From an uncultured Myxococcales bacterium (lineage in GTDB: Bacteria; Myxococcota; Kuafuiibacteriia; Kuafuiibacteriales; Kuafuiibacteriaceae): a stretch of DNA of 64,000 nt. Within the stretch, counting starts at the first letter, position 1; every line of letters begins with the position of its first letter. The stretch spans positions 1,889 to 65,888 of the forward strand of contig CAYXDO010000049.1 in assembly GCA_964463485.1 (NCBI GenBank). The letters run 5' to 3'. The notes under the pieces were generated by a model. That model saw only the letters and a program-made list of their open reading frames with translations, did no database searches and was not told where the DNA came from. A program made the position numbers and the translations under genes. Positions 1 to 64,000 of this stretch are shown piece by piece.

Positions 1-1241
1 ACGGGTTCGACTACGTCGCGATGCTCCACGGCGACGGCCAGTACGCACCCGAGGCGCTTCCCGAGCTCCTCCGACCGTTCTCGTCCGGCGCCGACGCGGT
101 CTTCGGCAGCCGAATGATGATGAAAGGCGCGGCGCTCCAAGGCGGCATGCCGCTGTACAAGTTTCTCGGAAACAAGGTGCTCACTCGCGCCCAAAATCTG
201 ATGCTCCGCACGAACCTGTCCGAGTTTCACAGCGGCTACCGAATCTACCGCGTCTCGACCCTCTCTTCGCTCCCAATTCGTTTGAACGCCAATGATTTCC
301 ACTTCGACACGGAGATCATCATTCAGCTGATCAACGCCGGTGCGCGCATCGTCGAAGTGCCGATCCCGACCTACTATGGCGACGAGATTTGCCGAGTGGA
401 TGGGCTTCGGTACGCCAAGAACGTGTTGCTGGCGACCTTCCGCAACACACTCCATCGGTCAGGGCTGCTGCACCAACGGCGCTTCGACGTGGAGCCGGAT
501 TCGAACGAGCACTATACCCTGAAGCTCGGCTACCCCAGCTCCCACACCTACGCGATCGCTGCGGTCCCGGCTGGAGCAAAGGTCCTCGACCTCGGAGCCG
601 GCCCCGGCGGGCTCGCCAAGCTCCTCGCGAAAAAGGGGTGCAAAATGGCCGTCGTCGACAAAGTCGCGCCCAACGAGCCATCCGCGGACATCGAGGTCTA
701 CCTGCAGGACCTCGAGGAGCAACCCAAATACCCAGTCGCCGAGTATGAGTATATTCTACTCATGGACGTCATCGAGCACCTCGGGTCGCCCGAGCGTTTC
801 CTCGCCGGCCTCCGGGCGGAGTTCGACTACCGGCCCAAACACCTCGTCCTATCCACGCCGAACGTCGCGTTCTTCGTGCAAAGGCTGACTCTGTTGCTCG
901 GACAATTCAACTACGGCAAGGCCGGCATTTTGGATCGAACTCATACACGGTTGTTCACTTTCGGCTCCATCGTTCGGCTGCTCGAGGACGAAGGTTTTCG
1001 GGTCAAGAGCGCCCGCGGAGTACCCGCACCGTTTCCAAAGGTGTTGGGCGACGGTTTGATCGGGCAGTCTGCCGTGGCGATCAACTTGGGTCTGATACGG
1101 ATTTCGAAAACGCTCTTTTCGTATCAGATCTTCATCGAGGCGGACGCCACGCCGGACGTGGACTTCGTCTTGCGAAACACCCAGCAAGCGAGCAAACGCC
1201 GTGCGGCGGAGCGCCCTCGGACCGAGCCGGGCACGGGCTGA
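1..1241 (+). CDS. Bifunctional GT2 glycosyltransferase / class I SAM-dependent methyltransferase (5' truncated by window edge)
   Basis: Frame is open from the window start (GFDYVAMLHGDGQY). It has DPM1-like GT2 motifs (GSR, EFHSGYRIY, FDTEII), then a VLDLGAGPG SAM motif and DVIEHL. Confidence 0.85.
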   Translation, partial: GFDYVAMLHGDGQYAPEALPELLRPFSSGADAVFGSRMMMKGAALQGGMPLYKFLGNKVLTRAQNLMLRTNLSEFHSGYRIYRVSTLSSLPIRLNANDFHFDTEIIIQLINAGARIVEVPIPTYYGDEICRVDGLRYAKNVLLATFRNTLHRSGLLHQRRFDVEPDSNEHYTLKLGYPSSHTYAIAAVPAGAKVLDLGAGPGGLAKLLAKKGCKMAVVDKVAPNEPSADIEVYLQDLEEQPKYPVAEYEYILLMDVIEHLGSPERFLAGLRAEFDYRPKHLVLSTPNVAFFVQRLTLLLGQFNYGKAGILDRTHTRLFTFGSIVRLLEDEGFRVKSARGVPAPFPKVLGDGLIGQSAVAINLGLIRISKTLFSYQIFIEADATPDVDFVLRNTQQASKRRAAERPRTEPGTG

Positions 1242-1340
1242 CGGAAAAAGCGGTCGACTTCGGGCGCGTGCGCGATAGTCTCTTTCTCCCAAAGTTAACG
1301 GATTCCCAAGTCCGTCAACGACAACATGAATCTTGGTCGA

Positions 1341-1370
1341 GTCCTCCTCGAGATCGTCCTCCTCGAGATC
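1341..1370. repeat. 15-bp tandem duplication (gtcctcctcgagatc x2), intergenic
   Basis: Read directly from the sequence. Confidence 0.8.
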
Positions 1371-1516
1371 GTCCAAAACACTCGCTTCCGGTCTTCTGTC
1401 CGCCCGCGGCACCCTGGTGGGCGCGAACGACGGACGCGTCGATCATCGCGAGCTCATCCTCGAAGCCCACCGCGAGACACCCCTTGCCTAGTACAATTTG
1501 TGTATCATCCAACCGA

Positions 1517-3217
1517 ATGCGGCGGACCGCAGACTCGACCGTCCATGCAGGCGAGGCCCTAGATGGCCCTCTTCGCATTTTGCTGATCGCACCTGACGGG
1601 GTGTCCGCCCATCCCATTCAAGGGCGCTCGGAGCTCAAGCTCGGACGCTCCGAGGCCAACGAGCTCCGCGTGGATGACCCCGAGATCTCTCGGGAGCATT
1701 TGGTGCTTCGTTTTGGCACGAGCGTGGGCGTCGAGGATCTCGGGAGCGCAAACGGGACCCGCGTGCGCGGGAAACCGATTCGGGCTGGCGTGCTCGTCGA
1801 GCTCGGGCCCGGCGATCTGGTCGAGGCCGGCTCCACGATCGTCATCCTCCAACGCGCCTCGGCGGCGGTCCCCCTGCGGCGCAGGCTCCTTCCGCACTCC
1901 GCGTTCGAGCATCGCCTCGACGAAGCCTGTTTGCATCGCGGGCGCGACGCTGAATTCACGATCCTCCGGATCCACGTCGAGGCCGGTGGCGTCGAATCGG
2001 TGGAGCGAGCGCTCACCGAACCGATTGGCGCACGCGACCTCATCGCCAGCTACGCGCCAGGTGAGTACGAGTTGATCGCATTCGATTCGGGATCCGGTAA
2101 TCGCGTAGCAGAGGAGATCGAGCAGAGACTCGACGCGGCCAAGATCGAGCATCGAGTCGGCTTGGCCGCGTTTCCACGCGACGGAACGACGCCCGAGGAG
2201 CTGATCGAGAAGGCCTGCGCGGCCCTTCGCGGAGGTAGAAGCGTGGACTCGGAGCCGAGCGACATCATCGTAGAAGCTGAGTCCATGAAGAACCTGTACC
2301 GCCTGATCGATCGAGTCGCCCGCGGGAATATTTCGGTCCTCCTGCTCGGCCAAACCGGCGTCGGGAAGGAGGTTGTGGCCGAGCGACTGCACCTGGCGTC
2401 TCCTCGGAGGGAGCGACCCTTCTTGCGACTCAACTGCGCCGCGCTCTCGGACTCCTTGTTCGAGTCCGAGCTGTTCGGATACGAGAAGGGAGCATTCACC
2501 GGCGCGACGAGTCCGAAAAAGGGACTTCTCGAGAACGCCGACGGGGGAACCGTCTTCCTCGACGAGCTCGGTGAGATGCCAATTCACATTCAGGCCAAGC
2601 TCCTGAGAGTCATCGAGCAGAAGAAGGTAATGAGAGTGGGGGGCCTGGAGGCCCGCGACATCGACGTGCGCTTCGTGTCCGCGACGAACCGCAACTTGGA
2701 GGACGCAGCTTCCGAGGGTGCGTTCCGCTCGGATTTGTATTTCCGGCTGAATGGAGTCACTCTCGACATCCCGCCCTTGGCCGAGCGGCGGGAAGAAATC
2801 GAGGGCCTCGCTCGGTTCTTCGTCGCCAAGGCGTGCAAGGACATGGGGTTCACGAAGGCGCCCACCATCACGCCGCGCGCCTTGGTTCGCCTGCTCGAGT
2901 ATGCGTGGCCGGGGAATATCCGGGAGCTCCGCAACATGATGGAGCGCGCTGTGCTTCTGGCCTCGGACGATCGGATTGATCTCGAGCACCTACCCATCGA
3001 CAAGCTCTCCACTGCTTGGCGCCCTGCGGCGAAGCCTGACCCGCTCGAGCTCGAACCGTTGGAGGACGAACGAGCCAAGATTCAGGCCGCCATCGAACGC
3101 TGTGGCGGCAATCAGAGTCGGGCGGCCGAGCTCCTTGGGTTCTCGCGCCGTACTCTCTCCAAAAAGCTCGACAAACACCAGCTCCCACGACCGTTGAAGG
3201 ACGCCCGACGCCCGTGA
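1517..3217 (+). CDS. FHA-domain sigma-54-dependent transcriptional activator (FHA + AAA+ + Fis-type HTH)
   Basis: FHA motifs (GRS, SREH, DLGSANGT), Walker A GQTGVGKE, ELFGYEKGAFTGA, WPGNIREL and a C-terminal HTH. Start moved from 1268 to ATG 1517 because the upstream part is non-conserved. Confidence 0.92.
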   Translation: MRRTADSTVHAGEALDGPLRILLIAPDGVSAHPIQGRSELKLGRSEANELRVDDPEISREHLVLRFGTSVGVEDLGSANGTRVRGKPIRAGVLVELGPGDLVEAGSTIVILQRASAAVPLRRRLLPHSAFEHRLDEACLHRGRDAEFTILRIHVEAGGVESVERALTEPIGARDLIASYAPGEYELIAFDSGSGNRVAEEIEQRLDAAKIEHRVGLAAFPRDGTTPEELIEKACAALRGGRSVDSEPSDIIVEAESMKNLYRLIDRVARGNISVLLLGQTGVGKEVVAERLHLASPRRERPFLRLNCAALSDSLFESELFGYEKGAFTGATSPKKGLLENADGGTVFLDELGEMPIHIQAKLLRVIEQKKVMRVGGLEARDIDVRFVSATNRNLEDAASEGAFRSDLYFRLNGVTLDIPPLAERREEIEGLARFFVAKACKDMGFTKAPTITPRALVRLLEYAWPGNIRELRNMMERAVLLASDDRIDLEHLPIDKLSTAWRPAAKPDPLELEPLEDERAKIQAAIERCGGNQSRAAELLGFSRRTLSKKLDKHQLPRPLKDARRP

Positions 3218-4836
3218 GCGCTCCGGTCTTTCCTCGCTCGTTTGGGGCCTTCGTGCTTCTCGGACGACTTGGAGGCGGGGCGATGGGGAGCATCTTCGCG
3301 GCCCGACCTCGCGCCCACACTTCGGAGCTACCGCCGCGGCTCGCGATCAAGTGTCTCCGCTCCGAGCTCTCTGGAGATCCTGCGTTCGAGCGCCGCTTTC
3401 GCCATGAAGCCGCCCTGGCGATCGCGATCGATGCTCCCGGCATCGTGAGAATGTTCGAGCTCGGGAAACACGAAGGCGAGTTGTATCTCGCCATGGAGCT
3501 CGTCGAGGGATGGCCGTGCTCCGCGTTGCTCGCGGCGCTGCGCGAGAAGAAAATTAGCCTCCCCGTCGATGTCGCAGTCTCCGTATTCAGGGGCTTGCTC
3601 GAAGGACTCGTGTCGCTCCACGGGGCCTGCGATCCAGACACGCAGGCGCCGCTGTTCGCGGTGCATCGGGACCTTTCGCCGCGCAACTTCCTCATCGGTA
3701 CGCATGGCGAAGTCACCATCGTCGATCTCGGGCTCGGCCGTTCGGAGCTTCAGGACTGGCTCACTCGGACGGGACGGACGATGGGCTCTCCCGGGTACAT
3801 GGCACCCGAGCAGGTGCGTACGTCGCACGTGGACTCACGAGCGGACATTTACGCGGCGGGAGTGACTCTGTTCGAGCTTCTCACTCGCGAGCCGTACATC
3901 GCTCGGGGCAGCTACGCGGAAATGTTGGAGGCCCAGCGAAATCCAAAGCTCCGAGTGCCATCGTCGATTCGCAGCGACGTGCCCAAGGAGATCGACGAGC
4001 TCCTGGCGAGGACACTGGCGCCCAACCCAGATGATAGGTTCGCCTCCGCGCGCGAGGCGCTCGACGCGGCACCTTCAGGGAGCGCGAAGAGCGAGCTTGC
4101 GACCTTCTGCCTCTCGCTCCTTGGCCCGTCACCGGCCTTCGCTGATTTGCAATCCGACGTCGAACCCGAGCCAGAACCCACCCAAGTCTTTGCTCGAAGG
4201 AGTCTCACCGTCGAGACCGCGCCGACCTTGGTAGCCTCCGACCCTCGCGCCGCAACCAAGACGATGTCTGCGCCTGCTCAGGACCCCGCCACGCCGGTGG
4301 TCGACCCCCGGAGCTCTCCGGCTCGCGATCCTGCCTCCGGCGCCGCGAGCTCTCAGCCGCAGGGCGTGCCCGGGAAGAGCTGGGGATCCCTGGCCCTCGT
4401 GGCCGTGGGCAGCGGCGCGGTCGGCTCAGTTCTCACGGCCGTCGTGCTTCTCGCGGCTCGGCCGACGACCAACGCGATCGTGGCCGACCCTCTGGATGAG
4501 TCGCCCACGGTCACCGCCACGCGTCGAGACCCCGCGCCGGGGCGCGGCACAGAGCCTCCACCCCCCTCTATGCCGCGTACTCGGCCCGTTCGCCCTGAAG
4601 CGCCGCGTCGAACCGCGGCTGACGGGCCCTCTACTCCGGCGAACGCCTCAAAGACCGTGGCGGAGCTCGCGCGCGACCTCTCGCAGCGGGCCGAAACGCT
4701 AAAGCGCGAAAGACCAGCGCACGCCGCCGAAATCGACGAGCTCTTGGCGGACATCGCGATGTGGTCGGCGTCCAAGGAGGATCGAGTCCACGCCGAGCTT
4801 GCGCGTATCGGCGACCGATTGTCCCAGCTCGAGTGA
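3214..4836 (+). CDS. Hanks-type Ser/Thr protein kinase with TM segment and C-terminal helical domain
   Basis: LGGGAMG, HRDLSPRN, DLG, GSPGYMAPEQ. GTGA overlap with the upstream stop. Confidence 0.92.
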   Translation: MSAPVFPRSFGAFVLLGRLGGGAMGSIFAARPRAHTSELPPRLAIKCLRSELSGDPAFERRFRHEAALAIAIDAPGIVRMFELGKHEGELYLAMELVEGWPCSALLAALREKKISLPVDVAVSVFRGLLEGLVSLHGACDPDTQAPLFAVHRDLSPRNFLIGTHGEVTIVDLGLGRSELQDWLTRTGRTMGSPGYMAPEQVRTSHVDSRADIYAAGVTLFELLTREPYIARGSYAEMLEAQRNPKLRVPSSIRSDVPKEIDELLARTLAPNPDDRFASAREALDAAPSGSAKSELATFCLSLLGPSPAFADLQSDVEPEPEPTQVFARRSLTVETAPTLVASDPRAATKTMSAPAQDPATPVVDPRSSPARDPASGAASSQPQGVPGKSWGSLALVAVGSGAVGSVLTAVVLLAARPTTNAIVADPLDESPTVTATRRDPAPGRGTEPPPPSMPRTRPVRPEAPRRTAADGPSTPANASKTVAELARDLSQRAETLKRERPAHAAEIDELLADIAMWSASKEDRVHAELARIGDRLSQLE

Positions 4837-4952
4837 GTGCGACATGACGAGAGCGGGAGCGGCACGGACTTCGCCCTCCTTCGCGAACCTGGGTGAGTCT
4901 CGGACTCGTACTTTGCGTCAAGGCCGTACCAACTCAGCCGCAGCGTCTCGGG

Positions 4953-5738
4953 TCATTCCTCGCAGGTTGGACAGCCGATGCCCGGCCTGGCCAGACAGAA
5001 ACACGATCTCGCCGAGCTGAGAATCACCGCGCTCACGATTCCCGTGGTCACGACGACCGCACCCACGCCGATCCAAGGCCATAAGCTTGGGCGCTTTTCA
5101 AGCGCGACGCGGACTTCCTGCGCCGAACCTGCGATGAGTGTCGAGTACACTTCAGCCGACTCGTATCCGGCGGCTCGGGCGACGATCCGAGCTCGACCCG
5201 GCCGCACGAACCTCGACCCACCCACAAACGAGTGAACCTCGACACCGCTCACCTCGACTTCGGCGTCGGAGGGCGTCGTGACCACGACGAGCATCGCGAG
5301 CTTCGAGAAGCCAGCGTCATCGAGCACCCTCGAGAGTCCAGCTTCGATCTCCTCGTCCGCGCGATCTGATGCGAGTCGTCGCGTTACCGAGCCGAGCACC
5401 CGGCGAGCCTTCACGTCGAGAAGCTGCGCGCGAAACAACAGCGGTGACACTCTCCCCTGAAGCACGACGACGAGCCCGTATTTGACGCCGAACCGATCGA
5501 GTCGGGAAGCCAAGCAACCGACATCCGGTCCGCAGTCGAGGATACGAGCCTCGGCCGTCTCCTCGACGAACAGCGCCTCACTCGGAACCACGCTGAGTTG
5601 GGGACGAAATTCAACCGCCCTCGAAAGCGCCAAGAGCACGGCAGACTCCGTGATGGTCGCAGTGTCGACGACGCGCGACACGAGCGCCAGCCGTTCGGTC
5701 GGTGCGCAGGCGAGGAGCGCCAATAGAGTCAGAGTCAA
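4953..5738 (-). CDS. PEGA-domain protein, probable lipoprotein with C-terminal TM anchor
   Basis: LLALLAC lipobox-like start, PEGA-like VVVTTPSDAEVEV...ARAAGYE, hydrophobic C-terminus. Confidence 0.7.
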   Translation of the reverse strand: MTLTLLALLACAPTERLALVSRVVDTATITESAVLLALSRAVEFRPQLSVVPSEALFVEETAEARILDCGPDVGCLASRLDRFGVKYGLVVVLQGRVSPLLFRAQLLDVKARRVLGSVTRRLASDRADEEIEAGLSRVLDDAGFSKLAMLVVVTTPSDAEVEVSGVEVHSFVGGSRFVRPGRARIVARAAGYESAEVYSTLIAGSAQEVRVALEKRPSLWPWIGVGAVVVTTGIVSAVILSSARSCFCLARPGIGCPTCEE

Positions 5739-5745
5739 CCGATCC

Positions 5746-8205
5746 TCACTCGACGCTGAACAGACCCACGACGCCGTGGTCCGAGTGAACCATGTGACTC
5801 TGACCTACCGCCACGATCCCCTTGGGCGGCAATAAGGCGAGGTTCGAGCGCGCTGCGCCTGGCCTGAATACCGTGCCTCGCTCGAACGTCACGATGGGCG
5901 GGTTCGAAGCGAGCGCAGCGGTCGGCGCTTCGTCGCTCCCCCACGCAGAGATGCCAGCGGCCCGCATCGGGTCTTCGGACCAAACTCGGCCGGCCAGCCG
6001 AAAGGCTAGCGTGGCCTCCTGGATGCTCCCAACACCAAGCTCGCGGATGCGCTCGGAGGTCATCACGCTGAGTCGATCCGGACACGACGCCGCGATGGCC
6101 TCGAGCTCCGGGGGACTCGCACGATCTTCGACCGTGAAGCCCGTCGGATCCGTCTTGGACAGCATATCCTCTTCGACCACTGCGCCGTCCGGTCCCAAAT
6201 GGACTCGGGCGAGTGTGCCGGGACCCGACATCCAAACCACCCCGAGCGACGCGGTAGCCGCCGAGTACCCGTGCGCGATTTCTTTCACCACCGGATTTTC
6301 GGGACCTCGAACCTCGAATACGACGCCTGATTTGCTGATCAGTACCGCGCGGTCGGACCCGAGCGCTACTCCCTGGGCAAAACCGGCGACTGGGAGTTCG
6401 AGCGTGCTCACCACGAGGGCGCTGTCGGGATCCACGAAGTGTACTCTCGACCTGTCGCTGGCGGTTTCGACGAGCCAGACGAGCTTCGAGGTGAGGGCGA
6501 GGTCGTAGGTGGCAAGCTCCGGTAGACCCGTGATTGCTGTCTGGTCGGCCCTGAATTGCGAACACTCGGTCGCTCCCGGGAGGGTCGAGTAGGTGACCAT
6601 CGACCGGCCGCCCGTAAATGCAAGTGCCTTTCCTCCCCACGGAGTCATCGCCCTGTAGGTGAGTTTTCCGTCCGATCCGTACACCCGTGCGAACTCTCGG
6701 CCCCCGAGGCTGGCGTAGAGGGCATGAGATTTCGCTTCGAGGACCCTGACGTCGCCGATCGCGACGAGCCGATCGAGAGCCTCTGGCACCTCGGGAAATA
6801 GTCGCTCGAGCCGGCCTCCGAGTCGACGCACCGTCGCGTCGAAATCGATGTCCAAGACGTCTGCGCCATCACGGAGGACGATCCTCAAACCGGTCGGCAA
6901 CGTCGTGATCGAATCACAGGTGGCGCCCGGCGTCGCATCCAAGACGGACAAGGCAAACTCCGGCTCGGGAGTCACTCGGAGCACGAGCGAGCGTTTTTCC
7001 GCCGGGTCGGACCTCGCGCGCGCCGAGCCGCAAGCAACCAGCTCCGCGGGGCCAAGAGAGGCGGCCTCGTCGATGAATTCCAGATCCAACTCGAGCCCCG
7101 AAAACGAGAGCGAGGGTGAGTCGGAACCCGCCAGGCAGCGCCAACCTGAGTCGTCCCGAACGAGCACGTGACCAGACCCCAGCACCGCGAACGCAGCCGA
7201 CGAAGACCGAGTGAGTGCGACCACCGGAGCATTCCCGAGGGTTGGACACTCACTCCCGTCGATGGGTTCCTTCCGACATGACTCGCTCGAGCAGCGGAAA
7301 ATGGCGGGCTCCTTGGCATTCAGCCCCAGTCGTTGGCGTCCGGCGAGCAAGATCGAACCCTCAGCGACCTCCAGGTGCTCGGGCTCGAGGCTAGGAAACT
7401 CCGGAAGCGAGGAGACTCCGGTACTCTCGAGCCGCGAATACCGAATCGTCCCACCCGCCGGAACACTCTCGAACGCCGCGAGCACCGCGCCGCCTTCGAG
7501 CGCGAGCGCACCGAGGACGTCTCCCCGCGCAGGCTCCAAGGCGGTCGCGATGGCTTCGCGATCCGAGCTTGCTTCCAAAAAGAAGCCAGGACCGACCCCA
7601 AAGACCGAACCGGAGCTCGATGCAGTCAAGTGCTGAAACGCCAGCGTGCCCGCGATGGGACAGACGCGCAGGTTCGACTCCGGACCGATTTCTGGAGGAT
7701 TGCATGCGCAGGTGCCAGCCAGACCGATGGAGACCTCCGATCGAACTCTCTTCACGAGCGCGAGGTCCTCAATCTCCGACTCTCCCGACGTGTCGAAGCG
7801 AAAAAGCCTCGCTTCCCCAAACTCGGGGATCGCACAGCGAGAACCTCCCAGCCCGACGAACGGTGCGGTGATGTCAGGTACCAGACAACGTCCGCAGCCC
7901 CTCAAATCCGGATCCGACGTGCGACTCACCTCTATCGAGTCCAAGGCGAGGGGAGCGCCAAAGGGATCCGCGAATTGGTCTCGCCGGAACTCGAAGGTAA
8001 TGGCTCGGTCCCCTACCTCTGACTCCACTCGCAGAGTCGGTCGCTCGGCGATCTTACCTACCTCCTTCAAGACCCCGTCTCCAGACACGACGGCGAAGAC
8101 GACCAGATCCGAGCTCACCACTATCCTCGAGACGTCATCGCCGCACCCGAGGAAGCAGACGAGGGCCGAGGCGCAGACCCACGGCCATCTCATCGAGCCT
8201 GACAT
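5746..8205 (-). CDS. Large hypothetical lipoprotein, probable beta-propeller
   Basis: Lipobox FLGC after ATG 8205, beta-rich repetitive body, several Cys pairs. Co-oriented 7 nt upstream of the PEGA gene. Confidence 0.65.
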   Translation of the reverse strand: MSGSMRWPWVCASALVCFLGCGDDVSRIVVSSDLVVFAVVSGDGVLKEVGKIAERPTLRVESEVGDRAITFEFRRDQFADPFGAPLALDSIEVSRTSDPDLRGCGRCLVPDITAPFVGLGGSRCAIPEFGEARLFRFDTSGESEIEDLALVKRVRSEVSIGLAGTCACNPPEIGPESNLRVCPIAGTLAFQHLTASSSGSVFGVGPGFFLEASSDREAIATALEPARGDVLGALALEGGAVLAAFESVPAGGTIRYSRLESTGVSSLPEFPSLEPEHLEVAEGSILLAGRQRLGLNAKEPAIFRCSSESCRKEPIDGSECPTLGNAPVVALTRSSSAAFAVLGSGHVLVRDDSGWRCLAGSDSPSLSFSGLELDLEFIDEAASLGPAELVACGSARARSDPAEKRSLVLRVTPEPEFALSVLDATPGATCDSITTLPTGLRIVLRDGADVLDIDFDATVRRLGGRLERLFPEVPEALDRLVAIGDVRVLEAKSHALYASLGGREFARVYGSDGKLTYRAMTPWGGKALAFTGGRSMVTYSTLPGATECSQFRADQTAITGLPELATYDLALTSKLVWLVETASDRSRVHFVDPDSALVVSTLELPVAGFAQGVALGSDRAVLISKSGVVFEVRGPENPVVKEIAHGYSAATASLGVVWMSGPGTLARVHLGPDGAVVEEDMLSKTDPTGFTVEDRASPPELEAIAASCPDRLSVMTSERIRELGVGSIQEATLAFRLAGRVWSEDPMRAAGISAWGSDEAPTAALASNPPIVTFERGTVFRPGAARSNLALLPPKGIVAVGQSHMVHSDHGVVGLFSVE

Positions 8206-8307
8206 GGCGCCATCCTGCCTGCGTTTTCTCGGAATGCCCAGCCTGTACGGCGTGCGCATCTTTCCATGCAGCCCGAATCTGGAGCCTCTCGAGCGCCGAG
8301 GAATTGG

Positions 8308-11142
8308 TCATTTGTAGATTTTGCACCGAACGAGGAACGACTCCCAACTCTCCTTCCCGAACACCTTGTCACCGACGAAGCCGCCGATCATACAAGCCAC
8401 TCCTACCGCGGCGACGACCGGGGCCGCGGGTCCAAACAACGGCGACACCGCCAGAATCCCACCGCCCACCGCGGAGACTCCCTTCGAAACAGCGCCGGCC
8501 GTGTCCCCTTCCTTGGCATCCTGGCAGGCCGCCACAGCGTCCGAGAAGGCTCCGATCACCGCTCCGACGGAGCCGAAGATCTTACCGGCTACGCCGGCGA
8601 GCTTGGACTTGGCGAGCACACTGATCACCTCGAGGGCACCTTCACCCGCTGAGAAGATCGACGACGCAAACGATCGGCGTGCCTCGGGCGTGTCGAAGCC
8701 ACTCGTCGCGGCCCCCAAGAGCGACACGGCCGTCGTGAACATCGAGAGCTTGCCGTTGGCGTTCAAGCCTTCGACGATCTTGATCGCTTTGCCGAGCTCC
8801 GGATTCTTGATGGCCATGCCCCTCAACGCGCGCAGGATCTTGCCCGGGTTGTTGGCAAAGTCCTTCGAGTCCCCGTACAGCTCGGTGAGTTGGCTGATCA
8901 CTGCGGCAACGTTGCCGGAGCACGCGATCGAGTCCGGATCCATGCCCAGGGCCTCGAGCGCAGCCCTGACCGCGGTGGTTTGACCGTCCCTCGACGCGGC
9001 GCGCCAGCGCTGACCAGCGCCGAGCTCGATCTCGCGAGCCGCCATTTCTTTGATCAGTTGGTCCGCGAGCGCCGGATCCGCGAGCCGCAGCTTGGAGAGC
9101 TCGCGGGCGAGCGTTTCGTCGGCCTGCTTGCCCCGGCCAGTGGCTCGAAGGAGCTCGAGCGATCTGCGGAAGGCCGGTGAGCCCACTCGCGCATAGATCT
9201 CCCTGGCTCGTCCGGGCCATCCCGAACTCTTGGCGACCTCCCCGAAGATTCGAGCGACTTCGTCCTGGAGCTCGGAGTCATTCGCCAGCGACTTTCCCCA
9301 AGATTCCAGTTTCGCCCCGTCGATCTTCTTGGCCATCTCCGGGTTGGCATTAATCGAGAGAGCCTTCAGATAGTCTCGATAGTCTTCGAGCTTCTTCAAG
9401 AGCTTCGGGTTCGCTCCGGTCTCTCGAAGGGTCTTGATCTCCCTCTCGAGGGCCTGGAAGCACTTCGGTCCGTTTTCATCGAGCTCGCGAGAGAACTTCG
9501 TGGCGTCGTAGGAGCCGAAGTACTCATCGTCGAGGAGCTTGCGCGAGAGGTCGCTCGTCCCGTCGCTCTTGCCGTGAAGCGCGAGGTAGCGCGCCACCTG
9601 GTCTCGCTCGGCCTCGGAGAGGTCTCCCCAGTTACTCACGAGGTCACGCGCCATCGCCGCGCGCGTCTTCGAGTCGCGGGCGGAGAGGAACGCGAGCTTG
9701 TCCTGAGTATCGAGCTGATCGAGCAGGCGCCCGCAGCCGGGCATGGTGATGCTGTCGCGCAGCGCCATCACGCAGTCCGATTTGTTTGGATTCGACGACG
9801 AACCGCTCTCGAGCATTCTCTTGACGAGTTTGGCGCGCTCGTGGTCGTCGAGCTGAGTTACGGCCTGGGAGAACACCGCGCCCGTCCCATTCGACCCGGA
9901 TTCCCAGATGGCGATCAACTCATCGGTGCGAAGCCATGCCTGCATTTTCGCGAGGGCCTTGGCCGAGTCTTCGACGCCAACATGAGTCCGGAGCGTGCGA
10001 AGGGCGATCGATCTCACCTGAGTCGCGTCGGCCCCTTCGGTGGAGGCGATCGACGCGAGGGTGTCGAGGAGGTCGGCAGAGGGCGACTTGACCGCGGCGC
10101 TCTTCTCGAGGGCTTCGGCGACCAAGCGCGGTTGCTTCTGGGCGCACTCGACCAGCGCGGCCCGGGCCTCGGCGCTTCCTGACCCACCGTCACGAACGCG
10201 ATCGCACAGCGCTGCGATCGCGGCGCTGTCCCCCGAGCGCGCGCGCTCGGTCAACGCCTTGACTTCGGCAAGCGCTCGGCTCGTGGACGAGTCCACGGAG
10301 TACGGGGCCAAGTCTCGCCGAAGCTCCGGATCATTGGTCTCGAGCGCGATCTTACGCAGGCGGCGCTCGGCCAGCGCCAGCGCCGTGGGGTCCGCCTTCG
10401 AGTCACTTCGAAGCGCGTCCACGAGGGCCGCGAGCTCTCGGGCCGCGCGCGCATTGCCCGCGAGCGCGGAGCGCCCGAGCACGCTCTGCGCGGCCGAGCG
10501 GACTTCGGCGTCTGGGTCCTGTTGCGCGAGCTTCCGGACGAGCTCGAGGTCTTCATCCGCGAGCCGCTCCGGCTGCTTGGTGAAGATCGACGTGAGCACG
10601 TCGAGCGCGGCGAGCTTCTCCTTCGAGCTCCCGCCGAGCATGGATCGCAGCTCCTCTCGCGCGGCGAATGGCGCGTGAAAGTAGCCCATCTCGAAACGAA
10701 CGAAGAACGACGCGAGGTCTTCGGTGAGGTTGGGTCGCAGAGCGTGGTAGTCGCTCGGATCGAGGTCGCTTCGCTTGGCCAGCGCCTTTGCCGCGGCGGC
10801 CTTCTGCTCCTTGGTCTTGGCGTTCTTGAGAGCCTGACGAGCCTCGAGGAGCTCGGTCGCCGGCTCCGAAGCCTCCGCGCAAAGGAGCGGTCGCCCGATT
10901 CGACTCGAAATCAGCCGCGACCGAAAATCCGAGACCAACTCGGGCGACACCGACGGCTGACCGTGGGACGACGGCGCCGGGTTGCGTGCCGGTCGGGGCT
11001 TCGTGGCAGAGGGTGCGACATAACGATCGCTGCCACCAGGAGCGCTCGGTGCCCGAGGTGCGCGTGCGAGTCGAAGCTCTGGTGCTCTGGGAGCCGCAGC
11101 GAGGCGCGGCAGCATGTACTGGAGGCCAGCGATCTTGTTCAT
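8308..11142 (-). CDS. 944-aa hypothetical protein: disordered N-terminus, HEAT/ARM-like helical core, Gly/Ala-rich hydrophobic C-terminal helices
   Basis: Long ORF with coding-like composition from ATG 11142, HEAT-like DPDAEVRSAAQSVLG, and two to three hydrophobic segments at the C-terminus. Confidence 0.7.
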   Translation of the reverse strand: MNKIAGLQYMLPRLAAAPRAPELRLARAPRAPSAPGGSDRYVAPSATKPRPARNPAPSSHGQPSVSPELVSDFRSRLISSRIGRPLLCAEASEPATELLEARQALKNAKTKEQKAAAAKALAKRSDLDPSDYHALRPNLTEDLASFFVRFEMGYFHAPFAAREELRSMLGGSSKEKLAALDVLTSIFTKQPERLADEDLELVRKLAQQDPDAEVRSAAQSVLGRSALAGNARAARELAALVDALRSDSKADPTALALAERRLRKIALETNDPELRRDLAPYSVDSSTSRALAEVKALTERARSGDSAAIAALCDRVRDGGSGSAEARAALVECAQKQPRLVAEALEKSAAVKSPSADLLDTLASIASTEGADATQVRSIALRTLRTHVGVEDSAKALAKMQAWLRTDELIAIWESGSNGTGAVFSQAVTQLDDHERAKLVKRMLESGSSSNPNKSDCVMALRDSITMPGCGRLLDQLDTQDKLAFLSARDSKTRAAMARDLVSNWGDLSEAERDQVARYLALHGKSDGTSDLSRKLLDDEYFGSYDATKFSRELDENGPKCFQALEREIKTLRETGANPKLLKKLEDYRDYLKALSINANPEMAKKIDGAKLESWGKSLANDSELQDEVARIFGEVAKSSGWPGRAREIYARVGSPAFRRSLELLRATGRGKQADETLARELSKLRLADPALADQLIKEMAAREIELGAGQRWRAASRDGQTTAVRAALEALGMDPDSIACSGNVAAVISQLTELYGDSKDFANNPGKILRALRGMAIKNPELGKAIKIVEGLNANGKLSMFTTAVSLLGAATSGFDTPEARRSFASSIFSAGEGALEVISVLAKSKLAGVAGKIFGSVGAVIGAFSDAVAACQDAKEGDTAGAVSKGVSAVGGGILAVSPLFGPAAPVVAAVGVACMIGGFVGDKVFGKESWESFLVRCKIYK

Positions 11143-11438
11143 GACAGGGGCCTTTTCAATTGCGGTGCCAAACGCCTCGAGGCCCGATCGCACCACCGAT
11201 CGGCCTCCGCGCAGCCCCAAGTTCCCACCCTGAGAAGGCCCAGTTCCCAGGGTGCGCCGCGCACGGTCGGTTTGAGATCGCGACGCGAGCGTCGTTTTGC
11301 GACCACTACGGCCCCGCGCCTGCAACTCGTCCGACCCATGGTTCGCCATCGGCATCGGCCGCCTTCCGACGTGGGCCCGAAGCGCGGCTGCTTGCGCTCC
11401 CAGGGGTCCGCGAAGGCTACTCATTCTTGCCCGGGACC

Positions 11439-11546
11439 GCGGGCATCTTGCCTGCGGCTGCGTCGTACGAAGTGAGCCCTTCGGTCGCTGGTGCAGGCAT
11501 CTTGCCTGCGGCTACGTCTTATGGAGTGAGTCCTTCGGTCGCTGGG
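11439..11546. repeat. Two 54-bp tandem units, each starting with a REP-like hairpin GC(A/G)GGCA-TCT-TGCCTGC
   Basis: Units start at 11439 and 11493. A related hairpin lies at 53308-53328. Confidence 0.75.
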
Positions 11547-11556
11547 ACCCCCGAAC

Positions 11557-12213
11557 CTACCGGCCGATTCCAGCCTCGCCGCGCGCTTCGGCGAGCAGCT
11601 CCGCGAGGGTTCCAAGATCGGCGGTCGCAAACCGATCGAGGTGAGCCAGCGCTCCGAGCTTGGTCCTCCAGGGCTCCCCGATCGCGAGCTGGCCGACGAG
11701 CTCGCCGATTCGGTGTTCCTTGGTCGTATGAGTGCCCCGTGCACTCAGCACGGCCTTAGCGAGCTTCTCGGCGGCTTGCTGCAAATGATAAGCGGCGAGC
11801 CGGTTGATGGGGGGCACGGACAGCCGCCGGGCAGCATCCAAGTCCTCGTCCGCCGCGGCGAGGTACCCAAGGGCGATCGGACTTGGAGCCACACGCTCGC
11901 CATACACCTGAACGCCTTCGAGCGCGACGGTCCGGCAGAGCGAGCCTGCAAAGCGACGCATCGTCTCGAACTCCCCGCGGCGAACCGGAACGATGTCGAC
12001 GGGCTCTGGAGCGTCACGAGCACAAGTATCCCAAGCCTTGGCCTGGTCGAGCGAGTCGTCCGAAGAGTCGTCTGGCAGCACCAGCAGCAGATCCCAGTCG
12101 CTCGTGGTCGTGGCGTCGCCTCGAGCGCGGCTCCCAAATACCCAAACCTGCTCCGGCCTCGTCCGCTCGACGACGTGGCGAAGCAACTCTCCGGGAATGA
12201 CCGAGCCCGCCAT
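11557..12213 (-). CDS. Minimal nucleotidyltransferase (MNT) - HEPN fusion protein
   Basis: VFGSRARG...SDWDLLLV (MNT), then ADEDLDAARRL...AYHLQQAAEKLAKAVL...KEH (HEPN), in one frame. Confidence 0.82.
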   Translation of the reverse strand: MAGSVIPGELLRHVVERTRPEQVWVFGSRARGDATTTSDWDLLLVLPDDSSDDSLDQAKAWDTCARDAPEPVDIVPVRRGEFETMRRFAGSLCRTVALEGVQVYGERVAPSPIALGYLAAADEDLDAARRLSVPPINRLAAYHLQQAAEKLAKAVLSARGTHTTKEHRIGELVGQLAIGEPWRTKLGALAHLDRFATADLGTLAELLAEARGEAGIGR

Positions 12214-12345
12214 CGCTGAAGCATACCACCGTGGCCCGGTGTTCCTTCTCAGTGCTCTCCAGGGTTCATGCGGAGGTTGAACTGAACCGCCGCAGATCGG
12301 TCGTGCACCCGCTCGGGGTCGACGGCGTCGATCTCAAGCTCTAGA

Positions 12346-13779
12346 GTGCGCGCCGTGAGCTCAGAAGTTCGCAGCATCCACTTGATCGGCATCTGCGGGA
12401 CCGGGATGGGTTCGTTCGCCGGCCTGCTCCACGCCGCCGGTTACCAGGTCCGCGGGAGCGACGAGAACGTCTACCCACCGATGTCCGACGCCCTGGCGGA
12501 GTGGGGGATCGAGGTCCGAAAAGGTTATCGCCCCGAGAACCTCGACCCAGCTCCGGATCTCGTCGTCGTCGGCAACGTGATTCGCCGGACCAACGCGGAA
12601 GCCCAAGCGGCCGTGGATCGTGGGCTCAATTACACGTCCTTCCCCAAGGCCCTCGGCGACCTCTTCCTCGAGCAACGGCACTCCGTCGTGGTCGCAGGCA
12701 CCCACGGCAAGACCACCACGACCAGCTTGGTCGCGTGGCTCCTGACCTCCGCGGGCCGAGACCCGGGCCTGTTGGTCGGCGGCCTGCCCGCGAACTTCAC
12801 GCAGGGCTTTCGGCTCGGAAACGGCCCGCACTTCGTCGTCGAAGGCGACGAATACGACACCGCCTACTTCGACAAGGTCCCTAAGTTTCTTCATTACAAG
12901 CCCAAGACCTTGATCGCGACCTCCCTCGAATACGATCACGCCGACATTTACGCGAACGTCGAGGCGATCGAGCGGGAGTTCGACAAGCTCTTCGCGTTGG
13001 TACCCGAGTCAGGGCGCATCCTCGCGTGCGCCACTTGGCCCAGAGTCGTCGCGCGAAAGGGCTCCGCCAGGGCGCCCGTCGAGACGTACTCCGCGCGACC
13101 AGGTATCGAAGCGGACTGGACGCTCGAAGACGTCGAGATGGGGCCCGGCGGAGTCGAGATGAGCGTCGTGTTTCGCGGCGTTCGGAAGGGCCACTTCGTG
13201 TTCCCGATGTCTGGCCTTCACAACGCCGAGAACGCGCTCTCCGCGATCGCCTTTGCGTTCGGCGCGGGACTCTCTCAGGACGAGATCCGCATGGGCCTCC
13301 GCACGTTCTTGGGCGTCGCGCGAAGGCAGACCGTTCGCGCGGAGGTCGATGGCGTGCGTATCATCGACGACTTCGCGCACCATCCCACCGCCGTGCGAGA
13401 GACGATCGCGGCGATCCGCAGCCGCTACCCCAACGGCAGGCTGATCTCGATCTTCGAGCCGCGCTCGGCGACCAGCGCACGCGCGCACTTCCAGGCGGAG
13501 TATGCGACCGCCTTCGCCGGCTCCGATCGTGTGATCATTGCAGGCGTAGGGCGCGCGGAGATCAAAGAGGGCGAGCGCCTCGACATCCAGAAGCTCGCGG
13601 CGGAGATTCGGCAGAGCGGAGTCGCTGCGGAGAGCATCGCGTCGGTCGACGACATCGTGAGCGCCCTCGCCGCAGACGCCAAGCCTGGCGACTCGCTCCT
13701 GTTCATGTCGAACGGAGCCTTCGGGGGCATCTACGGAAAGATGGAAGCCGCGTTGAGGGCCAAAAGCAGCCCGCGCTGA
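12346..13779 (+). CDS. mpl: UDP-N-acetylmuramate:L-alanyl-gamma-D-glutamyl-meso-diaminopimelate ligase (murein peptide ligase)
   Basis: IHLIGICGTGMG, GTHGKTTTT, EGDEYDTAYFDK, DDFAHHPTAV and MSNG are Mpl-type motifs. Confidence 0.9.
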   Translation: MRAVSSEVRSIHLIGICGTGMGSFAGLLHAAGYQVRGSDENVYPPMSDALAEWGIEVRKGYRPENLDPAPDLVVVGNVIRRTNAEAQAAVDRGLNYTSFPKALGDLFLEQRHSVVVAGTHGKTTTTSLVAWLLTSAGRDPGLLVGGLPANFTQGFRLGNGPHFVVEGDEYDTAYFDKVPKFLHYKPKTLIATSLEYDHADIYANVEAIEREFDKLFALVPESGRILACATWPRVVARKGSARAPVETYSARPGIEADWTLEDVEMGPGGVEMSVVFRGVRKGHFVFPMSGLHNAENALSAIAFAFGAGLSQDEIRMGLRTFLGVARRQTVRAEVDGVRIIDDFAHHPTAVRETIAAIRSRYPNGRLISIFEPRSATSARAHFQAEYATAFAGSDRVIIAGVGRAEIKEGERLDIQKLAAEIRQSGVAAESIASVDDIVSALAADAKPGDSLLFMSNGAFGGIYGKMEAALRAKSSPR

Positions 13780-13806
13780 ACGCCCGACCTCCGCGGCCCA
13801 CCCAAC

Positions 13807-14754
13807 CTACCAAAAACCTTTGTTGCTCCCGTACCAAGTGATCGTCCGCCGAATGCCCTCCGCAAAGAGAACCTTGGGAGAGTAGCCGATGAGCCGTTTG
13901 GCTCTCTCGATGTCGGCCAGCGAGTGTTTCACGTCGCCCACGCGCTCGGGGTCGTGAGTCGGCACGACGTTGGTCCCAAGCACGGCGTTGATCTCGCGAA
14001 CCAAGTCCAGCAGGTCGATGCGTTCGCCGCACGCCACGTTCATCACCTCGCCCGCGCATGCCCTGTCCGCTTCGCAGGCCGCGAGGTTGGCGGCGACGAC
14101 GTTGTCGATGTACGTGAAGTCGCGCGACTGCTTGCCGTCTCCGTGGATGGTCGGGGGCGTGCCGCTCTGAATCGCGGAGATGAACTTCGGGATCACCGCC
14201 GAGTAGAAGCTCGTCGGATCTTGTCGGGGTCCAAAGATGTTGAAGTAGCGAAGGGACACCGTCTCGAGCCCAAACGTCTGGAAGAACACGCGGCAGTAGA
14301 GCTCCCCGGCGAGCTTCTGGATCGCATAAGGGCTCAACGGTTTGGACTCCATGCTCTCGACCTTCGGAAGCGTCGGCGTGTCGCCGTAGGCCGACGAAGA
14401 GGCCGCGTACACGAAGCGCCTCACCCCGGCGTCCCGAGCTGCGACGAGCATGTTGACCGTGCCGGAAACGTTTACGGAGTTGGTCTCGATCGGGAGCGCC
14501 ACGGACTTTGGCACCGACGGGAGCGCAGCCTGGTGAAGCACGAAGTCGACGCCATCGACCGAGCGTCGCGCCGTGGCCAGATCCGTGACGCTGCCCTCGA
14601 GGAGCTCGATTCGCCCGCGGAAGGGCTCCAGATTCTTGCGACTCCCCGTCGAAAAGTCGTCGAGCACGCGAACGCGGTCCCCCCGAGCCACGATCGCTTC
14701 GACGATATTCGACCCTATGAAGCCGGCCCCGCCGGTCACGAGAAACAAGGCCAT
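13807..14754 (-). CDS. NAD-dependent nucleotide-sugar epimerase/dehydratase (extended SDR)
   Basis: VTGGAGFIGS, HQAALPSVP, YAIQK, LRYFNIFGPRQDP. Confidence 0.9.
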   Translation of the reverse strand: MALFLVTGGAGFIGSNIVEAIVARGDRVRVLDDFSTGSRKNLEPFRGRIELLEGSVTDLATARRSVDGVDFVLHQAALPSVPKSVALPIETNSVNVSGTVNMLVAARDAGVRRFVYAASSSAYGDTPTLPKVESMESKPLSPYAIQKLAGELYCRVFFQTFGLETVSLRYFNIFGPRQDPTSFYSAVIPKFISAIQSGTPPTIHGDGKQSRDFTYIDNVVAANLAACEADRACAGEVMNVACGERIDLLDLVREINAVLGTNVVPTHDPERVGDVKHSLADIERAKRLIGYSPKVLFAEGIRRTITWYGSNKGFW

Positions 14755-14876
14755 CCGTCCCGCCCCATGGGGCGCAGAGCCGCGCGAGTCAACCTCCTCG
14801 CTCCGCCCGCGGAGACGCTCCGTCTACGCCCGAACCCTCATCGACTCGTCCCGAGCTTTCTGTATCATCCGCCGCG

Positions 14877-15827
14877 ATGGTCGATCTTCCTGCGCGGCAC
14901 GAGCCTTGGTGGAGCCGCTCGGGGACCGCGATGGCCGCCGACGGCACGCCGCTGGCGTTCGCGTCCGGCGGGCCCGAGCGAGCGCGAGCGATCGTCGCCT
15001 GCAACGGCCTCGGGGTCTCGACGTTCTTCTGGGACTATGTCGGGCGCCGCTTCGCTCGCGACCACCAGGTCGTGGTGTGGGACTATCGAGGCCACGGCGC
15101 GTCCGGCGAGCCGAGCCACTTGGGGCACATGCGTATGGCCGACGTCGCTGACGACCTCGCCCGGGTCATGGACGCCAATCAAGTCGACCGCGCGCTCCTG
15201 CTCGGACACTCGCTCGGCTGCCAAGTCATCCTCGAGTTCTTCCGCCTCTTCCCGGATCGAGTGCTCGGGCTCGTACCCATCCTCGGCGCCTACGGCCATG
15301 CGGCCGAGACGTTCATCGACCCTCGCGTGGGTCGCGCCGCGCTCGACGTCGCTTATGCCGTCGGCACGCGCGTGCCCGAGGTCATCAACCTCGCCGGACG
15401 CGTCGCGTTGCGAAGTCGAATCGCGTGGCCTTTTGCGCGCCTCACCGGCCTCGTCCATCGCGACATGTGCCGGCGCGAAGACATGGACCCCTACCTCGAG
15501 CACTTGTCCCGCATGAACAGCCGCGTCTTCGTGGAGATGGCGCGAGCCGCGCAGGAGCACGACGCGGGCCCGTGGCTCGGCGAGATCCGTTGCCCCACGC
15601 TCGTCGTGGCCGGAGAACGAGATCTCTTCACCCCTCGTCATCTGTCGTTGGAGATGGCCCAGCGGATCCCGAACGCAGAGCTCCTCGAGATCCCGCGCGG
15701 ATCGCACGCCGCGCTGATCGAGCAGCCGGAGCTCATCAACCTCCGACTCGAAAAGTTCATACGAGACCGGCTCGTTCCGTTCGAGGCCGAAACCCAGAGC
15801 ACCATCGCCGCAGCCCCGGCCTCCTGA
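14877..15827 (+). CDS. Alpha/beta hydrolase
   Basis: WDYRGHG, GHSLG nucleophile elbow, GERDLFTP, GSH catalytic His. Confidence 0.85.
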   Translation: MVDLPARHEPWWSRSGTAMAADGTPLAFASGGPERARAIVACNGLGVSTFFWDYVGRRFARDHQVVVWDYRGHGASGEPSHLGHMRMADVADDLARVMDANQVDRALLLGHSLGCQVILEFFRLFPDRVLGLVPILGAYGHAAETFIDPRVGRAALDVAYAVGTRVPEVINLAGRVALRSRIAWPFARLTGLVHRDMCRREDMDPYLEHLSRMNSRVFVEMARAAQEHDAGPWLGEIRCPTLVVAGERDLFTPRHLSLEMAQRIPNAELLEIPRGSHAALIEQPELINLRLEKFIRDRLVPFEAETQSTIAAAPAS

Positions 15828-15983
15828 TTCATGTCCCACATCCCGTGATGCGCGTGGATGTGCTCGAAGCTCGAGTCGCGCACGAGCCGCGAGGAATCAC
15901 CGGGGCGAGCTGCGCGCCTCCAAGAGCTGCGCGACGATTTCAGGGCTAGGAGCACACCCCGGTCTGCTAGAAGGGGGAGCCGG

Positions 15984-17612
15984 GTGGCCGTCCCTCAAAA
16001 CGCCTCAGCGCGCGGCTTCGACACCTCGATCGACCCTCGCCAGCGCTACCAAATCGTCGGTCGTATCGCCGCGGGCGGGATGGCCGAGATCTACCTCGCC
16101 AGGACGCGCGGGAACGCCGACGTCGAGCGCGAGGTCGTGCTCAAACGGCTGCTCCCGGAGCTCCAGACGAACAAGGAGTTCGTCGCCATGTTTCGGGACG
16201 AAGCGCGGATCGCGGCCCAGCTCAGCCATCCGGGCATCGTACAGATCTACGAGCTCGGCGAGCTCGACGGCTCGCTGTTCATCGCGATGGAGCTCCTCCG
16301 GGGCATCAACCTCCGCGATCTCTTGGCGCGAGCGTACTCACGAAAGAAAACGATCCCGCTGACGCTCATCGTCCGCGTGGCATGTCTCTGTCTGGAGGCC
16401 CTGGAGTACGCCCACAGCTTCAGCAACGCGCGCGGAAAAAAGCTCAACGTCGTTCATCGCGACGTGTCTCCACAGAACATCGTCGTGACCTACGAAGGCG
16501 CCGTGAAGCTCGTCGACTTCGGCGTAGCCAAAGCCGAAGGCCGCCTCCATCAGACCGCCGCGGGCATGGTCAAAGGCAAGTTCGCGTACATGGCGCCCGA
16601 GCAGATCACGGGAGGTCGCGTGGACGGCCGCGCCGATCTGTTCGCGCTCGCCGAGGTCATCTATGAGGTGCTGCTCCGTCGGCATCCGTTCTACGCGCCC
16701 ACCGACGTTCAGGTGCTGCGAGCGATCATCGAAAAGGATCCGCCGCACCCGAGCGACTTCGACCAGAGCTTCCCTCGCGGGCTCGGCGACATCTTGATGA
16801 AGGCGATGGAGAAGCATCGCGACAAGCGCTTCAAGAACGCCGGCGAGATGCACGAAGCGCTCGAAAGTTTTCTACTCGCAGAACGGACCCCCGCGACGAC
16901 CGCGATGCTCGCCAAGTACCTTCGCGAGGCCTTCGCCGATCGCCTCGAGGCCGAGCAGTACGCACGCGAGTCCGGCGACGACGCGCAGCTCATCGAGGTC
17001 CTGACCGCTGGACAAGCCGAGGCCATCGCGGTGCTCGGCGAAGACGGCGTGAAGTTGATGGCCTCGCGCCAGTCGGTCGCCGAACCCATCGAGACCATCG
17101 CGGCGAGCGAGTACGAGGCGCCTACGCAAGGCGGCGCCGAGCGACCCCAAAAGCCCGCGCCGCGGCAGACCTCCATCGAAGGTGAGGACGACATGCCGAC
17201 GATGATGGGTGCGTTGACGCCAGACGAACGGGCCGAGCTCGCACCAGTCGTCGAAGTGCGAAGGCCAGATCCACCACCTCCGAAGATCCGATCCAGTGTG
17301 GCTCCGCCCGCCCGGCCTCCTGCCCCAGCGAAGGCCACGCCTCTGCCCCCAACAGCTCCGTTTCCCGTCCCCGACTTCTCGGACCCCGACTTCTCCGATG
17401 ACACGGAGGGGGGCGACCCGCGCCGACCCAAGCCCGCGACGCCCAAGCCCGGACCGCAGTCTCCGCGGTCTCCCATCTCCTCCGAGGTCACCGCCGCGGA
17501 CCGTACGGCCCGGGAGAAGCTCGGGATCTGGCTCTTCGTGACGGGGCTCGTCGCGCTCCTCGTGGCGATCGGCGCGGCCGTCGTGCTGTTGACCCGGCCC
17601 CCGCCGGGCTGA
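15984..17612 (+). CDS. Ser/Thr protein kinase with C-terminal TM helix
   Basis: IAAGGMAEIY, HRDVSPQN, DFG, GKFAYMAPEQ. GTG 15984 is preceded by GGGGAG. Confidence 0.92.
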   Translation: MAVPQNASARGFDTSIDPRQRYQIVGRIAAGGMAEIYLARTRGNADVEREVVLKRLLPELQTNKEFVAMFRDEARIAAQLSHPGIVQIYELGELDGSLFIAMELLRGINLRDLLARAYSRKKTIPLTLIVRVACLCLEALEYAHSFSNARGKKLNVVHRDVSPQNIVVTYEGAVKLVDFGVAKAEGRLHQTAAGMVKGKFAYMAPEQITGGRVDGRADLFALAEVIYEVLLRRHPFYAPTDVQVLRAIIEKDPPHPSDFDQSFPRGLGDILMKAMEKHRDKRFKNAGEMHEALESFLLAERTPATTAMLAKYLREAFADRLEAEQYARESGDDAQLIEVLTAGQAEAIAVLGEDGVKLMASRQSVAEPIETIAASEYEAPTQGGAERPQKPAPRQTSIEGEDDMPTMMGALTPDERAELAPVVEVRRPDPPPPKIRSSVAPPARPPAPAKATPLPPTAPFPVPDFSDPDFSDDTEGGDPRRPKPATPKPGPQSPRSPISSEVTAADRTAREKLGIWLFVTGLVALLVAIGAAVVLLTRPPPG

Positions 17613-17699
17613 GCTCCTCGTCGCTTCCTCCTTGACTTGACGAGCAGCGACGTTTAGCGAGCTTCACCCTGCCACTTGGGCGTGGAAGGGGGTGATTTG

Positions 17700-17894
17700 A
17701 TGCCGGGAATTAGAGTTAAAGAAGGCGAGTCCTTCGAGCGCGCCATGCGACGCTTCAAGAAGCAGTGCGAGCGCGCCGGCATCTTGGGCGAGATTCGGAA
17801 GCGTGAGCATTTCGAGAAGCCTTCCGTTCGAAAGAAGAAAAAACAGGCTGCCGCGCGTAAGCGTCTCCTCAAGAAAATGAGGAAGGACACCTGA
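17700..17894 (+). CDS. rpsU: 30S ribosomal protein S21
   Basis: [42 protein letters not shown]; first gene of the rpsU-dnaG-rpoD operon. Confidence 0.97.
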
Positions 17895-19673
17895 GCGCAA
17901 TCCCTCCTGAAAAGATCGCCGAGGTCCGCGCCCGAGTAGACATCGGGCGCGTGATCGGGCGCTCCGTCGAGCTGAAAAAACAAGGCCGACGCCTCACCGG
18001 ACGCTGCCCTTTCCACGACGACACTAGCCCCTCCTTCTCGGTCGAGCCGACGCTGAAGCTCTATCACTGCTTCGGATGTGGCGTCGGCGGTGACGTGTTC
18101 GACTTCGTGATGCGCCGCGAAGGCGTCGACTTCCCCGAAGCTGTCCGCCTGCTCGCGCGGGAGTACGGGATCGATCTGCCTCAACGCCCGGAAACCCAAG
18201 AAGAACGCGAACGACGAACCCGCCGAAAGCTCCTCCTGCGCGTCAACGAGCTCGCCCGCGACTTCTTCGTCGACCAGCTTCGGCTCGACGATCGCGCCCG
18301 CCAGTACCTCGACGAACGCGGACTCACCCAAAACACCATCCAACGCTTCGCTTTGGGCTTCGCGCCCCCGGGCTTCTCGAACCTGGTCGACCACCTCGAG
18401 GCCCGCAACGTCCCCGCCGACCTCGCTACCGAGCTCGGCCTCCTCGGACCACGACAATCCGGCGGAAGTTACGATCGGATCCGCGGACGAATCGTGTTTC
18501 CGATCGTCGCCCCAGGCGGCGACGTCATCGGCTTCGGAGCTCGTCGCGCCGACTGGATCGACAGCGGCCCCGACGCTCCCAAATACGTCAACTCACCGGA
18601 GAGCCCGATCTACGACAAATCGTCCGTTTTCTATGGCCTGGATGTCGCTCGGGAACATATTCGGAGGTCGGGCTCGGCCGTGCTGGTCGAGGGCTACATG
18701 GACGTCCTAGGGCTTCAGCAAGCTGGAATCGCGACCGCGATCGCCTCGTGCGGCACTGCGCTCTCCCAGAAGCACGCGGAGATCCTCGCAAAACTCGCGA
18801 AGCGTGTCGTCACGTTGTACGACGCTGACGATGCCGGAGTCGCTGCCACGCGAAAGAGCGCCGAGCTGCTCCTCACCGTCGGGCTCGACGTGAAAGTCGC
18901 CCGCTTGCCAGAGGGCGAGGACCCCGACACCTTCGTCCTGAAGCACGGAAAGGACGCGATCAACACCGTGCTCGACGGCGCCCCGTCGGCCATCGATGCC
19001 TTCGTCGACGAAGCTCGAAAAAAACACGCCGGCGAAGGAATCGCGGGTGTGTCTCAGACCGTCTCCGAGGTTCGCCCGTTCCTCACCGCCATCAAGGACC
19101 CGCTGATCCGCGACGTCGCCATGGAGGTCACCGCCAAAAAACTAGGCCTCGAACCTCAGATCCTCCGGCGCAACCTCACCGATCCCAACCCCAAACCGTT
19201 GCGCCCGGAGACCTCGGATCGAAAGCCACAGTCAAAGGAGCCCCCTCCGCCAGCCCTAGAACGTGAAGTGCTCCGGCACGCTCTGATGGCTCCCGGACCC
19301 ACCATCGCCGAGATCGATCGCTTCGGCGCCACAGACGCCATCACCCACCCCGCAATCCAAACGGGCCTCGCGATGACACGCATCGCGCTCCGAGACGGCC
19401 GAGACGTCGACGCGACCACGGTGCTCCAAGCGCTGGCTTCGACCGATCCTGCGGCTGCAATTCTCCTGAGAGAAACCCTAATAAACGCTCCTCCCGAGCC
19501 GACCGTGCTCACGGATTGTTTGCTGAAACTCCTCGAAAAGTATAGGGACGCCGAGTTGCGGCGGATCGCCCGAGTCGTGGGCTCGGGGGTCGCCGATGCG
19601 GAAACGATCGCTCGCATCGAGCGTCTGAAAGATCGGATCCGCGAGCTCTCGCCCGCGAGAGGCAGAAGTCGCC

Positions 19674-19681
<8 letters not shown>
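17891..19681 (+). CDS. dnaG: DNA primase (probable CTG start at 17891; first GTG at 17951)
   Basis: CPFHDD...YHCFGCG zinc finger, [21 protein letters not shown] and YDADDAG. Confidence 0.95.
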
Positions 19682-22469
<2,788 letters not shown>

Positions 22470-22548
22470 ACCCGCGCCCGTCTCGGGTTGCCACCCAAGC
22501 CGTCGCGCGCTGGCGTGACGCCACGCCCTCCACTACACTTGGCTCGAA

Positions 22549-24867
22549 GTGCGCGCGTGTCCCAAATGCCGCTCCGTCTTCTCGGGCGAGATCGAGTTCT
22601 GCGGCATCGACGGCGAACGCCTGGTCAAAGCCGACACCGATCCGCTGATCGGATTCACCGTCGACCGCTACCAAGTGATCGAGCGCATCGGCGTGGGCGC
22701 CATGGGCTGCGTCTACCGCGCCAAACACGCCGTCATCGATCGTGAGTTCGCGGTGAAGGTCCTGTTCGGCGAGATGGCTTCGGACAAGAAGATCTCTCAG
22801 CGCTTCCGCAGAGAGGCGCAGGCGATCTCGCGCATGCGCCACCCCAACATCGTCAACATCACCGACTTCGGCACCTCCTCCGAAGGCCTCAGCTTCCTCG
22901 TCATGGAGCTGATCCAAGGCGCGACGTTGAAAGACGTAGTTCGCAGCGGACAACTCAAGGGTCAGCTCGAGCGCATCAAGAACATCACCCGCCAGATCTG
23001 CGAGGGGCTCGGGGAGGCGCACAGCCGCGGCCTCGTGCACCGAGACATGAAGCCCGGCAACGTGATGCTCGAAGCCGTCGGTACGCCGCGCGAGACCGTG
23101 AAGATCCTCGATTTCGGCATCGTCGGTCTGGCCGCGGACGGCGGCGAAGGGGACGAGCAAGCGCTCACGCACACCGGTGTCGCCCTAGGAACCCCCGCGT
23201 ACATGGCTCCCGAGCAAGCCCAGGGCGACAAAGTCGGTCCGCCCGCCGATTTCTACGCGCTCGGTGTGATCCTCTTCGAGATGCTGGCCGGAAGCGCTCC
23301 GTTCAAAGGCACGCTCAGCCAGGTGATGGTGCAACACATCTCGACGCCCCCACCGCCCCTGCCGCCGTCCGGCGGCCTGGAGCACATCGCCTTTCGCCTC
23401 CTCGAAAAGCTCCCCGCGAACCGAATCGGCACGGCCCAAGACCTCCTCGCCGTGATCGATAGCCTGCCCTTCCTTGGGCCACCGGGCACGGAGCCGATCG
23501 CACCCCCGCGCGCCCACTCAGGCACCGGAGCTTCGAACCCGGCCTTCGCTTCGAACCCGGCGTTCACTTCGAACCCATCGAACCCATCGGTTCGGCCACA
23601 AAACCTGCTCGCTTCCTCGCCGTCCCTCTCCCAAGTCCCTGGGTTGCCAAGCTACGGGCCCATCCCCACGGGCAGCACCACCAGCATTCCTGGGATCCCA
23701 GACGGACCCATGCTCTCCCCTGTCGCGAGCGTCCCCTCGCTGGGTGCCATTCAGATCCCGCCCGGCGGTCCGTCCGCCGGGTTGGCGTCGCCACCAGTCG
23801 GCGAAACGATGCTCGGACCCGCGGCCACCGGGCCCTCGCTGGGCGCGATTCCTCCGGCCCCTGCCTTCCTTCGAGACAACGTAGATTTCACGAGCTCCGA
23901 CCGCGCCACGCTCTCTCGTCAGGCCATCAAGACCAAGAGCTCGCTGCCTGCCATCCTCGGGATCGCGGCCGTACTCGGACTCGGCGTCGCCGCCGTGATC
24001 GCGCTGAAGCTCCGGCCAAACGACGAAGTCACGATCACCGCTGCACCCGACCCTGAAAGAGCTCCCCCAGATCGCGCGACACCGCCCCCACCGCCGCCTC
24101 CCCTCGCGCCGGTGAGTACGCCCGATGCCGCTGTGAGTGTCGTCAAGGCGCCCGAAACTCCTGCCAAGGCGCCCGACGTCGCCCCGACTCTGAAACCGCC
24201 GAAGAGTCCGATTGTCGCACCCATCACCAAGTTACCACCCACGAAGCTCCCAGAGCCCGAGAAGCCCCCGAAGGCTAAGTCCCCCGAGCTGGAGTGGGAG
24301 GCCCCGAATCCTACGCCCGCAAGCAAAGCGGAGGAGCTCCTGGCGACCGGTACCGTCAAAGTGCGCGTCACCGCAGGCGGCGCCGACCTCTCCGCCAAGA
24401 TCTACGTCGACGGAAAGCTCGAGTCCAAGGCCCCCGCAACCCTGTCCCTCGGGGTCGGAGAGCACCTCGTCAAAATCGTGACCGATGACGGAACCGCCGC
24501 CGAAAGAAAGGTCTTCGTCCGACCCGGCTCCATGGAGTCGACCGTCTTCGAATTCACGGAGTACGACCCACCCACCGCTCACTCCGCTCCCAGAGCTCTC
24601 GCGCCAGCACCGGATCGTCGGTCCGTCGATGCGCCGAACGTTCGTACCCCTCATGATAATAACGACCGCTCTCACCCGCCAACTCGAGCGCTGTCGCCAC
24701 CCGAATCACCGCCGCAGCGCCCTCCTCGCTCGTCTTCATCCCACGCACGAGCACGGAACGCATGGGCCATGGCACCGCGCGCCAAATCTCCGAGCCAATC
24801 ACCCCCGGATGCACCGCATACGCACACACCTTGCTCGGATCGAGCCGCCTCGCGAGCTCCTTGGTGA
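22549..24867 (+). CDS. Ser/Thr protein kinase with Pro-rich linker, TM helix and PEGA domain
   Basis: IGVGAMG, HRDMKPGN, DFG, GTPAYMAPEQ; PEGA IYVDGK. The last ~100 codons overlap the convergent SDR gene. Confidence 0.9.
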   Translation: MRACPKCRSVFSGEIEFCGIDGERLVKADTDPLIGFTVDRYQVIERIGVGAMGCVYRAKHAVIDREFAVKVLFGEMASDKKISQRFRREAQAISRMRHPNIVNITDFGTSSEGLSFLVMELIQGATLKDVVRSGQLKGQLERIKNITRQICEGLGEAHSRGLVHRDMKPGNVMLEAVGTPRETVKILDFGIVGLAADGGEGDEQALTHTGVALGTPAYMAPEQAQGDKVGPPADFYALGVILFEMLAGSAPFKGTLSQVMVQHISTPPPPLPPSGGLEHIAFRLLEKLPANRIGTAQDLLAVIDSLPFLGPPGTEPIAPPRAHSGTGASNPAFASNPAFTSNPSNPSVRPQNLLASSPSLSQVPGLPSYGPIPTGSTTSIPGIPDGPMLSPVASVPSLGAIQIPPGGPSAGLASPPVGETMLGPAATGPSLGAIPPAPAFLRDNVDFTSSDRATLSRQAIKTKSSLPAILGIAAVLGLGVAAVIALKLRPNDEVTITAAPDPERAPPDRATPPPPPPPLAPVSTPDAAVSVVKAPETPAKAPDVAPTLKPPKSPIVAPITKLPPTKLPEPEKPPKAKSPELEWEAPNPTPASKAEELLATGTVKVRVTAGGADLSAKIYVDGKLESKAPATLSLGVGEHLVKIVTDDGTAAERKVFVRPGSMESTVFEFTEYDPPTAHSAPRALAPAPDRRSVDAPNVRTPHDNNDRSHPPTRALSPPESPPQRPPRSSSSHARARNAWAMAPRAKSPSQSPPDAPHTHTPCSDRAASRAPW

Positions 24868-25405
24868 ACAGCACGTTGCAGAACTTGGCGATCCGATACT
24901 CTCGCATCCCGCCAAGACCAAAATACAACCTCGCAGGCGTCCGAAGACGCTCGAAATCGAGGGCTCCGGCTCGGTAGTGGGTGTTGCTCGATACGTTGAC
25001 GATTCGAGCAGGCGGTGACAGCGCGTCCAGCAACAGGCGCGTGAACAGAAAATGCCCGAGATGATTGACGCCAAAAGTCAGCTCGGACCCATCCTTGGTC
25101 AACCCAGGCTGGCTCGCCAAACCGGCATTGTTGATCAGCACCGAAAACGCGCTCCCTAGCTTCAGCGCCTTGACCGCCTCGGCTGCCCGCCGGACCGACG
25201 CCAGCTCGGCTAAGTCGAGCTCGACGAAATCGGCCTGCCCACCTCGCTGCCGAATCGCTTGAAGCACCGGCCGAGTCTTCTCTTCCGATCGACAAGCCAG
25301 GACGACCCGGGCGCCCCGCGCGGCAAGGCCCTCCGCAACGCCGCGGCCGATTCCGGTGTTCGCTCCGGTAATGACGATCGCTTTACCTTCGAGATCCTTC
25401 GGCAT
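24554..25405 (-). CDS. Short-chain dehydrogenase/reductase (retinol-dehydrogenase-like)
   Basis: TGANTGIG, LINNAG, FGVNHLGHF, YRIAK, HPGVI. Start ATG at 25405. Confidence 0.9.
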   Translation of the reverse strand: MPKDLEGKAIVITGANTGIGRGVAEGLAARGARVVLACRSEEKTRPVLQAIRQRGGQADFVELDLAELASVRRAAEAVKALKLGSAFSVLINNAGLASQPGLTKDGSELTFGVNHLGHFLFTRLLLDALSPPARIVNVSSNTHYRAGALDFERLRTPARLYFGLGGMREYRIAKFCNVLFTKELARRLDPSKVCAYAVHPGVIGSEIWRAVPWPMRSVLVRGMKTSEEGAAAVIRVATALELAGESGRYYHEGYERSAHRRTDDPVLARELWERSERWVGRTP

Positions 25406-25437
25406 ACGAGACCAGATCTCCCGGCCCCGCCAGGAGG

Positions 25438-26025
25438 TCAACCGCCGAACCGATCCACCACCGCGCGGGCCTTGGGAAAGTACGCCTCCCGATGGTACCG
25501 ATCGAACTCGGCGAGCGTCGTCAACGACCGTGGGTCCTTCACCCGATCCAGAAAAAGCGTAGCGTTCAGGTGGTCGACCTCGTGTTGGTACGTGCCTGCG
25601 GAAATCCCACGAGCAACCCTGTCGACGGGCTGGCCGTCGCGGTCGAAACCCATGACCCGAATCTCGGCAAATCGCTCCACGAGGCCCCTCAAGTTGGGCA
25701 CGCTGAGGCAGCCTTCGTAATTCCCGAAAATCTCCGCCGTGAGCGGCGCAAGCACGGGGTTGATCAGCACGGTCAACGGTATGTCGGGCGCGTATGGGTA
25801 GCGCGCATTGGCGCGAACCTCGAGCACGCAAATTTGAACGCTCTCGTGGACCTGCGGAGCTGCAAGCCCCGCTCCCATCGCGTCCCGCATCGTGGCGATC
25901 ATGTCGTCGATCAGCTCTTGAATCGGAGCGCTGCGAATCTCCGAGATGGGTACGGGGTCGGCGACCCTTCGAAGAATCGGGTGCCCAATCTGCGCGATCT
26001 TTCGAATCGTCGGCGTGCGTTCCAC
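25438..26025 (-). CDS. def: Peptide deformylase
   Basis: GAGLAAPQ, EGCLS and QHEVDHL motifs. The start (GTG 26025) is inferred. Confidence 0.93.
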   Translation of the reverse strand: MERTPTIRKIAQIGHPILRRVADPVPISEIRSAPIQELIDDMIATMRDAMGAGLAAPQVHESVQICVLEVRANARYPYAPDIPLTVLINPVLAPLTAEIFGNYEGCLSVPNLRGLVERFAEIRVMGFDRDGQPVDRVARGISAGTYQHEVDHLNATLFLDRVKDPRSLTTLAEFDRYHREAYFPKARAVVDRFGG

Positions 26026-26106
26026 GATCGATTCTCTCGGCCGAGCCCCCACGGCTGTCAACCTCGCAGTCACCAGCACTCATCCCCTGCCAGGGACGAG
26101 CGGCCG

Positions 26107-26808
26107 ATGCGGAGCGTTCGAAATGGGTCCATCGTTCCCGCCGTGACACCGGTGCCCACGAGCGCTCTCCTCGTCCTCGCGACCTCGCTCGCCTGCGGGT
26201 CGAACCCAGCGGACGAGCCCTTGGACTCAGGGGCGAAAGCCGATGGATCGACCAACACCGACGCGAGCTCTCACCCCTGCGTTGCCTCCTTCGGCGACGA
26301 GCTCACCAACGGCTTCGGCCGGATCGACGGAACGCTCGTCGCCATCGTCGAGCCCACCGACACCGAATGCCCGCTCTTCAACGACGACCATCTCGTCCTC
26401 GAAGTCATGATGATGGGTAAAGTATATCGTATGGTCGTCAATATCGTGTCGGACGGTCGTAGTGGAACGGACACCCGAGTACGGCTCGCGGAGCTCGACC
26501 ACGACCTCCCTGGACCCCCTTGGGCCGAGGGTTGGCACACTGGACTCTCCCTGGACTACCCATCGACGCTCGGAGTGCATTCGTCGACGACCAGCTTCGT
26601 CCCCTTCGAAATGAGTGCCTTGGTCGAGCGCGTGGCGGACAACCTCGAGCTCGGCCAGCCGATGAGTGTGTATGCCTCGAGCCAAAACCGGCCCTCCGGC
26701 GCACACCTCGTACATCGGAATGGCGAGCGAGACGATGGCGCCATCGTTGCAAGCGCCTCGACCGCACCTCGGTTCCTGTTGTTCGCCTTCGACGGCCAAG
26801 TCTTCTGA
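26107..26808 (+). CDS. Hypothetical lipoprotein, possibly DUF2278/YukJ-like
   Basis: Lipobox SLAC; H...Y...VNI.S, LDY and GAHLVH...DDGA pattern. The family call is from memory only. Confidence 0.55.
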   Translation: MRSVRNGSIVPAVTPVPTSALLVLATSLACGSNPADEPLDSGAKADGSTNTDASSHPCVASFGDELTNGFGRIDGTLVAIVEPTDTECPLFNDDHLVLEVMMMGKVYRMVVNIVSDGRSGTDTRVRLAELDHDLPGPPWAEGWHTGLSLDYPSTLGVHSSTTSFVPFEMSALVERVADNLELGQPMSVYASSQNRPSGAHLVHRNGERDDGAIVASASTAPRFLLFAFDGQVF

Positions 26809-26821
26809 GCTGCCGTGTCTG

Positions 26822-27667
26822 CTACCCGATCACGCGGAGCTTCGGTGCCGCCAAGAAGCGAGCTTCGGGCTTCGGAGCTTCTCGAGCGGGACGAATGTCC
26901 GGCCCCCGAGCGCTCCACGCCGCCAGCAAGTCACGATCGAGCAAGTGGGTCGGCCGCACGTTGCGCAACGCATTGAGCATGATTTGACGAACATTCGGAT
27001 TCTGAGCCTCGAGGTCCGAGATCATCTTGGACATCGCGTCCCGCTGACTCTGTTGCGACCCGCAGAGATTACACGGGAGGATCGGGAAGGCCAAACGCCC
27101 AGCGAGCTCCGCGATGTCCGACTCGGCACACTCGATCAGCGGTCGGATCACCTCGAAGCGCCCGTCGTCGCTCCGGTACTTCGCAGGCATGGCCTGCATT
27201 TTCCCGGAAAAAAACAGATTCATCATGAACGTCTCGAGCGAGTCGTCTCGGTGGTGACCCAGCGCGATCTTGTTCATCCCGAGTCTCTCCGCCGCGGTGT
27301 ACAGTATGCCTCGACGCAACCGGGAACACATGGAGCAGTAAGATTTCCCTTCCTCGGTGTGTTCGACGACGACGGAATAGGTGTCCTCCTCGAGAAGCTC
27401 GAAGCGAAGCTCGGCTTGAGCTCCCAAGAACTCCACCAGACGCGCTCCATCATACCCGGGTTGTTTCTGGTCGAGGTGAACGGCCACGAGCTCGATCGAA
27501 AAAGGCAACCTTCGCTGAATCTTCCGGAGGACGTGTAACATCACGTGGCTGTCTTTGCCTCCGGAGAGGCAGACCATGACGCGGTCTCCTGGAGCGAGCA
27601 GTGAATAGTCGCGGCACGTGTGCTGAACCGATGAAATCAGCTTCTCTTCGAGAGTATCCCTGGGCAC
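26822..27667 (-). CDS. ttcA: tRNA 2-thiocytidine(32) synthetase
   Basis: PP-loop SGGKDS, CSMCSRLRRG, LGHHRDD, PCNLCGSQ. Confidence 0.95.
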   Translation of the reverse strand: MPRDTLEEKLISSVQHTCRDYSLLAPGDRVMVCLSGGKDSHVMLHVLRKIQRRLPFSIELVAVHLDQKQPGYDGARLVEFLGAQAELRFELLEEDTYSVVVEHTEEGKSYCSMCSRLRRGILYTAAERLGMNKIALGHHRDDSLETFMMNLFFSGKMQAMPAKYRSDDGRFEVIRPLIECAESDIAELAGRLAFPILPCNLCGSQQSQRDAMSKMISDLEAQNPNVRQIMLNALRNVRPTHLLDRDLLAAWSARGPDIRPAREAPKPEARFLAAPKLRVIG

Positions 27668-27847
27668 CAGACGACCCTATGCGAACGAGCCCACGAAAGA
27701 AAAGCAAGAAGTCGTCGCTCGCCGAAGTACCGAGACTGGAATTGCCGGGTGCCCGTCGTGCCCGTGCCCGATTCGAGACTTAGCAGGTCGAAAAAGGCTC
27801 CGAAACTCATGCCATGCCCGCGCTCGTGCCGGGGAAATACGCCTTCC

Positions 27848-28966
27848 TCACTGCACCCGCGCGACGATTCGAGCCATCCCCTCGTCGAGCTCATCGGGCC
27901 GGCCGATCAAGCTCACCACCACCCCGTGCTCCGCTCCGAACAAATAGCCTGGGTGGACCGCAACTCCGTCTCCCTCCACGAAGAGCAGCGCCCAATCTTC
28001 GTCACTCTCCGTCCTCGGCAAATCGACGAACGCGCTCCACCCCCCCTGCCGCCGCCGCGCTCGTAGCGGCGTCCCCGCGAGTCGCCGGTCCAGCATCTGG
28101 GCGTTTTGGCGAATCCGCGCCCGAAGCCCCTCCTGAAAAAACGGCGTCGCAGCCAAAATGGCCGGCAGCGCGAGCTGAATCCCCGTCGACACCGAAAGGT
28201 AAGTATCCGCGACGATCTCGAGTCTCGCGAGCGACTCACTCACCAGCTCCTCCGGACCTGAAATGACGATCCATCCCAGCTTGTGTTGAGGGAGCCCCGC
28301 GACCTTGCTGAGGCCGTTCAACGAAAACGTGAGTTGCTCCGAGCCAATCAGCGACGCCCGCCGATGCCCGCCGTTCTCTTCTACGTAGTCAGCAAAGACT
28401 TCGTCGCTGATGATCGCTCCGAGCTCTCCGAGCGATGCCCTCAGGTGACTCGTCTCTTCGGGGTCCAAAAGACTCCCGGTCGGGTTGTTAGGCGACACGA
28501 CGATCGCGACCTTGGCCGGCGAGACTGAGGTTCGGTCGAGGTACCACGTCCCGTCGTAACCAAGTGAGTACGGAGCCACCCGGACGTCGGACACTTCCGC
28601 GAGAAACTCGAACAGGGGATAACTCGGCTTGGGGATCGAGACGACCTCATCGACCTCGCACAACAACCGAAACAGGTAGCCATAAGCCTCGCTCGTCGAA
28701 GCCACGATCGCGACGCGCGCAGGGTCTACAGGAATCCCCCGGCGGTCGTAATACGCTGCGATGGCTTCTCGAGCGCTCGCGAGCCCGAGGGCTTGGGGCT
28801 CATAGGATCCCGTCGGAAGCGCGGCCGGCATCATCGATTGGTCGAGCCCCACCCGCGTCGGGTTGGACACGGTCAAATCGATGAAACCTGGGAGTTGCCG
28901 CCGCCTCGCGACGGCGATCGAAAGCCGATTGGGGTCGCGCCCCCAGGAGGTCCGACGAGTGAACAT
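27848..28966 (-). CDS. PLP-dependent aminotransferase class I/II
   Basis: SPNNPTG, SDEVF, LSKVAGLP (PLP lysine), PGYLF. Confidence 0.88.
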   Translation of the reverse strand: MFTRRTSWGRDPNRLSIAVARRRQLPGFIDLTVSNPTRVGLDQSMMPAALPTGSYEPQALGLASAREAIAAYYDRRGIPVDPARVAIVASTSEAYGYLFRLLCEVDEVVSIPKPSYPLFEFLAEVSDVRVAPYSLGYDGTWYLDRTSVSPAKVAIVVSPNNPTGSLLDPEETSHLRASLGELGAIISDEVFADYVEENGGHRRASLIGSEQLTFSLNGLSKVAGLPQHKLGWIVISGPEELVSESLARLEIVADTYLSVSTGIQLALPAILAATPFFQEGLRARIRQNAQMLDRRLAGTPLRARRRQGGWSAFVDLPRTESDEDWALLFVEGDGVAVHPGYLFGAEHGVVVSLIGRPDELDEGMARIVARVQ

Positions 28967-29022
28967 GCTCAGCGCCTTCGCGAGGCCGTTCCCCTCATTT
29001 CGGTCTCCTGTATGATGCCGCC

Positions 29023-30906
29023 GTGGCCGAGCAGGGCAACGTCTTTGGCTTCTACGTGCTGCTCAGGAGCCTCGGCAGCGGCGGCATGGGAGAAGTCTCG
29101 CTGGCCAAGCCGCTGGCCGAGAACTGCGGAATCCCAACGCCCGTCGTCGTCAAACGGCTGCACTCGGAGCTCGCCACTCATGAGCACTTCGTTCGCCGCT
29201 TCGAACACGAGGCCAAGATCGCCGCCGCGATCTCTCACTCGAACGTCGCCAAAGTCTATGACGCAGGGCGCGTCGACGACACGCTGTACCTCACGATGCA
29301 GTACATCGAGGGCTGGTCCGTCGCCAAAGTCCTCGAACATTTGAACGCCCGGCAACAACACGTCTCCATTCGTTCGATCGCCGACGTCGTCATCGGCGTC
29401 CTCAGAGGCACCGGATCGCTCCACAACGCCAAAGACGAGCAAGGCGTCTCGCTCGCGATCGTGCACCGCGACATTTGTCCCAAGAACGTGATGCTCGATC
29501 ACAACCGTGAGCCCTGCCTCATCGACTTCGGGCTCGGCAAGTCGAAGTATCAGGATTGGAAGACCCGCACCGGCACCGTCATGGGCACGCCCGGTTACAT
29601 GGCGCCAGAGCAAGTCCTCGCGGAACAGGTCGATCACCGCACAGACCTATACGCCTGCGGAATCATCCTCTGGGAGCTCCTCGCGTTGCGCCCGTATATC
29701 GATCGCGGGCCGCTCTCGGAGATGCTTCGAAAGTCTGCGCTTCCCGAGCCGAGACCGCTCTCCGCGATCCGTCCCGGCACTTCTGCCGAGCTCGAAGCCG
29801 TGGCGCTCAAGGCGCTCGCACGCGAAGCACCCGATCGATTCAACTCGGCTGAGGAGTTCATCGAGGCGCTCGACAAGACGGTCCCCCAAAAAGAGGAGCT
29901 CCCGACCATCGTCGATCTCATCGGCACTTCGTTCCAAACCGACCTCGACACGCTGCGCGGCGAGACCACCCGACTGATTCAAAACACCAAGCCGCGGTTT
30001 GGAACGACCAAGGCGATCAAGCCTCCGCCCGAGACCTTCGCCGTCCGCCCGGACGTCGCGATTGGAGATCTCCGCACGCGCTTCGAGGAAGCCGCGAAGG
30101 CCGAAGCGTTCGCGCCGTCGGCCTCCGACGCCTCCTACGAGACGATCATTCCGGACTCTGACGATCTCCTTTCGTCACCCACTCAGTCCGGAGAACGACC
30201 GAAGCCCGTCGTCGTTCCGCTTCCGGTCCCATTGGGCCGGGGCTCGACGCCCGCACCGGCGGCGTCGAGCAGCGCCTCGCTCGACGCGCGCGGACCAGTA
30301 GCCCTCGCCGCACCTGAGAAAAAATCGAAGACCGCCGCGATCGTCGCGCTCGTGTTCGCGGCCCTCGCCGCAACCTTCTTGCTCGGCCGCATCAGCGCAA
30401 GGCCCCCCGTGGATGTCGAAGCGGTCGCGCCCATGGAGCCCCCGCAGGTCGGTGCCAAGGGCCTCAAGCCCGATCCAACTCCGGAGCCCGTTGTCAGGCC
30501 CAGCTCCGATACGCCGCCGAACCCGAGCGCCACGCCCACAGCGCCCGGCCCGAGCGCGCCTCACCCCGTCACGGTCGCGCCTCCCTCAGACTCGACCAAA
30601 CCAACTCCGCGCCCCGCACCTTCGCCCATCACCAAGCCCCAAGCCGCTGAGCCGGTCGTCGAACCACCCGAACCGACCCCAACCGAACAACCTGCGCCCC
30701 CGCCTCCGCCCGCCGGCGACGATCTCGCCTCGCTCTCTTCGCGAGCCCAGACGCTCCTCTCCAGCGCGATTCAGCTGCAGAAATCATCGGCCGAACCCAA
30801 GAGATCAAAGCTGTTGGAGCTCATCGTGCGCATTCAGAGCGAGGTTTCCGCACCCAACCGAGATCGCCTCGATGGGTTGGCTCGAGAGCTCGAAGCACTC
30901 AAATGA
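29023..30906 (+). CDS. Ser/Thr protein kinase with TM helix, Pro-rich region and C-terminal helical domain
   Basis: LGSGGMG, HRDICPKN, DFG, GTPGYMAPEQ. Visibly paralogous to 3214-4836. Confidence 0.92.
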   Translation: MAEQGNVFGFYVLLRSLGSGGMGEVSLAKPLAENCGIPTPVVVKRLHSELATHEHFVRRFEHEAKIAAAISHSNVAKVYDAGRVDDTLYLTMQYIEGWSVAKVLEHLNARQQHVSIRSIADVVIGVLRGTGSLHNAKDEQGVSLAIVHRDICPKNVMLDHNREPCLIDFGLGKSKYQDWKTRTGTVMGTPGYMAPEQVLAEQVDHRTDLYACGIILWELLALRPYIDRGPLSEMLRKSALPEPRPLSAIRPGTSAELEAVALKALAREAPDRFNSAEEFIEALDKTVPQKEELPTIVDLIGTSFQTDLDTLRGETTRLIQNTKPRFGTTKAIKPPPETFAVRPDVAIGDLRTRFEEAAKAEAFAPSASDASYETIIPDSDDLLSSPTQSGERPKPVVVPLPVPLGRGSTPAPAASSSASLDARGPVALAAPEKKSKTAAIVALVFAALAATFLLGRISARPPVDVEAVAPMEPPQVGAKGLKPDPTPEPVVRPSSDTPPNPSATPTAPGPSAPHPVTVAPPSDSTKPTPRPAPSPITKPQAAEPVVEPPEPTPTEQPAPPPPPAGDDLASLSSRAQTLLSSAIQLQKSSAEPKRSKLLELIVRIQSEVSAPNRDRLDGLARELEALK

Positions 30907-30919
30907 GCCGAACGTATGA

Positions 30920-32419
30920 TTGGGGCAAGATAATCGAATGCGGCGACCTCTGTTTTCGGGCCCCAAGCGGCGACCCCCAGCGCACCGATCAGGTCGATCA
31001 GGTCGTCGTCGCGGGTTGAACGAGGAACACTCCGTCGCTCGTGCTCCTGCTCGTGCTCGTGCTCGATCTGGACGACTTCGAGCGACAGCCCGAGCATCGG
31101 CAGGAAATCGTCGGCCTGTCCATCTGTTCGGCGCTCTAAGCTGGGCTCTCGCCGCTCCGTTGGGTTGCGGTTCGAAAGAACCATTGCCTTTCGATTTTCC
31201 TCCCGGGCTCGAACCAAACGGCTCCGAAGTGCTCAGGATCGTGAGCGGGTCCGACTCGAGCTTGTTCGCGTTCGGCGGAGGTGAGCCTCGAATTCTCCTT
31301 CCCTACTCCTTCGACGCCGACGAGGAGCTCGTGCTCGAAGCGCTCGTCTCACCTTCCTCCCTCGAAATGCTAGGTCTTGGGACAGGACCGATCTCCACGC
31401 GTGATGACGCCTCGCCGCTGCCCAACGGCGAAGGGTTCGAAGCCCGAATCTCCGACGGCTTGTTCTCCGGCTGGAAAGGCGCATCGGTCGAGACGTTGCG
31501 CGGCCTGAACCTCGCGGCTCCTTCAGCATGCCGCAGAGTCTCCGTCAGTCCTCCCGTCACCATCGAAGACTTCGAGTCGCAGGGCTACTTCGTCACCGAG
31601 CAGCGCGGAGGAATCGCGCTCGTCGGCTACGCACACGGAATGTTCTCAGTCACCCCGAACCTCGAATTCGATCGGCTCGAGCCGGATTCGGACCTCGGAA
31701 ACATCTTCGCCGCCTCGGTCGACGGGAATGAGTTGGTGCTCTTTGGCGACCAAGGGCGAGTATGGAACGCGACCCTCGACCAGGGCCACCTCTCCGCGAC
31801 CCTGTCCACGGCGAGCCCCTCGCGAGCTTCGCTGCGCTTCGCGGCCGCCCAGAATGGCGAGTACCTCGCACTCACCAACGAGCGCGCCGTGGAATACTTC
31901 GACGGAAACGGTTGGACGACCCGCTACCGGTTCGACGGCCTCCCAAGAGACAGTGACTGCGGTGGGATCGCGCGCATCGAAGATCGTGTGATGGCCGTCG
32001 GAGGAGCCAGACCCATCGCCGTCGAGCTCGACCTCCTCACCGGCAAGAGCCGCGAATGGCGACTCACCGAGAGCACCAACGAGGAAGTCTGCGCGATCGC
32101 CGCCACGGAGCTCGGCTTCACCATCGGCACCGGCTTCGGAAGGATCTTCGTCCAACGCGAGGCCGATCGCGAACCCACGCCGTTGCCCGGCGACTCTCCC
32201 GTGTTCCCGATCGACGCGATCGTCCCATACCCGAACGGGTTCATCTATACCTCCGGCGCCAACATCGGCGAGTTCGACGCGGACTTCGGATTCTGTCCGC
32301 GTACGATCTTCGCTTCTCAGAGCCTCGACGCGATGGGTTGGGTCCAAAGCGCGCTGATCGTGCTCGTCGACCCGAATTCGCCCCACCCCGAACAACTCGA
32401 GACCATCCGCTTCGAGTGA
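30920..32419 (+). CDS. Hypothetical lipoprotein, probable beta-propeller (true start uncertain, likely downstream)
   Basis: Lipobox APLGC near codon 82 of the ORF, followed by a beta-rich body. The first ~60 codons read as low-complexity non-coding sequence. Confidence 0.6.
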   Translation: MGQDNRMRRPLFSGPKRRPPAHRSGRSGRRRGLNEEHSVARAPARARARSGRLRATARASAGNRRPVHLFGALSWALAAPLGCGSKEPLPFDFPPGLEPNGSEVLRIVSGSDSSLFAFGGGEPRILLPYSFDADEELVLEALVSPSSLEMLGLGTGPISTRDDASPLPNGEGFEARISDGLFSGWKGASVETLRGLNLAAPSACRRVSVSPPVTIEDFESQGYFVTEQRGGIALVGYAHGMFSVTPNLEFDRLEPDSDLGNIFAASVDGNELVLFGDQGRVWNATLDQGHLSATLSTASPSRASLRFAAAQNGEYLALTNERAVEYFDGNGWTTRYRFDGLPRDSDCGGIARIEDRVMAVGGARPIAVELDLLTGKSREWRLTESTNEEVCAIAATELGFTIGTGFGRIFVQREADREPTPLPGDSPVFPIDAIVPYPNGFIYTSGANIGEFDADFGFCPRTIFASQSLDAMGWVQSALIVLVDPNSPHPEQLETIRFE

Positions 32420-32431
32420 TGAGGAAGCAAG

Positions 32432-33229
32432 TTACTCACACAGCGCAGGATCGGACGTCTGACAGAGCTCATAAGATTTAGGACCCGAGGCCAGCAAAAC
32501 CGCCGCCACGACCCCTCCGACGACCACGACGCCAGCGCCCACCCAAACCAGCGGATTGCTCGTCCAGGAGCGCTCCTGCTCGAGCCTCAGGCTCACGCGC
32601 TCAATCGCCCCGGAGCCGACCTTCGCCTGCACCGACTTCGGCAAGTACCCATCCCGCTCCGCTGCGACCGAGTAGGTCCCCGGTTTCAACAAGGTGGAGG
32701 TCGTCTCCATCACGAGCTCACCGGAAGAAATCTTGACCTTAGCGTCGGCCGGCACGACCTCGACCTCCAGCCGGCCGCCGATCTCGAACCCAAGAGCCCC
32801 CAACATCTCGCTGGACGCCTGCGCGGCGATCTCGGGCGCGCGCCGCGTGTCTTCGACCATCTCGAGACGAGTCCGCGCGGAGGTCGACAGACTCACGAGC
32901 TGCAGGCTCACCATCGCTGGCGCCACTGACGTGTTGGCCAGCACACGCAGCACATGGTCGACTCCGGCTTCGAGCAATCGCTCGCGAACGCACTGAACGT
33001 CACTGCCACAACGGCGTGCTTCCGCCGCGAACATCGGTACGCCCGGCCCGTCCGGCGATACGACCTCGATCTCCAAAAAGCTCGAAGCACGGTCGCGAAT
33101 GGCCCGCGAGATCGGCTCGGCCTCACTCGCGTCTCCGCCCAGCATGTCCGCCAAGACCAGCAGCTGACGCGGCTCGGCCCACGCCGACGTCGTCACCAGC
33201 ACCGGCAAAGCCGCCAAAAGAAACCGCAC
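32432..33229 (-). CDS. PEGA-domain exported protein with C-terminal TM anchor
   Basis: Signal-like VRFLLAALPVLVTTSAWA, PEGA LEVEVVPADAKV...RDGY. Same layout as 4953-5738. Confidence 0.72.
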   Translation of the reverse strand: MRFLLAALPVLVTTSAWAEPRQLLVLADMLGGDASEAEPISRAIRDRASSFLEIEVVSPDGPGVPMFAAEARRCGSDVQCVRERLLEAGVDHVLRVLANTSVAPAMVSLQLVSLSTSARTRLEMVEDTRRAPEIAAQASSEMLGALGFEIGGRLEVEVVPADAKVKISSGELVMETTSTLLKPGTYSVAAERDGYLPKSVQAKVGSGAIERVSLRLEQERSWTSNPLVWVGAGVVVVGGVVAAVLLASGPKSYELCQTSDPALCE

Positions 33230-33365
33230 GCGCGAACCGTAACCGGCCGACACCCTCGCCGCAACGCCTCCGAATCGGCCGCCCCGAGGAAAAATCGTCG
33301 CCCTTAGACCCAATCCGAAGATCGCACGTTCAACCCATCGAACGCTCCAAACCAAGAGGCACGCA

Positions 33366-34646
33366 ATGAAACTCACTCGATCCATCCTGACCTCCGTCGC
33401 CTTCATGACCGCTACCCCGGCCCTCGCCTACGAGCCCTATGCGACGGGGCAACCGACGCGCACCTGGGGCATTCGCAGACAGGCCGACCCGGAGTTCGCT
33501 CGCGTGATCCAGCGAGTCACCCAGATGCCGTTCGATGGTGAGCTCTCCTCACGCGTCTCCAGGCTCGGGCTCAACGTCGTCAACGTCATGTGGGAAGACA
33601 CTGGCCGGTACCAAGGCTCGGCAGTCGGTCCGAACATCAGCGACCTCACCCTGCAAGTCCGCGAGCGCGTCCCTGAGGGCGTCCGTACTCACTTGCTGCC
33701 CGTGATTCGTCACCCGAACTTCAGCGACGAAAGCGCCGACGTCCCCGCCGACGCCATCTGGGTTCGCGTGGGGAACGAGCGCGATGGCGCCGCCCGTCGG
33801 GCCGTCCCGCTCACCGAGGTTCTGAAGAACCTCAAAGAGTATCTCTCGGACCCGGAGAGCCTCCGCGGGTCCGATGACTTCCTCGCGCGACGGGATACTC
33901 ACTTCCTCGTCAGCGCCCAACACGTCTTCGTCCCCTTGCCGGCCGCCGGAAAGGCCGAATTCAACCCCGTGCTCTTCAACTATCAGTCCGCCCCGGGCTC
34001 GCCCGCGGTCCTCACCCTCCTGGTGACCCGCGAAGGACTCTCCGCGCGCGTGATCGAAAACAAGCCCGGCGACCAGTCTTACCAAGGCTGGGGCCAGCAA
34101 CTCTTCTTCAATGACCACGGCCAAAAGACGACCTTCACCGCCGAACGAAAAAGCGCAGTAGCAGCCCGGGTCGCCAACGGCCAGGGCACCAAAGAAGACG
34201 AGGGCGCGCTCGAAGAAGGCTCTGACATGATGATGATCGTCCAAATCCCGCTCGTGCACGAAAACCGCGGCTACCTGGGCGGCGCGATGGACAGCCTCTC
34301 CGAAGGCGCTCCCGCGCCGGGCGCGGTAGCCCAAGCGCCGATGGCCAAATCCGCCAGCCGCTCCGAGCGCTCCGACGTGGAGCAAGCGGTGATCGGACAC
34401 GGCGACGCGATGGGTACGCACGAGGAATGCGGCGGGCTGAAGCTCGTGCGCGACAAACGGTTCCCGATCCGCGTGACCGTTCAGTTCTACAAGGCCACGA
34501 GCAATGGCATCGTCTCCGACACCGACCTCGCCGAAGTCCACAGCTCGATCGCAAAGGTCTACGCGAGCGCCGACTACGTCGGCTCCCTCGTGGTGCCGAA
34601 GTCGGAGCACAAACGCCCCACCCGCTGGACTCTGTTCGGTGACTGA
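33366..34646 (+). CDS. Conserved-looking exported hypothetical protein
   Basis: Sec signal peptide (TPALA), strong GC3 codon bias, 426 aa. Confidence 0.75.
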   Translation: MKLTRSILTSVAFMTATPALAYEPYATGQPTRTWGIRRQADPEFARVIQRVTQMPFDGELSSRVSRLGLNVVNVMWEDTGRYQGSAVGPNISDLTLQVRERVPEGVRTHLLPVIRHPNFSDESADVPADAIWVRVGNERDGAARRAVPLTEVLKNLKEYLSDPESLRGSDDFLARRDTHFLVSAQHVFVPLPAAGKAEFNPVLFNYQSAPGSPAVLTLLVTREGLSARVIENKPGDQSYQGWGQQLFFNDHGQKTTFTAERKSAVAARVANGQGTKEDEGALEEGSDMMMIVQIPLVHENRGYLGGAMDSLSEGAPAPGAVAQAPMAKSASRSERSDVEQAVIGHGDAMGTHEECGGLKLVRDKRFPIRVTVQFYKATSNGIVSDTDLAEVHSSIAKVYASADYVGSLVVPKSEHKRPTRWTLFGD

Positions 34647-34759
34647 AAACTACTCTCCGAATCGCGCTCTCGACGTCCTGAGACACTGATGTGATGGTGG
34701 GTGGGTCCCAGTGACTTAGGGGCCGTCAAGGAACTACCGGCTTTGATCGACGAGCTCGG

Positions 34760-35001
34760 GGTGACCGGACTCATCGGATTCGCAGCTTCGCGACCACGAC
34801 CGAATTACCGGATCAACTTGGTCTCCGATTGGCCAAGGCCGCACTCGCCATCGGAAAGGACGCCGTCCGCCTCAGATGAGGGTGACCAGACTCTTCGGAT
34901 TCGCAGCTTCGCGACCACGACCGAATTACCGGATCAACTTGGTCTCCGATTGGCCAAGGCCGCACTCGCCATCGGAAAGGACGCCGTCCGCCTCAGATGA
35001 G
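34760..35001. repeat. 121-bp direct tandem repeat, 2 copies (34760-34880, 34881-35001)
   Basis: The units differ at 2 positions by manual comparison. Confidence 0.9.
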
Positions 35002-35301
35002 TATACTTTCTCGCGCCGAACGCGCCCGAGCTCAGCTTCGATGACTCACTCCGAAGCTCCGGCAATCTCCGCCTCCAGCGCTCGCAGCGAAGCCAAGACG
35101 TCGCGCACGTCGGACGCATGGATTCCGGGCCCAACCCTCGTGCGTACATCGAGAAATCGTCGCTCGAACCTGGCCAGCTCGGGCGGCTCGACTTTGGAGC
35201 TCGACGCGCGGATCCGTGCGAAAACACCAACCAAGCGGTCCTCCAAAAAACGTTCGCCTTCGAACGAACCCAGATCCAACTCTGCCAAGCCACCGCGGGC
35301 C
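34994..35301 (-). pseudogene. Orphan copy C of the 3' end plus flank of the kinase at 49132-51792
   Basis: Aligns to 49080-49387 with ~25 mismatches. The reading frame is intact (LAELDLGSFEGERF...ASE*). Confidence 0.9.
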
Positions 35302-35313
35302 CGGGCAGTGCCC

Positions 35314-35455
35314 TTCGAACAGTGCCGGGCACCGCTCGAAATGGGCGGCACCGCTCGAAATGGGCGGCACACCGCTCGAAATGGGCGAAATGGGCAAGGC
35401 AGCTTCGTATTCGGTAGGAGCGCTGTTCGAAATGGGTCGGCACCGTTTGAAAAGG
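35314..35455. repeat. Cluster of short repeats with core GCACYGYTYGAAA (one inverted copy, then about five direct copies)
   Basis: ttcgaacagtgcc at 35314, ggcaccgctcgaaatgggc x3 (35328-35386), variants at 35420 and 35439. Confidence 0.85.
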
Positions 35456-35473
35456 CGCACTGCTGTATGCCGA

Positions 35474-35818
35474 CTACTTAGGAAGCCAGGCACACGATCC
35501 CTTGCCGCACCCACACCGGAGCGCGAACCGCTCGGCCCGCTGGCACGGGCAGACCGTTGTGAGGATGTGCAGGCAATAGGGAAAGTAAGATATGCAGGCT
35601 CCTGGCTCACAGCCGTAGTCCCCACAGTCCGAGTCCTTCGTACATTCGCCGCCCCCCCCTCCGCAGAACGGCTCAGTGTCGGCCTCCTCGCCGCACTCCC
35701 GACAGACCGGATCTGAATCGCAGGCACTGACGGGGGTGCTCGGCTCGGCGGGTTCTCGACCGCAGCCCCACAAGCCAACTCCGAGCAAAAGGAGCGGGAC
35801 AATCGGTCGGCGCTTCAT
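35474..35818 (-). CDS. Small Cys-rich lipoprotein, eight-cysteine-cluster-like domain
   Basis: Lipobox LWGC; FCG...C..D.DC...GC....C...C.C....C.W. ATGA overlap with the upstream FN3 ORF. Confidence 0.75.
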   Translation of the reverse strand: MKRRPIVPLLLLGVGLWGCGREPAEPSTPVSACDSDPVCRECGEEADTEPFCGGGGGECTKDSDCGDYGCEPGACISYFPYCLHILTTVCPCQRAERFALRCGCGKGSCAWLPK

Positions 35819-36433
35819 GGCGGAAACACCGGTCGCCCGAAGTCAGAACAAGTCACGTGTCCGTCGAAATCGAGGCAGCTTCTTATTCGGTAGGAGCCCG
35901 CGAAACTGGCCTGCGGGTCCAAGAACTCCACTGAGGGAAACGGACCCAAATGTCCCCGCACCAAGGCGACGGTTTCATAGTACGAGTCTTCGGGGCTCGG
36001 ACCGACCCGAATTTCCCGCTCGATCTCGTAGGCGTTCGCGAGTGGGCAGCCATCGGTCCACGAGACGCGCATTTGACTACCGTCGAGAGGCAAGACCGCT
36101 CCAGCCCAAGTCACGGAAGGTTGGGTCAATGCTGTCGACCCGACGCACCCAGCCTCCGCCCGGCAACGGGCCGCTGACCGTCAGCCGGAAGTTGACCGTC
36201 GGGATTGGCCCCGACCGCGACCAGGAGATGGGGAGAATGTCAAATCCAGGCGCGCCGACCAGGAAATTGGTGGGAACTTCTGGGACAATACTCACCGTGT
36301 CGAAGGAAACGGGTTCGGTCCACCCAGAGCAGACGACGCCGTCGACGGCGTCGCGACAGGCCCTGACGGACACGTCATAGGTCACACCCGGATGAAGCCC
36401 TTCCACCGCAGCGCGAGTTTGCGGTCCGATCAC
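35815..36433 (-). pseudogene. 5'-truncated, frameshifted fibronectin type III repeat protein
   Basis: FN3 motifs (GLHPGVTYDVSVRAC; VSWTD...YEIER) are split over two frames (36077-36433 and 35815-36129). No signal peptide. Confidence 0.75.
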
Positions 36434-36639
36434 ACGGTTGGCTAGTTAATTAGATCCGTTCCCGGTCCGGGTCCGGGTCCCGAAATTACTGGGCTCTTGC
36501 CCACTCGCCTGGGATCGTGGTGGCCGGTGACGGGCTCGCCGGTCATTCGAGGCGAGTACGCGATCTCCCGAATTTCGCACTCCGGGCGAACGGACTTGAG
36601 TGCCGCGACGCCGCCCGACACCATAGGGGGGGGGAGACC

Positions 36640-36924
36640 CTACTCGCCGCGAGCAACCCGGCGGAAGTTCTCGTCGACCCACTGGCACTTGTGCTCGACA
36701 CAGGCACAAACGAGGTCATAGGGCTCCGGATTCTCGCACGCTATTTTTATGTGCGTCGCGTGAGTTTGGATTTCCTTCGTGGCGCATAGCCTCGCCCAGC
36801 CCGATGCGTTGCACTCCGTGTCGCTCGTGCAATAGTCGAACTCACTGAAACCGCAGAACTCATCGGAGCTGCATCCTAGGACGGCGGCCATCGCCGCCGT
36901 AATTAGCGCTCGCGGCCCCATCAT
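36640..36924 (-). CDS. Small Cys-rich lipoprotein, eight-cysteine-cluster-like domain (paralog of 35474-35818)
   Basis: Lipobox VLGC; FCGFSEFDYCTSDTEC...CACVEHKCQW. ATGA overlap at 36921-36924. Confidence 0.75.
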   Translation of the reverse strand: MMGPRALITAAMAAVLGCSSDEFCGFSEFDYCTSDTECNASGWARLCATKEIQTHATHIKIACENPEPYDLVCACVEHKCQWVDENFRRVARGE

Positions 36925-37490
36925 TCGACTTGGCACGCCGCTGTACAGCCATCGCCGTCGTCCGTGTTGCGATCGTCGCACTGCTCTCCGGCGTCGACTC
37001 GGTGGTTGCCGCAGACGCGAGCCAAGGCGAGATTACTCCATTCCGAGCACGCCGAATCGACACATGAACGAACAAAATACCGCCCCTGAAGGAGGACGTC
37101 GGGATCAACAATCGAGAGAGTCGGCAAGGGACCTTGGTGACCTTGGACGAAATGGTTCACCCAATCCATTGGAATGGGACCCGGTGCAGAGCCCGGCCAA
37201 TCAGATACGATTTGGTAGAGGTTTGCTTCCACGTTGCAGTCGGCCCAACTCAGTTGAACATCATCGCCCATCACCGAAGTGACTCGAAGGCCGGCTGGAG
37301 CGCAAGGCACGAATCCATCGGTCTGTTGAGGGAGGAACGCGTTGGCGCAGCCATCGAGGGAGCACGCACGCACATTGATGACGTACGTCCGGGTCTTTCT
37401 GAGGTTGTCAAAGGTGAAGCTGCGGGCGGACGCAGGTAGCGGTCGCTGCGGAAACCGATGATCACGTGTCCAGGCTACCACTTCATACTG
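36921..37490 (-). pseudogene. 5'-truncated FN3 repeat protein ending in a Myxococcus cysteine-rich repeat
   Basis: FDNLRKTRTYVINVRAC, a full FN3 domain, then CGNHRVDAGEQCDDRNTDDGDGCTAACQVE. It begins mid-domain at a hexamer repeat tract. Confidence 0.78.
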
Positions 37491-37614
37491 TCGGGGTCGA
37501 AGTCGGAGTCGGAGTCGGAGTCGCCGCCCTCGGCCGACCAAGTCAGTCGCACGTCGTCGCCTTGCGACTCCCCGAGCTCATCGTCCGAGACACGGTGACA
37601 CTCGATGCCTTCGC

Positions 37615-38160
37615 CCGCAGCCTGCTGCCGTTCGGTGACTCGGTCTGGGCAGTGCTACCTTGGGAAGGCCGGCTGGTTCGCTTGGTGCCCAGATGAGTAT
37701 ACTTTCACGCGCCAAGCGCGCCCGAGCTCAGCTTCGATGACTCACTCCGAAGCTGCGGCAATTTCCGCCTCTAGCGCTCGCAGCGAAGCCAAGGCGTCGC
37801 GCACGTCCGACGCATCGATTCCGGGCCCAACCCTCGTGCGTACGTCGAGAAATCGTCGCTCGAACCTGGCCAGCTCGGACGGCTCGACTTTGGCGCTCGA
37901 CGCGCGGATCCGAGCGAGAACACCCTTCAGACGCTCCTCCAAAAATCGTTCGCCTTCGAATGAACCCAGATCCAGCTCTGCCAAGGCACGGCGGGCCGCC
38001 ACTTCGTCTCGAGCGGCCACCGCGTCTCGCAGCCTTCGTCCGACTTCGGCCGTCGAAGGCACCAACAACAGGTCCGAAAGCTCGAGCCCACGGGAACGTA
38101 GCTCCGCGCTGACGGTCGTTCGGACGGCGTCGGCGGCCGGGGCCTTCGCAGGCCGCGGTT
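37615..38160 (-). pseudogene. Orphan copy B of the 3' end plus flank of the kinase at 49132-51792
   Basis: 37615-38100 is identical to 49005-49490 (486 bp, checked line by line); 38101-38160 is similar but diverged. Confidence 0.95.
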
Positions 38161-38163
38161 CGC

Positions 38164-38229
38164 GAAGCTTTTCGAACAGTGCCAGTGCGGGAAGCTTTTC
38201 GAACGGTGCCGAAGCTTTTCGAACAGTGC
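38164..38229. repeat. Three copies of gaagcttttcgaacRgtgc(c)
   Basis: Copies at 38164, 38191 and 38211. They share the 13-mer TTCGAACAGTGCC with 35314. Confidence 0.9.
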
Positions 38230-38426
38230 GACAAGCGCACCTATGATATGAAGGTCGCCTGACCATCAACCACCACCGGATCGCAGCTTCACGGCAACGG
38301 GCCGACGAGACTCCTTCGCGGCCCCTCGCACCGAAGGTTCCGTCGTTCGACCCAGCGAGCGCCGAGCCGTTGCTGACCAACTGGTGCTCATCACGCCTAT
38401 CTCGGCTGGCGTGCATCCTGCGACAA

Positions 38427-39893
38427 TCAAGAGCCTCGCAGAATCCGGCAACCCTCTGATTCCCGCTCGGACTCAACACAACCCATCGTCACCGATCGGA
38501 AATCACCGATGCCCACCAGAGCCCGTTCGAGCGGCGTCTCCCGCCCAAACACGACAACGGAAATGCGTTCGTACGTGCGTAGCGCCGTCACGATACGGTC
38601 GATCGCGGGAAGAGCCACGGTATCGTTGCCTCCCGAAAAGACGACTCGTAACCGGGTCGATCCCTCGATCGAGACGGCCACATACCCATCAGGTGCCGGC
38701 TGAAGCGCCAGCGTGAGGCGATCGGGATAGATTGAGATCCGGGGCGAATCAAGCATCGACCCCGGCAATCTTGCAGGCGATCCCTCCGCGACCGCAAGGC
38801 GAACCGCATCCTCATTTGCCAGGCGGCTCCAATCGAACGAAGCCACGATCACTGATGTCGTTCCGTCCGGCGCGCGAATCGACCACCGTGCAGGCGCACA
38901 GTTTGGAGGCTCGGAAATGACGTCAACAGCCCCTGGAACGAAGTTCCATGCACTGTCGTGCCTCGCCGCGATGGCCAACACCGTTTCATCGCACCGACCG
39001 ATCTCTGGAACTGCGAAGGTCGTCGTTGCGCTCGCGGGTGTCGACACTTCGAAAGTGAGGGCGTCCTGTCGATACTCGGGCCCGCAGTCGCCGGTACAGC
39101 TAGCCCGGACCATGATAGCGAGGTCTTCGGAAAAGCCCGATGTTGCGCCACGGAGAACTGGCAAGATCGCGCCAGGCCAAATGGCAGTACCGGGCCCTGA
39201 GCAGAACCGACCCGGCCGGGATGCATTGGCCAAAGTGAAAAAGAGCGAGGCACGCACGTTGCCTCCGATCGCCCAGGCTACGTAGTCACCAGAGACAGTC
39301 CGATGGTCGACGAGGCAGCCGAGCATTCCCGCTGGAACGTCGACACTGCCACAGTGGGGCTCGCCAGGTTGGTCGGAGATTCCGGGGGCTAAAAGAGATC
39401 GAGGTACCTCGACCGTCCTAGTCATCCCCGACTCCGGGTCGTAAACCTGGGGTTTCAGCGTATCGCAAAACAGTGAACTGATCCCAAGGTCGGACCGGTA
39501 CCTCGGGAGAGAGAGTCCACCGATCGCAAGGCGGATAGCGTCGGGGCTCGTGGCGGTCGTCGTGGAGAGGCGTCCTCGTACTCCGCTGGGGCGAGCACCT
39601 TCCTCCCGGCGGAGGGCGACACGGATTGGTTCGGATCCGCCAACGAGGAGCACGAGCATCGACTCATATTCCGCGCGCTCGAGCAGAACAAAGTTGGCAG
39701 GTTTGGACTGGTAGAAATGAACGATCCCACCTTGCGCGCTCACCTTGCCTTCTGCTGCCGTTGCCTGAACGTCGCCAAGTAACTTCTGGTTCTCGTCGTA
39801 GATAAGGGCTCCGAAAGAATACGCCGGAAACGGATCCGGGCCTTCGTCACCAGCGCATGCGGCGAAAACGGCGAGGCCAATGCACGCCCTCAT
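38427..39893 (-). CDS. Hypothetical lipoprotein (488 aa), translationally coupled to the giant upstream gene
   Basis: Lipobox FAAC. ATG at 39893 overlaps the TGA of the upstream ORF (ATGA). Confidence 0.72.
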   Translation of the reverse strand: MRACIGLAVFAACAGDEGPDPFPAYSFGALIYDENQKLLGDVQATAAEGKVSAQGGIVHFYQSKPANFVLLERAEYESMLVLLVGGSEPIRVALRREEGARPSGVRGRLSTTTATSPDAIRLAIGGLSLPRYRSDLGISSLFCDTLKPQVYDPESGMTRTVEVPRSLLAPGISDQPGEPHCGSVDVPAGMLGCLVDHRTVSGDYVAWAIGGNVRASLFFTLANASRPGRFCSGPGTAIWPGAILPVLRGATSGFSEDLAIMVRASCTGDCGPEYRQDALTFEVSTPASATTTFAVPEIGRCDETVLAIAARHDSAWNFVPGAVDVISEPPNCAPARWSIRAPDGTTSVIVASFDWSRLANEDAVRLAVAEGSPARLPGSMLDSPRISIYPDRLTLALQPAPDGYVAVSIEGSTRLRVVFSGGNDTVALPAIDRIVTALRTYERISVVVFGRETPLERALVGIGDFRSVTMGCVESERESEGCRILRGS

Positions 39894-49131: not shown

Positions 49132-51792
49132 TCACTCCGAAGCTGCGGCAATTTCCGCCTCTAGCGCTCGCAGCGAAGCCAAGGCGTCGCGCACGTCCGA
49201 CGCATCGATTCCGGGCCCAACCCTCGTGCGTACGTCGAGAAATCGTCGCTCGAACCTGGCCAGCTCGGACGGCTCGACTTTGGCGCTCGACGCGCGGATC
49301 CGAGCGAGAACACCCTTCAGACGCTCCTCCAAAAATCGTTCGCCTTCGAATGAACCCAGATCCAGCTCTGCCAAGGCACGGCGGGCCGCCACTTCGTCTC
49401 GAGCGGCCACCGCGTCTCGCAGCCTTCGTCCGACTTCGGCCGTCGAAGGCACCAACAACAGGTCCGAAAGCTCGAGCCCACGGGAACGTAATTCCGCGCT
49501 GACGGTCGTTCGGACGGCATCTGCGGCCAGGGCCTTCGCCGGCCGCCGTTCCGCCGACGAACCGCGGCGGAGCCCCACCGGAAGCGACTTCGACTTCACC
49601 CTCGCCCATGGCTTGGTGCTCTCCTGGGCCACTGTCGCCGTCGGTGAAAAAACGGCCGAAGCCTCTCGATCCACCTCTGACGCGACCTCGAGTCGCGGAG
49701 CTGCGCTCGCCTCCACACTGGGCGCGGGCTCAGCAGCCAACTCGACCGGCGCTCTCTGCCCCAACAACTTCGCGCCCAAGAGTACGATCGCGATCGACGC
49801 CAAGCACACCGTAAGAGCCGCGATCAACCGAGCGAGCCGGCCCCTCGGAGCCGCGATGACACGAGTCGCGGCTCCTACCCCAGCCAAGAGCTCGACCGAC
49901 GCGAGCGCCTCCGAGGCAGTCGGCCGGTCCCTGACCTCTCGGCACAACATCGCCGTGATGAGCGGCCCCAATGGACCCGCACGTTCGCTGACCACCGGCG
50001 CTCCCGACAGCCTCCGCTCAGCCACCTGCCGCGCCGGCCCCGTGAATGGCCCGGCTCCGTCCAGCATGTAGATCGCCAACAGCCCAACCGAATAGATATC
50101 CGTTGGTGCACCAACGATCTCTGGATTTTGAAGCTGTTCTGGGGACAAGAACCGAAGCGTGCCGACCACGTCGCCGGCGCGCGTGAGGCGGGTAGACTCG
50201 CTCTCCGTCGGCAGAGCGACCCCGAAGTCGAGCACCTTCACCCGACCGTCGTCGAGCTTCATCACGTTGGCCGGCGATAGGTCGCGATGCACGTAGCCCG
50301 CCGCATGAACCTCCTCCAGGGTGGCCAGCACCGAACGAATGATCGGGGCGACCTCGTCCAGCGGCAACGGCCCACGATCTTCGACGATCCCGCGCACGGT
50401 CTTGCCGCGCAAGAGCTCCATCACCATGTAGAGGCGACCGTCGGGTGTGGATCCGCGGTCGATGACCTTCACCAAGCCCTGGTGACTCAACTTCGTCAGC
50501 GCGTCGATCTCGCGGCGAAAACGCTCGTGGGCCCTTCGATGGGTTGCCGGCGTGTGGAGGATCTTGAGCGCGTAGGTCTCGCCGGAGTCCTCACGCACGG
50601 CTTTGAAAACCTCCCCAAAGCCGCCACGGCCGATCGACGCCTGAATTCGATACTCACCGAAGCGAATCGCCGTCTCGTCCTCCTCCGGCGCCGTTGTTTC
50701 GCTCTCTTCGGGCTTGGCATCCCGTGGCTGCGCTCGCTGAGGATCGGGCGCCGTCACGGAGTCAGCCCGTGCCTTCGTGGGCTCGCTCGATCCGGCGGAC
50801 TCCGACGACAGCAGCGACGGCACCGCGACTGCATCGGGCACGTCCGCATTCTCTTCAGGGACCGCAAACAACGCGCTCAAGGGGCTCCGCGCCTTCGGTC
50901 GACCGCCTTGACGCAGACCCGCCATGACCTCGACGAGTGTGTCGCGAGGATCGAGATCGTCACGACTCGCGATCGCTGCGAGCAGCGCACGCCGAAGCTC
51001 GAGGGCGCTCTTCGTGCGGCCCTCGCGCTGAGCGACGAGGGCGCGGGAGATGGGTGTAATCAGGTCGGGCGGGAGACCCGACGGCAGCTCGACCGGCTGT
51101 CCCGCGATCACCTTGCGCCGCAAGGACTCGGAGGCCATCGGATTCTCACCCGAGAGGACCCGAACCAGCACGAGCCCGAGCGCAAAAATATCCGCGCGCG
51201 GATCCGCGACCTCCCCGCGATGCTGCTCGGGCGCCATCCACTCCAGCTTCCCCTTCGAAATGCCCACCTTCGTTCGCGCTTGGCGAGCGTGCGCGAGCGC
51301 GATCCCGAAGTCCGCGAGCTTCACGTCCCCGGCAAAGGAAACCAACACGTTCTCCGGGCTCACGTCCCGATGCACGACACCCAATGAACGTCCGTCACCG
51401 TCTTTCGCGGAGTGGGCATGCTCCAGCGCACGCGCGAGCTCGGAGACTATGAACAACGCCGCTGTCTCGGGGAGCAACTCGCGCCGCTCGGCGCGCTGAT
51501 CTTCGAGCGTCGAAAGATCGACGCCGTCGATCAACTCGAGCGCCTGGAAGGGCGCCCCGTCTAGCTCGCCAAAGTCGAGCAGCGAGACGATGTTCCCGTG
51601 TGAGAGCTGGGAAAGAATTCGGGCCTCATCCAAGAACCCAGCCACGAGCTCGGGATCGTCGAGACTCTCTCGGAGAAGCCGCTTGATGGCTACTCGCCGT
51701 GAGAACCCAAACGCCCCGTGTGATGTCGCCTCGTAGAGGTCCGCCATCCCCCCCCGCTGGATCAGCCGGACCAACTCGTAGCGGGATGCCAC
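49132..51792 (-). CDS. Ser/Thr protein kinase with two tandem kinase domains, TM helix and C-terminal helical domain
   Basis: First domain HRDVSPEN/DFG/WMAPEQ; second domain IGRGGFG/HRDLSPAN/DFG/FLSPEQ. Confidence 0.92.
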   Translation of the reverse strand: MASRYELVRLIQRGGMADLYEATSHGAFGFSRRVAIKRLLRESLDDPELVAGFLDEARILSQLSHGNIVSLLDFGELDGAPFQALELIDGVDLSTLEDQRAERRELLPETAALFIVSELARALEHAHSAKDGDGRSLGVVHRDVSPENVLVSFAGDVKLADFGIALAHARQARTKVGISKGKLEWMAPEQHRGEVADPRADIFALGLVLVRVLSGENPMASESLRRKVIAGQPVELPSGLPPDLITPISRALVAQREGRTKSALELRRALLAAIASRDDLDPRDTLVEVMAGLRQGGRPKARSPLSALFAVPEENADVPDAVAVPSLLSSESAGSSEPTKARADSVTAPDPQRAQPRDAKPEESETTAPEEDETAIRFGEYRIQASIGRGGFGEVFKAVREDSGETYALKILHTPATHRRAHERFRREIDALTKLSHQGLVKVIDRGSTPDGRLYMVMELLRGKTVRGIVEDRGPLPLDEVAPIIRSVLATLEEVHAAGYVHRDLSPANVMKLDDGRVKVLDFGVALPTESESTRLTRAGDVVGTLRFLSPEQLQNPEIVGAPTDIYSVGLLAIYMLDGAGPFTGPARQVAERRLSGAPVVSERAGPLGPLITAMLCREVRDRPTASEALASVELLAGVGAATRVIAAPRGRLARLIAALTVCLASIAIVLLGAKLLGQRAPVELAAEPAPSVEASAAPRLEVASEVDREASAVFSPTATVAQESTKPWARVKSKSLPVGLRRGSSAERRPAKALAADAVRTTVSAELRSRGLELSDLLLVPSTAEVGRRLRDAVAARDEVAARRALAELDLGSFEGERFLEERLKGVLARIRASSAKVEPSELARFERRFLDVRTRVGPGIDASDVRDALASLRALEAEIAAASE

Positions 51793-51875
51793 AAAGAGAG
51801 GCTATACACATTTATAGGACGAGAGATCGGCAACTCGTCCTGGCGCAGAAGGCCTCCGTCTCGTACCGTCTCGCG

Positions 51876-53228
51876 GTGTCCAGAACCGTAGCTCACCACG
51901 TGCCGACCGTGCCGGTCCGACGCCTTCGTGTCGATGTCCTCGATGGCCCCGACGCGGGAAAAAGCCACATCGCCTCCGCGGACGTCATCACGCTCGGCAC
52001 CGCGCCAGGCAACGATCTCATCCTCACCGACCCCACCGTGTCCGGCTATCACCTGGAGCTCCGGTGCGAGGACAACAAGATCACACTCGTCGACCACGGC
52101 TCCACGAACGGCACGGCGCTCGGAGGCGTGCGCCTCGAACGCGCGTCGATCCCCCCAGGAACCCTGCTCAAACTCGGCCGGACCGAGATCCGAGTCGACG
52201 ACGAAGGGACCGTCGACTGCGAAATCCTCGGCGGCGATCACCTGGGCGCCGTGCGCGGCCGCTCTTCGGTCATGCGCAGACTCCTCGCAACCCTGGAGCG
52301 CGCCGCGCGAAGTGATACTTCCGTCCTCCTCCTCGGAGAGACCGGGACTGGCAAAGAAGTCCTCGCCCGCGCCCTCCACGAAGCCAGCCCCCGCCGGGAC
52401 CACCCATTCGAAACCGTCGACTGCGGGGCCTTGATCCCCACACTCACCGCAAGTGAGCTGTTCGGACACGAACGCGGTGCCTTCACCGGCGCCGAACAAC
52501 AACACATCGGAGCCTTCGAACGCGCCCAAGGCGGAACGGTCTTCCTCGATGAGATCGGAGAGCTCCCGCCCACGATCCAAGTAATGCTCCTCGGCGTCCT
52601 CGAACGACGAGTCATGAAACGGCTCGGGGGCAAGACGCCCATTCCCGTCGACGTCCGTGTCGTCGCGGCGACGAACCGGGATCTTCGTGAGGAGGTCAAC
52701 AAAGGGACCTTCCGACAAGACTTGTACTACCGAATCGCGGTACTCATGCTAAGAGTACCGCCGCTTCGCGAACGGCTCGACGACATCCCCATACTCATCG
52801 AGCATTTCCTGCGGGAAGACGGCTACTCGGGACCCATCGAATCGGTGATCGGCCGCTCCGTGCTCTCCACTCTCTCGAGTCATCGCTGGCCCGGCAACGT
52901 CCGCGAGCTGCGAAACTTCGTGGAGGTCGCGCGCGCCATGGGTGAGGCGCCGCCTCTACATGAGTCTGTGGACGCGGAGTCCGCCCCGCACCAAGAGCCC
53001 GCCCCGGAGGGGCTCGCGGTCGACATATCGATCCGAGGGCTCGAGGCGCAGCGCCCGCTCTACAAGGAGCTTCGAGAGATTGTAGTTCGGAAATTCGAGG
53101 AGATTTTCCTCGACCACCTCATGGAACGTACGAGAGGCAACGTCGCCAAGGCGGCTCGAGAGGCCGAGATGGATCGAAATTATCTGACTCAGCTCTTGCA
53201 CCGGCACGGCAAGAAATCGAAGCCCTGA
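51876..53228 (+). CDS. FHA-domain sigma-54-dependent transcriptional activator
   Basis: FHA DHGSTNGT, GETGTGKE, ELFGHERGAFTGA, WPGNVREL, HTH. Start moved to GTG 51876 to avoid overlapping the divergent kinase. Confidence 0.92.
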   Translation: MSRTVAHHVPTVPVRRLRVDVLDGPDAGKSHIASADVITLGTAPGNDLILTDPTVSGYHLELRCEDNKITLVDHGSTNGTALGGVRLERASIPPGTLLKLGRTEIRVDDEGTVDCEILGGDHLGAVRGRSSVMRRLLATLERAARSDTSVLLLGETGTGKEVLARALHEASPRRDHPFETVDCGALIPTLTASELFGHERGAFTGAEQQHIGAFERAQGGTVFLDEIGELPPTIQVMLLGVLERRVMKRLGGKTPIPVDVRVVAATNRDLREEVNKGTFRQDLYYRIAVLMLRVPPLRERLDDIPILIEHFLREDGYSGPIESVIGRSVLSTLSSHRWPGNVRELRNFVEVARAMGEAPPLHESVDAESAPHQEPAPEGLAVDISIRGLEAQRPLYKELREIVVRKFEEIFLDHLMERTRGNVAKAAREAEMDRNYLTQLLHRHGKKSKP

Positions 53229-53307
53229 GTCGTCGCTCGGCTCGAACCCGTCCCGTTCCCGGTCCACCGAGAGCACGGCAGTGGGCTTACGCAACTCCGT
53301 ACCTGGA

Positions 53308-53328
53308 GCACAGGCATCCTGCCTGTGC
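53308..53328. repeat. REP-like hairpin GCACAGGCA-TCC-TGCCTGTGC between convergent genes
   Basis: Perfect 9-bp stem; same family as 11439 and 11493. Confidence 0.65.
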
Positions 53329-53418
53329 GTAAGTCTCGCGGACGATCCAAGCCACCGCCGCAGCCGAACCGAGCCAACGCCAGCCGCCCTTGCCTGAAAA
53401 GGAGGCAGCCCTCAACGC

Positions 53419-54483
53419 CTACTCTCCCTTGGCCTTGGCCGCCCGCTCTTTCGCCGCGGCCTTCAGCGCCTCAACTCGCTTCTTCTTCGCCTCGGCCTCC
53501 GACTCCTCTTGTGGCGGCTCGGGCTCGGGCTCTTGCGGAGCCCTGAGTTGCTCGCGATCGTCGTCTCGCGGCGCGAACACCGCGGCGCGTCCTTTGTTCA
53601 AATCGAACTTCTTGGCTTTGGAGCTCGGCGGCGCGGGTCGCGCTCGCTGCTTCGGCGGTGGCGCGGCAGGTTCTTCCACGCCGGCAGGCTCGGGCGCCTT
53701 GACGGGCCTCGGCTTCTTCGGCTTCGGCGGCTTGACCTCGACGACGAACCCATCGGCGTCTTCGGTCATTCCGGCACCCACCCCTGTCGACGCCAACCCG
53801 CGACGAGGCGCCGGCGCCTGCGGAGCCAATTTCGGCGCAGCCGCCCGCTCCTTGTCCTTCGTCTCCGCCAACACCTTCGCGTCTTCAGGCAGAAGCAAGG
53901 TATTCGCTTGGTCCCGATCCATCCGAGACAGGTCGAGCCCCTGGGCCGCAAAAAGCGTCAGCAGGGCTTCGGGCCCGTGCTCGAGCGCGTAGCTCGCCTC
54001 CTCCTGGTACACCGGCAACGCCCACAACACCTCCGCCGCGCGGTCCCGCCACTCGATGCGTCGAAAGGCGGGAACGAATGACACCGGCGGCATCAACACG
54101 ATCGCGTCCAGGTTCGAAATCGAAGCCAGATCGTCGCGAGCCGGGATCACGTCTCCGACCCCGATCGCCACGCCCTGACGCTCCGCGTACAGCGCCAAGG
54201 AACCAAGCAAGCGCGCGACCGCCTCGGCTCCCTCGAGGGTGGGTCGAGGCCGCAGCATGAAAATACCTTCCATCCGACGGCCGTCCTTCATCACGACCTG
54301 CGACGCCCCGCACGTCGCGAACAACACCGGCGCGTCCCCCCCGCCGGGCGCGAAAAACGCAATCTCCAGCGACGGAAGCGATGGTGATACACCGCCGCCG
54401 AGCGCCAACACGTCCGCCGGCGGACCAAGATGCCGAACCAAATGTTCTCGAACGACCAGGACGTCTGGACTTGGATCTGCCAT
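53419..54483 (-). CDS. Suppressor-of-fused (SUFU)-like domain protein with charged low-complexity tail
   Basis: FATCGAS, IGVGDVI, and VLWALPVYQEEASYALEHGPEALL...DLSR.DR, typical of bacterial SUFU domains. Confidence 0.75.
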   Translation of the reverse strand: MADPSPDVLVVREHLVRHLGPPADVLALGGGVSPSLPSLEIAFFAPGGGDAPVLFATCGASQVVMKDGRRMEGIFMLRPRPTLEGAEAVARLLGSLALYAERQGVAIGVGDVIPARDDLASISNLDAIVLMPPVSFVPAFRRIEWRDRAAEVLWALPVYQEEASYALEHGPEALLTLFAAQGLDLSRMDRDQANTLLLPEDAKVLAETKDKERAAAPKLAPQAPAPRRGLASTGVGAGMTEDADGFVVEVKPPKPKKPRPVKAPEPAGVEEPAAPPPKQRARPAPPSSKAKKFDLNKGRAAVFAPRDDDREQLRAPQEPEPEPPQEESEAEAKKKRVEALKAAAKERAAKAKGE

Positions 54484-55419
54484 GAGACTCTCCAATCGGG
54501 TATCTCAAGTCCGGCTGTTCGCCAAGAGGACCCTTTGCCGCTTCCCAAGAGCCCCTATCCGCGTGGCGAGCTCGCCGGCACCGTTCGCCGCATGTTCCTC
54601 GGCCAAAAGGGCCCCCGCGCCCAACCCTGCGAGCTCATCCTGTCGAAGCGATCAGCCTCCCTCCACCTCGTCTTCGTCGGAGACATCCTGCCCTTGCTGT
54701 TCCGCCGGGTCGCCTTCGAGCCCGACGTCCTGGAGCTCTTCGCCGACGCCGATCTCGTCGTCGGCAACCTGGAGGGCGTCGTCACCGACCGACCCTGGTT
54801 CCCTTTCCTTCAAAAACATTCTCCCGACATCCTGGACGCCCTCCAACTCCTCGCCCCCCTCCCCCGCTGGATCCTCAACCTCGCCAACAATCACGCCGGT
54901 GACTACGGACCCCTCGACTTCTCACGAACCGCCGCCCTCATCGATCGCCGGGGCGCGCGTTTCGTCGGAACGACCGAAAAACCGAGACTCATACTCGCGC
55001 CCAACGTGACACTCACCAGCTGGACGGAGTGGTCGAATCACCCCGCGCCATGGGTTCAAACCCACAACCCAGGAGCCCCCGAGAGTCCGGACCTCCACAT
55101 CGCGTACCCTCACTTCGGCCATGAGTTCGAACGCGAACCCAGACCCGATCGAGGTCCGCCAGACGGATACGAGCTCGTCGTCGGCCATCACCCACACTTC
55201 CCTCAACCCATCATGAGAAGACGCAACCAACTCGTCGCTTGGTCCCTCGGCAACTTCCTCACCGAAGTCAGACTACCCACGATGGGCGAAGGCCTCGTCG
55301 CTCGCGTGGGCATCGCCACCGACGGCCACGCCGCCGTGACCAGCTGCCGCGCGATGCCCATCTTCATCGACCGATCGAAAGAAAACGTAGTCGTGGTGAG
55401 ATTGTCGCCTATGAGATGA
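54430..55419 (+). CDS. CapA/PgsA-family metallophosphoesterase (start uncertain, probably downstream)
   Basis: FVGDI, NLEG, LANNHAGDYG, HFGHE, GHHPH, SLGNF. Confidence 0.8.
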   Translation: MPNQMFSNDQDVWTWICHETLQSGISSPAVRQEDPLPLPKSPYPRGELAGTVRRMFLGQKGPRAQPCELILSKRSASLHLVFVGDILPLLFRRVAFEPDVLELFADADLVVGNLEGVVTDRPWFPFLQKHSPDILDALQLLAPLPRWILNLANNHAGDYGPLDFSRTAALIDRRGARFVGTTEKPRLILAPNVTLTSWTEWSNHPAPWVQTHNPGAPESPDLHIAYPHFGHEFEREPRPDRGPPDGYELVVGHHPHFPQPIMRRRNQLVAWSLGNFLTEVRLPTMGEGLVARVGIATDGHAAVTSCRAMPIFIDRSKENVVVVRLSPMR

Positions 55420-55445
55420 GCTCCCGAATTTCGAAGGGCCAAAGC

Positions 55446-56069
55446 TCAAAAACCCAGCCCGAGCCCCAACGAAACATAGCCCTGCACCGGATCTCTCGGA
55501 GTCACCAACTCCTCGGCATGCGGAAAATAGGCGGCGCCCGCCGCCATCTCTGAAACGAGCTCGAAGCTCTTCGAGAGCGGTATTCGAGCGCGCAGGTGCA
55601 AGGACGCGTCCGGCCCAGCCGTCTCGACCCCCCGCGCGCCCACGTCCGTGAATCGAAAGCCTGCGTCGTCGTCCGACACCTGCAACTCTGCGAAACCCAA
55701 TCCTAAAGACACGTCGAGCCACCAAGAGCTGATCTCGGTGTCGAAGCCGCGAACCTTGAGTCGATAGTGCGACATTTCAGAGTCCGCGTCGTGATGCCAC
55801 ACCCCAGAACCCGTCCCGCAACCCTCGATGCCCAAGAACCAGATGGGCGTGAGCTCCAAGCACACCTCGGGCCGTCCTGAGTTCGCAGAGGATGCGCCAA
55901 AACGGAGGTTCGCATACGTGGCCGGCTCCTCCCCCTCGACCTCGACCTCCGCTCCGATCCCCGTGGCCCCTTCCTCCACCGCCGCTTCCTCCGCCGCTGC
56001 CGCCTCCACCGGAAAGGCCCCGACACAGCCGAGCAGACATACAGACAGAAACACGCGGTTCGATCGCAT
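55446..56069 (-). CDS. Exported hypothetical protein, probable small outer-membrane beta-barrel
   Basis: Signal peptide from ATG 56069, alternating beta-strand pattern, terminal LGLGF. Confidence 0.6.
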   Translation of the reverse strand: MRSNRVFLSVCLLGCVGAFPVEAAAAEEAAVEEGATGIGAEVEVEGEEPATYANLRFGASSANSGRPEVCLELTPIWFLGIEGCGTGSGVWHHDADSEMSHYRLKVRGFDTEISSWWLDVSLGLGFAELQVSDDDAGFRFTDVGARGVETAGPDASLHLRARIPLSKSFELVSEMAAGAAYFPHAEELVTPRDPVQGYVSLGLGLGF

Positions 56070-56176
56070 CGCCAAGAGCGCACCCCGAGCTGTCCCACAA
56101 GTCAAGAACTCTGGCTTGTTGTAGGTATCGGTCGGATAACCGACGACAATCCGCGTCCAGCCCGCCATCGTAGGCC

Positions 56177-57232
56177 ATGGAGTTGCAGGCCATCCCGTCC
56201 CCTGCGCCTCCGCTCCACCTCGTCGAAGACCTCGACCAGGCCCTCGATGAAGCCGCAGAGCGGTCCGAGCAAGCTCGCACCACGCCCGAGCCAGAGCTCC
56301 GCGAGCCCGAGCTCCCCGCACGGCGATGGGTCCCAAGAGAGCTCCTCGGGATGCCGCTCGTGTCCCGCCTCCTTCGCTTCGCCGCCGAAGAATGGCTCAT
56401 GATCGCAGCGGCCTGGGTCGCGATCGCGCTGTCGCCTGGCTGGGCCTACCCGTTCCTCGCGTTCTTCGTGGCGATGCGCTTGCACGCGCTCGGAGTGCTC
56501 CTCCACGACGCGACGCACATGGACCTGCGCGGCAAGGAGCCGGCCGTCCGCCTCCTCGAGCTGCTCGTCGGCTATCCCATCGCCAGCACGCTCGACGCGA
56601 TGCGCTACCACCACCTCCGGCACCACAAGGACAGCGGAATGCCGACGGACCCGTACATGAAACCATCCATGCGCGGCCGCCCCTGGGTTGCGTTACTCAT
56701 CTGGCTGCGACATTTGTTCCTCGTTCCCTGGTGGACCCTTCGCGGGCCCTTCGGATTGGCCGCCGTGGTCATCCCGAGTTTGCGGACGTTTTATGCGCGG
56801 GCATTTCTCCAAGACCGCTCCGGCCACGATCTGACTCTGCATCCGGAGGTCATCCGCTGTGCCAAGGAAGAGCTCGGTCAGGTGTTGTTTCATCTCAGCC
56901 TGGTCTGCTTCGCCACCATTCGGCCCGATTGGGTCATTTGGTATTATTTGATCCCCGCCTGGGTCACCGGATTGCTCGCGGGCTACCGCGTGCTTCGGGA
57001 GCACGACTACGCTCCGACCAAAGACCGCTCAATCCGCACCATCCTGGCCACGACGTGTGACCACAACCTGACCGGAGTGGGTCGCTTCGTGCTCGCGCCT
57101 CGGAACATCGGTTATCACATCGTGCATCACCTTCACCCGCGGGTCGCGCTCGAGAATCTCCCTCGACTGCGCGACTACTATGTGGCTCGCTGGCCGGAAA
57201 CTTATCCGAGCGCGCCGAGGACGCCTCGATGA
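56177..57232 (+). CDS. Membrane fatty-acid desaturase family protein
   Basis: His boxes HDATH, HHLRHH and HIVHHLHP. Confidence 0.88.
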   Translation: MELQAIPSPAPPLHLVEDLDQALDEAAERSEQARTTPEPELREPELPARRWVPRELLGMPLVSRLLRFAAEEWLMIAAAWVAIALSPGWAYPFLAFFVAMRLHALGVLLHDATHMDLRGKEPAVRLLELLVGYPIASTLDAMRYHHLRHHKDSGMPTDPYMKPSMRGRPWVALLIWLRHLFLVPWWTLRGPFGLAAVVIPSLRTFYARAFLQDRSGHDLTLHPEVIRCAKEELGQVLFHLSLVCFATIRPDWVIWYYLIPAWVTGLLAGYRVLREHDYAPTKDRSIRTILATTCDHNLTGVGRFVLAPRNIGYHIVHHLHPRVALENLPRLRDYYVARWPETYPSAPRTPR

Positions 57233-58590
57233 GTGCGACATCCTGCGTGACCAAATGGGTCCTCGGGACCCTCTACCGTCGCCTCGAGGCGGCCGATCGA
57301 GCTCCGCGCGCGGCGCAGCGCGACCTTCATGAGCGACTCTCCCGCGCCCTCTTTGGGACCGCGATCGCCTCGCTCCAGGACCCTCGCGCTCTCGCCGACC
57401 TTGAATCCTACCGGCGGTTCGTCCGCCCGACGACCCACGCCGACATCGCGCCGCTCGTGGAGCACGCGATGTTGCGACCCATCCGGAACGCATTCGAGCG
57501 CGGAGTGACTCGGTCCTTCGGTCACACCTCGTCGGGAAGGAAACACGTCGCTTTCACGCGAGGCCACGTTCGGACGTTCAAAGCCTTTTCTGCGACCGCG
57601 CTCGCCGAAGCGGTCTGTGGCCTCGGGCTCGACGAGCTCCTCGAAGGTCGCACACTCATGATTCAGTCGAGCCTGGAGGTCAGCCGGACTCCGGGCGGCG
57701 CGCTTGCGGGCTACTCGTCGGGAGTCATGCTCGAGCACACGCCGTGGCTGCTGAAAAGAAGGCTCCTCCCAAACTCGGCGGCGCTGCTCGCGCCCACCAT
57801 CGACGCGAGACTCTCAGCCATCGAGCACGCGCTCCTCACGGAGCGCCCCAAGGCCATCACGGGCATACCGGAACACGTCGTAGGCGTCTTGCGCAGACTC
57901 ATGGAAGGATCGCGCGCCCGAGAGGTGACAGACGCGCTCCGCGGCGTCCGCGTCTATGCTTGGTCAGGCACCTCCCTCGGACCGTACCGCCGCTTCTTCG
58001 ACGAGCATCTCGCCCAAAACGCCCGGTTCGTCGACGCGGTGAGTGCCACCGAAGGGCCTCTCGGCATCCACGCGGGCATGCCTGGGCTCTATCGACCGGC
58101 CCTGACCTCGAGCCTGCTCTTGTTCGTGCCCCCCGACGATCCAAGCGATCGCCGGTTCGCCGACGAGCTCGAGCCCGGCCGAAAGTACGAAGTCTGGCTC
58201 GGGAGCTTCGCCGGCCTCCTGGGCTACCGCACCGGAGATGTCATCGAAGTGGACTCGGTCCGTCCGCTGAGATTCCGACTCGCGCCCCGTTCGCTCGACA
58301 TCGATCGCACCTGGGCGGCGCTCGGAACCCACGTCACCGACTTCTGCGTCTATCACCCCCCGCAGAGCGACCGCGCCACCATGCTCGTCGAAAGCCCACG
58401 CTCCCTGAGCCCGGACGTGCTCGGCTCAGTCGCACGAATCCTCGGCGTCGCCGAAGTCGAGGCTCGCTTGCTCGCCGAAGGCACTCTCGCCAAGGCCGCC
58501 CTCGCCGCCACCTTCGAAGGGTTGATCAAACGGCCCTGGTTCCACCGCCGCCCCGAAGTCCACGCTCTCCTCGCCGGTGAGTACGCATGA
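57229..58590 (+). CDS. GH3-family acyl-adenylate/amido synthetase
   Basis: HTSSG, LLAPTIDARL..I, SATEG, GLLGYRTGDVIEV. ATGA-coupled to the desaturase. Confidence 0.75.
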   Translation: MSATSCVTKWVLGTLYRRLEAADRAPRAAQRDLHERLSRALFGTAIASLQDPRALADLESYRRFVRPTTHADIAPLVEHAMLRPIRNAFERGVTRSFGHTSSGRKHVAFTRGHVRTFKAFSATALAEAVCGLGLDELLEGRTLMIQSSLEVSRTPGGALAGYSSGVMLEHTPWLLKRRLLPNSAALLAPTIDARLSAIEHALLTERPKAITGIPEHVVGVLRRLMEGSRAREVTDALRGVRVYAWSGTSLGPYRRFFDEHLAQNARFVDAVSATEGPLGIHAGMPGLYRPALTSSLLLFVPPDDPSDRRFADELEPGRKYEVWLGSFAGLLGYRTGDVIEVDSVRPLRFRLAPRSLDIDRTWAALGTHVTDFCVYHPPQSDRATMLVESPRSLSPDVLGSVARILGVAEVEARLLAEGTLAKAALAATFEGLIKRPWFHRRPEVHALLAGEYA

Positions 58591-58605
58591 GTTGGAACTG
58601 ATCGC

Positions 58606-59616
58606 ATGATCCCCGAGGACACTGGAGCGACGCGCGCGGCGAACAAACCCGAGGGACGCCAAGCCGTTCCGGCCAACCTCAACGTCGCCCTCTCCCTCGC
58701 TCAAATCGCAGCCTCCGTCGCCCTGCTCGTAGGCGCCTCGACCTTCGGCTTCTCCGTCCTCGGCGCTGCCTGCGTAATCACGTTCACCTTCGTCATGCAG
58801 ACCGGCTTCTCACTCATTCACGAGGCCGAGCACGACAAGCTGCACCCGACGCGCTGGGTCAACGACGCTCTCGGGATTCTCACCGCGGCGATCTTTCCCG
58901 GTAGCTTTCAGTTCATGAAAGTCGCGCATTTGTCGCACCACCGAAAAAACCGGTCGGACGCCGAGCTCGTCGACTACGTGCGAAACGGCGAAAGCTTCGC
59001 ACTCAAGACGATTCAGTATTACGCGCTGATCACCGGCGTGATCTGGCTCGGTGTCCCCTTGCTGTCCGCGCTGATCGCACTCACACCCTCCTTTGGAAGC
59101 GAGCCTACCGACGAGACACCAAAATCAGGCGCCGCCCTCTATCTCCAATTCGTGAGAGAGGCGCGCCCATACCGCGTCAGGCTCGAGCTGATCTTCGTGG
59201 TGACTCTGTGGACCCTCATCTTGAAAGTCCTGCCCATCTCGTTCGAGGCCCTCGCGGTCTCCTACGGCGCCTTCGCCTTTTCGTGGGCGAGTCAGCAGTA
59301 TGTGTATCACATTCGCACGCCCCGACACCTGGTCGAAGGAGCCTTCAACCTGCGGCTGCCGCGTGCCCTCGAGCTCCTCTACCTGAACTTCAATCATCAC
59401 CTCACGCATCACCGGAACGTGATGGTTCCGTGGATCCATCTCCCCGAGCTCTCGGAGCGCCCGGAGCGAGCCTATTTGGCAACCTACCTGGACTTGTGGA
59501 GGCCCCCAGAGCCCGTAGAGAGGGCGTTCCCGGTCCAGTTCCAAGCCAAGGGTCCGCTCGAAGCCAGGCCAACTCTGCCAGAAGCGGCGAACGCCAGCTA
59601 CGTCCGGCGTGACTGA
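58606..59616 (+). CDS. Second membrane fatty-acid desaturase family protein
   Basis: HEAEH, HLSHH, QYVYH and NHHLTHH boxes. Confidence 0.88.
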   Translation: MIPEDTGATRAANKPEGRQAVPANLNVALSLAQIAASVALLVGASTFGFSVLGAACVITFTFVMQTGFSLIHEAEHDKLHPTRWVNDALGILTAAIFPGSFQFMKVAHLSHHRKNRSDAELVDYVRNGESFALKTIQYYALITGVIWLGVPLLSALIALTPSFGSEPTDETPKSGAALYLQFVREARPYRVRLELIFVVTLWTLILKVLPISFEALAVSYGAFAFSWASQQYVYHIRTPRHLVEGAFNLRLPRALELLYLNFNHHLTHHRNVMVPWIHLPELSERPERAYLATYLDLWRPPEPVERAFPVQFQAKGPLEARPTLPEAANASYVRRD

Positions 59617-60101
59617 AACGCGCACGCGCCGGAGGTCCAAAAGAACACCGTATCGTCTGGCTCGGTCCGCAACCGCATGTCGAGATACTCGGACAATTCG
59701 GTCGCCCCGATCAACTCCCCGAATTCACCGAGCCCGCGACTCGGGCTCAACCCATCGTCGATCCGATCTTGCAGCGCGCCGAGGCCCGAGATCAGCAACT
59801 CAGGGGACAAAGAGGCCCCTCCACGAAGCTGAGCGATCCGCAGCTTGGCCGCTCCGGCCACCATGTGCCAGATCCCGTACCGGTCGGACTCGACATCTTC
59901 GAGCGCTCGGTCGAGCGCCCACTCGGCGAGCGCGCCGAGCTCAGTCGGGGAACTCTGACTCGAAATCCAGTCGAAGGCGAGGTCGAGCGACTCATGCGCG
60001 CCGAGAGTCTTGAAGCGCTCGAGAAGCGTCGAGAGCTCATGCACGGAGTCCTCCGAGGGGGAACGGTTTGGATCCTGGGGCGCTGAGACCGTTAGCGGCA
60101 C
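59598..60101 (-). CDS. Hypothetical helical protein
   Basis: The ORF fills an otherwise empty gap; no motif was recognised. Confidence 0.45.
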   Translation of the reverse strand: MPLTVSAPQDPNRSPSEDSVHELSTLLERFKTLGAHESLDLAFDWISSQSSPTELGALAEWALDRALEDVESDRYGIWHMVAGAAKLRIAQLRGGASLSPELLISGLGALQDRIDDGLSPSRGLGEFGELIGATELSEYLDMRLRTEPDDTVFFWTSGACAFQSRRT

Positions 60102-60225
60102 GCGCGCGTGGTGACCGCAGCCGAAATCCCAGGTACCTGAGCGACACCCTCGAGGTGCGACGGACATCAATCCCACCACCCCAGAGGTGATTGCCAAGGC
60201 AGGGTCGACATCGTATCTTCATCGT

Positions 60226-60510
60226 ATGAGCAAGCAGGCGATCTCGGTCACGCTCGACCAAAACAACCTCCTTTGGATCAAAGGGCAGATGAAAGTCCGT
60301 GGCACACGAAGCGTCAGCGAGACCATCGACGACATCCTATCGGCAGCCCGCCGCTCGCCAGGTCAAGTGACCTCCGTCGTCGGAACGGTTCGAATCCCGG
60401 ATGATGATCCGGAGCTTCTCTCGGCGAACGCGGAGTTGCGGCAGTGGTTCGCGAGCTCGCTGTCTCGAGGCGAACGCCGGGCCGCCACACGGAAGCAAAC
60501 TCGTGCCTGA
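60226..60510 (+). CDS. Putative antitoxin with RHH-like N-terminus
   Basis: KQAISVTLDQ...SVSETIDDIL; overlaps the PIN gene by 8 nt. Confidence 0.7.
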   Translation: MSKQAISVTLDQNNLLWIKGQMKVRGTRSVSETIDDILSAARRSPGQVTSVVGTVRIPDDDPELLSANAELRQWFASSLSRGERRAATRKQTRA

Positions 60511-60910
60511 ACCCAAAGCCCTCGTCACCGACACTCATCCCCTCATCTTTCATGCCGCCGGCGGGCGAAGATTAGGAGCGAAGGCAGCCAGACACTTCGC
60601 GGCATGTGAGAGAGGTGCGGCTCTGCTCTACGTCCCGGCCGTCGTCGTTTGGGAGTGCGCGCTGCTTGCGAGGAGGCGGCGAGTCGAGTTTGGGCGCTCC
60701 GTCGAATCCTTCTTCACCGACCTATTCGGCAATCCCGCGTTCCAACCCCTTGACCTGACCCTCGGACAACTCTACCTGGCCGACGAGGCACGACCGAACG
60801 AAGACCCATTCGACGCGCTGATCTGCGCGGCGGCGCGAGCGCTCGACCTTCCCCTCATCACGGCCGATGCGGATATTACTGATTCTGGCCTTGTCCGTGT
60901 GGTGTGGTAG
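60503..60910 (+). CDS. vapC: PIN-domain VapC-like toxin
   Basis: VTDTH, WE, DPFDALI, LITAD acidic PIN motifs. Confidence 0.88.
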   Translation: MPEPKALVTDTHPLIFHAAGGRRLGAKAARHFAACERGAALLYVPAVVVWECALLARRRRVEFGRSVESFFTDLFGNPAFQPLDLTLGQLYLADEARPNEDPFDALICAAARALDLPLITADADITDSGLVRVVW

Positions 60911-61017
60911 CTCAGTCCGGAGCTCGTCGAGCCGATACCGCTCATTCGAACCCTCTCGGCGGCCCGCCGGCTCTCGCGACCCGAATCGACCGCAAATCGG
61001 GATCAGCGCCCATTCCG

Positions 61018-63981
61018 TCACTCCGAAACGACCGGCAGCACCCTCGCAGGCCGGTCCTTGAGTTGTCCGGTAGTCCGTACCAGACGCTCGCTCACGATCC
61101 TGAGCAACTCTCGTGCATCCCGCTCGAGATACTGATTGAAGGCCCGGCCGTCCAACCTCACCAGCTCGGTACCCTCCTCGGCGGCGAGCACACTCGCGGT
61201 CCTCGGCGCACCCGTCAGCAAACTGAGCTCTCCGACCGACTGACCTGGCCGAACCACTGACAACTTGATCTGTTCGGTTCCCTCGAGCACGACGTCGGCC
61301 AACCCTCGCGTGAGTACGAACACGTCGCCTCCGACGTCTCCCTGGCGACACAGTACGTCGCCGCGCCGATGAACCTCGAGCTTCGCCGTCCGCGCGAGAC
61401 GTGCCAGCGCCTCGACCTCGGCGGACCTGAAGAGCTCGGCTCTCTGAAGCCGACCCAAAATCTCGAGTGACGTCGAGCTCTCCTTTCGGCCCTCGGCGAT
61501 CGCCGCGGCGACCTCCACCACCAACCAGTGATGGGTTTCGGACTCGCCCGCGAGCAACTTCCTCGCGACAGTCGACCCTCGCGAGGCGTTGACCGCGGCG
61601 AGCACGGCGAGCGCCGACGCTCGCGCGACCGGGCGCCACTCCCCAATCGTCCGCTCGAGGACACGCGCGCCTTCTTCGGATCGGAGGTCCAGAAAAGTCG
61701 CACTCTCCTCGACCCGCAGACGCTCCCCCACTTGCCCCTCCAAGATCTCGACGAGCACAGGATGGAGCGCCTCGCTCCAACTCGAAGCTCCGCCGTCCCG
61801 CCTCACGGTCGCGAGGAGCCCGGCGACCGCGTCCGGCGAGCTCACCGCGGCCTTGCGAGCCACTTGATGGGCCTGCGTATCGTTCCCGAGACTCATCAAG
61901 ATGTTGAAGATGCGCTCGAGCTCGTGGCGCTTCTCCACCTCGATCTCCGACCGAAGCACCGAGAGCCCTTCGACCTCGAGCGCCAGGTGCTTCAGTCCAG
62001 CGAGAAAGGCGTCGAGCTCGGACAACCGCTCGATCCTCTCCTCCGCGCGAGAGACCAGGCGGCTGCTGCTTCCCGTTAATTCCGCCATGACGGACTCGTG
62101 CTCCTCGGCCGTGATTCGATACGCGCCTTGAAGCCGCCCAATCTCGACGCTGGACTCCCCGATCGCCTCTCGCCCGCTTCGGCCACTCTCGAGCAGCGCA
62201 GCGATCGAATCGCGATAGCCACTGACCCGCCATCGGTTCTCTTCGTCCACCACCCGATGGGGATCGAGCAGAGTCGGATCCTCGACCCCGAGCTCCGCCA
62301 GAATTTGTCGATGTTCGTCCTCGGAGATCTCCATCTGCTCCCCTATTTGCCGAACCAGCTCGGCGCCCGCGGCGGTCCCGAGCATCCCGCGGACGAGCGC
62401 GTCCCGAAGCATCGCCTTGTACGCCTTGCGCCGCTCATCCAACGAAAGCGCAGGGAGCGTTCGCGCGAGCGCGTACACCTCGTCCGTGTTGAGTTGCTCC
62501 ACCGAGCGCCCGCCGAGAATCTTCTTGAGATCGACACTCAGGGCGGCGAGCTGCCGGCGCAGCCCTTCCGCCACCGACTCCCGGGCGTACCTATCCGATG
62601 TCCTCGTCCAAGATCGTGCGACCCATAACGCGCTCACCGACACGATGAACACGTCGACCAAAGAACCCAGAAGAGGAGGCAAGAGCTCGAGGTTCGGACG
62701 ACCCCCGAACAAATAGAAGCAGTTGATCGCGACCGCCGCGCTCAAAATCCCGGTTCGATGAACGCGCTCTTCGGCCGAAACGGGTCGCCCGCGCCGCGTT
62801 CTCCACCCTGACCAGACCCCTTCCAGAAATCGACCGACCACGTAGGCCGCAAACACGAAACCTGCGATCGTCAGCGGCGCCGCGATGAGCTTGGGAATCG
62901 GAAACGCACCCTCCAAAAAGGAGAAGCCCGGCGCCCAAATCTGACTCAGCTGGTCCTCTTCGTGAGTCCACGCCCCCGAGAAGTAGTAGCGCCAATTGCC
63001 CGAATACAAGGCATAGTAGCAGTAGAACCCTAAAATCATACCGACATAACCGTAGTGGACGAAACGCCTGCCGGGCTGATCGAGGCGCTGCCAGTACTGA
63101 CGCTCGAGATTGATATCCGGACAGGGAGAAACGCAGCCCACGCAGATGCTGACTTCCTCGCCCTTGCGATCCGTCTTTCGACATGAGCTTTGAGTCAACT
63201 TTGCATGTCCCGTGTGAGCTTCACTCTCCAACAACCCTCGTGGCTCGGTGTAGATGCGCTGCACCGGCGCGATGGGGCAGACATAGTGACACCAAGTCTT
63301 CCCACCGAAGAGGGCTCCGACGATCAACGCAACGAGAATCACTCCGAGGAGAAAAGCAGCCAGCGCGATCCGATCCGAATTGATGGCGACGAGGCGAATC
63401 GAAACGGCCAGACACAGCAAACCGAACTGCACGAACCAAACGTTCCGAGCCCAAAAGGACTCGGCGGAGACGAGCGCCAGCCGTCGCTCGACGCGCCCAG
63501 AGCGCTCGTTCAGAGTCAGGCTGCGCCGCTGAATACCGAGCCGCCTTGGTAACTGCGACAATGCCGAGAGCGGGCAGATCCTTCTCCACGCCTCGTGCCC
63601 GAACAACATGAAGAACAGAGGCAGCACTGGGATCACCATGGTCCAGAGAATCCGAGCGCCCATCGCGTAGGGCTGCTCGATCAAACACCGACCTTGGACT
63701 CGAGTGCACCTCGGATCACACTCACCGTCCCTGGAGCCCTTCCAGTCGATGCGGGCTCCGCCCCCCTCCTTCACCCAGATCGGGCACGCCCAGTCCATAG
63801 CCGCTCTCCCAGCACCATGGCTCTCCGCTGGGTTCAGCCGAAATGGACTGGAGAGGTTGTCGGGTCGGGTCAGGCTCGGACTCAGCGGATCGTAAAACAG
63901 AGAGATGATGAGCACGATCCATGCGGACACCAAAACCCATCGGATCACCGCGACGGCTCGCTCGCTCAGTCGGCCAAACAC
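61018..63981 (-). CDS. Membrane protein with 4Fe-4S-binding Cys motifs, helical/HEAT-like region and C-terminal cyclic-nucleotide-binding domain
   Basis: RICPLS, CHYVCP, CVGCVSPCP; several TM helices; GELSLLTGAPRTASV cNMP motif. Confidence 0.85.
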   Translation of the reverse strand: MFGRLSERAVAVIRWVLVSAWIVLIISLFYDPLSPSLTRPDNLSSPFRLNPAESHGAGRAAMDWACPIWVKEGGGARIDWKGSRDGECDPRCTRVQGRCLIEQPYAMGARILWTMVIPVLPLFFMLFGHEAWRRICPLSALSQLPRRLGIQRRSLTLNERSGRVERRLALVSAESFWARNVWFVQFGLLCLAVSIRLVAINSDRIALAAFLLGVILVALIVGALFGGKTWCHYVCPIAPVQRIYTEPRGLLESEAHTGHAKLTQSSCRKTDRKGEEVSICVGCVSPCPDINLERQYWQRLDQPGRRFVHYGYVGMILGFYCYYALYSGNWRYYFSGAWTHEEDQLSQIWAPGFSFLEGAFPIPKLIAAPLTIAGFVFAAYVVGRFLEGVWSGWRTRRGRPVSAEERVHRTGILSAAVAINCFYLFGGRPNLELLPPLLGSLVDVFIVSVSALWVARSWTRTSDRYARESVAEGLRRQLAALSVDLKKILGGRSVEQLNTDEVYALARTLPALSLDERRKAYKAMLRDALVRGMLGTAAGAELVRQIGEQMEISEDEHRQILAELGVEDPTLLDPHRVVDEENRWRVSGYRDSIAALLESGRSGREAIGESSVEIGRLQGAYRITAEEHESVMAELTGSSSRLVSRAEERIERLSELDAFLAGLKHLALEVEGLSVLRSEIEVEKRHELERIFNILMSLGNDTQAHQVARKAAVSSPDAVAGLLATVRRDGGASSWSEALHPVLVEILEGQVGERLRVEESATFLDLRSEEGARVLERTIGEWRPVARASALAVLAAVNASRGSTVARKLLAGESETHHWLVVEVAAAIAEGRKESSTSLEILGRLQRAELFRSAEVEALARLARTAKLEVHRRGDVLCRQGDVGGDVFVLTRGLADVVLEGTEQIKLSVVRPGQSVGELSLLTGAPRTASVLAAEEGTELVRLDGRAFNQYLERDARELLRIVSERLVRTTGQLKDRPARVLPVVSE

Positions 63982-64000
63982 GGTTCAGATATCCAACACC

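Follow-up and report, generated by a model that had tools for sequence, protein, structure and literature searches.

Facing ~20-nt repeat arrays beside truncated kinase 3' ends in a myxobacterial genome look like products of local duplication and decay

Some integrative elements insert at the 3' end of a gene and restore its sequence, as do the islands at tRNA genes and the elements e14 and phage 21 in icd, and polymorphic toxin genes of the rhs and cdi type are followed by orphan modules downstream. The terminal inverted repeats of IS21 contain direct repeats bound by IstA (L1/L2 and R1/R2), each with a GC-rich, AT-rich, GC-rich layout (PMC10122671). The ends of Tn402/Tn5053, Tn7 and Mu follow the same multi-site principle.

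The locus described here, in a 64-kb stretch of DNA (the window), resembles each of these systems in part. Like 3'-end-targeting integrative elements, it combines an intact gene, displaced direct 3' copies, accessory DNA and short iterated motifs, but there is no integrase, and what takes the place of the "islands" is one giant gene for a surface protein together with fragments of pseudogenes. As with rhs/cdi orphan modules, partial 3' copies are stacked behind an intact gene with which they are able to recombine; unlike those modules, the copies are near-identical, derive from a kinase gene and come with no cognate immunity-like counterpart. With IS21 ends, the repeats share a core of the form ...CGYTYGAA... 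and, at one array, a TGTC(G) tip, whereas here a host gene fragment lies inside the "end", units are extra or reversed and there is no istA or istB.

Kinase 3' copies and adjoining repeat arrays

The features of the region, from the intact kinase gene outwards, are as follows.

49132-51792, minus strand: intact dual Ser/Thr kinase gene (886 aa; two Pkinase domains, TM segment, C-terminal tail)
49002-51792, minus strand: kinase gene with 3' flank (copy A); copies B and C derive from its 49002-49551 part
39890-48784, minus strand: teneurin-like surface protein gene (2964 aa; PKD, Big_9, TTR and NHL domains; C-terminal HExxH)
38234-39889, unstranded: interval between array B and the giant gene (1.66 kb), with a 497-aa ORF
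38164-38233, minus strand: array B, three ~20-nt units, GCACYGTTCGAAA plus AGCTTCG
38217-38229, 38197-38209 and 38170-38182, minus strand: unit cores of array B
37612-38161, minus strand: copy B of the kinase 3' end (last 140 codons and 130 nt of 3' flank)
35474-37611, minus strand: two decayed modules, paralogous to one another; in each, a small heavy-Cys lipoprotein gene follows an Fn3-like ORF that is frameshifted or truncated
36640-36981 and 35474-35818, minus strand: the heavy-Cys lipoprotein genes
35313-35462, unstranded: array C, a patchwork of units on both strands and inserts
35420 and 35440, plus strand: far units of array C, then a partial GCACTG at 35457-35462
35397-35421: 25-mer in array C
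35377-35395: 9-nt duplication in array C
35329, 35348 and 35369, plus strand: units GCACCGCTCGAAATGGGCG of array C
35313-35325, minus strand: reversed unit of array C
34994-35301, minus strand: copy C of the kinase 3' end (last 84 codons and flank)
34759-35001, unstranded: 121-nt tandem repeat in two copies, directly 3' of copy C

The intact gene and its partial 3' direct copies at 37612-38161 and 34994-35301 have the layout of a regenerated target, with the 2964-aa teneurin-like gene separating the intact kinase from copy B. The C-terminal tail is native to this kinase family; the closest kinase homologues either did not exceed 47% identity over a substantial stretch of the protein or were paralogues in the same MAG, with the exception of P0011 (60% over 34%). 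Copy B is 98.5% identical to 49002-49551, and seven of the eight mismatches fall within the first 61 nt and are followed by 486 identical nt; this identical tract with diverged edges indicates gene conversion between A and B. Copy C is 92% identical both to 49080-49387 and to copy B, with substitutions spread across all codon positions in a pseudogene-like manner.

Both junctions are genuine and not assembly artefacts, since two independent assemblies show them: Logan contig L001 (SRR12113402) is 100% identical through array C into tail C, and the NCBI MAG GCA_016208175.1 (contig JACQYO010000024.1) is 99.95-100% identical over both junctions. SNPs between the two assemblies all lie within the repeated kinase tails.

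Each array starts just outside the 5' truncation point of a kinase 3' fragment. The original prediction that one 13-mer, TTCGAACAGTGCC, abuts both junctions was borne out, with 9 nt at B and 12 nt at C between the motif and the boundary of kinase homology. The arrays repeat every ~20 nt, however, so any junction at an array edge falls within ~20 nt of a copy, and the matching distances carry little weight alone. The full repeat unit is ~20 nt long (consensus GCACYGTTCGAAAWGSKTCG), and the 13-mer is its core. The copy numbers proposed earlier also held. Array B comprises three direct minus-strand copies (38217, 38197 and 38170, at spacings of 20 and 27) and a partial GCACTG at 38183-38188, with TGTC at 38230-38233 adjoining the outer side of its outermost unit. 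In array C the minus-strand copy at 35313 forms an inverted pair with 35329, and further copies lie at 35348, 35369, 35420 and 35440. Tandem Repeats Finder (TRF) reported 19 nt x 3.1 at 95% and 20 nt x 2 at 94%. In the inverted block the 13-nt core was conserved slightly better than the spacers (2/26 vs 3/8 mismatches), by a hand count that is not significant.

The surrounding tract also bears marks of decay. Codon bias is weak across 34.6-39.9 kb, and the interval that separates the kinase from the convergent gene 33366-34646, which today contains nothing but broken genes and repeats, is unstable, as the 121-nt duplication, the broken Fn3 ORFs and the weak codon bias show. The first 30 nt of the 121-nt repeat match 48979-49008, downstream of the intact kinase, and the MAG is shorter by 206 nt in this region; homology of the flank from 38234 onwards to the 121-nt repeat was not above that of shuffles. 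The 497-aa ORF of the interval 38234-39889 has weak codon bias and no family match, and the interval contained no transposase remnant in any frame. The Fn3-like ORF of module 1 includes a myxo_disulf_rpt repeat. GC content is 0.61-0.64 throughout the region with no compositional break, and the neighbours are core genes (dnaG, rpoD).

Distribution of the motif

The window has two exact copies of the 13-mer, at 35314 and 38171. Allowing up to two mismatches, TTCGAACAGTGCC gave nine matches against 1.62 expected, a number reached in none of 100 shuffles, and eight of the nine lay within the two clusters. The degenerate core GCACYGYTYGAAA, allowing one mismatch, likewise gave nine matches in 64 kb (0.75 expected), all confined to 35313-35452 and 38170-38229, and no copy was present in any of ~35 other intergenic regions of the window. 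As had been predicted, the intact kinase gene (49132-51792) carries no copy with up to two mismatches, which rules out that the motif derives from that gene.

The search was extended to ~105 kb of the source genome, that is, the window and ~40 kb more (L055/L058), where no copy outside the two arrays was found. The dispersed REP-type repeat named as a refutation does not fit this confinement to two clusters; by the same token, the expected enrichment at other truncation junctions did not materialise in this ~105 kb. Pattern scans of genome, metagenome and viral collections returned only chance-level tandem repeats, in scans that did not return the source genome itself, and one minisatellite was the sole exception to the lack of a related end in Myxococcota. 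The cross-phylum matches (L006, L010, L038 and others) are tandem repeats that contain the unit in unrelated contexts, and their numbers, 14 and 37, equal the chance expectation for tandem repeats at such database sizes by a rough estimate that was not computed. A composite six-frame "array peptide" query had no match in a protein collection, a query that likewise missed the window's own P0001, and a literature search with 12-mers found primers only.

Another possibility is that a chromosomal DNA-binding protein, for example an FHA/sigma-54 activator, binds the arrays as functional iterons, with no relation to recombination. The period of about two helical turns, the conserved core and the presence of a gene for such an enhancer-binding protein beside the kinase (51.7-53.2 kb) are in line with this idea, but neither a sigma-54 promoter-like site nor a sigma-70-like promoter lies near the arrays, which stand behind pseudogenes and not before intact genes, and the paralogous kinase-activator locus has no third site. 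We regard it as improbable. Matches to a sigma-54 promoter/UAS pattern (TGGCAC-N5-TTGC) were at chance level with none near the arrays, and terminator-like sites were also at chance level.

A range of other explanations could be set aside. Replication or partition iterons are contradicted by the lack of rep or par genes, the flat GC content and the lack of a plasmid match, a plasmid or iteron similarity search having yielded nothing significant. REP/BIME elements disagree with the two-cluster distribution and with fold z-scores of -0.7 to -1.6, and the same scores, by which the DNA folds no better than shuffles, speak against a hairpin or cruciform and so against the earlier suggestion of a hairpin that promotes template switching. 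No structured RNA of Rfam matched at E<=1 across 33-40 kb. A diversity-generating retroelement (DGR) was rejected on the mixed A-vs-C substitution spectrum (6/25 differences at A positions of copy A) and the lack of a detected RT; CRISPR, on the contiguity of the units without spacers; restriction-driven TTCGAA joints, on a hexamer that is not avoided (42 observed vs 36 expected); and a tRNA target, on the lack of tRNA genes in the window. Nor was there synteny with the paralogous kinase locus, whose convergent downstream genes are unrelated.

Comparison with the ends of mobile elements

The original prediction took the motif for an element-end signature. Part of this stands: the arrays of ~20-nt repeats face one another and TGTC lies at B. 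No transposase, integrase or nickase gene or remnant accompanies them, however, and there is no target duplication.

Under the main rival reading, which we consider rather unlikely, the arrays are relics of arrayed transposase-binding ends, in the form of multi-repeat terminal inverted repeats, of a DDE element of the IS21, Tn402-Tn5053, Tn7 or Mu type. Such an element may be decayed, or it may be non-autonomous and have been mobilised in trans in the past. One end of a ~2.8-kb unit would be array B (tip 38233, three units) and the other 35420-35454 (two units), host DNA now filling the space between, and the junctions would be there because rearrangements occur at IS ends. Pattern searches retrieved IS21-family ends with the tip TGTCG followed by GCGACGTTCGAA, with two direct repeats, 24-25 nt apart, that carry a CG(Y)T(Y)GAA core; such ends were found beside istA in four sequences (L051, L016, L032 and L048), in L061, and at both ends of an intact element (L062). 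Array B opens with TGTC followed by GCACTGTTCGAA and resembles these TGTCG tips; read from 38233, it runs TGTC, GCACTGTTCGAAAAGCTTCG, GCACCGTTCGAA and on. The array units have a GC-rich, ~10-nt AT-rich, GC-rich layout that matches the published description of the IS21 repeats (PMC10122671). The arrays are also mutually inverted at about one IS21 length from one another, with at least two direct repeats per end (38170-38229, three on the minus strand, vs 35420-35452, two on the plus strand), and the facing 35-nt arms of arrays B and C are 86% complementary.

Against this, the IS21 match came from a pattern built from the motif and thus carries selection bias. Searches of all ORFs with Pfam, PHROGs and NCBIfam, together with a scan of 38220-39930 in six frames, detected no remnant of istA, istB or rve in that interval, in the ORFs within the unit or elsewhere in the ~105 kb of source genome. 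A tblastn search with IstA and IstB of L062 against the window, L055, L058, L059 and L060 gave a sole match, to the sigma-54 activator through its AAA+ similarity. A target-site duplication is absent, since no sequence of 4 nt or more recurs in both flanks (...GAACAG / AGCGCA..., or ...GGTAGGA / AGCGCA...). The left tip is not TG, 35416-35419 being AGGA within the 25-mer patch, and the TG (TGCC) before 35329, like the TG upstream of 35313, is the complement of the partner unit's GGCA. Unit spacing is 19-21 nt vs 24-26 nt in IS21, array C has six units with one reversed, the kinase tails adjoin the inner side of the would-be ends and not their tips, and the nucleotides that directly touch the kinase fragments are not conserved.

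A hybrid between transposon ends and homology arms could also be imagined, in which the arrays are working ends of a transposase-less cassette (~35323/35416-38233) that moves with the help of an IS21/Tn402-like transposase supplied in trans from another part of the genome. The genes for secreted proteins and the kinase 3' end would be its cargo, and successive cassettes would pile up downstream of the kinase, homology repairing the kinase reading frame after every insertion. We give this scheme hardly any credence.

The layout of the kinase copies raised a different possibility, namely that the arrays are arm-type binding sites of a tyrosine integrase and that islands were serially integrated at the kinase 3' end. 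Each island would have brought its own copy of the tail, regenerating the gene and leaving the displaced tail by the P arm. Such a process would leave what is seen here, a complete gene and, behind it in the same orientation, two partial 3' copies, with accessory gene blocks in between. The iterated 13-mers are also no farther than 70-140 nt from the shared segment, and element-borne homology of varied extent, by analogy with established lambda/e14-type integration, would explain the differing breakpoints. Yet neither block nor the window as a whole contains an integrase or excisionase gene, the motif is on one side only, the blocks lack phage or ICE genes and a compositional break, and block 2 consists of pseudogene fragments that start exactly at the junction. 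Serial integration is thus very unlikely in our view.

Proposed local duplication and decay

The reading that we favour, tentatively and at somewhat less than even confidence, is that both junctions go back to one ancestral array-plus-tail junction, which underwent duplication, amplification of its units by slippage and rearrangement within a decaying pseudogene tract. Units are more alike within arrays (18-21/23 identity) than between them (11-18/23), as slippage predicts. Each B unit has one best partner in C, namely 38217 with 35420 (17/23), 38197 with 35440 (18/23) and 38170 with 35313 (17/23), the remaining B-C pairs scoring 11-16/23. The unit proximal to the junction is oriented toward the kinase tail in both arrays, and the block of two units and GCACTG is inverted between them (35420-35462 vs 38229-38183). 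This unit-by-unit correspondence suggests a single ancestral junction that was later duplicated, so the variable breakpoints, which had been put forward as an argument against a classic single-att integrase, no longer require independent insertions. The 25-mer in array C is identical at 24 of 25 positions to coding sequence of the neighbouring pseudogene (35873-35897, "SYRIRSC"), and CGAAA(T/C) flanks both copies. We infer that 35873-35897 was the donor, because it is in frame and conserved in module 1.

The order of events under local duplication may have been as follows. The ancestral array, from which arrays B and C would both descend, would already have been joined to a 5'-truncated kinase 3' end, and the array-plus-tail segment would have been duplicated inside the interval from the kinase to the convergent gene 33366-34646. 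Slippage could then have multiplied units separately in each array, with a two-unit block flipped after the duplication and a short patch copied into array C from the neighbouring pseudogene. Copy C may have lost sequence in a deletion for which the short matches GTTCG / CGAAG could have been the guide, and copy B probably was re-homogenised with the intact kinase gene through gene conversion. Shared ancestry, together with the fragile and recombination-prone nature of such arrays, would account for the motif at both junctions, and presumably it has no dedicated trans-acting partner today; like the order of events, this absence of a function is our inference. Direct observation covers how the repeats are built, which units correspond, the patch and the conversion tract, as well as the lack of mobile-element genes and of other copies.

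Several observations count against the duplication reading. An extra inversion has to be assumed, the clusters that face one another 2.8 kb apart (3 vs 2 units) resemble the ends of DDE transposons, and TGTC stands before the outermost B unit at an IS21-like distance. The slightly better conservation of the 13-nt core, though not significant, points the same way. Array copy number is, moreover, constant between the two assemblies. The arrays did not differ among the window, the MAG and the Logan contig, where the 121-nt repeat alone varied, a weak test in strains that are nearly identical.

The closest parallel to local duplication is a minisatellite (VNTR-type) at the junctions of segmental duplications. 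Head-to-tail units (19-27 nt here, in non-coding decaying DNA), within-array likeness and adjacent tandem duplications are common to both, as are duplicates of gene fragments with an identical conversion tract. Unlike minisatellites, the arrays here are oppositely oriented and show no copy-number polymorphism in two assemblies.

Collectively, the repeat arrays are real and look like the outcome of local duplication and decay, possibly seeded by dead insertion-sequence ends, rather than an active new recombination system. Should the arrays instead be relic ends of a DDE element, IS21-like ends would have outlasted their transposase around host cargo in a poorly sampled lineage of Myxococcota, and a genome-wide search for an autonomous partner element would be worthwhile. 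If the duplication reading is true, the locus would be an ordinary case of a non-essential myxobacterial gap that gathers fragments, tandem repeats and conversion tracts, and a warning that a motif common to two junctions can mean common descent and not a recombination signal.

Kinase fragments and the motif at their junctions

Self-BLAST of the window delineated an intact gene for a dual Ser/Thr kinase and two partial copies of its 3´ end, tails B and C:

49132-51792, minus strand: intact kinase A, 886 aa, two Pkinase domains
37612-38161: partial 3´ copy B, 98.5% identity to 49002-49551
34994-35301: partial 3´ copy C, 92% identity to 49080-49387

An extra 30 nt of copy C (34962-34991), past a 71-nt indel, match 48979-49008. 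Protein searches matched the C-terminal tail of the kinase to the C-terminal ends of other kinases (P0010, E = 1e-7; P0023, E = 2e-4), and an exhaustive HMMER search matched it to those of P0011 and P0125-P0129. In the aligned homologs the tail always ends a 580-900-aa kinase and never constitutes a small free-standing ORF. The fragments are thus genuine kinase 3´ ends, with B and C derived from A. The intact gene is paired with an FHA-domain sigma-54 activator (51699-53228, plus strand). This pair has a paralog (41% identity) on another contig (L058, 4121-8357) of the MAG GCA_016208175.1, a second, nearly identical assembly, as well as in an unrelated metagenome, and appears to be a conserved signaling module.

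In the window, the exact 13-mer TTCGAACAGTGCC has two occurrences, at 35314 and 38171. Allowing up to two mismatches yielded 9 sites (1.6 expected), and the degenerate core GCACYGYTYGAAA, with at most one mismatch, likewise gave 9 (0.75 expected), none outside 35313-35452 and 38170-38229. The motif starts 9 nt from the homology boundary at B and 12 nt at C, and no copy was found in the intact kinase gene, bearing out the description in the original prediction. A Logan contig of SRR12113402 and the MAG show the same junctions, which thus are not assembly chimeras. A similar distance at both is expected for any junction edging an array with a 20-nt period. At the two boundaries the intact gene carries short matches to the repeat unit (GGTTCG at B, GGCCGCTCGAGACGAAG at C), compatible with microhomology-guided joining.

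Anatomy and distribution of the repeat arrays

The repeat units, of ~20 nt, consist of GCACYGTTCGAAA and a spacer (AGCTTCG at B; TGGG(T)CG at C) and are clustered in array B (38164-38233) and array C (35313-35462), reported by TRF as 20 nt x 2 and 19 nt x 3.1, respectively. Likeness is highest among units of the same array (18-21/23), and each B unit has a single best C partner (38217 with 35420, 38197 with 35440, 38170 with 35313). The block u1-u2-GCACTG has opposite orientations in the two arrays (35420-35462, plus; 38229-38183, minus), and the junction-proximal unit has the same orientation, toward the tail, in both. A 25-mer in array C (35397-35421) is identical at 24 of 25 positions to the sequence encoding SYRIRSC in module 2 (35873-35897), one of two decayed gene sets between tail B and array C, with CGAAA(T/C) flanking it at both places. 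Array C is thus a mosaic of short patches. Neither array gave an Rfam match or a significant fold, and the proposed hairpin is not supported. We tentatively favor, at somewhat less than even confidence, descent of both arrays from a single array-plus-tail junction that was duplicated and then remodeled inside a decaying tract.

Contigs L055 and L058 of the MAG contribute another ~24 kb of non-redundant sequence, the paralogous kinase-activator locus among it, and contain no further copy at up to one mismatch. Across the ~105 kb of the source genome (88 kb non-redundant) on which occurrence was judged, the motif is not a dispersed REP-type repeat and shows no visible enrichment at other junctions. 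In collections without the source genome, a tandem-pair pattern matched 14 loci in 185,579 species genomes, 37 in metagenomes and none in viral contigs; these loci hold a single cluster each and are spread over unrelated phyla. The Myxococcales match (L010, Myxococcales bacterium Baikal-deep-G136) is a minisatellite that shares a 1-kb non-coding stretch with two different ones. In that contig (3174-5140), a tRNA-Gly gene carries a tandem duplication of its 3´ end (96-nt unit), and the three minisatellites (18 nt x 5-7, TTTCGAACAGTGCAGAAT; 23 nt x 7; 24 nt x 5) span ~1 kb no more than 2 kb downstream.

Comparison with transposon ends

IS21 ends carry at least two direct repeats, each of two GC-rich boxes ~10 AT-rich bp apart, and a terminal CA (PMC10122671). 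Four soil metagenome matches (L016, L032, L048 and L051) contain an IS21-family element, with a left end made up of TGTCG and two 24-nt-spaced repeats. They share the sharp boundary TGTCG-GCACCGCTCGAAAACGAGGCCATA-GCGCCGCTCGAAAATGAGGCC with a solo copy in L049, where the 80-nt end stands alone; istA is the next gene after the boundary, with 78% identity to annotated IS21-family transposases (tblastn). Frameshifts affect istA in L032 and L051, where the gene is also interrupted close to the C-terminus of a tyrosine recombinase. L062, an intact relative, shows the left end TGTCGACGACGTTCGAATATGAGGCC... and the right end (reverse complement) TGTCGGCGACGTTCGAATTTGGGGCC...; L061 also has a TGTCG-tipped end.

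The main alternative, rather unlikely, is an origin of the units in the transposase-binding repeat arrays of an IS21/Tn402/Tn7/Mu-type element whose genes have since been lost. The element-end proposal finds partial support. As at IS21 ends, three units in array B and two at 35420-35452 face each other across 2.8 kb, and array B, read inward from 38233, begins TGTC-GCACTGTTCGAAAAGCTTCG-GCACCGTTCGAA..., resembling the TGTCG tip. However, the window arrays are spaced 19-21 nt rather than 24-26 nt, the other tip lacks TG, there are extra and reversed units, and the kinase tails are positioned inward of the ends. Neither a transposase or its remnant nor a target duplication was found, and the IS21 example was itself retrieved with a motif-built pattern, introducing selection bias. 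Scans with Pfam, PHROGs and NCBIfam, a six-frame scan of 38220-39930 and tblastn with IstA/IstB gave no integrase, transposase, Rep or RT. An origin of the arrays as integrase arm sites is highly improbable, and a role as regulatory iterons is quite improbable.

The decaying tract and probable exchange among the copies

In minus-strand order, kinase A is followed by a 2964-aa teneurin-like gene (39890-48784), 1.66 kb without a recognizable gene, array B, tail B, the two decayed modules, array C, tail C, two tandem copies of a 121-nt repeat and a convergent gene. The modules are paralogous, each comprising a frameshifted or truncated Fn3-like ORF and a heavy-Cys lipoprotein gene. Codon bias is weak across 34.6-39.9 kb, there is no GC break in the region, and the neighbors are chromosomal core genes (dnaG, rpoD and a Mur ligase). 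Elsewhere in the window, a small ORF followed by a PIN-domain protein (60100-60910; Pfam PIN, E = 1e-9) is likely a VapBC-type toxin-antitoxin pair.

Exactly at the 5´-side cut-off of the module 2 Fn3 domain (36077-36433, minus) lies the AT-rich 12-mer CTAGTTAATTAG (36442-36453; genome 63% GC), which has stop codons in all six frames and probably is another rearrangement or insertion scar. A C8 run (about 35651-35660) within the lipoprotein-2 ORF, encoding a GGGGG stretch, and a G9 run (about 36623-36633) directly past the lipoprotein-1 stop codon are possible slippage-prone tracts. The 121-nt copies (34759-35001) are 98% identical and start with the same 30 nt found downstream of the intact kinase (48979-49008); here the MAG is 206 nt shorter, reflecting a true length variant or short-read collapse. 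Within the teneurin-like gene, which an indel leaves at 2964 or 2829 aa in the two assemblies, a ~1.2-kb segment (44300-45500) is about 11% diverged between window and MAG, with 112 of 147 differences at third codon positions and flanks >99.9% identical. The segment has the appearance of allelic or recombinant sequence in a giant surface protein that is under purifying selection.

Seven of the eight A/B mismatches fall within the first 61 nt at the junction side and are followed by 486 identical nt, the pattern of an old duplicate re-homogenized by gene conversion. Between window and MAG, all SNPs in 34.9-43.8 kb and 48.6-64 kb are inside the repeated kinase tails (49072, 49162, 49187 and 49243; 37961 and 37975), and the two in tail B have the tail-C base. 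These SNPs reflect either ongoing conversion or exchange that involves all three copies, or mixed reads in the MAG, a short-read assembly. Copy C was ruled out as a DGR template, since its differences from A occur at all codon positions without adenine bias. Under the favored descent from one ancestral array-plus-tail junction, that junction would have been duplicated and the duplicates remodeled by slippage, inversion, short-patch copying, deletion and gene conversion, all within the decaying tract.

What the first reader, a model, noticed from the sequence alone, without database searches (positions are those of the whole stretch)
35474..39893. Three exported-protein / lipoprotein pairs, each joined by an ATGA overlap
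Seen: giant protein to 488-aa lipoprotein (39890-39893), FN3 protein to Cys-lipoprotein (36921-36924), and second FN3 protein to Cys-lipoprotein (35815-35818). The two FN3 genes are visibly paralogous (SW.D...AN.Y.I...GH.GP.P...DP...G.Y..RSC.D) and 5'-truncated, while both lipoproteins are intact. Known: polymorphic toxin loci show coupled effector-immunity pairs and orphan C-terminal/immunity modules in which immunity genes outlast effectors. Inference: this is an analogous effector-partner design, for example a protease inhibitor, anchor or kin-recognition partner, although FN3 domains are not known toxins.
Basis: partly seen in the sequence, partly recalled or inferred. Interest (0 to 1): 0.7.

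Follow-up and report, generated by a model that had tools for sequence, protein, structure and literature searches.

The report
Polymorphic protease effector with lipoprotein partners
A groundwater bacterium carries a giant teneurin-like surface protein whose swappable end is a protease precursor, each version travelling with its own overlapping lipoprotein gene (probably a protective inhibitor), followed by two decayed older versions whose lipoprotein genes are still intact.

Summary
All three ATGA junctions exist on the minus strand. The two FN3 ORFs are paralogous, 5'-truncated and also frameshifted. The three downstream ORFs start with lipoprotein-type signals.

The polymorphic-toxin analogy is supported by new evidence. 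The 2964-aa protein has a teneurin-like body (TTR, NHL, a few YD repeats) but no YD shell. Its last ~800 aa are a thermolysin/fungalysin-type zymogen of an undescribed family.

A paralogue in the same MAG (locus L004) keeps the body (81% identity over 1900 aa). It ends instead in an S8 protease, followed through another ATGA by an unrelated 459-aa lipoprotein. Further downstream L004 holds an orphan module: the last ~115 aa of a relative of the window's protease (40% identity) followed by a full-length relative of the 488-aa lipoprotein (28% identity, E 2e-36).

Modules are separated by arrays of a 14-nt repeat and by duplicated 3' ends of the upstream gene, which look like recombination scars.

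The FN3/8-Cys-lipoprotein pairs are best read as displaced orphan modules. I infer that the lipoproteins act as inhibitors or immunity proteins; this was not tested. ATGA overlaps alone are common in this genome. I rate it a new variant of polymorphic effector-immunity loci.

The parts
49002..49551 (-). X0: the true 3' end of the 886-aa two-kinase-domain Ser/Thr kinase gene (51792..49132) plus ~130 nt downstream. It is the source copy of the repeat that punctuates the locus.
   Evidence: Pfam Pkinase x2; 98.5% identical to 37612-38161 over 550 nt; three-way alignment.
42480..48784 (-). Conserved body of the giant gene (about aa 1-2100): N-terminal beta-rich region, PKD, Big_9/cadherin-like, He_PIG, teneurin TTR, weak FN-plug, NHL propeller, about 3 YD repeats. 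The start codon is uncertain, and no Sec signal was seen.
   Evidence: Pfam. Best PDB sequence match is the bacterial teneurin-like protein 9pt5/9ifo, E 4e-34. 81% identical over 1900 aa to paralogue P0010, with a 96-100% identical block at aa 1095-1494. Unitig depth is 2-4x that of the flanks.
39890..42479 (-). Variable C-terminal region of the giant gene (~800 aa): FTP/PepSY-type propeptide plus a gluzincin catalytic domain (HEAAH at aa 2712, EGIAH 33 aa later). This is a protease zymogen of an undescribed family.
   Evidence: Identity to the paralogue falls to ~18%. There are 17 relatives among 1.84e9 representatives, none with a Pfam family. HExxH and EGxA are near-invariant or invariant in A4. 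The A4 profile hits the pro-thermolysin propeptide, E 7.6e-9. The AF2 model (pLDDT 69.7) matches the vibriolysin and Aspergillus M36 propeptides (prob 1.0) and an M36 catalytic domain (prob 0.84). GC3 is 0.66 against 0.74-0.82 in core genes.
38427..39893 (-). 488-aa lipoprotein gene (lipo488), ATGA-overlapped with the giant gene (alternative TTG start at 39920). Proposed cognate partner or inhibitor of the C-terminal protease.
   Evidence: Lipobox AVFAAC. Full-length homologue in L004 25125-26519, 28% identical, E 2e-36, also behind a relative of the protease tail. No other relative was found. Single-copy depth.
38168..38230 (-). Array 1: three copies of the 14-nt border repeat (GGCACYGTTCGAAA on the gene strand), directly abutting X1.
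37612..38161 (-). X1: a 550-nt duplicate of the kinase gene's 3' end and downstream sequence. It is a pseudo-fragment and a recombination scar.
   Evidence: 98.5% identical to X0. Logan unitigs from two runs cross the lipo488-to-X1 junction, and a 640-nt unitig crosses X1 into FN3-1.
36921..37615 (-). FN3-1 remnant: a frameshifted FN3 domain, a divergent FN3-like 'P' domain, and one myxobacterial Cys-rich acidic repeat. No start codon or signal. Read as the tail of a displaced C-terminal region.
   Evidence: fn3 E 2e-6 from profile position 31; DUF4215 and TIGR02232. The upstream frame holds the first FN3 strand. Outside hits cover only the Cys repeat.
36640..36924 (-). lipo-1: 94-aa Cys-rich lipoprotein (9 Cys), ATGA-overlapped with FN3-1, intact.
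   Evidence: Lipobox AAVLGC. Paralogous to lipo-2. A second allele in runs X1/X3 has 4 aa changes and keeps every Cys.
35815..36433 (-). FN3-2 remnant in two frames (36433..36077 and 36129..35815): the end of one FN3, half of a second, then a frameshift or deletion, then the P domain.
35474..35818 (-). lipo-2: 114-aa Cys-rich (15 Cys) exported or lipoprotein-like ORF, ATGA-overlapped with FN3-2b, intact.
   Evidence: MKRRPIVPLLLLGVGLWGC. An identical ORF is called on Logan and NCBI contigs.
35311..35454 (-). Array 2: about 5 direct copies of the border repeat plus one inverted copy. The last pair forms a strong hairpin.
   Evidence: Hairpin -25.2 kcal/mol, z -3.8.
34994..35301 (-). X2: an older, shorter duplicate (308 nt, 92%) of the kinase 3' end, followed by a 121-nt tandem repeat (34759-35000).

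Best explanation
This is a polymorphic effector locus that evolves by C-terminal displacement.

A conserved teneurin-like body carries an interchangeable C-terminal module. That module is a secreted-type protease zymogen: an M4/M36-like metalloprotease here, and a subtilase in the paralogue. Each module is inherited as one cassette with a translationally coupled gene for an exported, mostly lipid-anchored protein.

The most likely role of that protein is to bind and neutralise its own protease in the cell envelope. This would give self- or kin-protection, as immunity proteins do and as the potempin lipoprotein inhibitors of Tannerella do.

When a new cassette recombines in, the old one is pushed downstream. 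Its effector part is truncated and decays, while the partner gene stays open. The two FN3/Cys-rich-lipoprotein pairs are such displaced modules. What remains of their effectors is only the C-terminal accessory tail (FN3, FN3-like domain, Cys repeat).

Status of each step:
- Shown: the architecture, the polymorphism, the module co-inheritance and the scars.
- Inferred: protease activity, envelope location, inhibition or immunity, and that the FN3 tails once belonged to giant-type genes.
For: 1. Same body, different C-termini. The giant vs P0010 is 81% identical over 1900 aa and then unrelated. P0010 ends in Peptidase_S8 (1e-45) plus FG-GAP.
2. Each C-terminus has its own overlapping signal/lipobox ORF. 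In the window: 39893, 36924, 35818. In L004: ATGA at 19312 (459 aa, LIAGC), ATGA at 23095 (183 aa), and a 10-nt overlap at 25125 (465 aa).
3. Module co-inheritance. The L004 orphan keeps only the last ~115 aa of a relative of the window's protease (40% identical, E 2e-25), followed by a full-length relative of lipo488 (28%, E 2e-36).
4. The C-terminal region is a zymogen protease. It has an HExxH...EGxA gluzincin signature, a thermolysin-type propeptide by profile (E 7.6e-9) and by fold (prob 1.0), and a weaker M36 catalytic-domain match (prob 0.84).
5. Recombination scars. The kinase 3' end occurs three times, at 98.5% and 92% identity. In L004, a 67-nt piece of the upstream gene and two pieces of the body are repeated at module borders. 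Arrays of a 14-nt repeat occur only at module borders.
6. Composition. The cassette has lower G+C and GC3 than core genes.
7. The structure is real. Depth is uniform and single-copy, unitigs cross the junctions in four runs, and two MAG assemblies agree.
8. Precedent. Bacterial teneurin-like toxins have a downstream immunity gene (PMC13018210). KLIKK peptidases have overlapping, co-transcribed lipoprotein inhibitor genes (PMC9890683). One stand-alone relative of the protease is followed 8 nt later by two small lipoprotein-like ORFs.
Against: - There is no functional, expression or interaction data. No RNA runs were found, and the single-sequence model of lipo488 was useless (pLDDT 33).
- No partner resembles any known inhibitor or solved structure.
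- The comparison rests on two loci of one MAG lineage. No relatives of lipo488 or of the body were found in GTDB representative genomes or JGI metagenomes.
- Two stand-alone relatives of the protease have no adjacent lipoprotein gene.
- No full-length parent was found for the FN3 tails, so their link to the giant family is positional.
- No secretion signal or delivery system was identified for the giant protein.
- ATGA junctions between open frames are common by chance here.
- The public gene calls on the sibling NCBI contig omit the full 488-aa ORF and lipo-2.
- lipo-2 and the L004 183-aa ORF have atypical lipoboxes.
Confidence: 0.6

Rival explanations
1. The lipoproteins are helpers rather than neutralisers. 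They would be outer-membrane anchors, docking or secretion partners, or maturation factors, each specific for its C-terminal domain. This is cognate pairing without an immunity function.
For: The giant protein has no Sec signal or known delivery system, so a dedicated envelope partner could be needed. Partners are large and varied: 459 aa with weak Kelch matches, and 465/488 aa with a weak CarboxypepD_reg-like N-terminus. This is unlike typical small inhibitors. Co-inheritance fits any specific interaction.
Against: Keeping intact partner genes next to destroyed effectors is expected for immunity or inhibitor genes and not for helpers, which become useless without their client. Precedents for protease-adjacent lipoproteins are inhibitors (PMC9890683).
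Confidence: 0.17
2. Only the giant/lipo488 pair is a functional unit. The FN3 fragments and the two small Cys-rich ORFs are debris of an unrelated, tandemly duplicated secreted-protein operon that the cassette insertion disrupted. On this reading the ATGA overlaps and open small ORFs carry no present function.
For: The FN3 pieces are truncated and frameshifted. There are no outside homologues of the P domain or the small lipoproteins apart from generic FN3 or Cys-repeat hits. ORFs of 94-114 aa and NTGA junctions arise easily by chance at 64% G+C. lipo-2 is not called on the sibling NCBI contig. A promoter scan found nothing. No piece of the giant body lies next to them.
Against: Both small ORFs begin exactly at the ATGA with a signal-peptide/Cys motif. 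They share 7 Cys positions at only 28% identity, which points to protein-level constraint. A second lipo-1 allele keeps the frame and every Cys. The block is bounded by the same border-repeat array and X copies as the proven modules. Orphans in L004 show the same pattern of broken effector and intact partner.
Confidence: 0.18
3. Assembly artefact: strain variants of one locus were concatenated, creating false repeats of the kinase end and a false array of modules.
For: The source is a metagenome-assembled genome. The window differs by ~1% and by a 168-nt indel from the sibling contig within the repetitive body of the giant gene, and by one 121-nt repeat unit.
Against: Unitig depth is the same (~20-22x in run X1) across the flanks, lipo488 and the FN3/lipoprotein block. 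Independent unitigs cross lipo488 into X1, X1 into FN3-1, and lipo-2 into X2 in several runs. Two MAG assemblies are identical over 43784..34900 except for 2 SNPs in X1.
Confidence: 0.03

Closest known systems
Bacterial teneurin-like proteins (TLPs) with downstream immunity genes (Raoelijaona et al. 2026, PMC13018210; PDB 9ifo/9pt5)
   Same: Best sequence match of the giant protein (E 4e-34). It shares the TTR, NHL and first YD repeats. The C-terminus is polymorphic, and a diverse gene lies immediately downstream. TLPs are enriched in Myxococcota-like social bacteria, and some lack a signal peptide.
   Different: TLPs are defined by FN-plug + NHL + YD shell, which encapsulates a ~15 kDa toxin. 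Here the shell is absent (about 3 YD repeats). The C-terminal part is an ~800-1100 aa protease zymogen that cannot be encapsulated. There is no DPxGL-type cleavage motif. The partners are exported lipoproteins rather than small, presumably cytoplasmic immunity proteins.
Rhs/CDI-type polymorphic toxin loci with orphan toxin-immunity cassettes and C-terminal displacement (Zhang et al. 2012, PMC3482391; Jackson et al. 2009, PMC2935791, as listed in the reference list of PMC13018210)
   Same: A constant 5' gene body and a variable 3' module with its adjacent cognate gene. There is an array of 5'-truncated orphan modules downstream. Short pieces of the constant region lie at module borders. The cassette has lower G+C.
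   Different: The effectors here are extracellular-type protease precursors, not nucleases, deaminases or ADP-ribosyltransferases. Zhang et al. found only one lipoprotein immunity family (Imm65) in their collection, whereas here most partners are lipoproteins. The scars include duplicated 3' ends of the upstream flanking gene and arrays of a 14-nt repeat, which are not described for those loci.
KLIKK-peptidase / potempin pairs of Tannerella forsythia (Ksiazek et al. 2022, PMC9890683)
   Same: Several proteases of different catalytic classes (metallo and subtilisin-like) share a common non-catalytic part. Each is paired with an unrelated small lipoprotein gene whose stop or start overlaps the protease gene or lies within 5 bp of it. 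The lipoproteins are cognate-specific inhibitors that protect the producer's outer membrane. 'Orphan' small lipoprotein ORFs are mentioned.
   Different: The gene order is reversed: potempin lies upstream. The shared part is a C-terminal T9SS domain, not a 2000-aa N-terminal body. There is no sequence similarity. Two partners here are 460-490 aa. No displacement or orphan effector remnants are described there. Inhibition is untested here.
Co-transcribed protease/inhibitor pairs (serralysin-Inh/AprI, staphopain-staphostatin, streptopain inhibitor; cited in PMC9890683)
   Same: The protease gene is followed by a specific inhibitor gene in one operon. Serralysin inhibitors are periplasmic and guard the producer.
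   Different: Those are single, conserved pairs. They are not polymorphic modules on a shared scaffold and have no orphan arrays.

Membership tests
Bacterial teneurin-like protein (TLP) | NHL beta-propeller of teneurin type | tested here: met
   PF25021 TEN_NHL 2.6e-28 and NHL 4.5e-23; aligned to 9pt5/9ifo.
Bacterial teneurin-like protein (TLP) | FN-plug domain | tested here: inconclusive
   PF24329 scores 18.0 bits, E 0.0035, below the 27.8-bit cut-off. TTR_TEN1-4 is clearly present (7.7e-19).
Bacterial teneurin-like protein (TLP) | YD/RHS shell enclosing the C-terminal domain | tested here: not met
   No PF25023 or PF05593 match in the giant protein or in P0009/P0010, whereas nearly all more distant teneurin/Rhs-type homologues (e.g. 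P0011-P0021) carry both. Only ~100 aa of YD-like repeats align to 9pt5.
Bacterial teneurin-like protein (TLP) | Small (~15 kDa) polymorphic toxin CTD plus a downstream immunity gene | tested here: not met
   The C-terminal part is ~800 aa (propeptide plus catalytic domain). A downstream partner gene is present, but it is a lipoprotein.
Rhs polymorphic toxin | RHS repeats and a PxxxxDPxGL aspartyl autocleavage motif before the toxin | tested here: not met
   There are no RHS_repeat hits. A regex for DP.G[LWIVF] finds only DPSGI inside a YD repeat in the giant protein and nothing in P0010.
Polymorphic toxin/effector system (general sense) | Constant N-terminal body with alternative, unrelated C-terminal modules | tested here: met
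   Giant vs P0010: 81% identity over 1900 aa, then ~18%. M4/M36-like zymogen vs Peptidase_S8.
Polymorphic toxin/effector system (general sense) | C-terminal module and adjacent cognate gene move together, with truncated orphan cassettes downstream | tested here: met
   L004 holds an orphan protease tail (40% identity) plus a lipo488 relative (28% identity, E 2e-36). A further orphan is the 780-aa HEYGH zymogen plus a 183-aa partner. Scars. For the window's FN3 pairs the evidence is only positional.
Polymorphic toxin/effector system (general sense) | The effector harms competitors and the partner gives specific protection | not testable with these tools
   This needs expression, inhibition and competition assays.
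M4/M36 (thermolysin/fungalysin) peptidases | FTP/PepSY propeptide | tested here: met
   PepSY E 0.011. Profile A4 vs pro-thermolysin 5a3y residues 12-221, E 7.6e-9. Foldseek matches the vibriolysin and Aspergillus M36 propeptide chains, prob 1.0.
M4/M36 (thermolysin/fungalysin) peptidases | HExxH plus a downstream Glu ligand in a catalytic domain that matches the family model | tested here: inconclusive
   HExxH is near-invariant and EGxA invariant in the 12-sequence family alignment. No Pfam M4/M36 catalytic match was found. The fold match to the Fusarium M36 domain has prob 0.84, TM 0.31/0.42. This is probably a new gluzincin family.
Potempin-type lipoprotein protease inhibitors | Lipobox lipoprotein gene overlapping or within 5 bp of the peptidase gene | tested here: met
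   ATGA or a 10-nt overlap at 6 of 6 junctions. A PS51257-type lipobox in 4 of 6 partners.
Potempin-type lipoprotein protease inhibitors | Sequence or structure homology to potempins | tested here: not met
   Profiles of lipo-1/lipo-2 and of lipo488/L004-465 hit nothing relevant in the PDB. There are no Pfam matches.
Potempin-type lipoprotein protease inhibitors | Co-transcription and specific stoichiometric inhibition of the linked peptidase | not testable with these tools
   No RNA runs hold the sequence. Biochemistry is required.

The most novel reading that the evidence does not exclude
This is a previously undescribed class of polymorphic weapon or kin-recognition system in Myxococcota-like bacteria. 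A shell-less teneurin-derived giant adhesin displays interchangeable, complete protease zymogens of different catalytic classes. Each zymogen is matched by an envelope-anchored lipoprotein inhibitor that serves as immunity. Cassette turnover would be driven by a dedicated recombination signal, the hairpin-ending arrays of the 14-nt repeat TTYCGARCRGTGCC found at every module border. That would give an integron-like cassette store inserted next to a flanking gene by Campbell-type events.
Probability: 0.2. Interest if true: 0.85.

Novelty: new variant of a known kind. Interest (0 to 1): 0.66.

Why it matters
Polymorphic toxin systems are known mainly for small intracellular toxins paired with cytoplasmic immunity proteins. 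This locus suggests the same evolutionary engine can run on whole extracellular protease precursors paired with lipoprotein partners. That engine has a constant delivery body, swappable tips, co-travelling protection genes and a graveyard of orphans.

If the partners are inhibitors, the locus offers several new protease/inhibitor pairs at once:
- an undescribed gluzincin family with a 488-aa partner;
- an S8 protease with a Kelch-like partner;
- two 8-Cys mini-lipoproteins.

It would also be a natural experiment in specificity. It shows what becomes of the teneurin scaffold when the YD shell is lost. The border-repeat arrays and duplicated flanking-gene ends may reveal how such cassettes are exchanged.

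Tried and rejected
- Word-indexed homologue search with lipo488 found nothing. It even missed the 28%-identical paralogue that was later seen by eye in L004.
- The FN3-1 search returned only itself and Cys-repeat proteins.
- The search for related loci with the lipo488 pair (GTDB genomes and JGI metagenomes) and with the conserved body (GTDB) found no relatives.
- The search for related loci with the P domain gave one generic multi-FN3 protein.
- Single-sequence PDB searches of both metalloprotease C-termini were empty. Only the family profile worked.
The single-sequence model had pLDDT 33 and was discarded.
- No RNA-seq run was found.
- The sigma-70 promoter scan of 34.5-40.2 kb gave 0 sites, which is uninformative.
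- GC3 frame plots do not discriminate frames well in this region.
- 'Joints' in the unitig lay-outs (e.g. 36933/48789 and 34987/37615) have 21-30 nt sides or come from repeat copies. I did not treat them as rearrangements.
- Considered and rejected: that X is a small conserved gene (it is the kinase 3' end); that the antisense ORFs 34876-35481 and 37605-38246 are genes (S/R-rich antisense of X); that the TIGR04289 hits identify the small lipoproteins (19-20 bits against a 50-bit cut-off); and that the border repeats are sigma-54 promoters (no TTGC element).

Full report
**Observation.** Every gene concerned lies on the minus strand. The three ATGA junctions are at the stated coordinates.

The ORFs are:
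- a 2964-aa giant ORF, 48784..39890
- a 488-aa ORF, 39893..38427
- FN3-1, 37541..36921
- lipo-1, 36924..36640
- FN3-2 in two frames, 36433..36077 and 36129..35815
- lipo-2, 35818..35474

Both FN3 genes are 5'-truncated: the Pfam fn3 matches start at profile positions 31 and 46. Both are also frameshifted. The first strand of the FN3-1 domain lies upstream in another frame, behind a GACTCC repeat, and FN3-2 is split over two frames.

lipo488 and lipo-1 carry a PS51257-type lipobox. lipo-2 has a classical n- and h-region and a Cys, but W at position -2. lipo-1 and lipo-2 are paralogues, 28% identical with 7 shared Cys.

The overlap alone is not remarkable. The window holds 54 NTGA junctions between long open frames, 15 of them ATGA. 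Unrelated neighbouring genes in this genome also overlap by 4 nt.

**Source.** The window matches a groundwater-metagenome MAG named 'Deltaproteobacteria bacterium' (GCA_016208175.1, contig JACQYO010000024.1 = L005) and a sibling contig of 67,752 nt. The surroundings are chromosomal and Myxococcota-like: an RpoD-like gene, a Mur ligase, six Ser/Thr kinases and two FHA-sigma54 activators.

Unitig depth in four runs is flat (~20-22x in run X1) over the flanks, lipo488 and the FN3/lipoprotein block. Unitigs cross the critical junctions. The arrangement is therefore not an assembly artefact.

**The giant protein.** Its body carries PKD, Big_9/cadherin-like, He_PIG, teneurin TTR, a weak FN-plug and an NHL propeller. 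Its best PDB sequence match is the bacterial teneurin-like protein 9pt5/9ifo (E 4e-34), and that alignment ends after about three YD repeats. It has no RHS or YD-shell Pfam match, whereas nearly all of its more distant teneurin/Rhs-type homologues do. It also has no DPxGL cleavage motif.

The last 565 aa have only 17 relatives among 1.84 billion representatives. Most are stand-alone ~850-aa proteins, several of which have their own lipoprotein signal, and none has a Pfam family. Their alignment shows a near-invariant HExxH and an invariant EGxA 33 residues later, which is the gluzincin pattern.

The family profile hits the propeptide of pro-thermolysin (E 7.6e-9). An AlphaFold2 model (pLDDT 69.7) matches the propeptides of vibriolysin and the Aspergillus M36 protease (prob 1.0). 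It matches an M36 catalytic domain more weakly (prob 0.84). The variable end is therefore a complete M4/M36-like zymogen of an undescribed family.

**The paralogous locus (L004, same MAG).** P0010 (3104 aa) shares the body: 81% identity over 1900 aa, a 96-100% identical block at aa 1095-1494, and a conserved 5' region. It ends instead in a fervidolysin-type prodomain, Peptidase_S8 (1e-45) and FG-GAP repeats.

Its stop overlaps, as ATGA, the start of a 459-aa ORF with the lipobox LIAGC and weak Kelch matches. Downstream follow two more modules:
- A 780-aa ORF with a weak FTP match and HEYGH...DEGFAD, overlapped by ATGA with a 183-aa signal/Cys ORF.
- An ORF whose last ~115 aa are 40% identical (E 2e-25) to the C-terminal end of the window's giant protein. 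It overlaps a 465-aa lipoprotein ORF that is 28% identical over its full length (E 2e-36) to lipo488.

This last unit is a textbook orphan module: a truncated effector tail plus an intact cognate gene. It shows that the protease end and the 488-aa lipoprotein are inherited together.

**Scars and borders.**
- The 3' end of the upstream kinase gene, plus ~130 nt, occurs three times. X0 (49551..49002) is the real gene end. X1 (38161..37612) is 98.5% identical and X2 (35301..34994) is 92% identical. X1 precedes the FN3/lipoprotein block and X2 lies behind it.
- L004 shows the same logic. A 67-nt piece of its upstream gene's 3' end is repeated after the last module, and two short pieces of the body (one encoding MSFAWDLDADGAFDDATGAEP) sit at module borders.
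- Arrays of the 14-nt repeat TTYCGARCRGTGCC occur only behind partner genes and before orphan modules: twice in the window and twice in L004. No shuffle reached these counts. Full arrays end in an inverted copy that forms a strong hairpin.
- The variable region and lipo488 have lower GC3 (0.65-0.66) than core genes (0.74-0.82).

**Interpretation.** These facts fit C-terminal displacement in a polymorphic effector locus, as described for Rhs, CDI and the recently described bacterial teneurin-like toxins (PMC3482391, PMC13018210). Three points differ:
- The YD shell is missing.
- The interchangeable tips are whole secreted-type protease precursors.
- The partners are exported, mostly lipid-anchored proteins. 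Zhang et al. found only one lipoprotein immunity family in their survey.

The closest functional analogue is the KLIKK-peptidase/potempin system of Tannerella. There, proteases of different classes each have an overlapping, co-transcribed lipoprotein inhibitor that protects the producer's outer membrane (PMC9890683). One stand-alone relative of the window's protease is likewise followed 8 nt later by two small lipoprotein-like ORFs. Two other relatives are not.

I therefore propose that each lipoprotein neutralises its own protease in the envelope. I also propose that the FN3/8-Cys pairs are displaced modules whose effector has been reduced to its accessory tail. The P domain is only a divergent FN3-like module: its single outside hit is a generic multi-FN3 protein.

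**Limits.** Nothing functional was tested. The partners resemble no known inhibitor or solved structure. No RNA data exist, and the lipo488 model failed. All comparative evidence comes from two loci of one lineage.

For the FN3 pairs no full-length parent was found. A Logan contig at the same depth as the genome is ~90% identical to 37005-37487 and carries 973 nt more 5' sequence. This shows that a more complete paralogue exists, but I could not fetch it. How the giant protein leaves the cell is unknown.

**Verdict.**
- The FN3 fragments are tails, not effectors.
- Inhibitor/immunity function is the most likely role but remains inferred.
- This is a new variant of a known kind.

Noticed in passing
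window 35311-35454 and 38168-38230; L004 20795-20968 and 24549-24736: Arrays of a 14-nt repeat (TTYCGARCRGTGCC; 3-9 copies, 19-30 nt apart) occur only at module borders. Full arrays end with an inverted copy that makes a 12-14 bp hairpin (-25 kcal/mol, z -3.8). Their function is unknown: recombination site, terminator or iterons.
   Followed up: partly
window 49002-49551, 37612-38161, 34994-35301; L004 9266-9332 and 26630-26696: The 3' end of the gene upstream of each polymorphic locus is duplicated downstream of the modules. In the window it occurs three times (98.5% and 92% identity). In L004 it is a 67-nt copy at 98.5%. This fits Campbell-type insertion of circular cassettes or repeated displacement.
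   Followed up: partly
window 34759-35000: A 121-nt tandem repeat (2 copies, 98% identical) lies right after X2. The sibling MAG contig has one copy. The unit contains a 30-nt stretch also found just downstream of X0 (48979-49008).
   Followed up: partly
window 44300-45500 (giant protein aa 1095-1494) vs L004: A 400-aa block is 96-100% identical between the two giant paralogues, against a 63-90% background. This is recent gene conversion. The window and the sibling contig differ by ~1% and a 168-nt indel (43784-43953) inside this repetitive body, so the assembly there is less certain.
   Followed up: partly
window 48700-48960; L004 9662-10001: There is no Sec signal peptide at any candidate start of either giant gene. 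The DNA is conserved between the paralogues from ~160 nt upstream of the TTG at 48784, including a TTGACG...GATTCT promoter-like pair. The export route is unknown.
   Followed up: partly
window 36718-36752 (lipo-1): Runs X1 and X3 carry a second allele with 10 clustered substitutions. These give H58L, I61K, A62Q and P67A, with the frame and all Cys kept. It looks like a gene-conversion patch from a paralogue.
   Followed up: partly
window 37005-37487 and 35939-35988: Logan unitigs at single-copy depth are ~90% identical to the FN3-1/P-domain region; one is 1456 nt long and carries 973 nt of extra 5' sequence. Others match part of FN3-2b. More complete paralogues therefore exist elsewhere in the genome, but they could not be retrieved.
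   Followed up: no
window 39893-41587 (giant C-terminus) and proteins P0135-P0148: The C-terminal protease belongs to a rare gluzincin family with no Pfam model: 17 relatives in 1.84e9 representatives. Conserved features are WPDCR, several Cys pairs and the C-terminal motif F.RHG[IV]D..L..[FY]C....C[H]. Several stand-alone members are themselves lipoproteins.
   Followed up: yes
L005 (sibling NCBI contig) 18487-19953 and 22562-22906: The gene calls held for the NCBI record list only a 109-aa piece of the 488-aa ORF and omit lipo-2. The same ORFs are called in full on Logan contigs. Public annotation of this locus is therefore incomplete.
   Followed up: yes
window 51699-53228 (+) and 49132-51792 (-): An FHA-sigma54 activator and a two-kinase-domain Ser/Thr kinase are divergently arranged just upstream of the giant gene. 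A second FHA-sigma54 activator/kinase pair lies at 1268-4836. A possible regulatory link to the locus was not examined.
   Followed up: no

Follow-up and report, generated by a model that had tools for sequence, protein, structure and literature searches.

In 2026 the bacterial teneurin-like proteins (TLPs), among them that of Bacillus inaquosorum (BiTLP, PDB 9ifo/9pt5), entered the literature as polymorphic toxins of a capsule type (Raoelijaona et al., Nat Commun 2026, PMC13018210). The survey of the family called the superfold of FN-plug, NHL propeller and YD shell invariant and required matches to all three HMMs (PMC13018210); thus, proteins such as the one analysed here lay outside its search. 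This protein is encoded in the window, by which we mean the whole stretch of 64,000 nucleotides that was analysed, and belongs to a lineage in a phylum, the Myxococcota, in which the TLP family is enriched. Like bacterial TLPs, it carries adhesin repeats, TTR, TIP, FN-plug and NHL domains in the same order, followed by the first YD repeats, and a further gene lies directly downstream. In contrast with the TLPs, it lacks the shell past ~110 residues, the Rhs cleavage motif and the self-cleavage loop of the FN-plug, and its NHL propeller holds a 457-residue insertion. Whereas the C-terminal part of TLPs is ~15 kDa, that of the window protein comprises 799 aa, appears to come with a propeptide of its own and cannot be enclosed in a shell. 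Metazoan teneurins share the homologous TTR, FN-plug and NHL scaffold (E ~1e-40), likewise reused beyond toxin encapsulation; in them the YD shell is complete and the cleavages have been lost, whereas the window protein lost the shell itself and gained a predicted enzyme.

The closest described relatives in fold of the C-terminal part are the M36 fungalysins (Aspergillus fumigatus Mep, 4k90; P. pannorum, 7qp3) and the M4 proteases (vibriolysin MCP-02, 3nqy; thermolysin). Similar to these, the modelled module has HExxH and a downstream Glu on the next helix; it also appears to have a β-rich N-lobe, a helical C-lobe and an N-terminal FTP/PepSY-type propeptide, and its best fold matches reach probabilities of 0.99-1.0. 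It differs from both families in giving no significant HMM or sequence match, in its extra N-terminal β-sandwich, six invariant Cys and variable ExxxD Asp, in a His-to-Glu spacer of 32 residues (19 in thermolysin), and in family-specific motifs (RMPxAxKEG, WPDCR, WET, RHG[IV]D and a C-terminal C-x6-C). Among social and predatory bacteria, Myxococcus xanthus secretes the M36 protease MepA (PMC4158809). The window protein would resemble MepA and the 'myxosortase-dependent M36 metallopeptidases' of NCBIfam NF038112 in being a large extracellular metalloprotease. NF038112 proteins also join their protease with PKD and cadherin-like repeats, and these repeats match window protein residues 305-670 (9.3e-20); there, however, the protease is N-terminal, the repeats are C-terminal and a teneurin scaffold is absent.

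Results

A teneurin scaffold that stops at the first YD repeats

The giant surface-type protein is encoded by an ORF at 39890..48784 (-), which runs for 2,964 codons from a TTG with no internal break (Table 1). ORF calling and homology searches bore out both this ORF and the overall observation of an earlier note, made from the letters of the sequence, which had read it as a teneurin-like protein joined to a protease. The N-terminal domain, residues 57-305, matched no Pfam family or structure and displays 50% identity with a paralog, P0022, encoded on another contig of the same metagenome-assembled genome (MAG; locus L004, 10007-10735; tblastn, and also the alignment of the window protein with its shell-less relatives). 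The adhesin-type repeats that follow matched PKD_4 (9.2e-20), Big_9 (8e-25), Cadherin_4 (2.4e-16) and He_PIG (3.5e-16) in Pfam, and in NCBIfam the tandem-95 repeat and the tail of myxo_dep_M36. From there on residues 795-1345 align end to end with residues 393-985 of 9ifo/9pt5 (domain E 1e-101, full E 4e-121), and this continuous alignment settles the TTR, the TIP (teneurin insertion protein; TLP domain names follow PMC13018210), the FN-plug and the first NHL blade. The Pfam FN-plug model scored 18 bits against a cut-off of 27.8. The NHL propeller aligns with residues 923-1255 of 9ifo/9pt5, its remaining blades match residues 995-1255, the propeller and first YD repeats together reach E ~1e-99, and the whole-protein Pfam scan returned TEN_NHL (2.6e-28) and NHL (4.5e-23). 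[quoted passage not shown]

Table 1. Features of the fusion gene and the adjoining ORF, with residues of the window protein and positions in the window
Feature	Residues	Window position	Strand	Basis or remark
Candidate true N-terminus		48720..48818	-	Short ORF from GTG 48818, other frame; status uncertain
N-terminal domain	57-305	47870..48616	-	Common to paralog P0022
Adhesin-type repeats	305-790	46415..47872	-	Pfam; one PKD, then cadherin-like, Big_9, He_PIG
TTR-like domain (TTR_TEN1-4, PF25020)	799-883	46136..46390	-	Pfam 7.7e-19; aligns with 9ifo/9pt5 and metazoan teneurins
TIP region	884-1084	45533..46135	-	9ifo/9pt5 alignment; boundary with FN-plug approximate
FN-plug	~1085-1260	45005..45532	-	9ifo/9pt5 alignment; Pfam weak
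NHL propeller, blade 1	~1280-1346	44747..44947	-	Aligns with 9ifo/9pt5 900-985; TEN_NHL match
Insertion in NHL propeller (457 residues)	1347-1803	43376..44746	-	Full TLPs contiguous at this point
NHL propeller, remaining blades	1804-2053	42626..43375	-	NHL 1e-27, TEN_NHL 7.6e-27
YD-repeat stub	2054-2165	42290..42625	-	Aligns with 9ifo/9pt5 1251-1353, domain E 1e-5 and 3e-6
β-sandwich opening the module	2166-2325	41810..42289	-	Family alignment; AlphaFold strands 5-156, pLDDT ~70-90
Propeptide-like FTP/PepSY-type region	2326-2540	41165..41809	-	Foldseek
Predicted zinc-metalloprotease domain	2541-2964	39893..41164	-	Family alignment, Foldseek
Downstream ORF (up to 497 aa)		38427..39899	-	Starts MSMRACIGLAVFAAC, lipoprotein-like

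Within the FN-plug a loop of ~16 residues is deleted between P1091 and E1092 (window ~45511/45512). In BiTLP this loop holds the site of G723|S724 autocleavage and C719 (PMC13018210). A MAFFT alignment of 13 TLP cores revealed that the loop motif 'C..GS[IV]I.CQNQ' is absent from the window protein and from two relatives, P0021 and P0022, and present in all ten others; the same gap is visible in the pairwise alignment with 9ifo, and the loop is kept in P0051 and P0069, both of which lack a YD match in Pfam.

The YD stub of ~110 aa corresponds to the first ~100 residues of a YD shell alone. Homology to 12 full-length TLPs ends at window protein residues ~2148-2192, and those TLPs run for ~900 residues further. 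A complete shell of ~800-900 residues is absent, the sequence past residue 2165 belonging to another family, and neither RHS_repeat nor TEN_YD-shell was matched in the Pfam scan of the whole protein. Scanned with regular expressions, the whole protein also lacks the Rhs core motif, either as PxxxxDPxG or as a bipartite DPxG-x(about 20)-DPxG, and it does not match PF03527. The few YD repeats at ~42600-42290 and the missing Rhs core motif, both reported previously, are therefore borne out, the former by the alignments with 9ifo/9pt5 and full TLPs and the latter by the motif scan.

The shell-less state recurs in the paralog. P0022 has an equivalent YD stub that is followed by a stop codon, its GC3 is host-like, and it has no signal peptide in any of the frames. 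It shares the FN-plug-loop deletion and an NHL insertion with P0021 and the window protein. As P0022 ends at the stub, loss of the shell is independent of the protease, and shell loss and protease gain were separate events. Thus, the proposal in the earlier note that the protease replaced the shell holds with respect to the absence of the shell, but not to the link between the two, since the paralog is shell-less without a protease. The stub of P0022 and the derived characters common with P0021 argue that the shell-less state is an evolved one and no accident of assembly. The shell-less paralog without a protease, the common FN-plug-loop deletion and the common NHL insertion are new here.

The C-terminal module belongs to a rare family with features of zinc proteases

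From residue 2166 onwards the chain is a full-length, signal-less copy (799 aa) of an uncharacterised family, and module residues 27-798 align with residues 79-863 of the stand-alone protein P0002. Stand-alone members are 836-894 aa long (~850-900 aa for the family), with lipoprotein-type signal peptides at their N-termini, and it is exactly at the start of their mature sequence that the in-frame junction falls. The family is rare, with 19 matches among 1.84 billion representative proteins in an exhaustive HMMER scan, and it was seen solely by that scan; neither the C-terminal 765 aa nor the family alignment drew any match in word-index homology searches. All other copies found are stand-alone, and the genes adjoining them are not paralogs of the family. 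The fusion was seen in one contig of one MAG, and no ortholog was found in the collections searched, including a scan of metagenomes for close relatives of residues 2000-2964. The fusion is rare and apparently unique.

The module opens with a β-sandwich, which the stand-alone members have in homologous form at their mature N-terminus; for this domain Foldseek returned weak matches to small β-sandwich proteins. The next region matched the propeptides of an M36 protease (4k90_B) and of the M4 protease vibriolysin (3nqy_A and 3nqz_A) with Foldseek probabilities of 1.0. The PepSY fold (pLDDT ~80) was confident even in a single-sequence AlphaFold model, the rest of which was uninformative; the Pfam scores lay below threshold, at E 0.011 for PepSY and, in one family member, E 0.0078 for FTP. 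The Ig-like domain and the propeptide-like region that had been proposed to follow the YD repeats are thus recovered in the AlphaFold model as the β-sandwich at 2166-2325 and, with the Pfam score for PepSY below threshold, the PepSY-like domain after it. No YD shell continues past position 42290: the region after it is homologous throughout to stand-alone proteins of ~850 aa.

The remainder of the module contains the single HExxH of the whole protein, HEAAH at residues 2712-2716 (window 40637-40651), and E2749-G2750 (window 40535-40540). The motif had been described as HEAAH and EG separated by 33 residues; the motif stands, with a spacing of 32 residues past the second His. Further motifs of the domain are WPDC at 2822, RHGID at 2945 and a C-terminal end of the form ...C......CQ. 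In 12 family members, 21-31% identical to the window copy, the H, E, H and E-G residues are invariant or near-invariant and six Cys are invariant, and every conserved family residue is kept in the window protein. The position of the Asp in the thermolysin motif 'ExxxD' varies across the family and is occupied by His in the window protein.

AlphaFold modelled the module with a pTM of 0.77 and many low-confidence loops, the HExxH helix and Glu helix having a pLDDT of ~80-88. The HExxH region is predicted as a helix-loop-helix that bears the H, H and E residues, with a helical lobe C-terminal to it. Foldseek matched the catalytic domain to 4k90_A (probability 1.0, TM 0.46 over 407 columns) and 7qp3 (probability 0.99, TM 0.42), the TM-scores of 0.42-0.46 being accompanied by E-values of ~1e-2 to 1e-3. 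No peptidase HMM of Pfam or NCBIfam, Peptidase_M4, M4_C and M36 included, matched the window protein or one of the 12 members at significance. When the C-terminal module was searched against the PDB by sequence and by profile, only noise came back, and the match of myxo_dep_M36 (NF038112) to the catalytic module was weak (E 0.014 over 67 residues). An hhalign comparison with thermolysin, whose sequence was validated against the PDB, was non-significant (P 0.013, probability 3%) but colinear through NAxW, HExxH, E-G/A-x-A/S-D and the C-terminal helices, with the three zinc ligands opposite the family H, H and E.

For the gluzincin protease put forward in the earlier note, Foldseek suggests a likeness in fold to M4 and M36, while no HMM supports membership of these families; the HExxH region does look gluzincin-like, the best PDB folds being M36 and M4 propeptides and an M36 catalytic domain. 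Judged by its sequence, the module is a separate, undescribed family and by no HMM a member of M4 or M36. Homology and fold matches leave the central proposal, a shell-less chimera with a gluzincin-like protease, standing.

Composition, start of the gene and downstream ORF

GC3 is 0.646 over the last 799 codons of the ORF and 0.758 over its first 2,000, and it lies at 0.72-0.83 in 12 further genes of the window, in agreement with the lower GC bias noticed by eye in the C-terminal ~2.4 kb. By codon composition the protease module is foreign-looking. A search for an abrupt shift in composition at the junction found none, the GC3 falling gradually from about residue 2000, and no tRNA marks an integration site in the window.

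The start of ORF 39890..48784 is uncertain, a point that the earlier note had passed over. No signal peptide lies in frame with the fusion ORF; three-frame translation revealed a short ORF from GTG 48818 that encodes a signal- or lipoprotein-like peptide, VNRSQSKISHLLVCLLGAEAGCSD... Between the two ORFs lies a run of nine C (48720-48728), and their frames join once one C is removed from it. We do not regard this run as a special phase-variation tract, since four G/C runs of at least 8 per 64 kb are at chance level for the composition.

At the other end the downstream ORF appears to be translationally coupled to the fusion: its start overlaps the stop of the fusion ORF as ATGA, and a GAGG lies 7 nt 5' of its first ATG. 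Its GC3 of 0.645 is the same as that of the protease module. It matches no Pfam family, it has no homolog beside paralog P0022 or beside the stand-alone proteases, and the public annotation calls just its last 109 aa. Nothing but fragments of domains and ORFs that are short or doubtful occupies the 3.7 kb downstream.

Discussion

We propose that the ORF is a real fusion, in a Myxococcota-like ('Deltaproteobacteria') MAG, of a predicted zymogen-type gluzincin to a repurposed teneurin scaffold, and give this reading a probability of about 60%. The recipient would have been a TLP of a lineage already without the toxin capsule, which kept its adhesin repeats, TTR, TIP, FN-plug and NHL propeller and retained a YD stub only, without an Rhs core and without the self-cleaving FN-plug loop, which normally extends into the shell. 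To this stub a complete, signal-less precursor of a secreted zinc metalloprotease would have been joined in frame, comprising the β-sandwich, an FTP/PepSY-type propeptide and a thermolysin/fungalysin-like catalytic domain with H2712, H2716 and E2749 as putative ligands and E2713 as the putative catalytic base. Beyond the architecture, homologies, conserved metal-binding motif, fold similarity and paralog described above, we infer how such a protein might be exported and tethered, behave as a zymogen, meet its substrate and serve its host ecologically. It may be exported and anchored to the cell surface through its N-terminal part, whereupon the PKD, cadherin-like and Ig domains and the modified NHL propeller could bind a target surface or polymer. 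The propeptide would hold the protease folded yet inhibited until autoprocessing, after which the catalytic domain of ~40-45 kDa might act locally, either held non-covalently by the tethered propeptide or released beside the target. The fusion of protease and stalk claimed in the earlier note is upheld; as the module carries its own propeptide-like region, however, its catalytic domain may be set free instead of remaining on display. A role in predation or biofilm remodelling, as that note imagined, is speculative. In its evolutionary form the proposal is tentative and falls a little short of even odds: a TLP lineage dropped capsule, Rhs core and plug loop, its TTR-TIP-FN-plug-NHL head and propeller insert served as a display scaffold, and one paralog horizontally captured the founding fused member of an undescribed gluzincin family, which is delivered as a tethered zymogen.

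It could be argued that the protein is instead a capsule-less polymorphic toxin, in which the protease is an antagonistic effector against neighbours, freed by propeptide autoprocessing instead of Rhs aspartyl cleavage, and the downstream lipoprotein is its immunity protein or inhibitor. Predicted proteases do occur among some TLP C-terminal domains, the lipoprotein ORF overlaps the stop codon and shares the atypical GC3 of the module, and in TLPs the C-terminal domain is a toxin with an immunity gene downstream in almost all cases (PMC13018210). It should be emphasized, however, that the downstream ORF has no recognisable family, is mostly uncalled in public annotation and is absent beside the stand-alone members and the paralog. 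The stand-alone relatives, moreover, have the look of secreted lipoprotein enzymes of the usual kind and lack a partner gene, and a module of 799 aa is far above the ~15 kDa of TLP toxins, all of which makes an effector with a cognate inhibitor unlikely.

That the fusion arose by mis-assembly of the metagenome, or is a non-functional product (pseudogene) left by recent recombination in a degrading region, is made conceivable by its source in a single MAG contig and its uniqueness in all collections searched, by the composition shift near the junction, by the possible 5' frameshift with no in-frame signal peptide, and by the 3.7 kb of doubtful coding sequence downstream. Neither error nor decay would readily place an in-frame junction exactly at the mature start of the stand-alone proteins or leave 799 codons free of stops with all family-invariant residues retained; the change in GC3 is gradual, and the shell-less scaffold is independently attested in P0022 and P0021 through common derived characters. 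We therefore regard an artefact or relic as improbable. Also at issue is whether the module is a peptidase at all. It may be a zincin-like binding fold or another metal-dependent hydrolase, and the protein purely an adhesin, as the missing peptidase HMM matches, the low TM-scores and the non-conserved ExxxD Asp would allow. The HExxH Glu and three putative ligands, however, are (near-)invariant over ~25% identity, which is unexpected for a pseudo-enzyme, and in the Foldseek matches a protease-type FTP/PepSY propeptide precedes the domain; a non-catalytic module is thus very improbable.

If our reading of the fusion is correct, the shell-less TLP scaffold would be a bacterial parallel to the transition from toxin to adhesion receptor behind animal teneurins. 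The loss of the capsule and of both self-cleavage devices bears on the origin of animal teneurins as adhesion receptors, and a clade reduced to the head suggests that the scaffold can work alone in bacteria. The analysis also uncovers a rare family for which Pfam and NCBIfam have no model and which shows the typical features of thermolysin/fungalysin-like zinc proteases, including a propeptide of its own. By a fusion of this kind a protease might be directed to a target already bound, which would be relevant to predation, matrix biology and protein engineering.

The 457-residue insertion after the first NHL blade had been overlooked in the earlier note. Its first 164 aa matched no Pfam family and no PDB sequence. 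The first ~160 aa are also present in P0021 and P0022, and the He_PIG Ig-like domains after them (6.6e-09) occur in the window protein only.

A teneurin-derived scaffold without its shell

The window protein is encoded by a single ORF of 2,964 codons from a TTG, which the public annotation, on contig JACQYO010000024.1 of MAG GCA_016208175.1, starts 135 codons further in (P0001, 2,829 aa). Bacterial teneurin-like proteins (TLPs) consist of adhesin domains, TTR, TIP, FN-plug, NHL, YD-shell, Rhs core and a C-terminal toxin of ~15 kDa, a ‘superfold’ organization that is invariant across phyla (PMC13018210). As sequence-based evidence that the window protein is teneurin-like, its Pfam matches (Table) carry less weight than two comparisons with the solved structure of the Bacillus inaquosorum TLP (BiTLP, PDB 9ifo/9pt5). 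Residues 795-1345 align with residues 393-985 of 9ifo/9pt5 without large gaps (full E ~4e-121), and residues 1767-2199 align with residues 923-1353, comprising NHL blades and the first YD repeats (E ~1e-99). Metazoan teneurins also align to residues 795-1345 (~1e-40). The picture drawn in the earlier note is refined by a large insertion that the NHL propeller bears. The first ~160 residues of the insertion, conserved in the three shell-less proteins compared below, have no assigned family and gave no family or structure match by sequence; in the window protein they are followed by He_PIG Ig-like domains.

Features of the teneurin-like gene, its paralog and its surroundings
Feature	Protein residues	Position (strand)	Remarks
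Teneurin-like ORF		39890-48784 (-)
PKD, Big_9, cadherin-like, He_PIG repeats	305-790		Pfam
TTR_TEN1-4	799-883		Pfam 7.7e-19
FN-plug	1129-1195		Pfam 18 bits, sub-threshold
TEN_NHL/NHL			Pfam 2.6e-28
NHL-propeller insertion	1347-1803	43376-44746 (-)	457 residues, blade 1/blade 2 junction
YD-like stub	~2054-2165	42290-42625
C-terminal module	2166-2964
Upstream out-of-frame ORF		48720-48818 (-)
Downstream ORF		38427-39899 (-)	up to 497 aa; lipoprotein-like signal at start
fn3 + DUF4215 fragment		36921-37541 (-)	within ~34700-38400
Ser/Thr kinase		49132-51792 (-)	two-domain kinase, both domains complete; directly upstream of teneurin-like gene
FHA-sigma54 activator		51699-53228 (+)	divergent from kinase; directly upstream of teneurin-like gene
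SUFU-domain protein		53419-54495 (-)	PF05076, 1.4e-15; ~4.6 kb upstream of teneurin-like gene
Paralog P0022		L004 10001-15673	1,890 aa; GCA_016208175.1, contig JACQYO010000005.1; same MAG, other contig

BLAST against 12 TLP homologs placed homology at window residues 796-1343 and 1804 to ~2150-2190, beyond which full-length TLPs run on for ~900 more residues of YD shell that the window protein lacks. The few YD-like repeats that had been noticed at ~42600-42290 form a stub there, and what follows does not continue as a shell. Pfam returned no match to RHS_repeat, TEN_YD-shell or RHS, and a motif scan found neither PxxxxDPxG nor a bipartite DPxG, in agreement with the reported lack of an Rhs-core motif.

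Two relatives are also shell-less: the paralog P0022, and P0021, which comes from another MAG, is a fragment (52% identity) and also carries the NHL insertion. P0022 shares the N-terminal domain of the window protein (50% identity), its TTR, TIP, FN-plug and NHL core (38-43% identity), the start of the insertion and a YD stub of about the same length. When 13 TLP cores were aligned with MAFFT, a conserved ‘C..GS[IV]I.CQNQ’ loop of ~16 residues was missing from exactly these three proteins. TLPs undergo autoproteolysis at two sites, one in the Rhs core and one, G723|S724, in this FN-plug loop, which in BiTLP also bears C719 and lies deep inside the shell (PMC13018210). Thus a missing shell, a missing plug loop that would reach into it and an added propeller insertion occur in the same three proteins and go together. 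The shell-less state is evolved, not accidental, and appears to be a property of a small clade. The proposal that the shell was replaced by a protease therefore holds only in part: the shell is absent and a protease-like module is present, but shell loss is independent of the protease, as P0022 simply ends right after its stub.

P0022 has Dicty_CTDC-type Cys-rich repeats where the window protein has PKD and cadherin repeats. It is followed by a gene of 443 aa without known family, and directly upstream of its ORF (L004 ~9470-9600) lies a short tandem DNA repeat, translated as WIRGFVDS x4.

The C-terminal module

Residues 2166-2964 matched no Pfam or NCBIfam family, save PepSY below threshold, and nothing among PDB sequences. 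When 1.84 billion representative proteins were scanned exhaustively with HMMER, the module had 19 matches, one of them the window protein itself. Most others are 836-959 aa long and align over essentially the full module (in the best example residues 79-863 of P0002, a stand-alone member, with module residues 27-798, 3.4e-63), and several start with signal or lipoprotein-type peptides. Given these full-length alignments, the window protein holds a whole mature family member, with homology beginning at ~residue 2167, right after the stub. All other copies placeable on DNA (two metagenome contigs, two Thermoanaerobaculia MAGs and three further metagenome loci) are stand-alone genes without a conserved neighbour; neither a second fusion nor a close ortholog was found in the representative-protein and metagenome scans.

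Across 12 members, 21-31% identical to the window copy, H2712, E2713 and H2716 are nearly invariant, the sole exception having a deletion there. E2749-G2750, 32 residues past the second His, is invariant, as are six cysteines and the motifs RMPxAxKEG, WPDC, WET and RHG[IV]D. An AlphaFold2 model built with the family alignment (mean pLDDT 71.7, pTM 0.77) shows a beta-sandwich and an alpha/beta region, a lobe rich in beta-strands, one helix with HExxH and another with the Glu, and a C-terminal lobe made up of helices. Its top Foldseek matches in the PDB were the propeptides of Aspergillus fumigatus fungalysin (4k90_B, E 9.5e-4, probability 1.0) and of the M4 vibriolysin MCP-02 (3nqy_A and 3nqz_A, probability 1.0); M36 catalytic domains (4k90_A, probability 1.0, TM 0.46, 407 columns; 7qp3, probability 0.99) were also matched. 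Weak FTP, PepSY and myxo_dep_M36 matches fall in the expected N-terminal part. The hhalign comparison of the catalytic part with thermolysin was not significant (P 0.013); once extended it was colinear, pairing HExxH with HELTH, E-G with the NEAISD Glu and the helices at the C-terminal end with those of thermolysin. Taken together, these data suggest that the module functions as a zymogen of the M4/M36 type. The observation in the earlier note is confirmed, and its central inference, a shell-less chimera bearing a gluzincin-like protease, is supported by the invariant residues and the fold matches of the predicted model. The module belongs to neither M4 nor M36 by their sequence models; it is part of a new, very rare family, kin to M4/M36 in predicted fold and motif only.

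Proposed origin and interpretation of the fusion

The C-terminal ~2.4 kb had looked less GC-biased by eye, and GC3 is indeed 0.646 in the module versus 0.758 in the first 2,000 codons. Values are 0.72-0.83 in 12 other window genes and 0.77 in P0022, which is host-like from end to end, stub included; the ORF directly downstream, at 0.645, shares the atypical value of the module. The known stand-alone homologs are ruled out as donors because their GC3 is higher (0.78-0.91). In the simplest history, a resident shell-less TLP gene would have been in place first, and its recombination with foreign, lower-GC DNA would then have added, in frame, a protease precursor lacking a signal peptide, probably bringing the downstream gene too.

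We favour, with a probability of roughly 0.6, a real fusion in which a zymogen-type zinc protease ends a scaffold that derives from a teneurin-like protein, is rich in adhesin domains and has ceased to enclose any cargo. The binding domains would position the protease and the propeptide would control its activation, perhaps its release; export and processing, like the substrate and the ecological role, are inferred. It is rather unlikely that the protein instead acts without a capsule as an antagonistic effector, against which the downstream lipoprotein would confer immunity. Almost all TLPs do have an immunity gene downstream (PMC13018210), and here the stop of the large gene overlaps the downstream ATG as ATGA, with GAGG upstream of that start; the downstream ORF, of which the public annotation has the last 109 aa only, shows no recognisable family and no partner pattern.

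An assembly artefact or decaying relic is less probable again. No signal peptide was found in frame at the 5' end of the large ORF, and the out-of-frame ORF upstream encodes a signal/lipoprotein-like peptide (VNRSQSKISHLLVCLLGAEAGCSD), separated from it by a C9 homopolymer; removal of one C joins the two frames. This break could be a sequencing or assembly error, a real frameshift or coincidence. In P0022 a signal peptide was absent in all frames. The window ORF runs uninterrupted through a module that retains the invariant residues of its family. These same residues speak against a non-proteolytic zincin-like domain, which the absence of a peptidase HMM match would accommodate and which we consider very improbable.

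The neighbouring kinase, FHA-sigma54 activator, SUFU-domain protein and fn3/DUF4215 fragment fit a Myxococcota-like organism. An immunity role in polymorphic toxin systems has been proposed for SUFU-like domains. The region ~34700-38400 holds only short or doubtful ORFs and has a lower GC content; it may contain decayed genes that form one low-GC3 block with the protease module.
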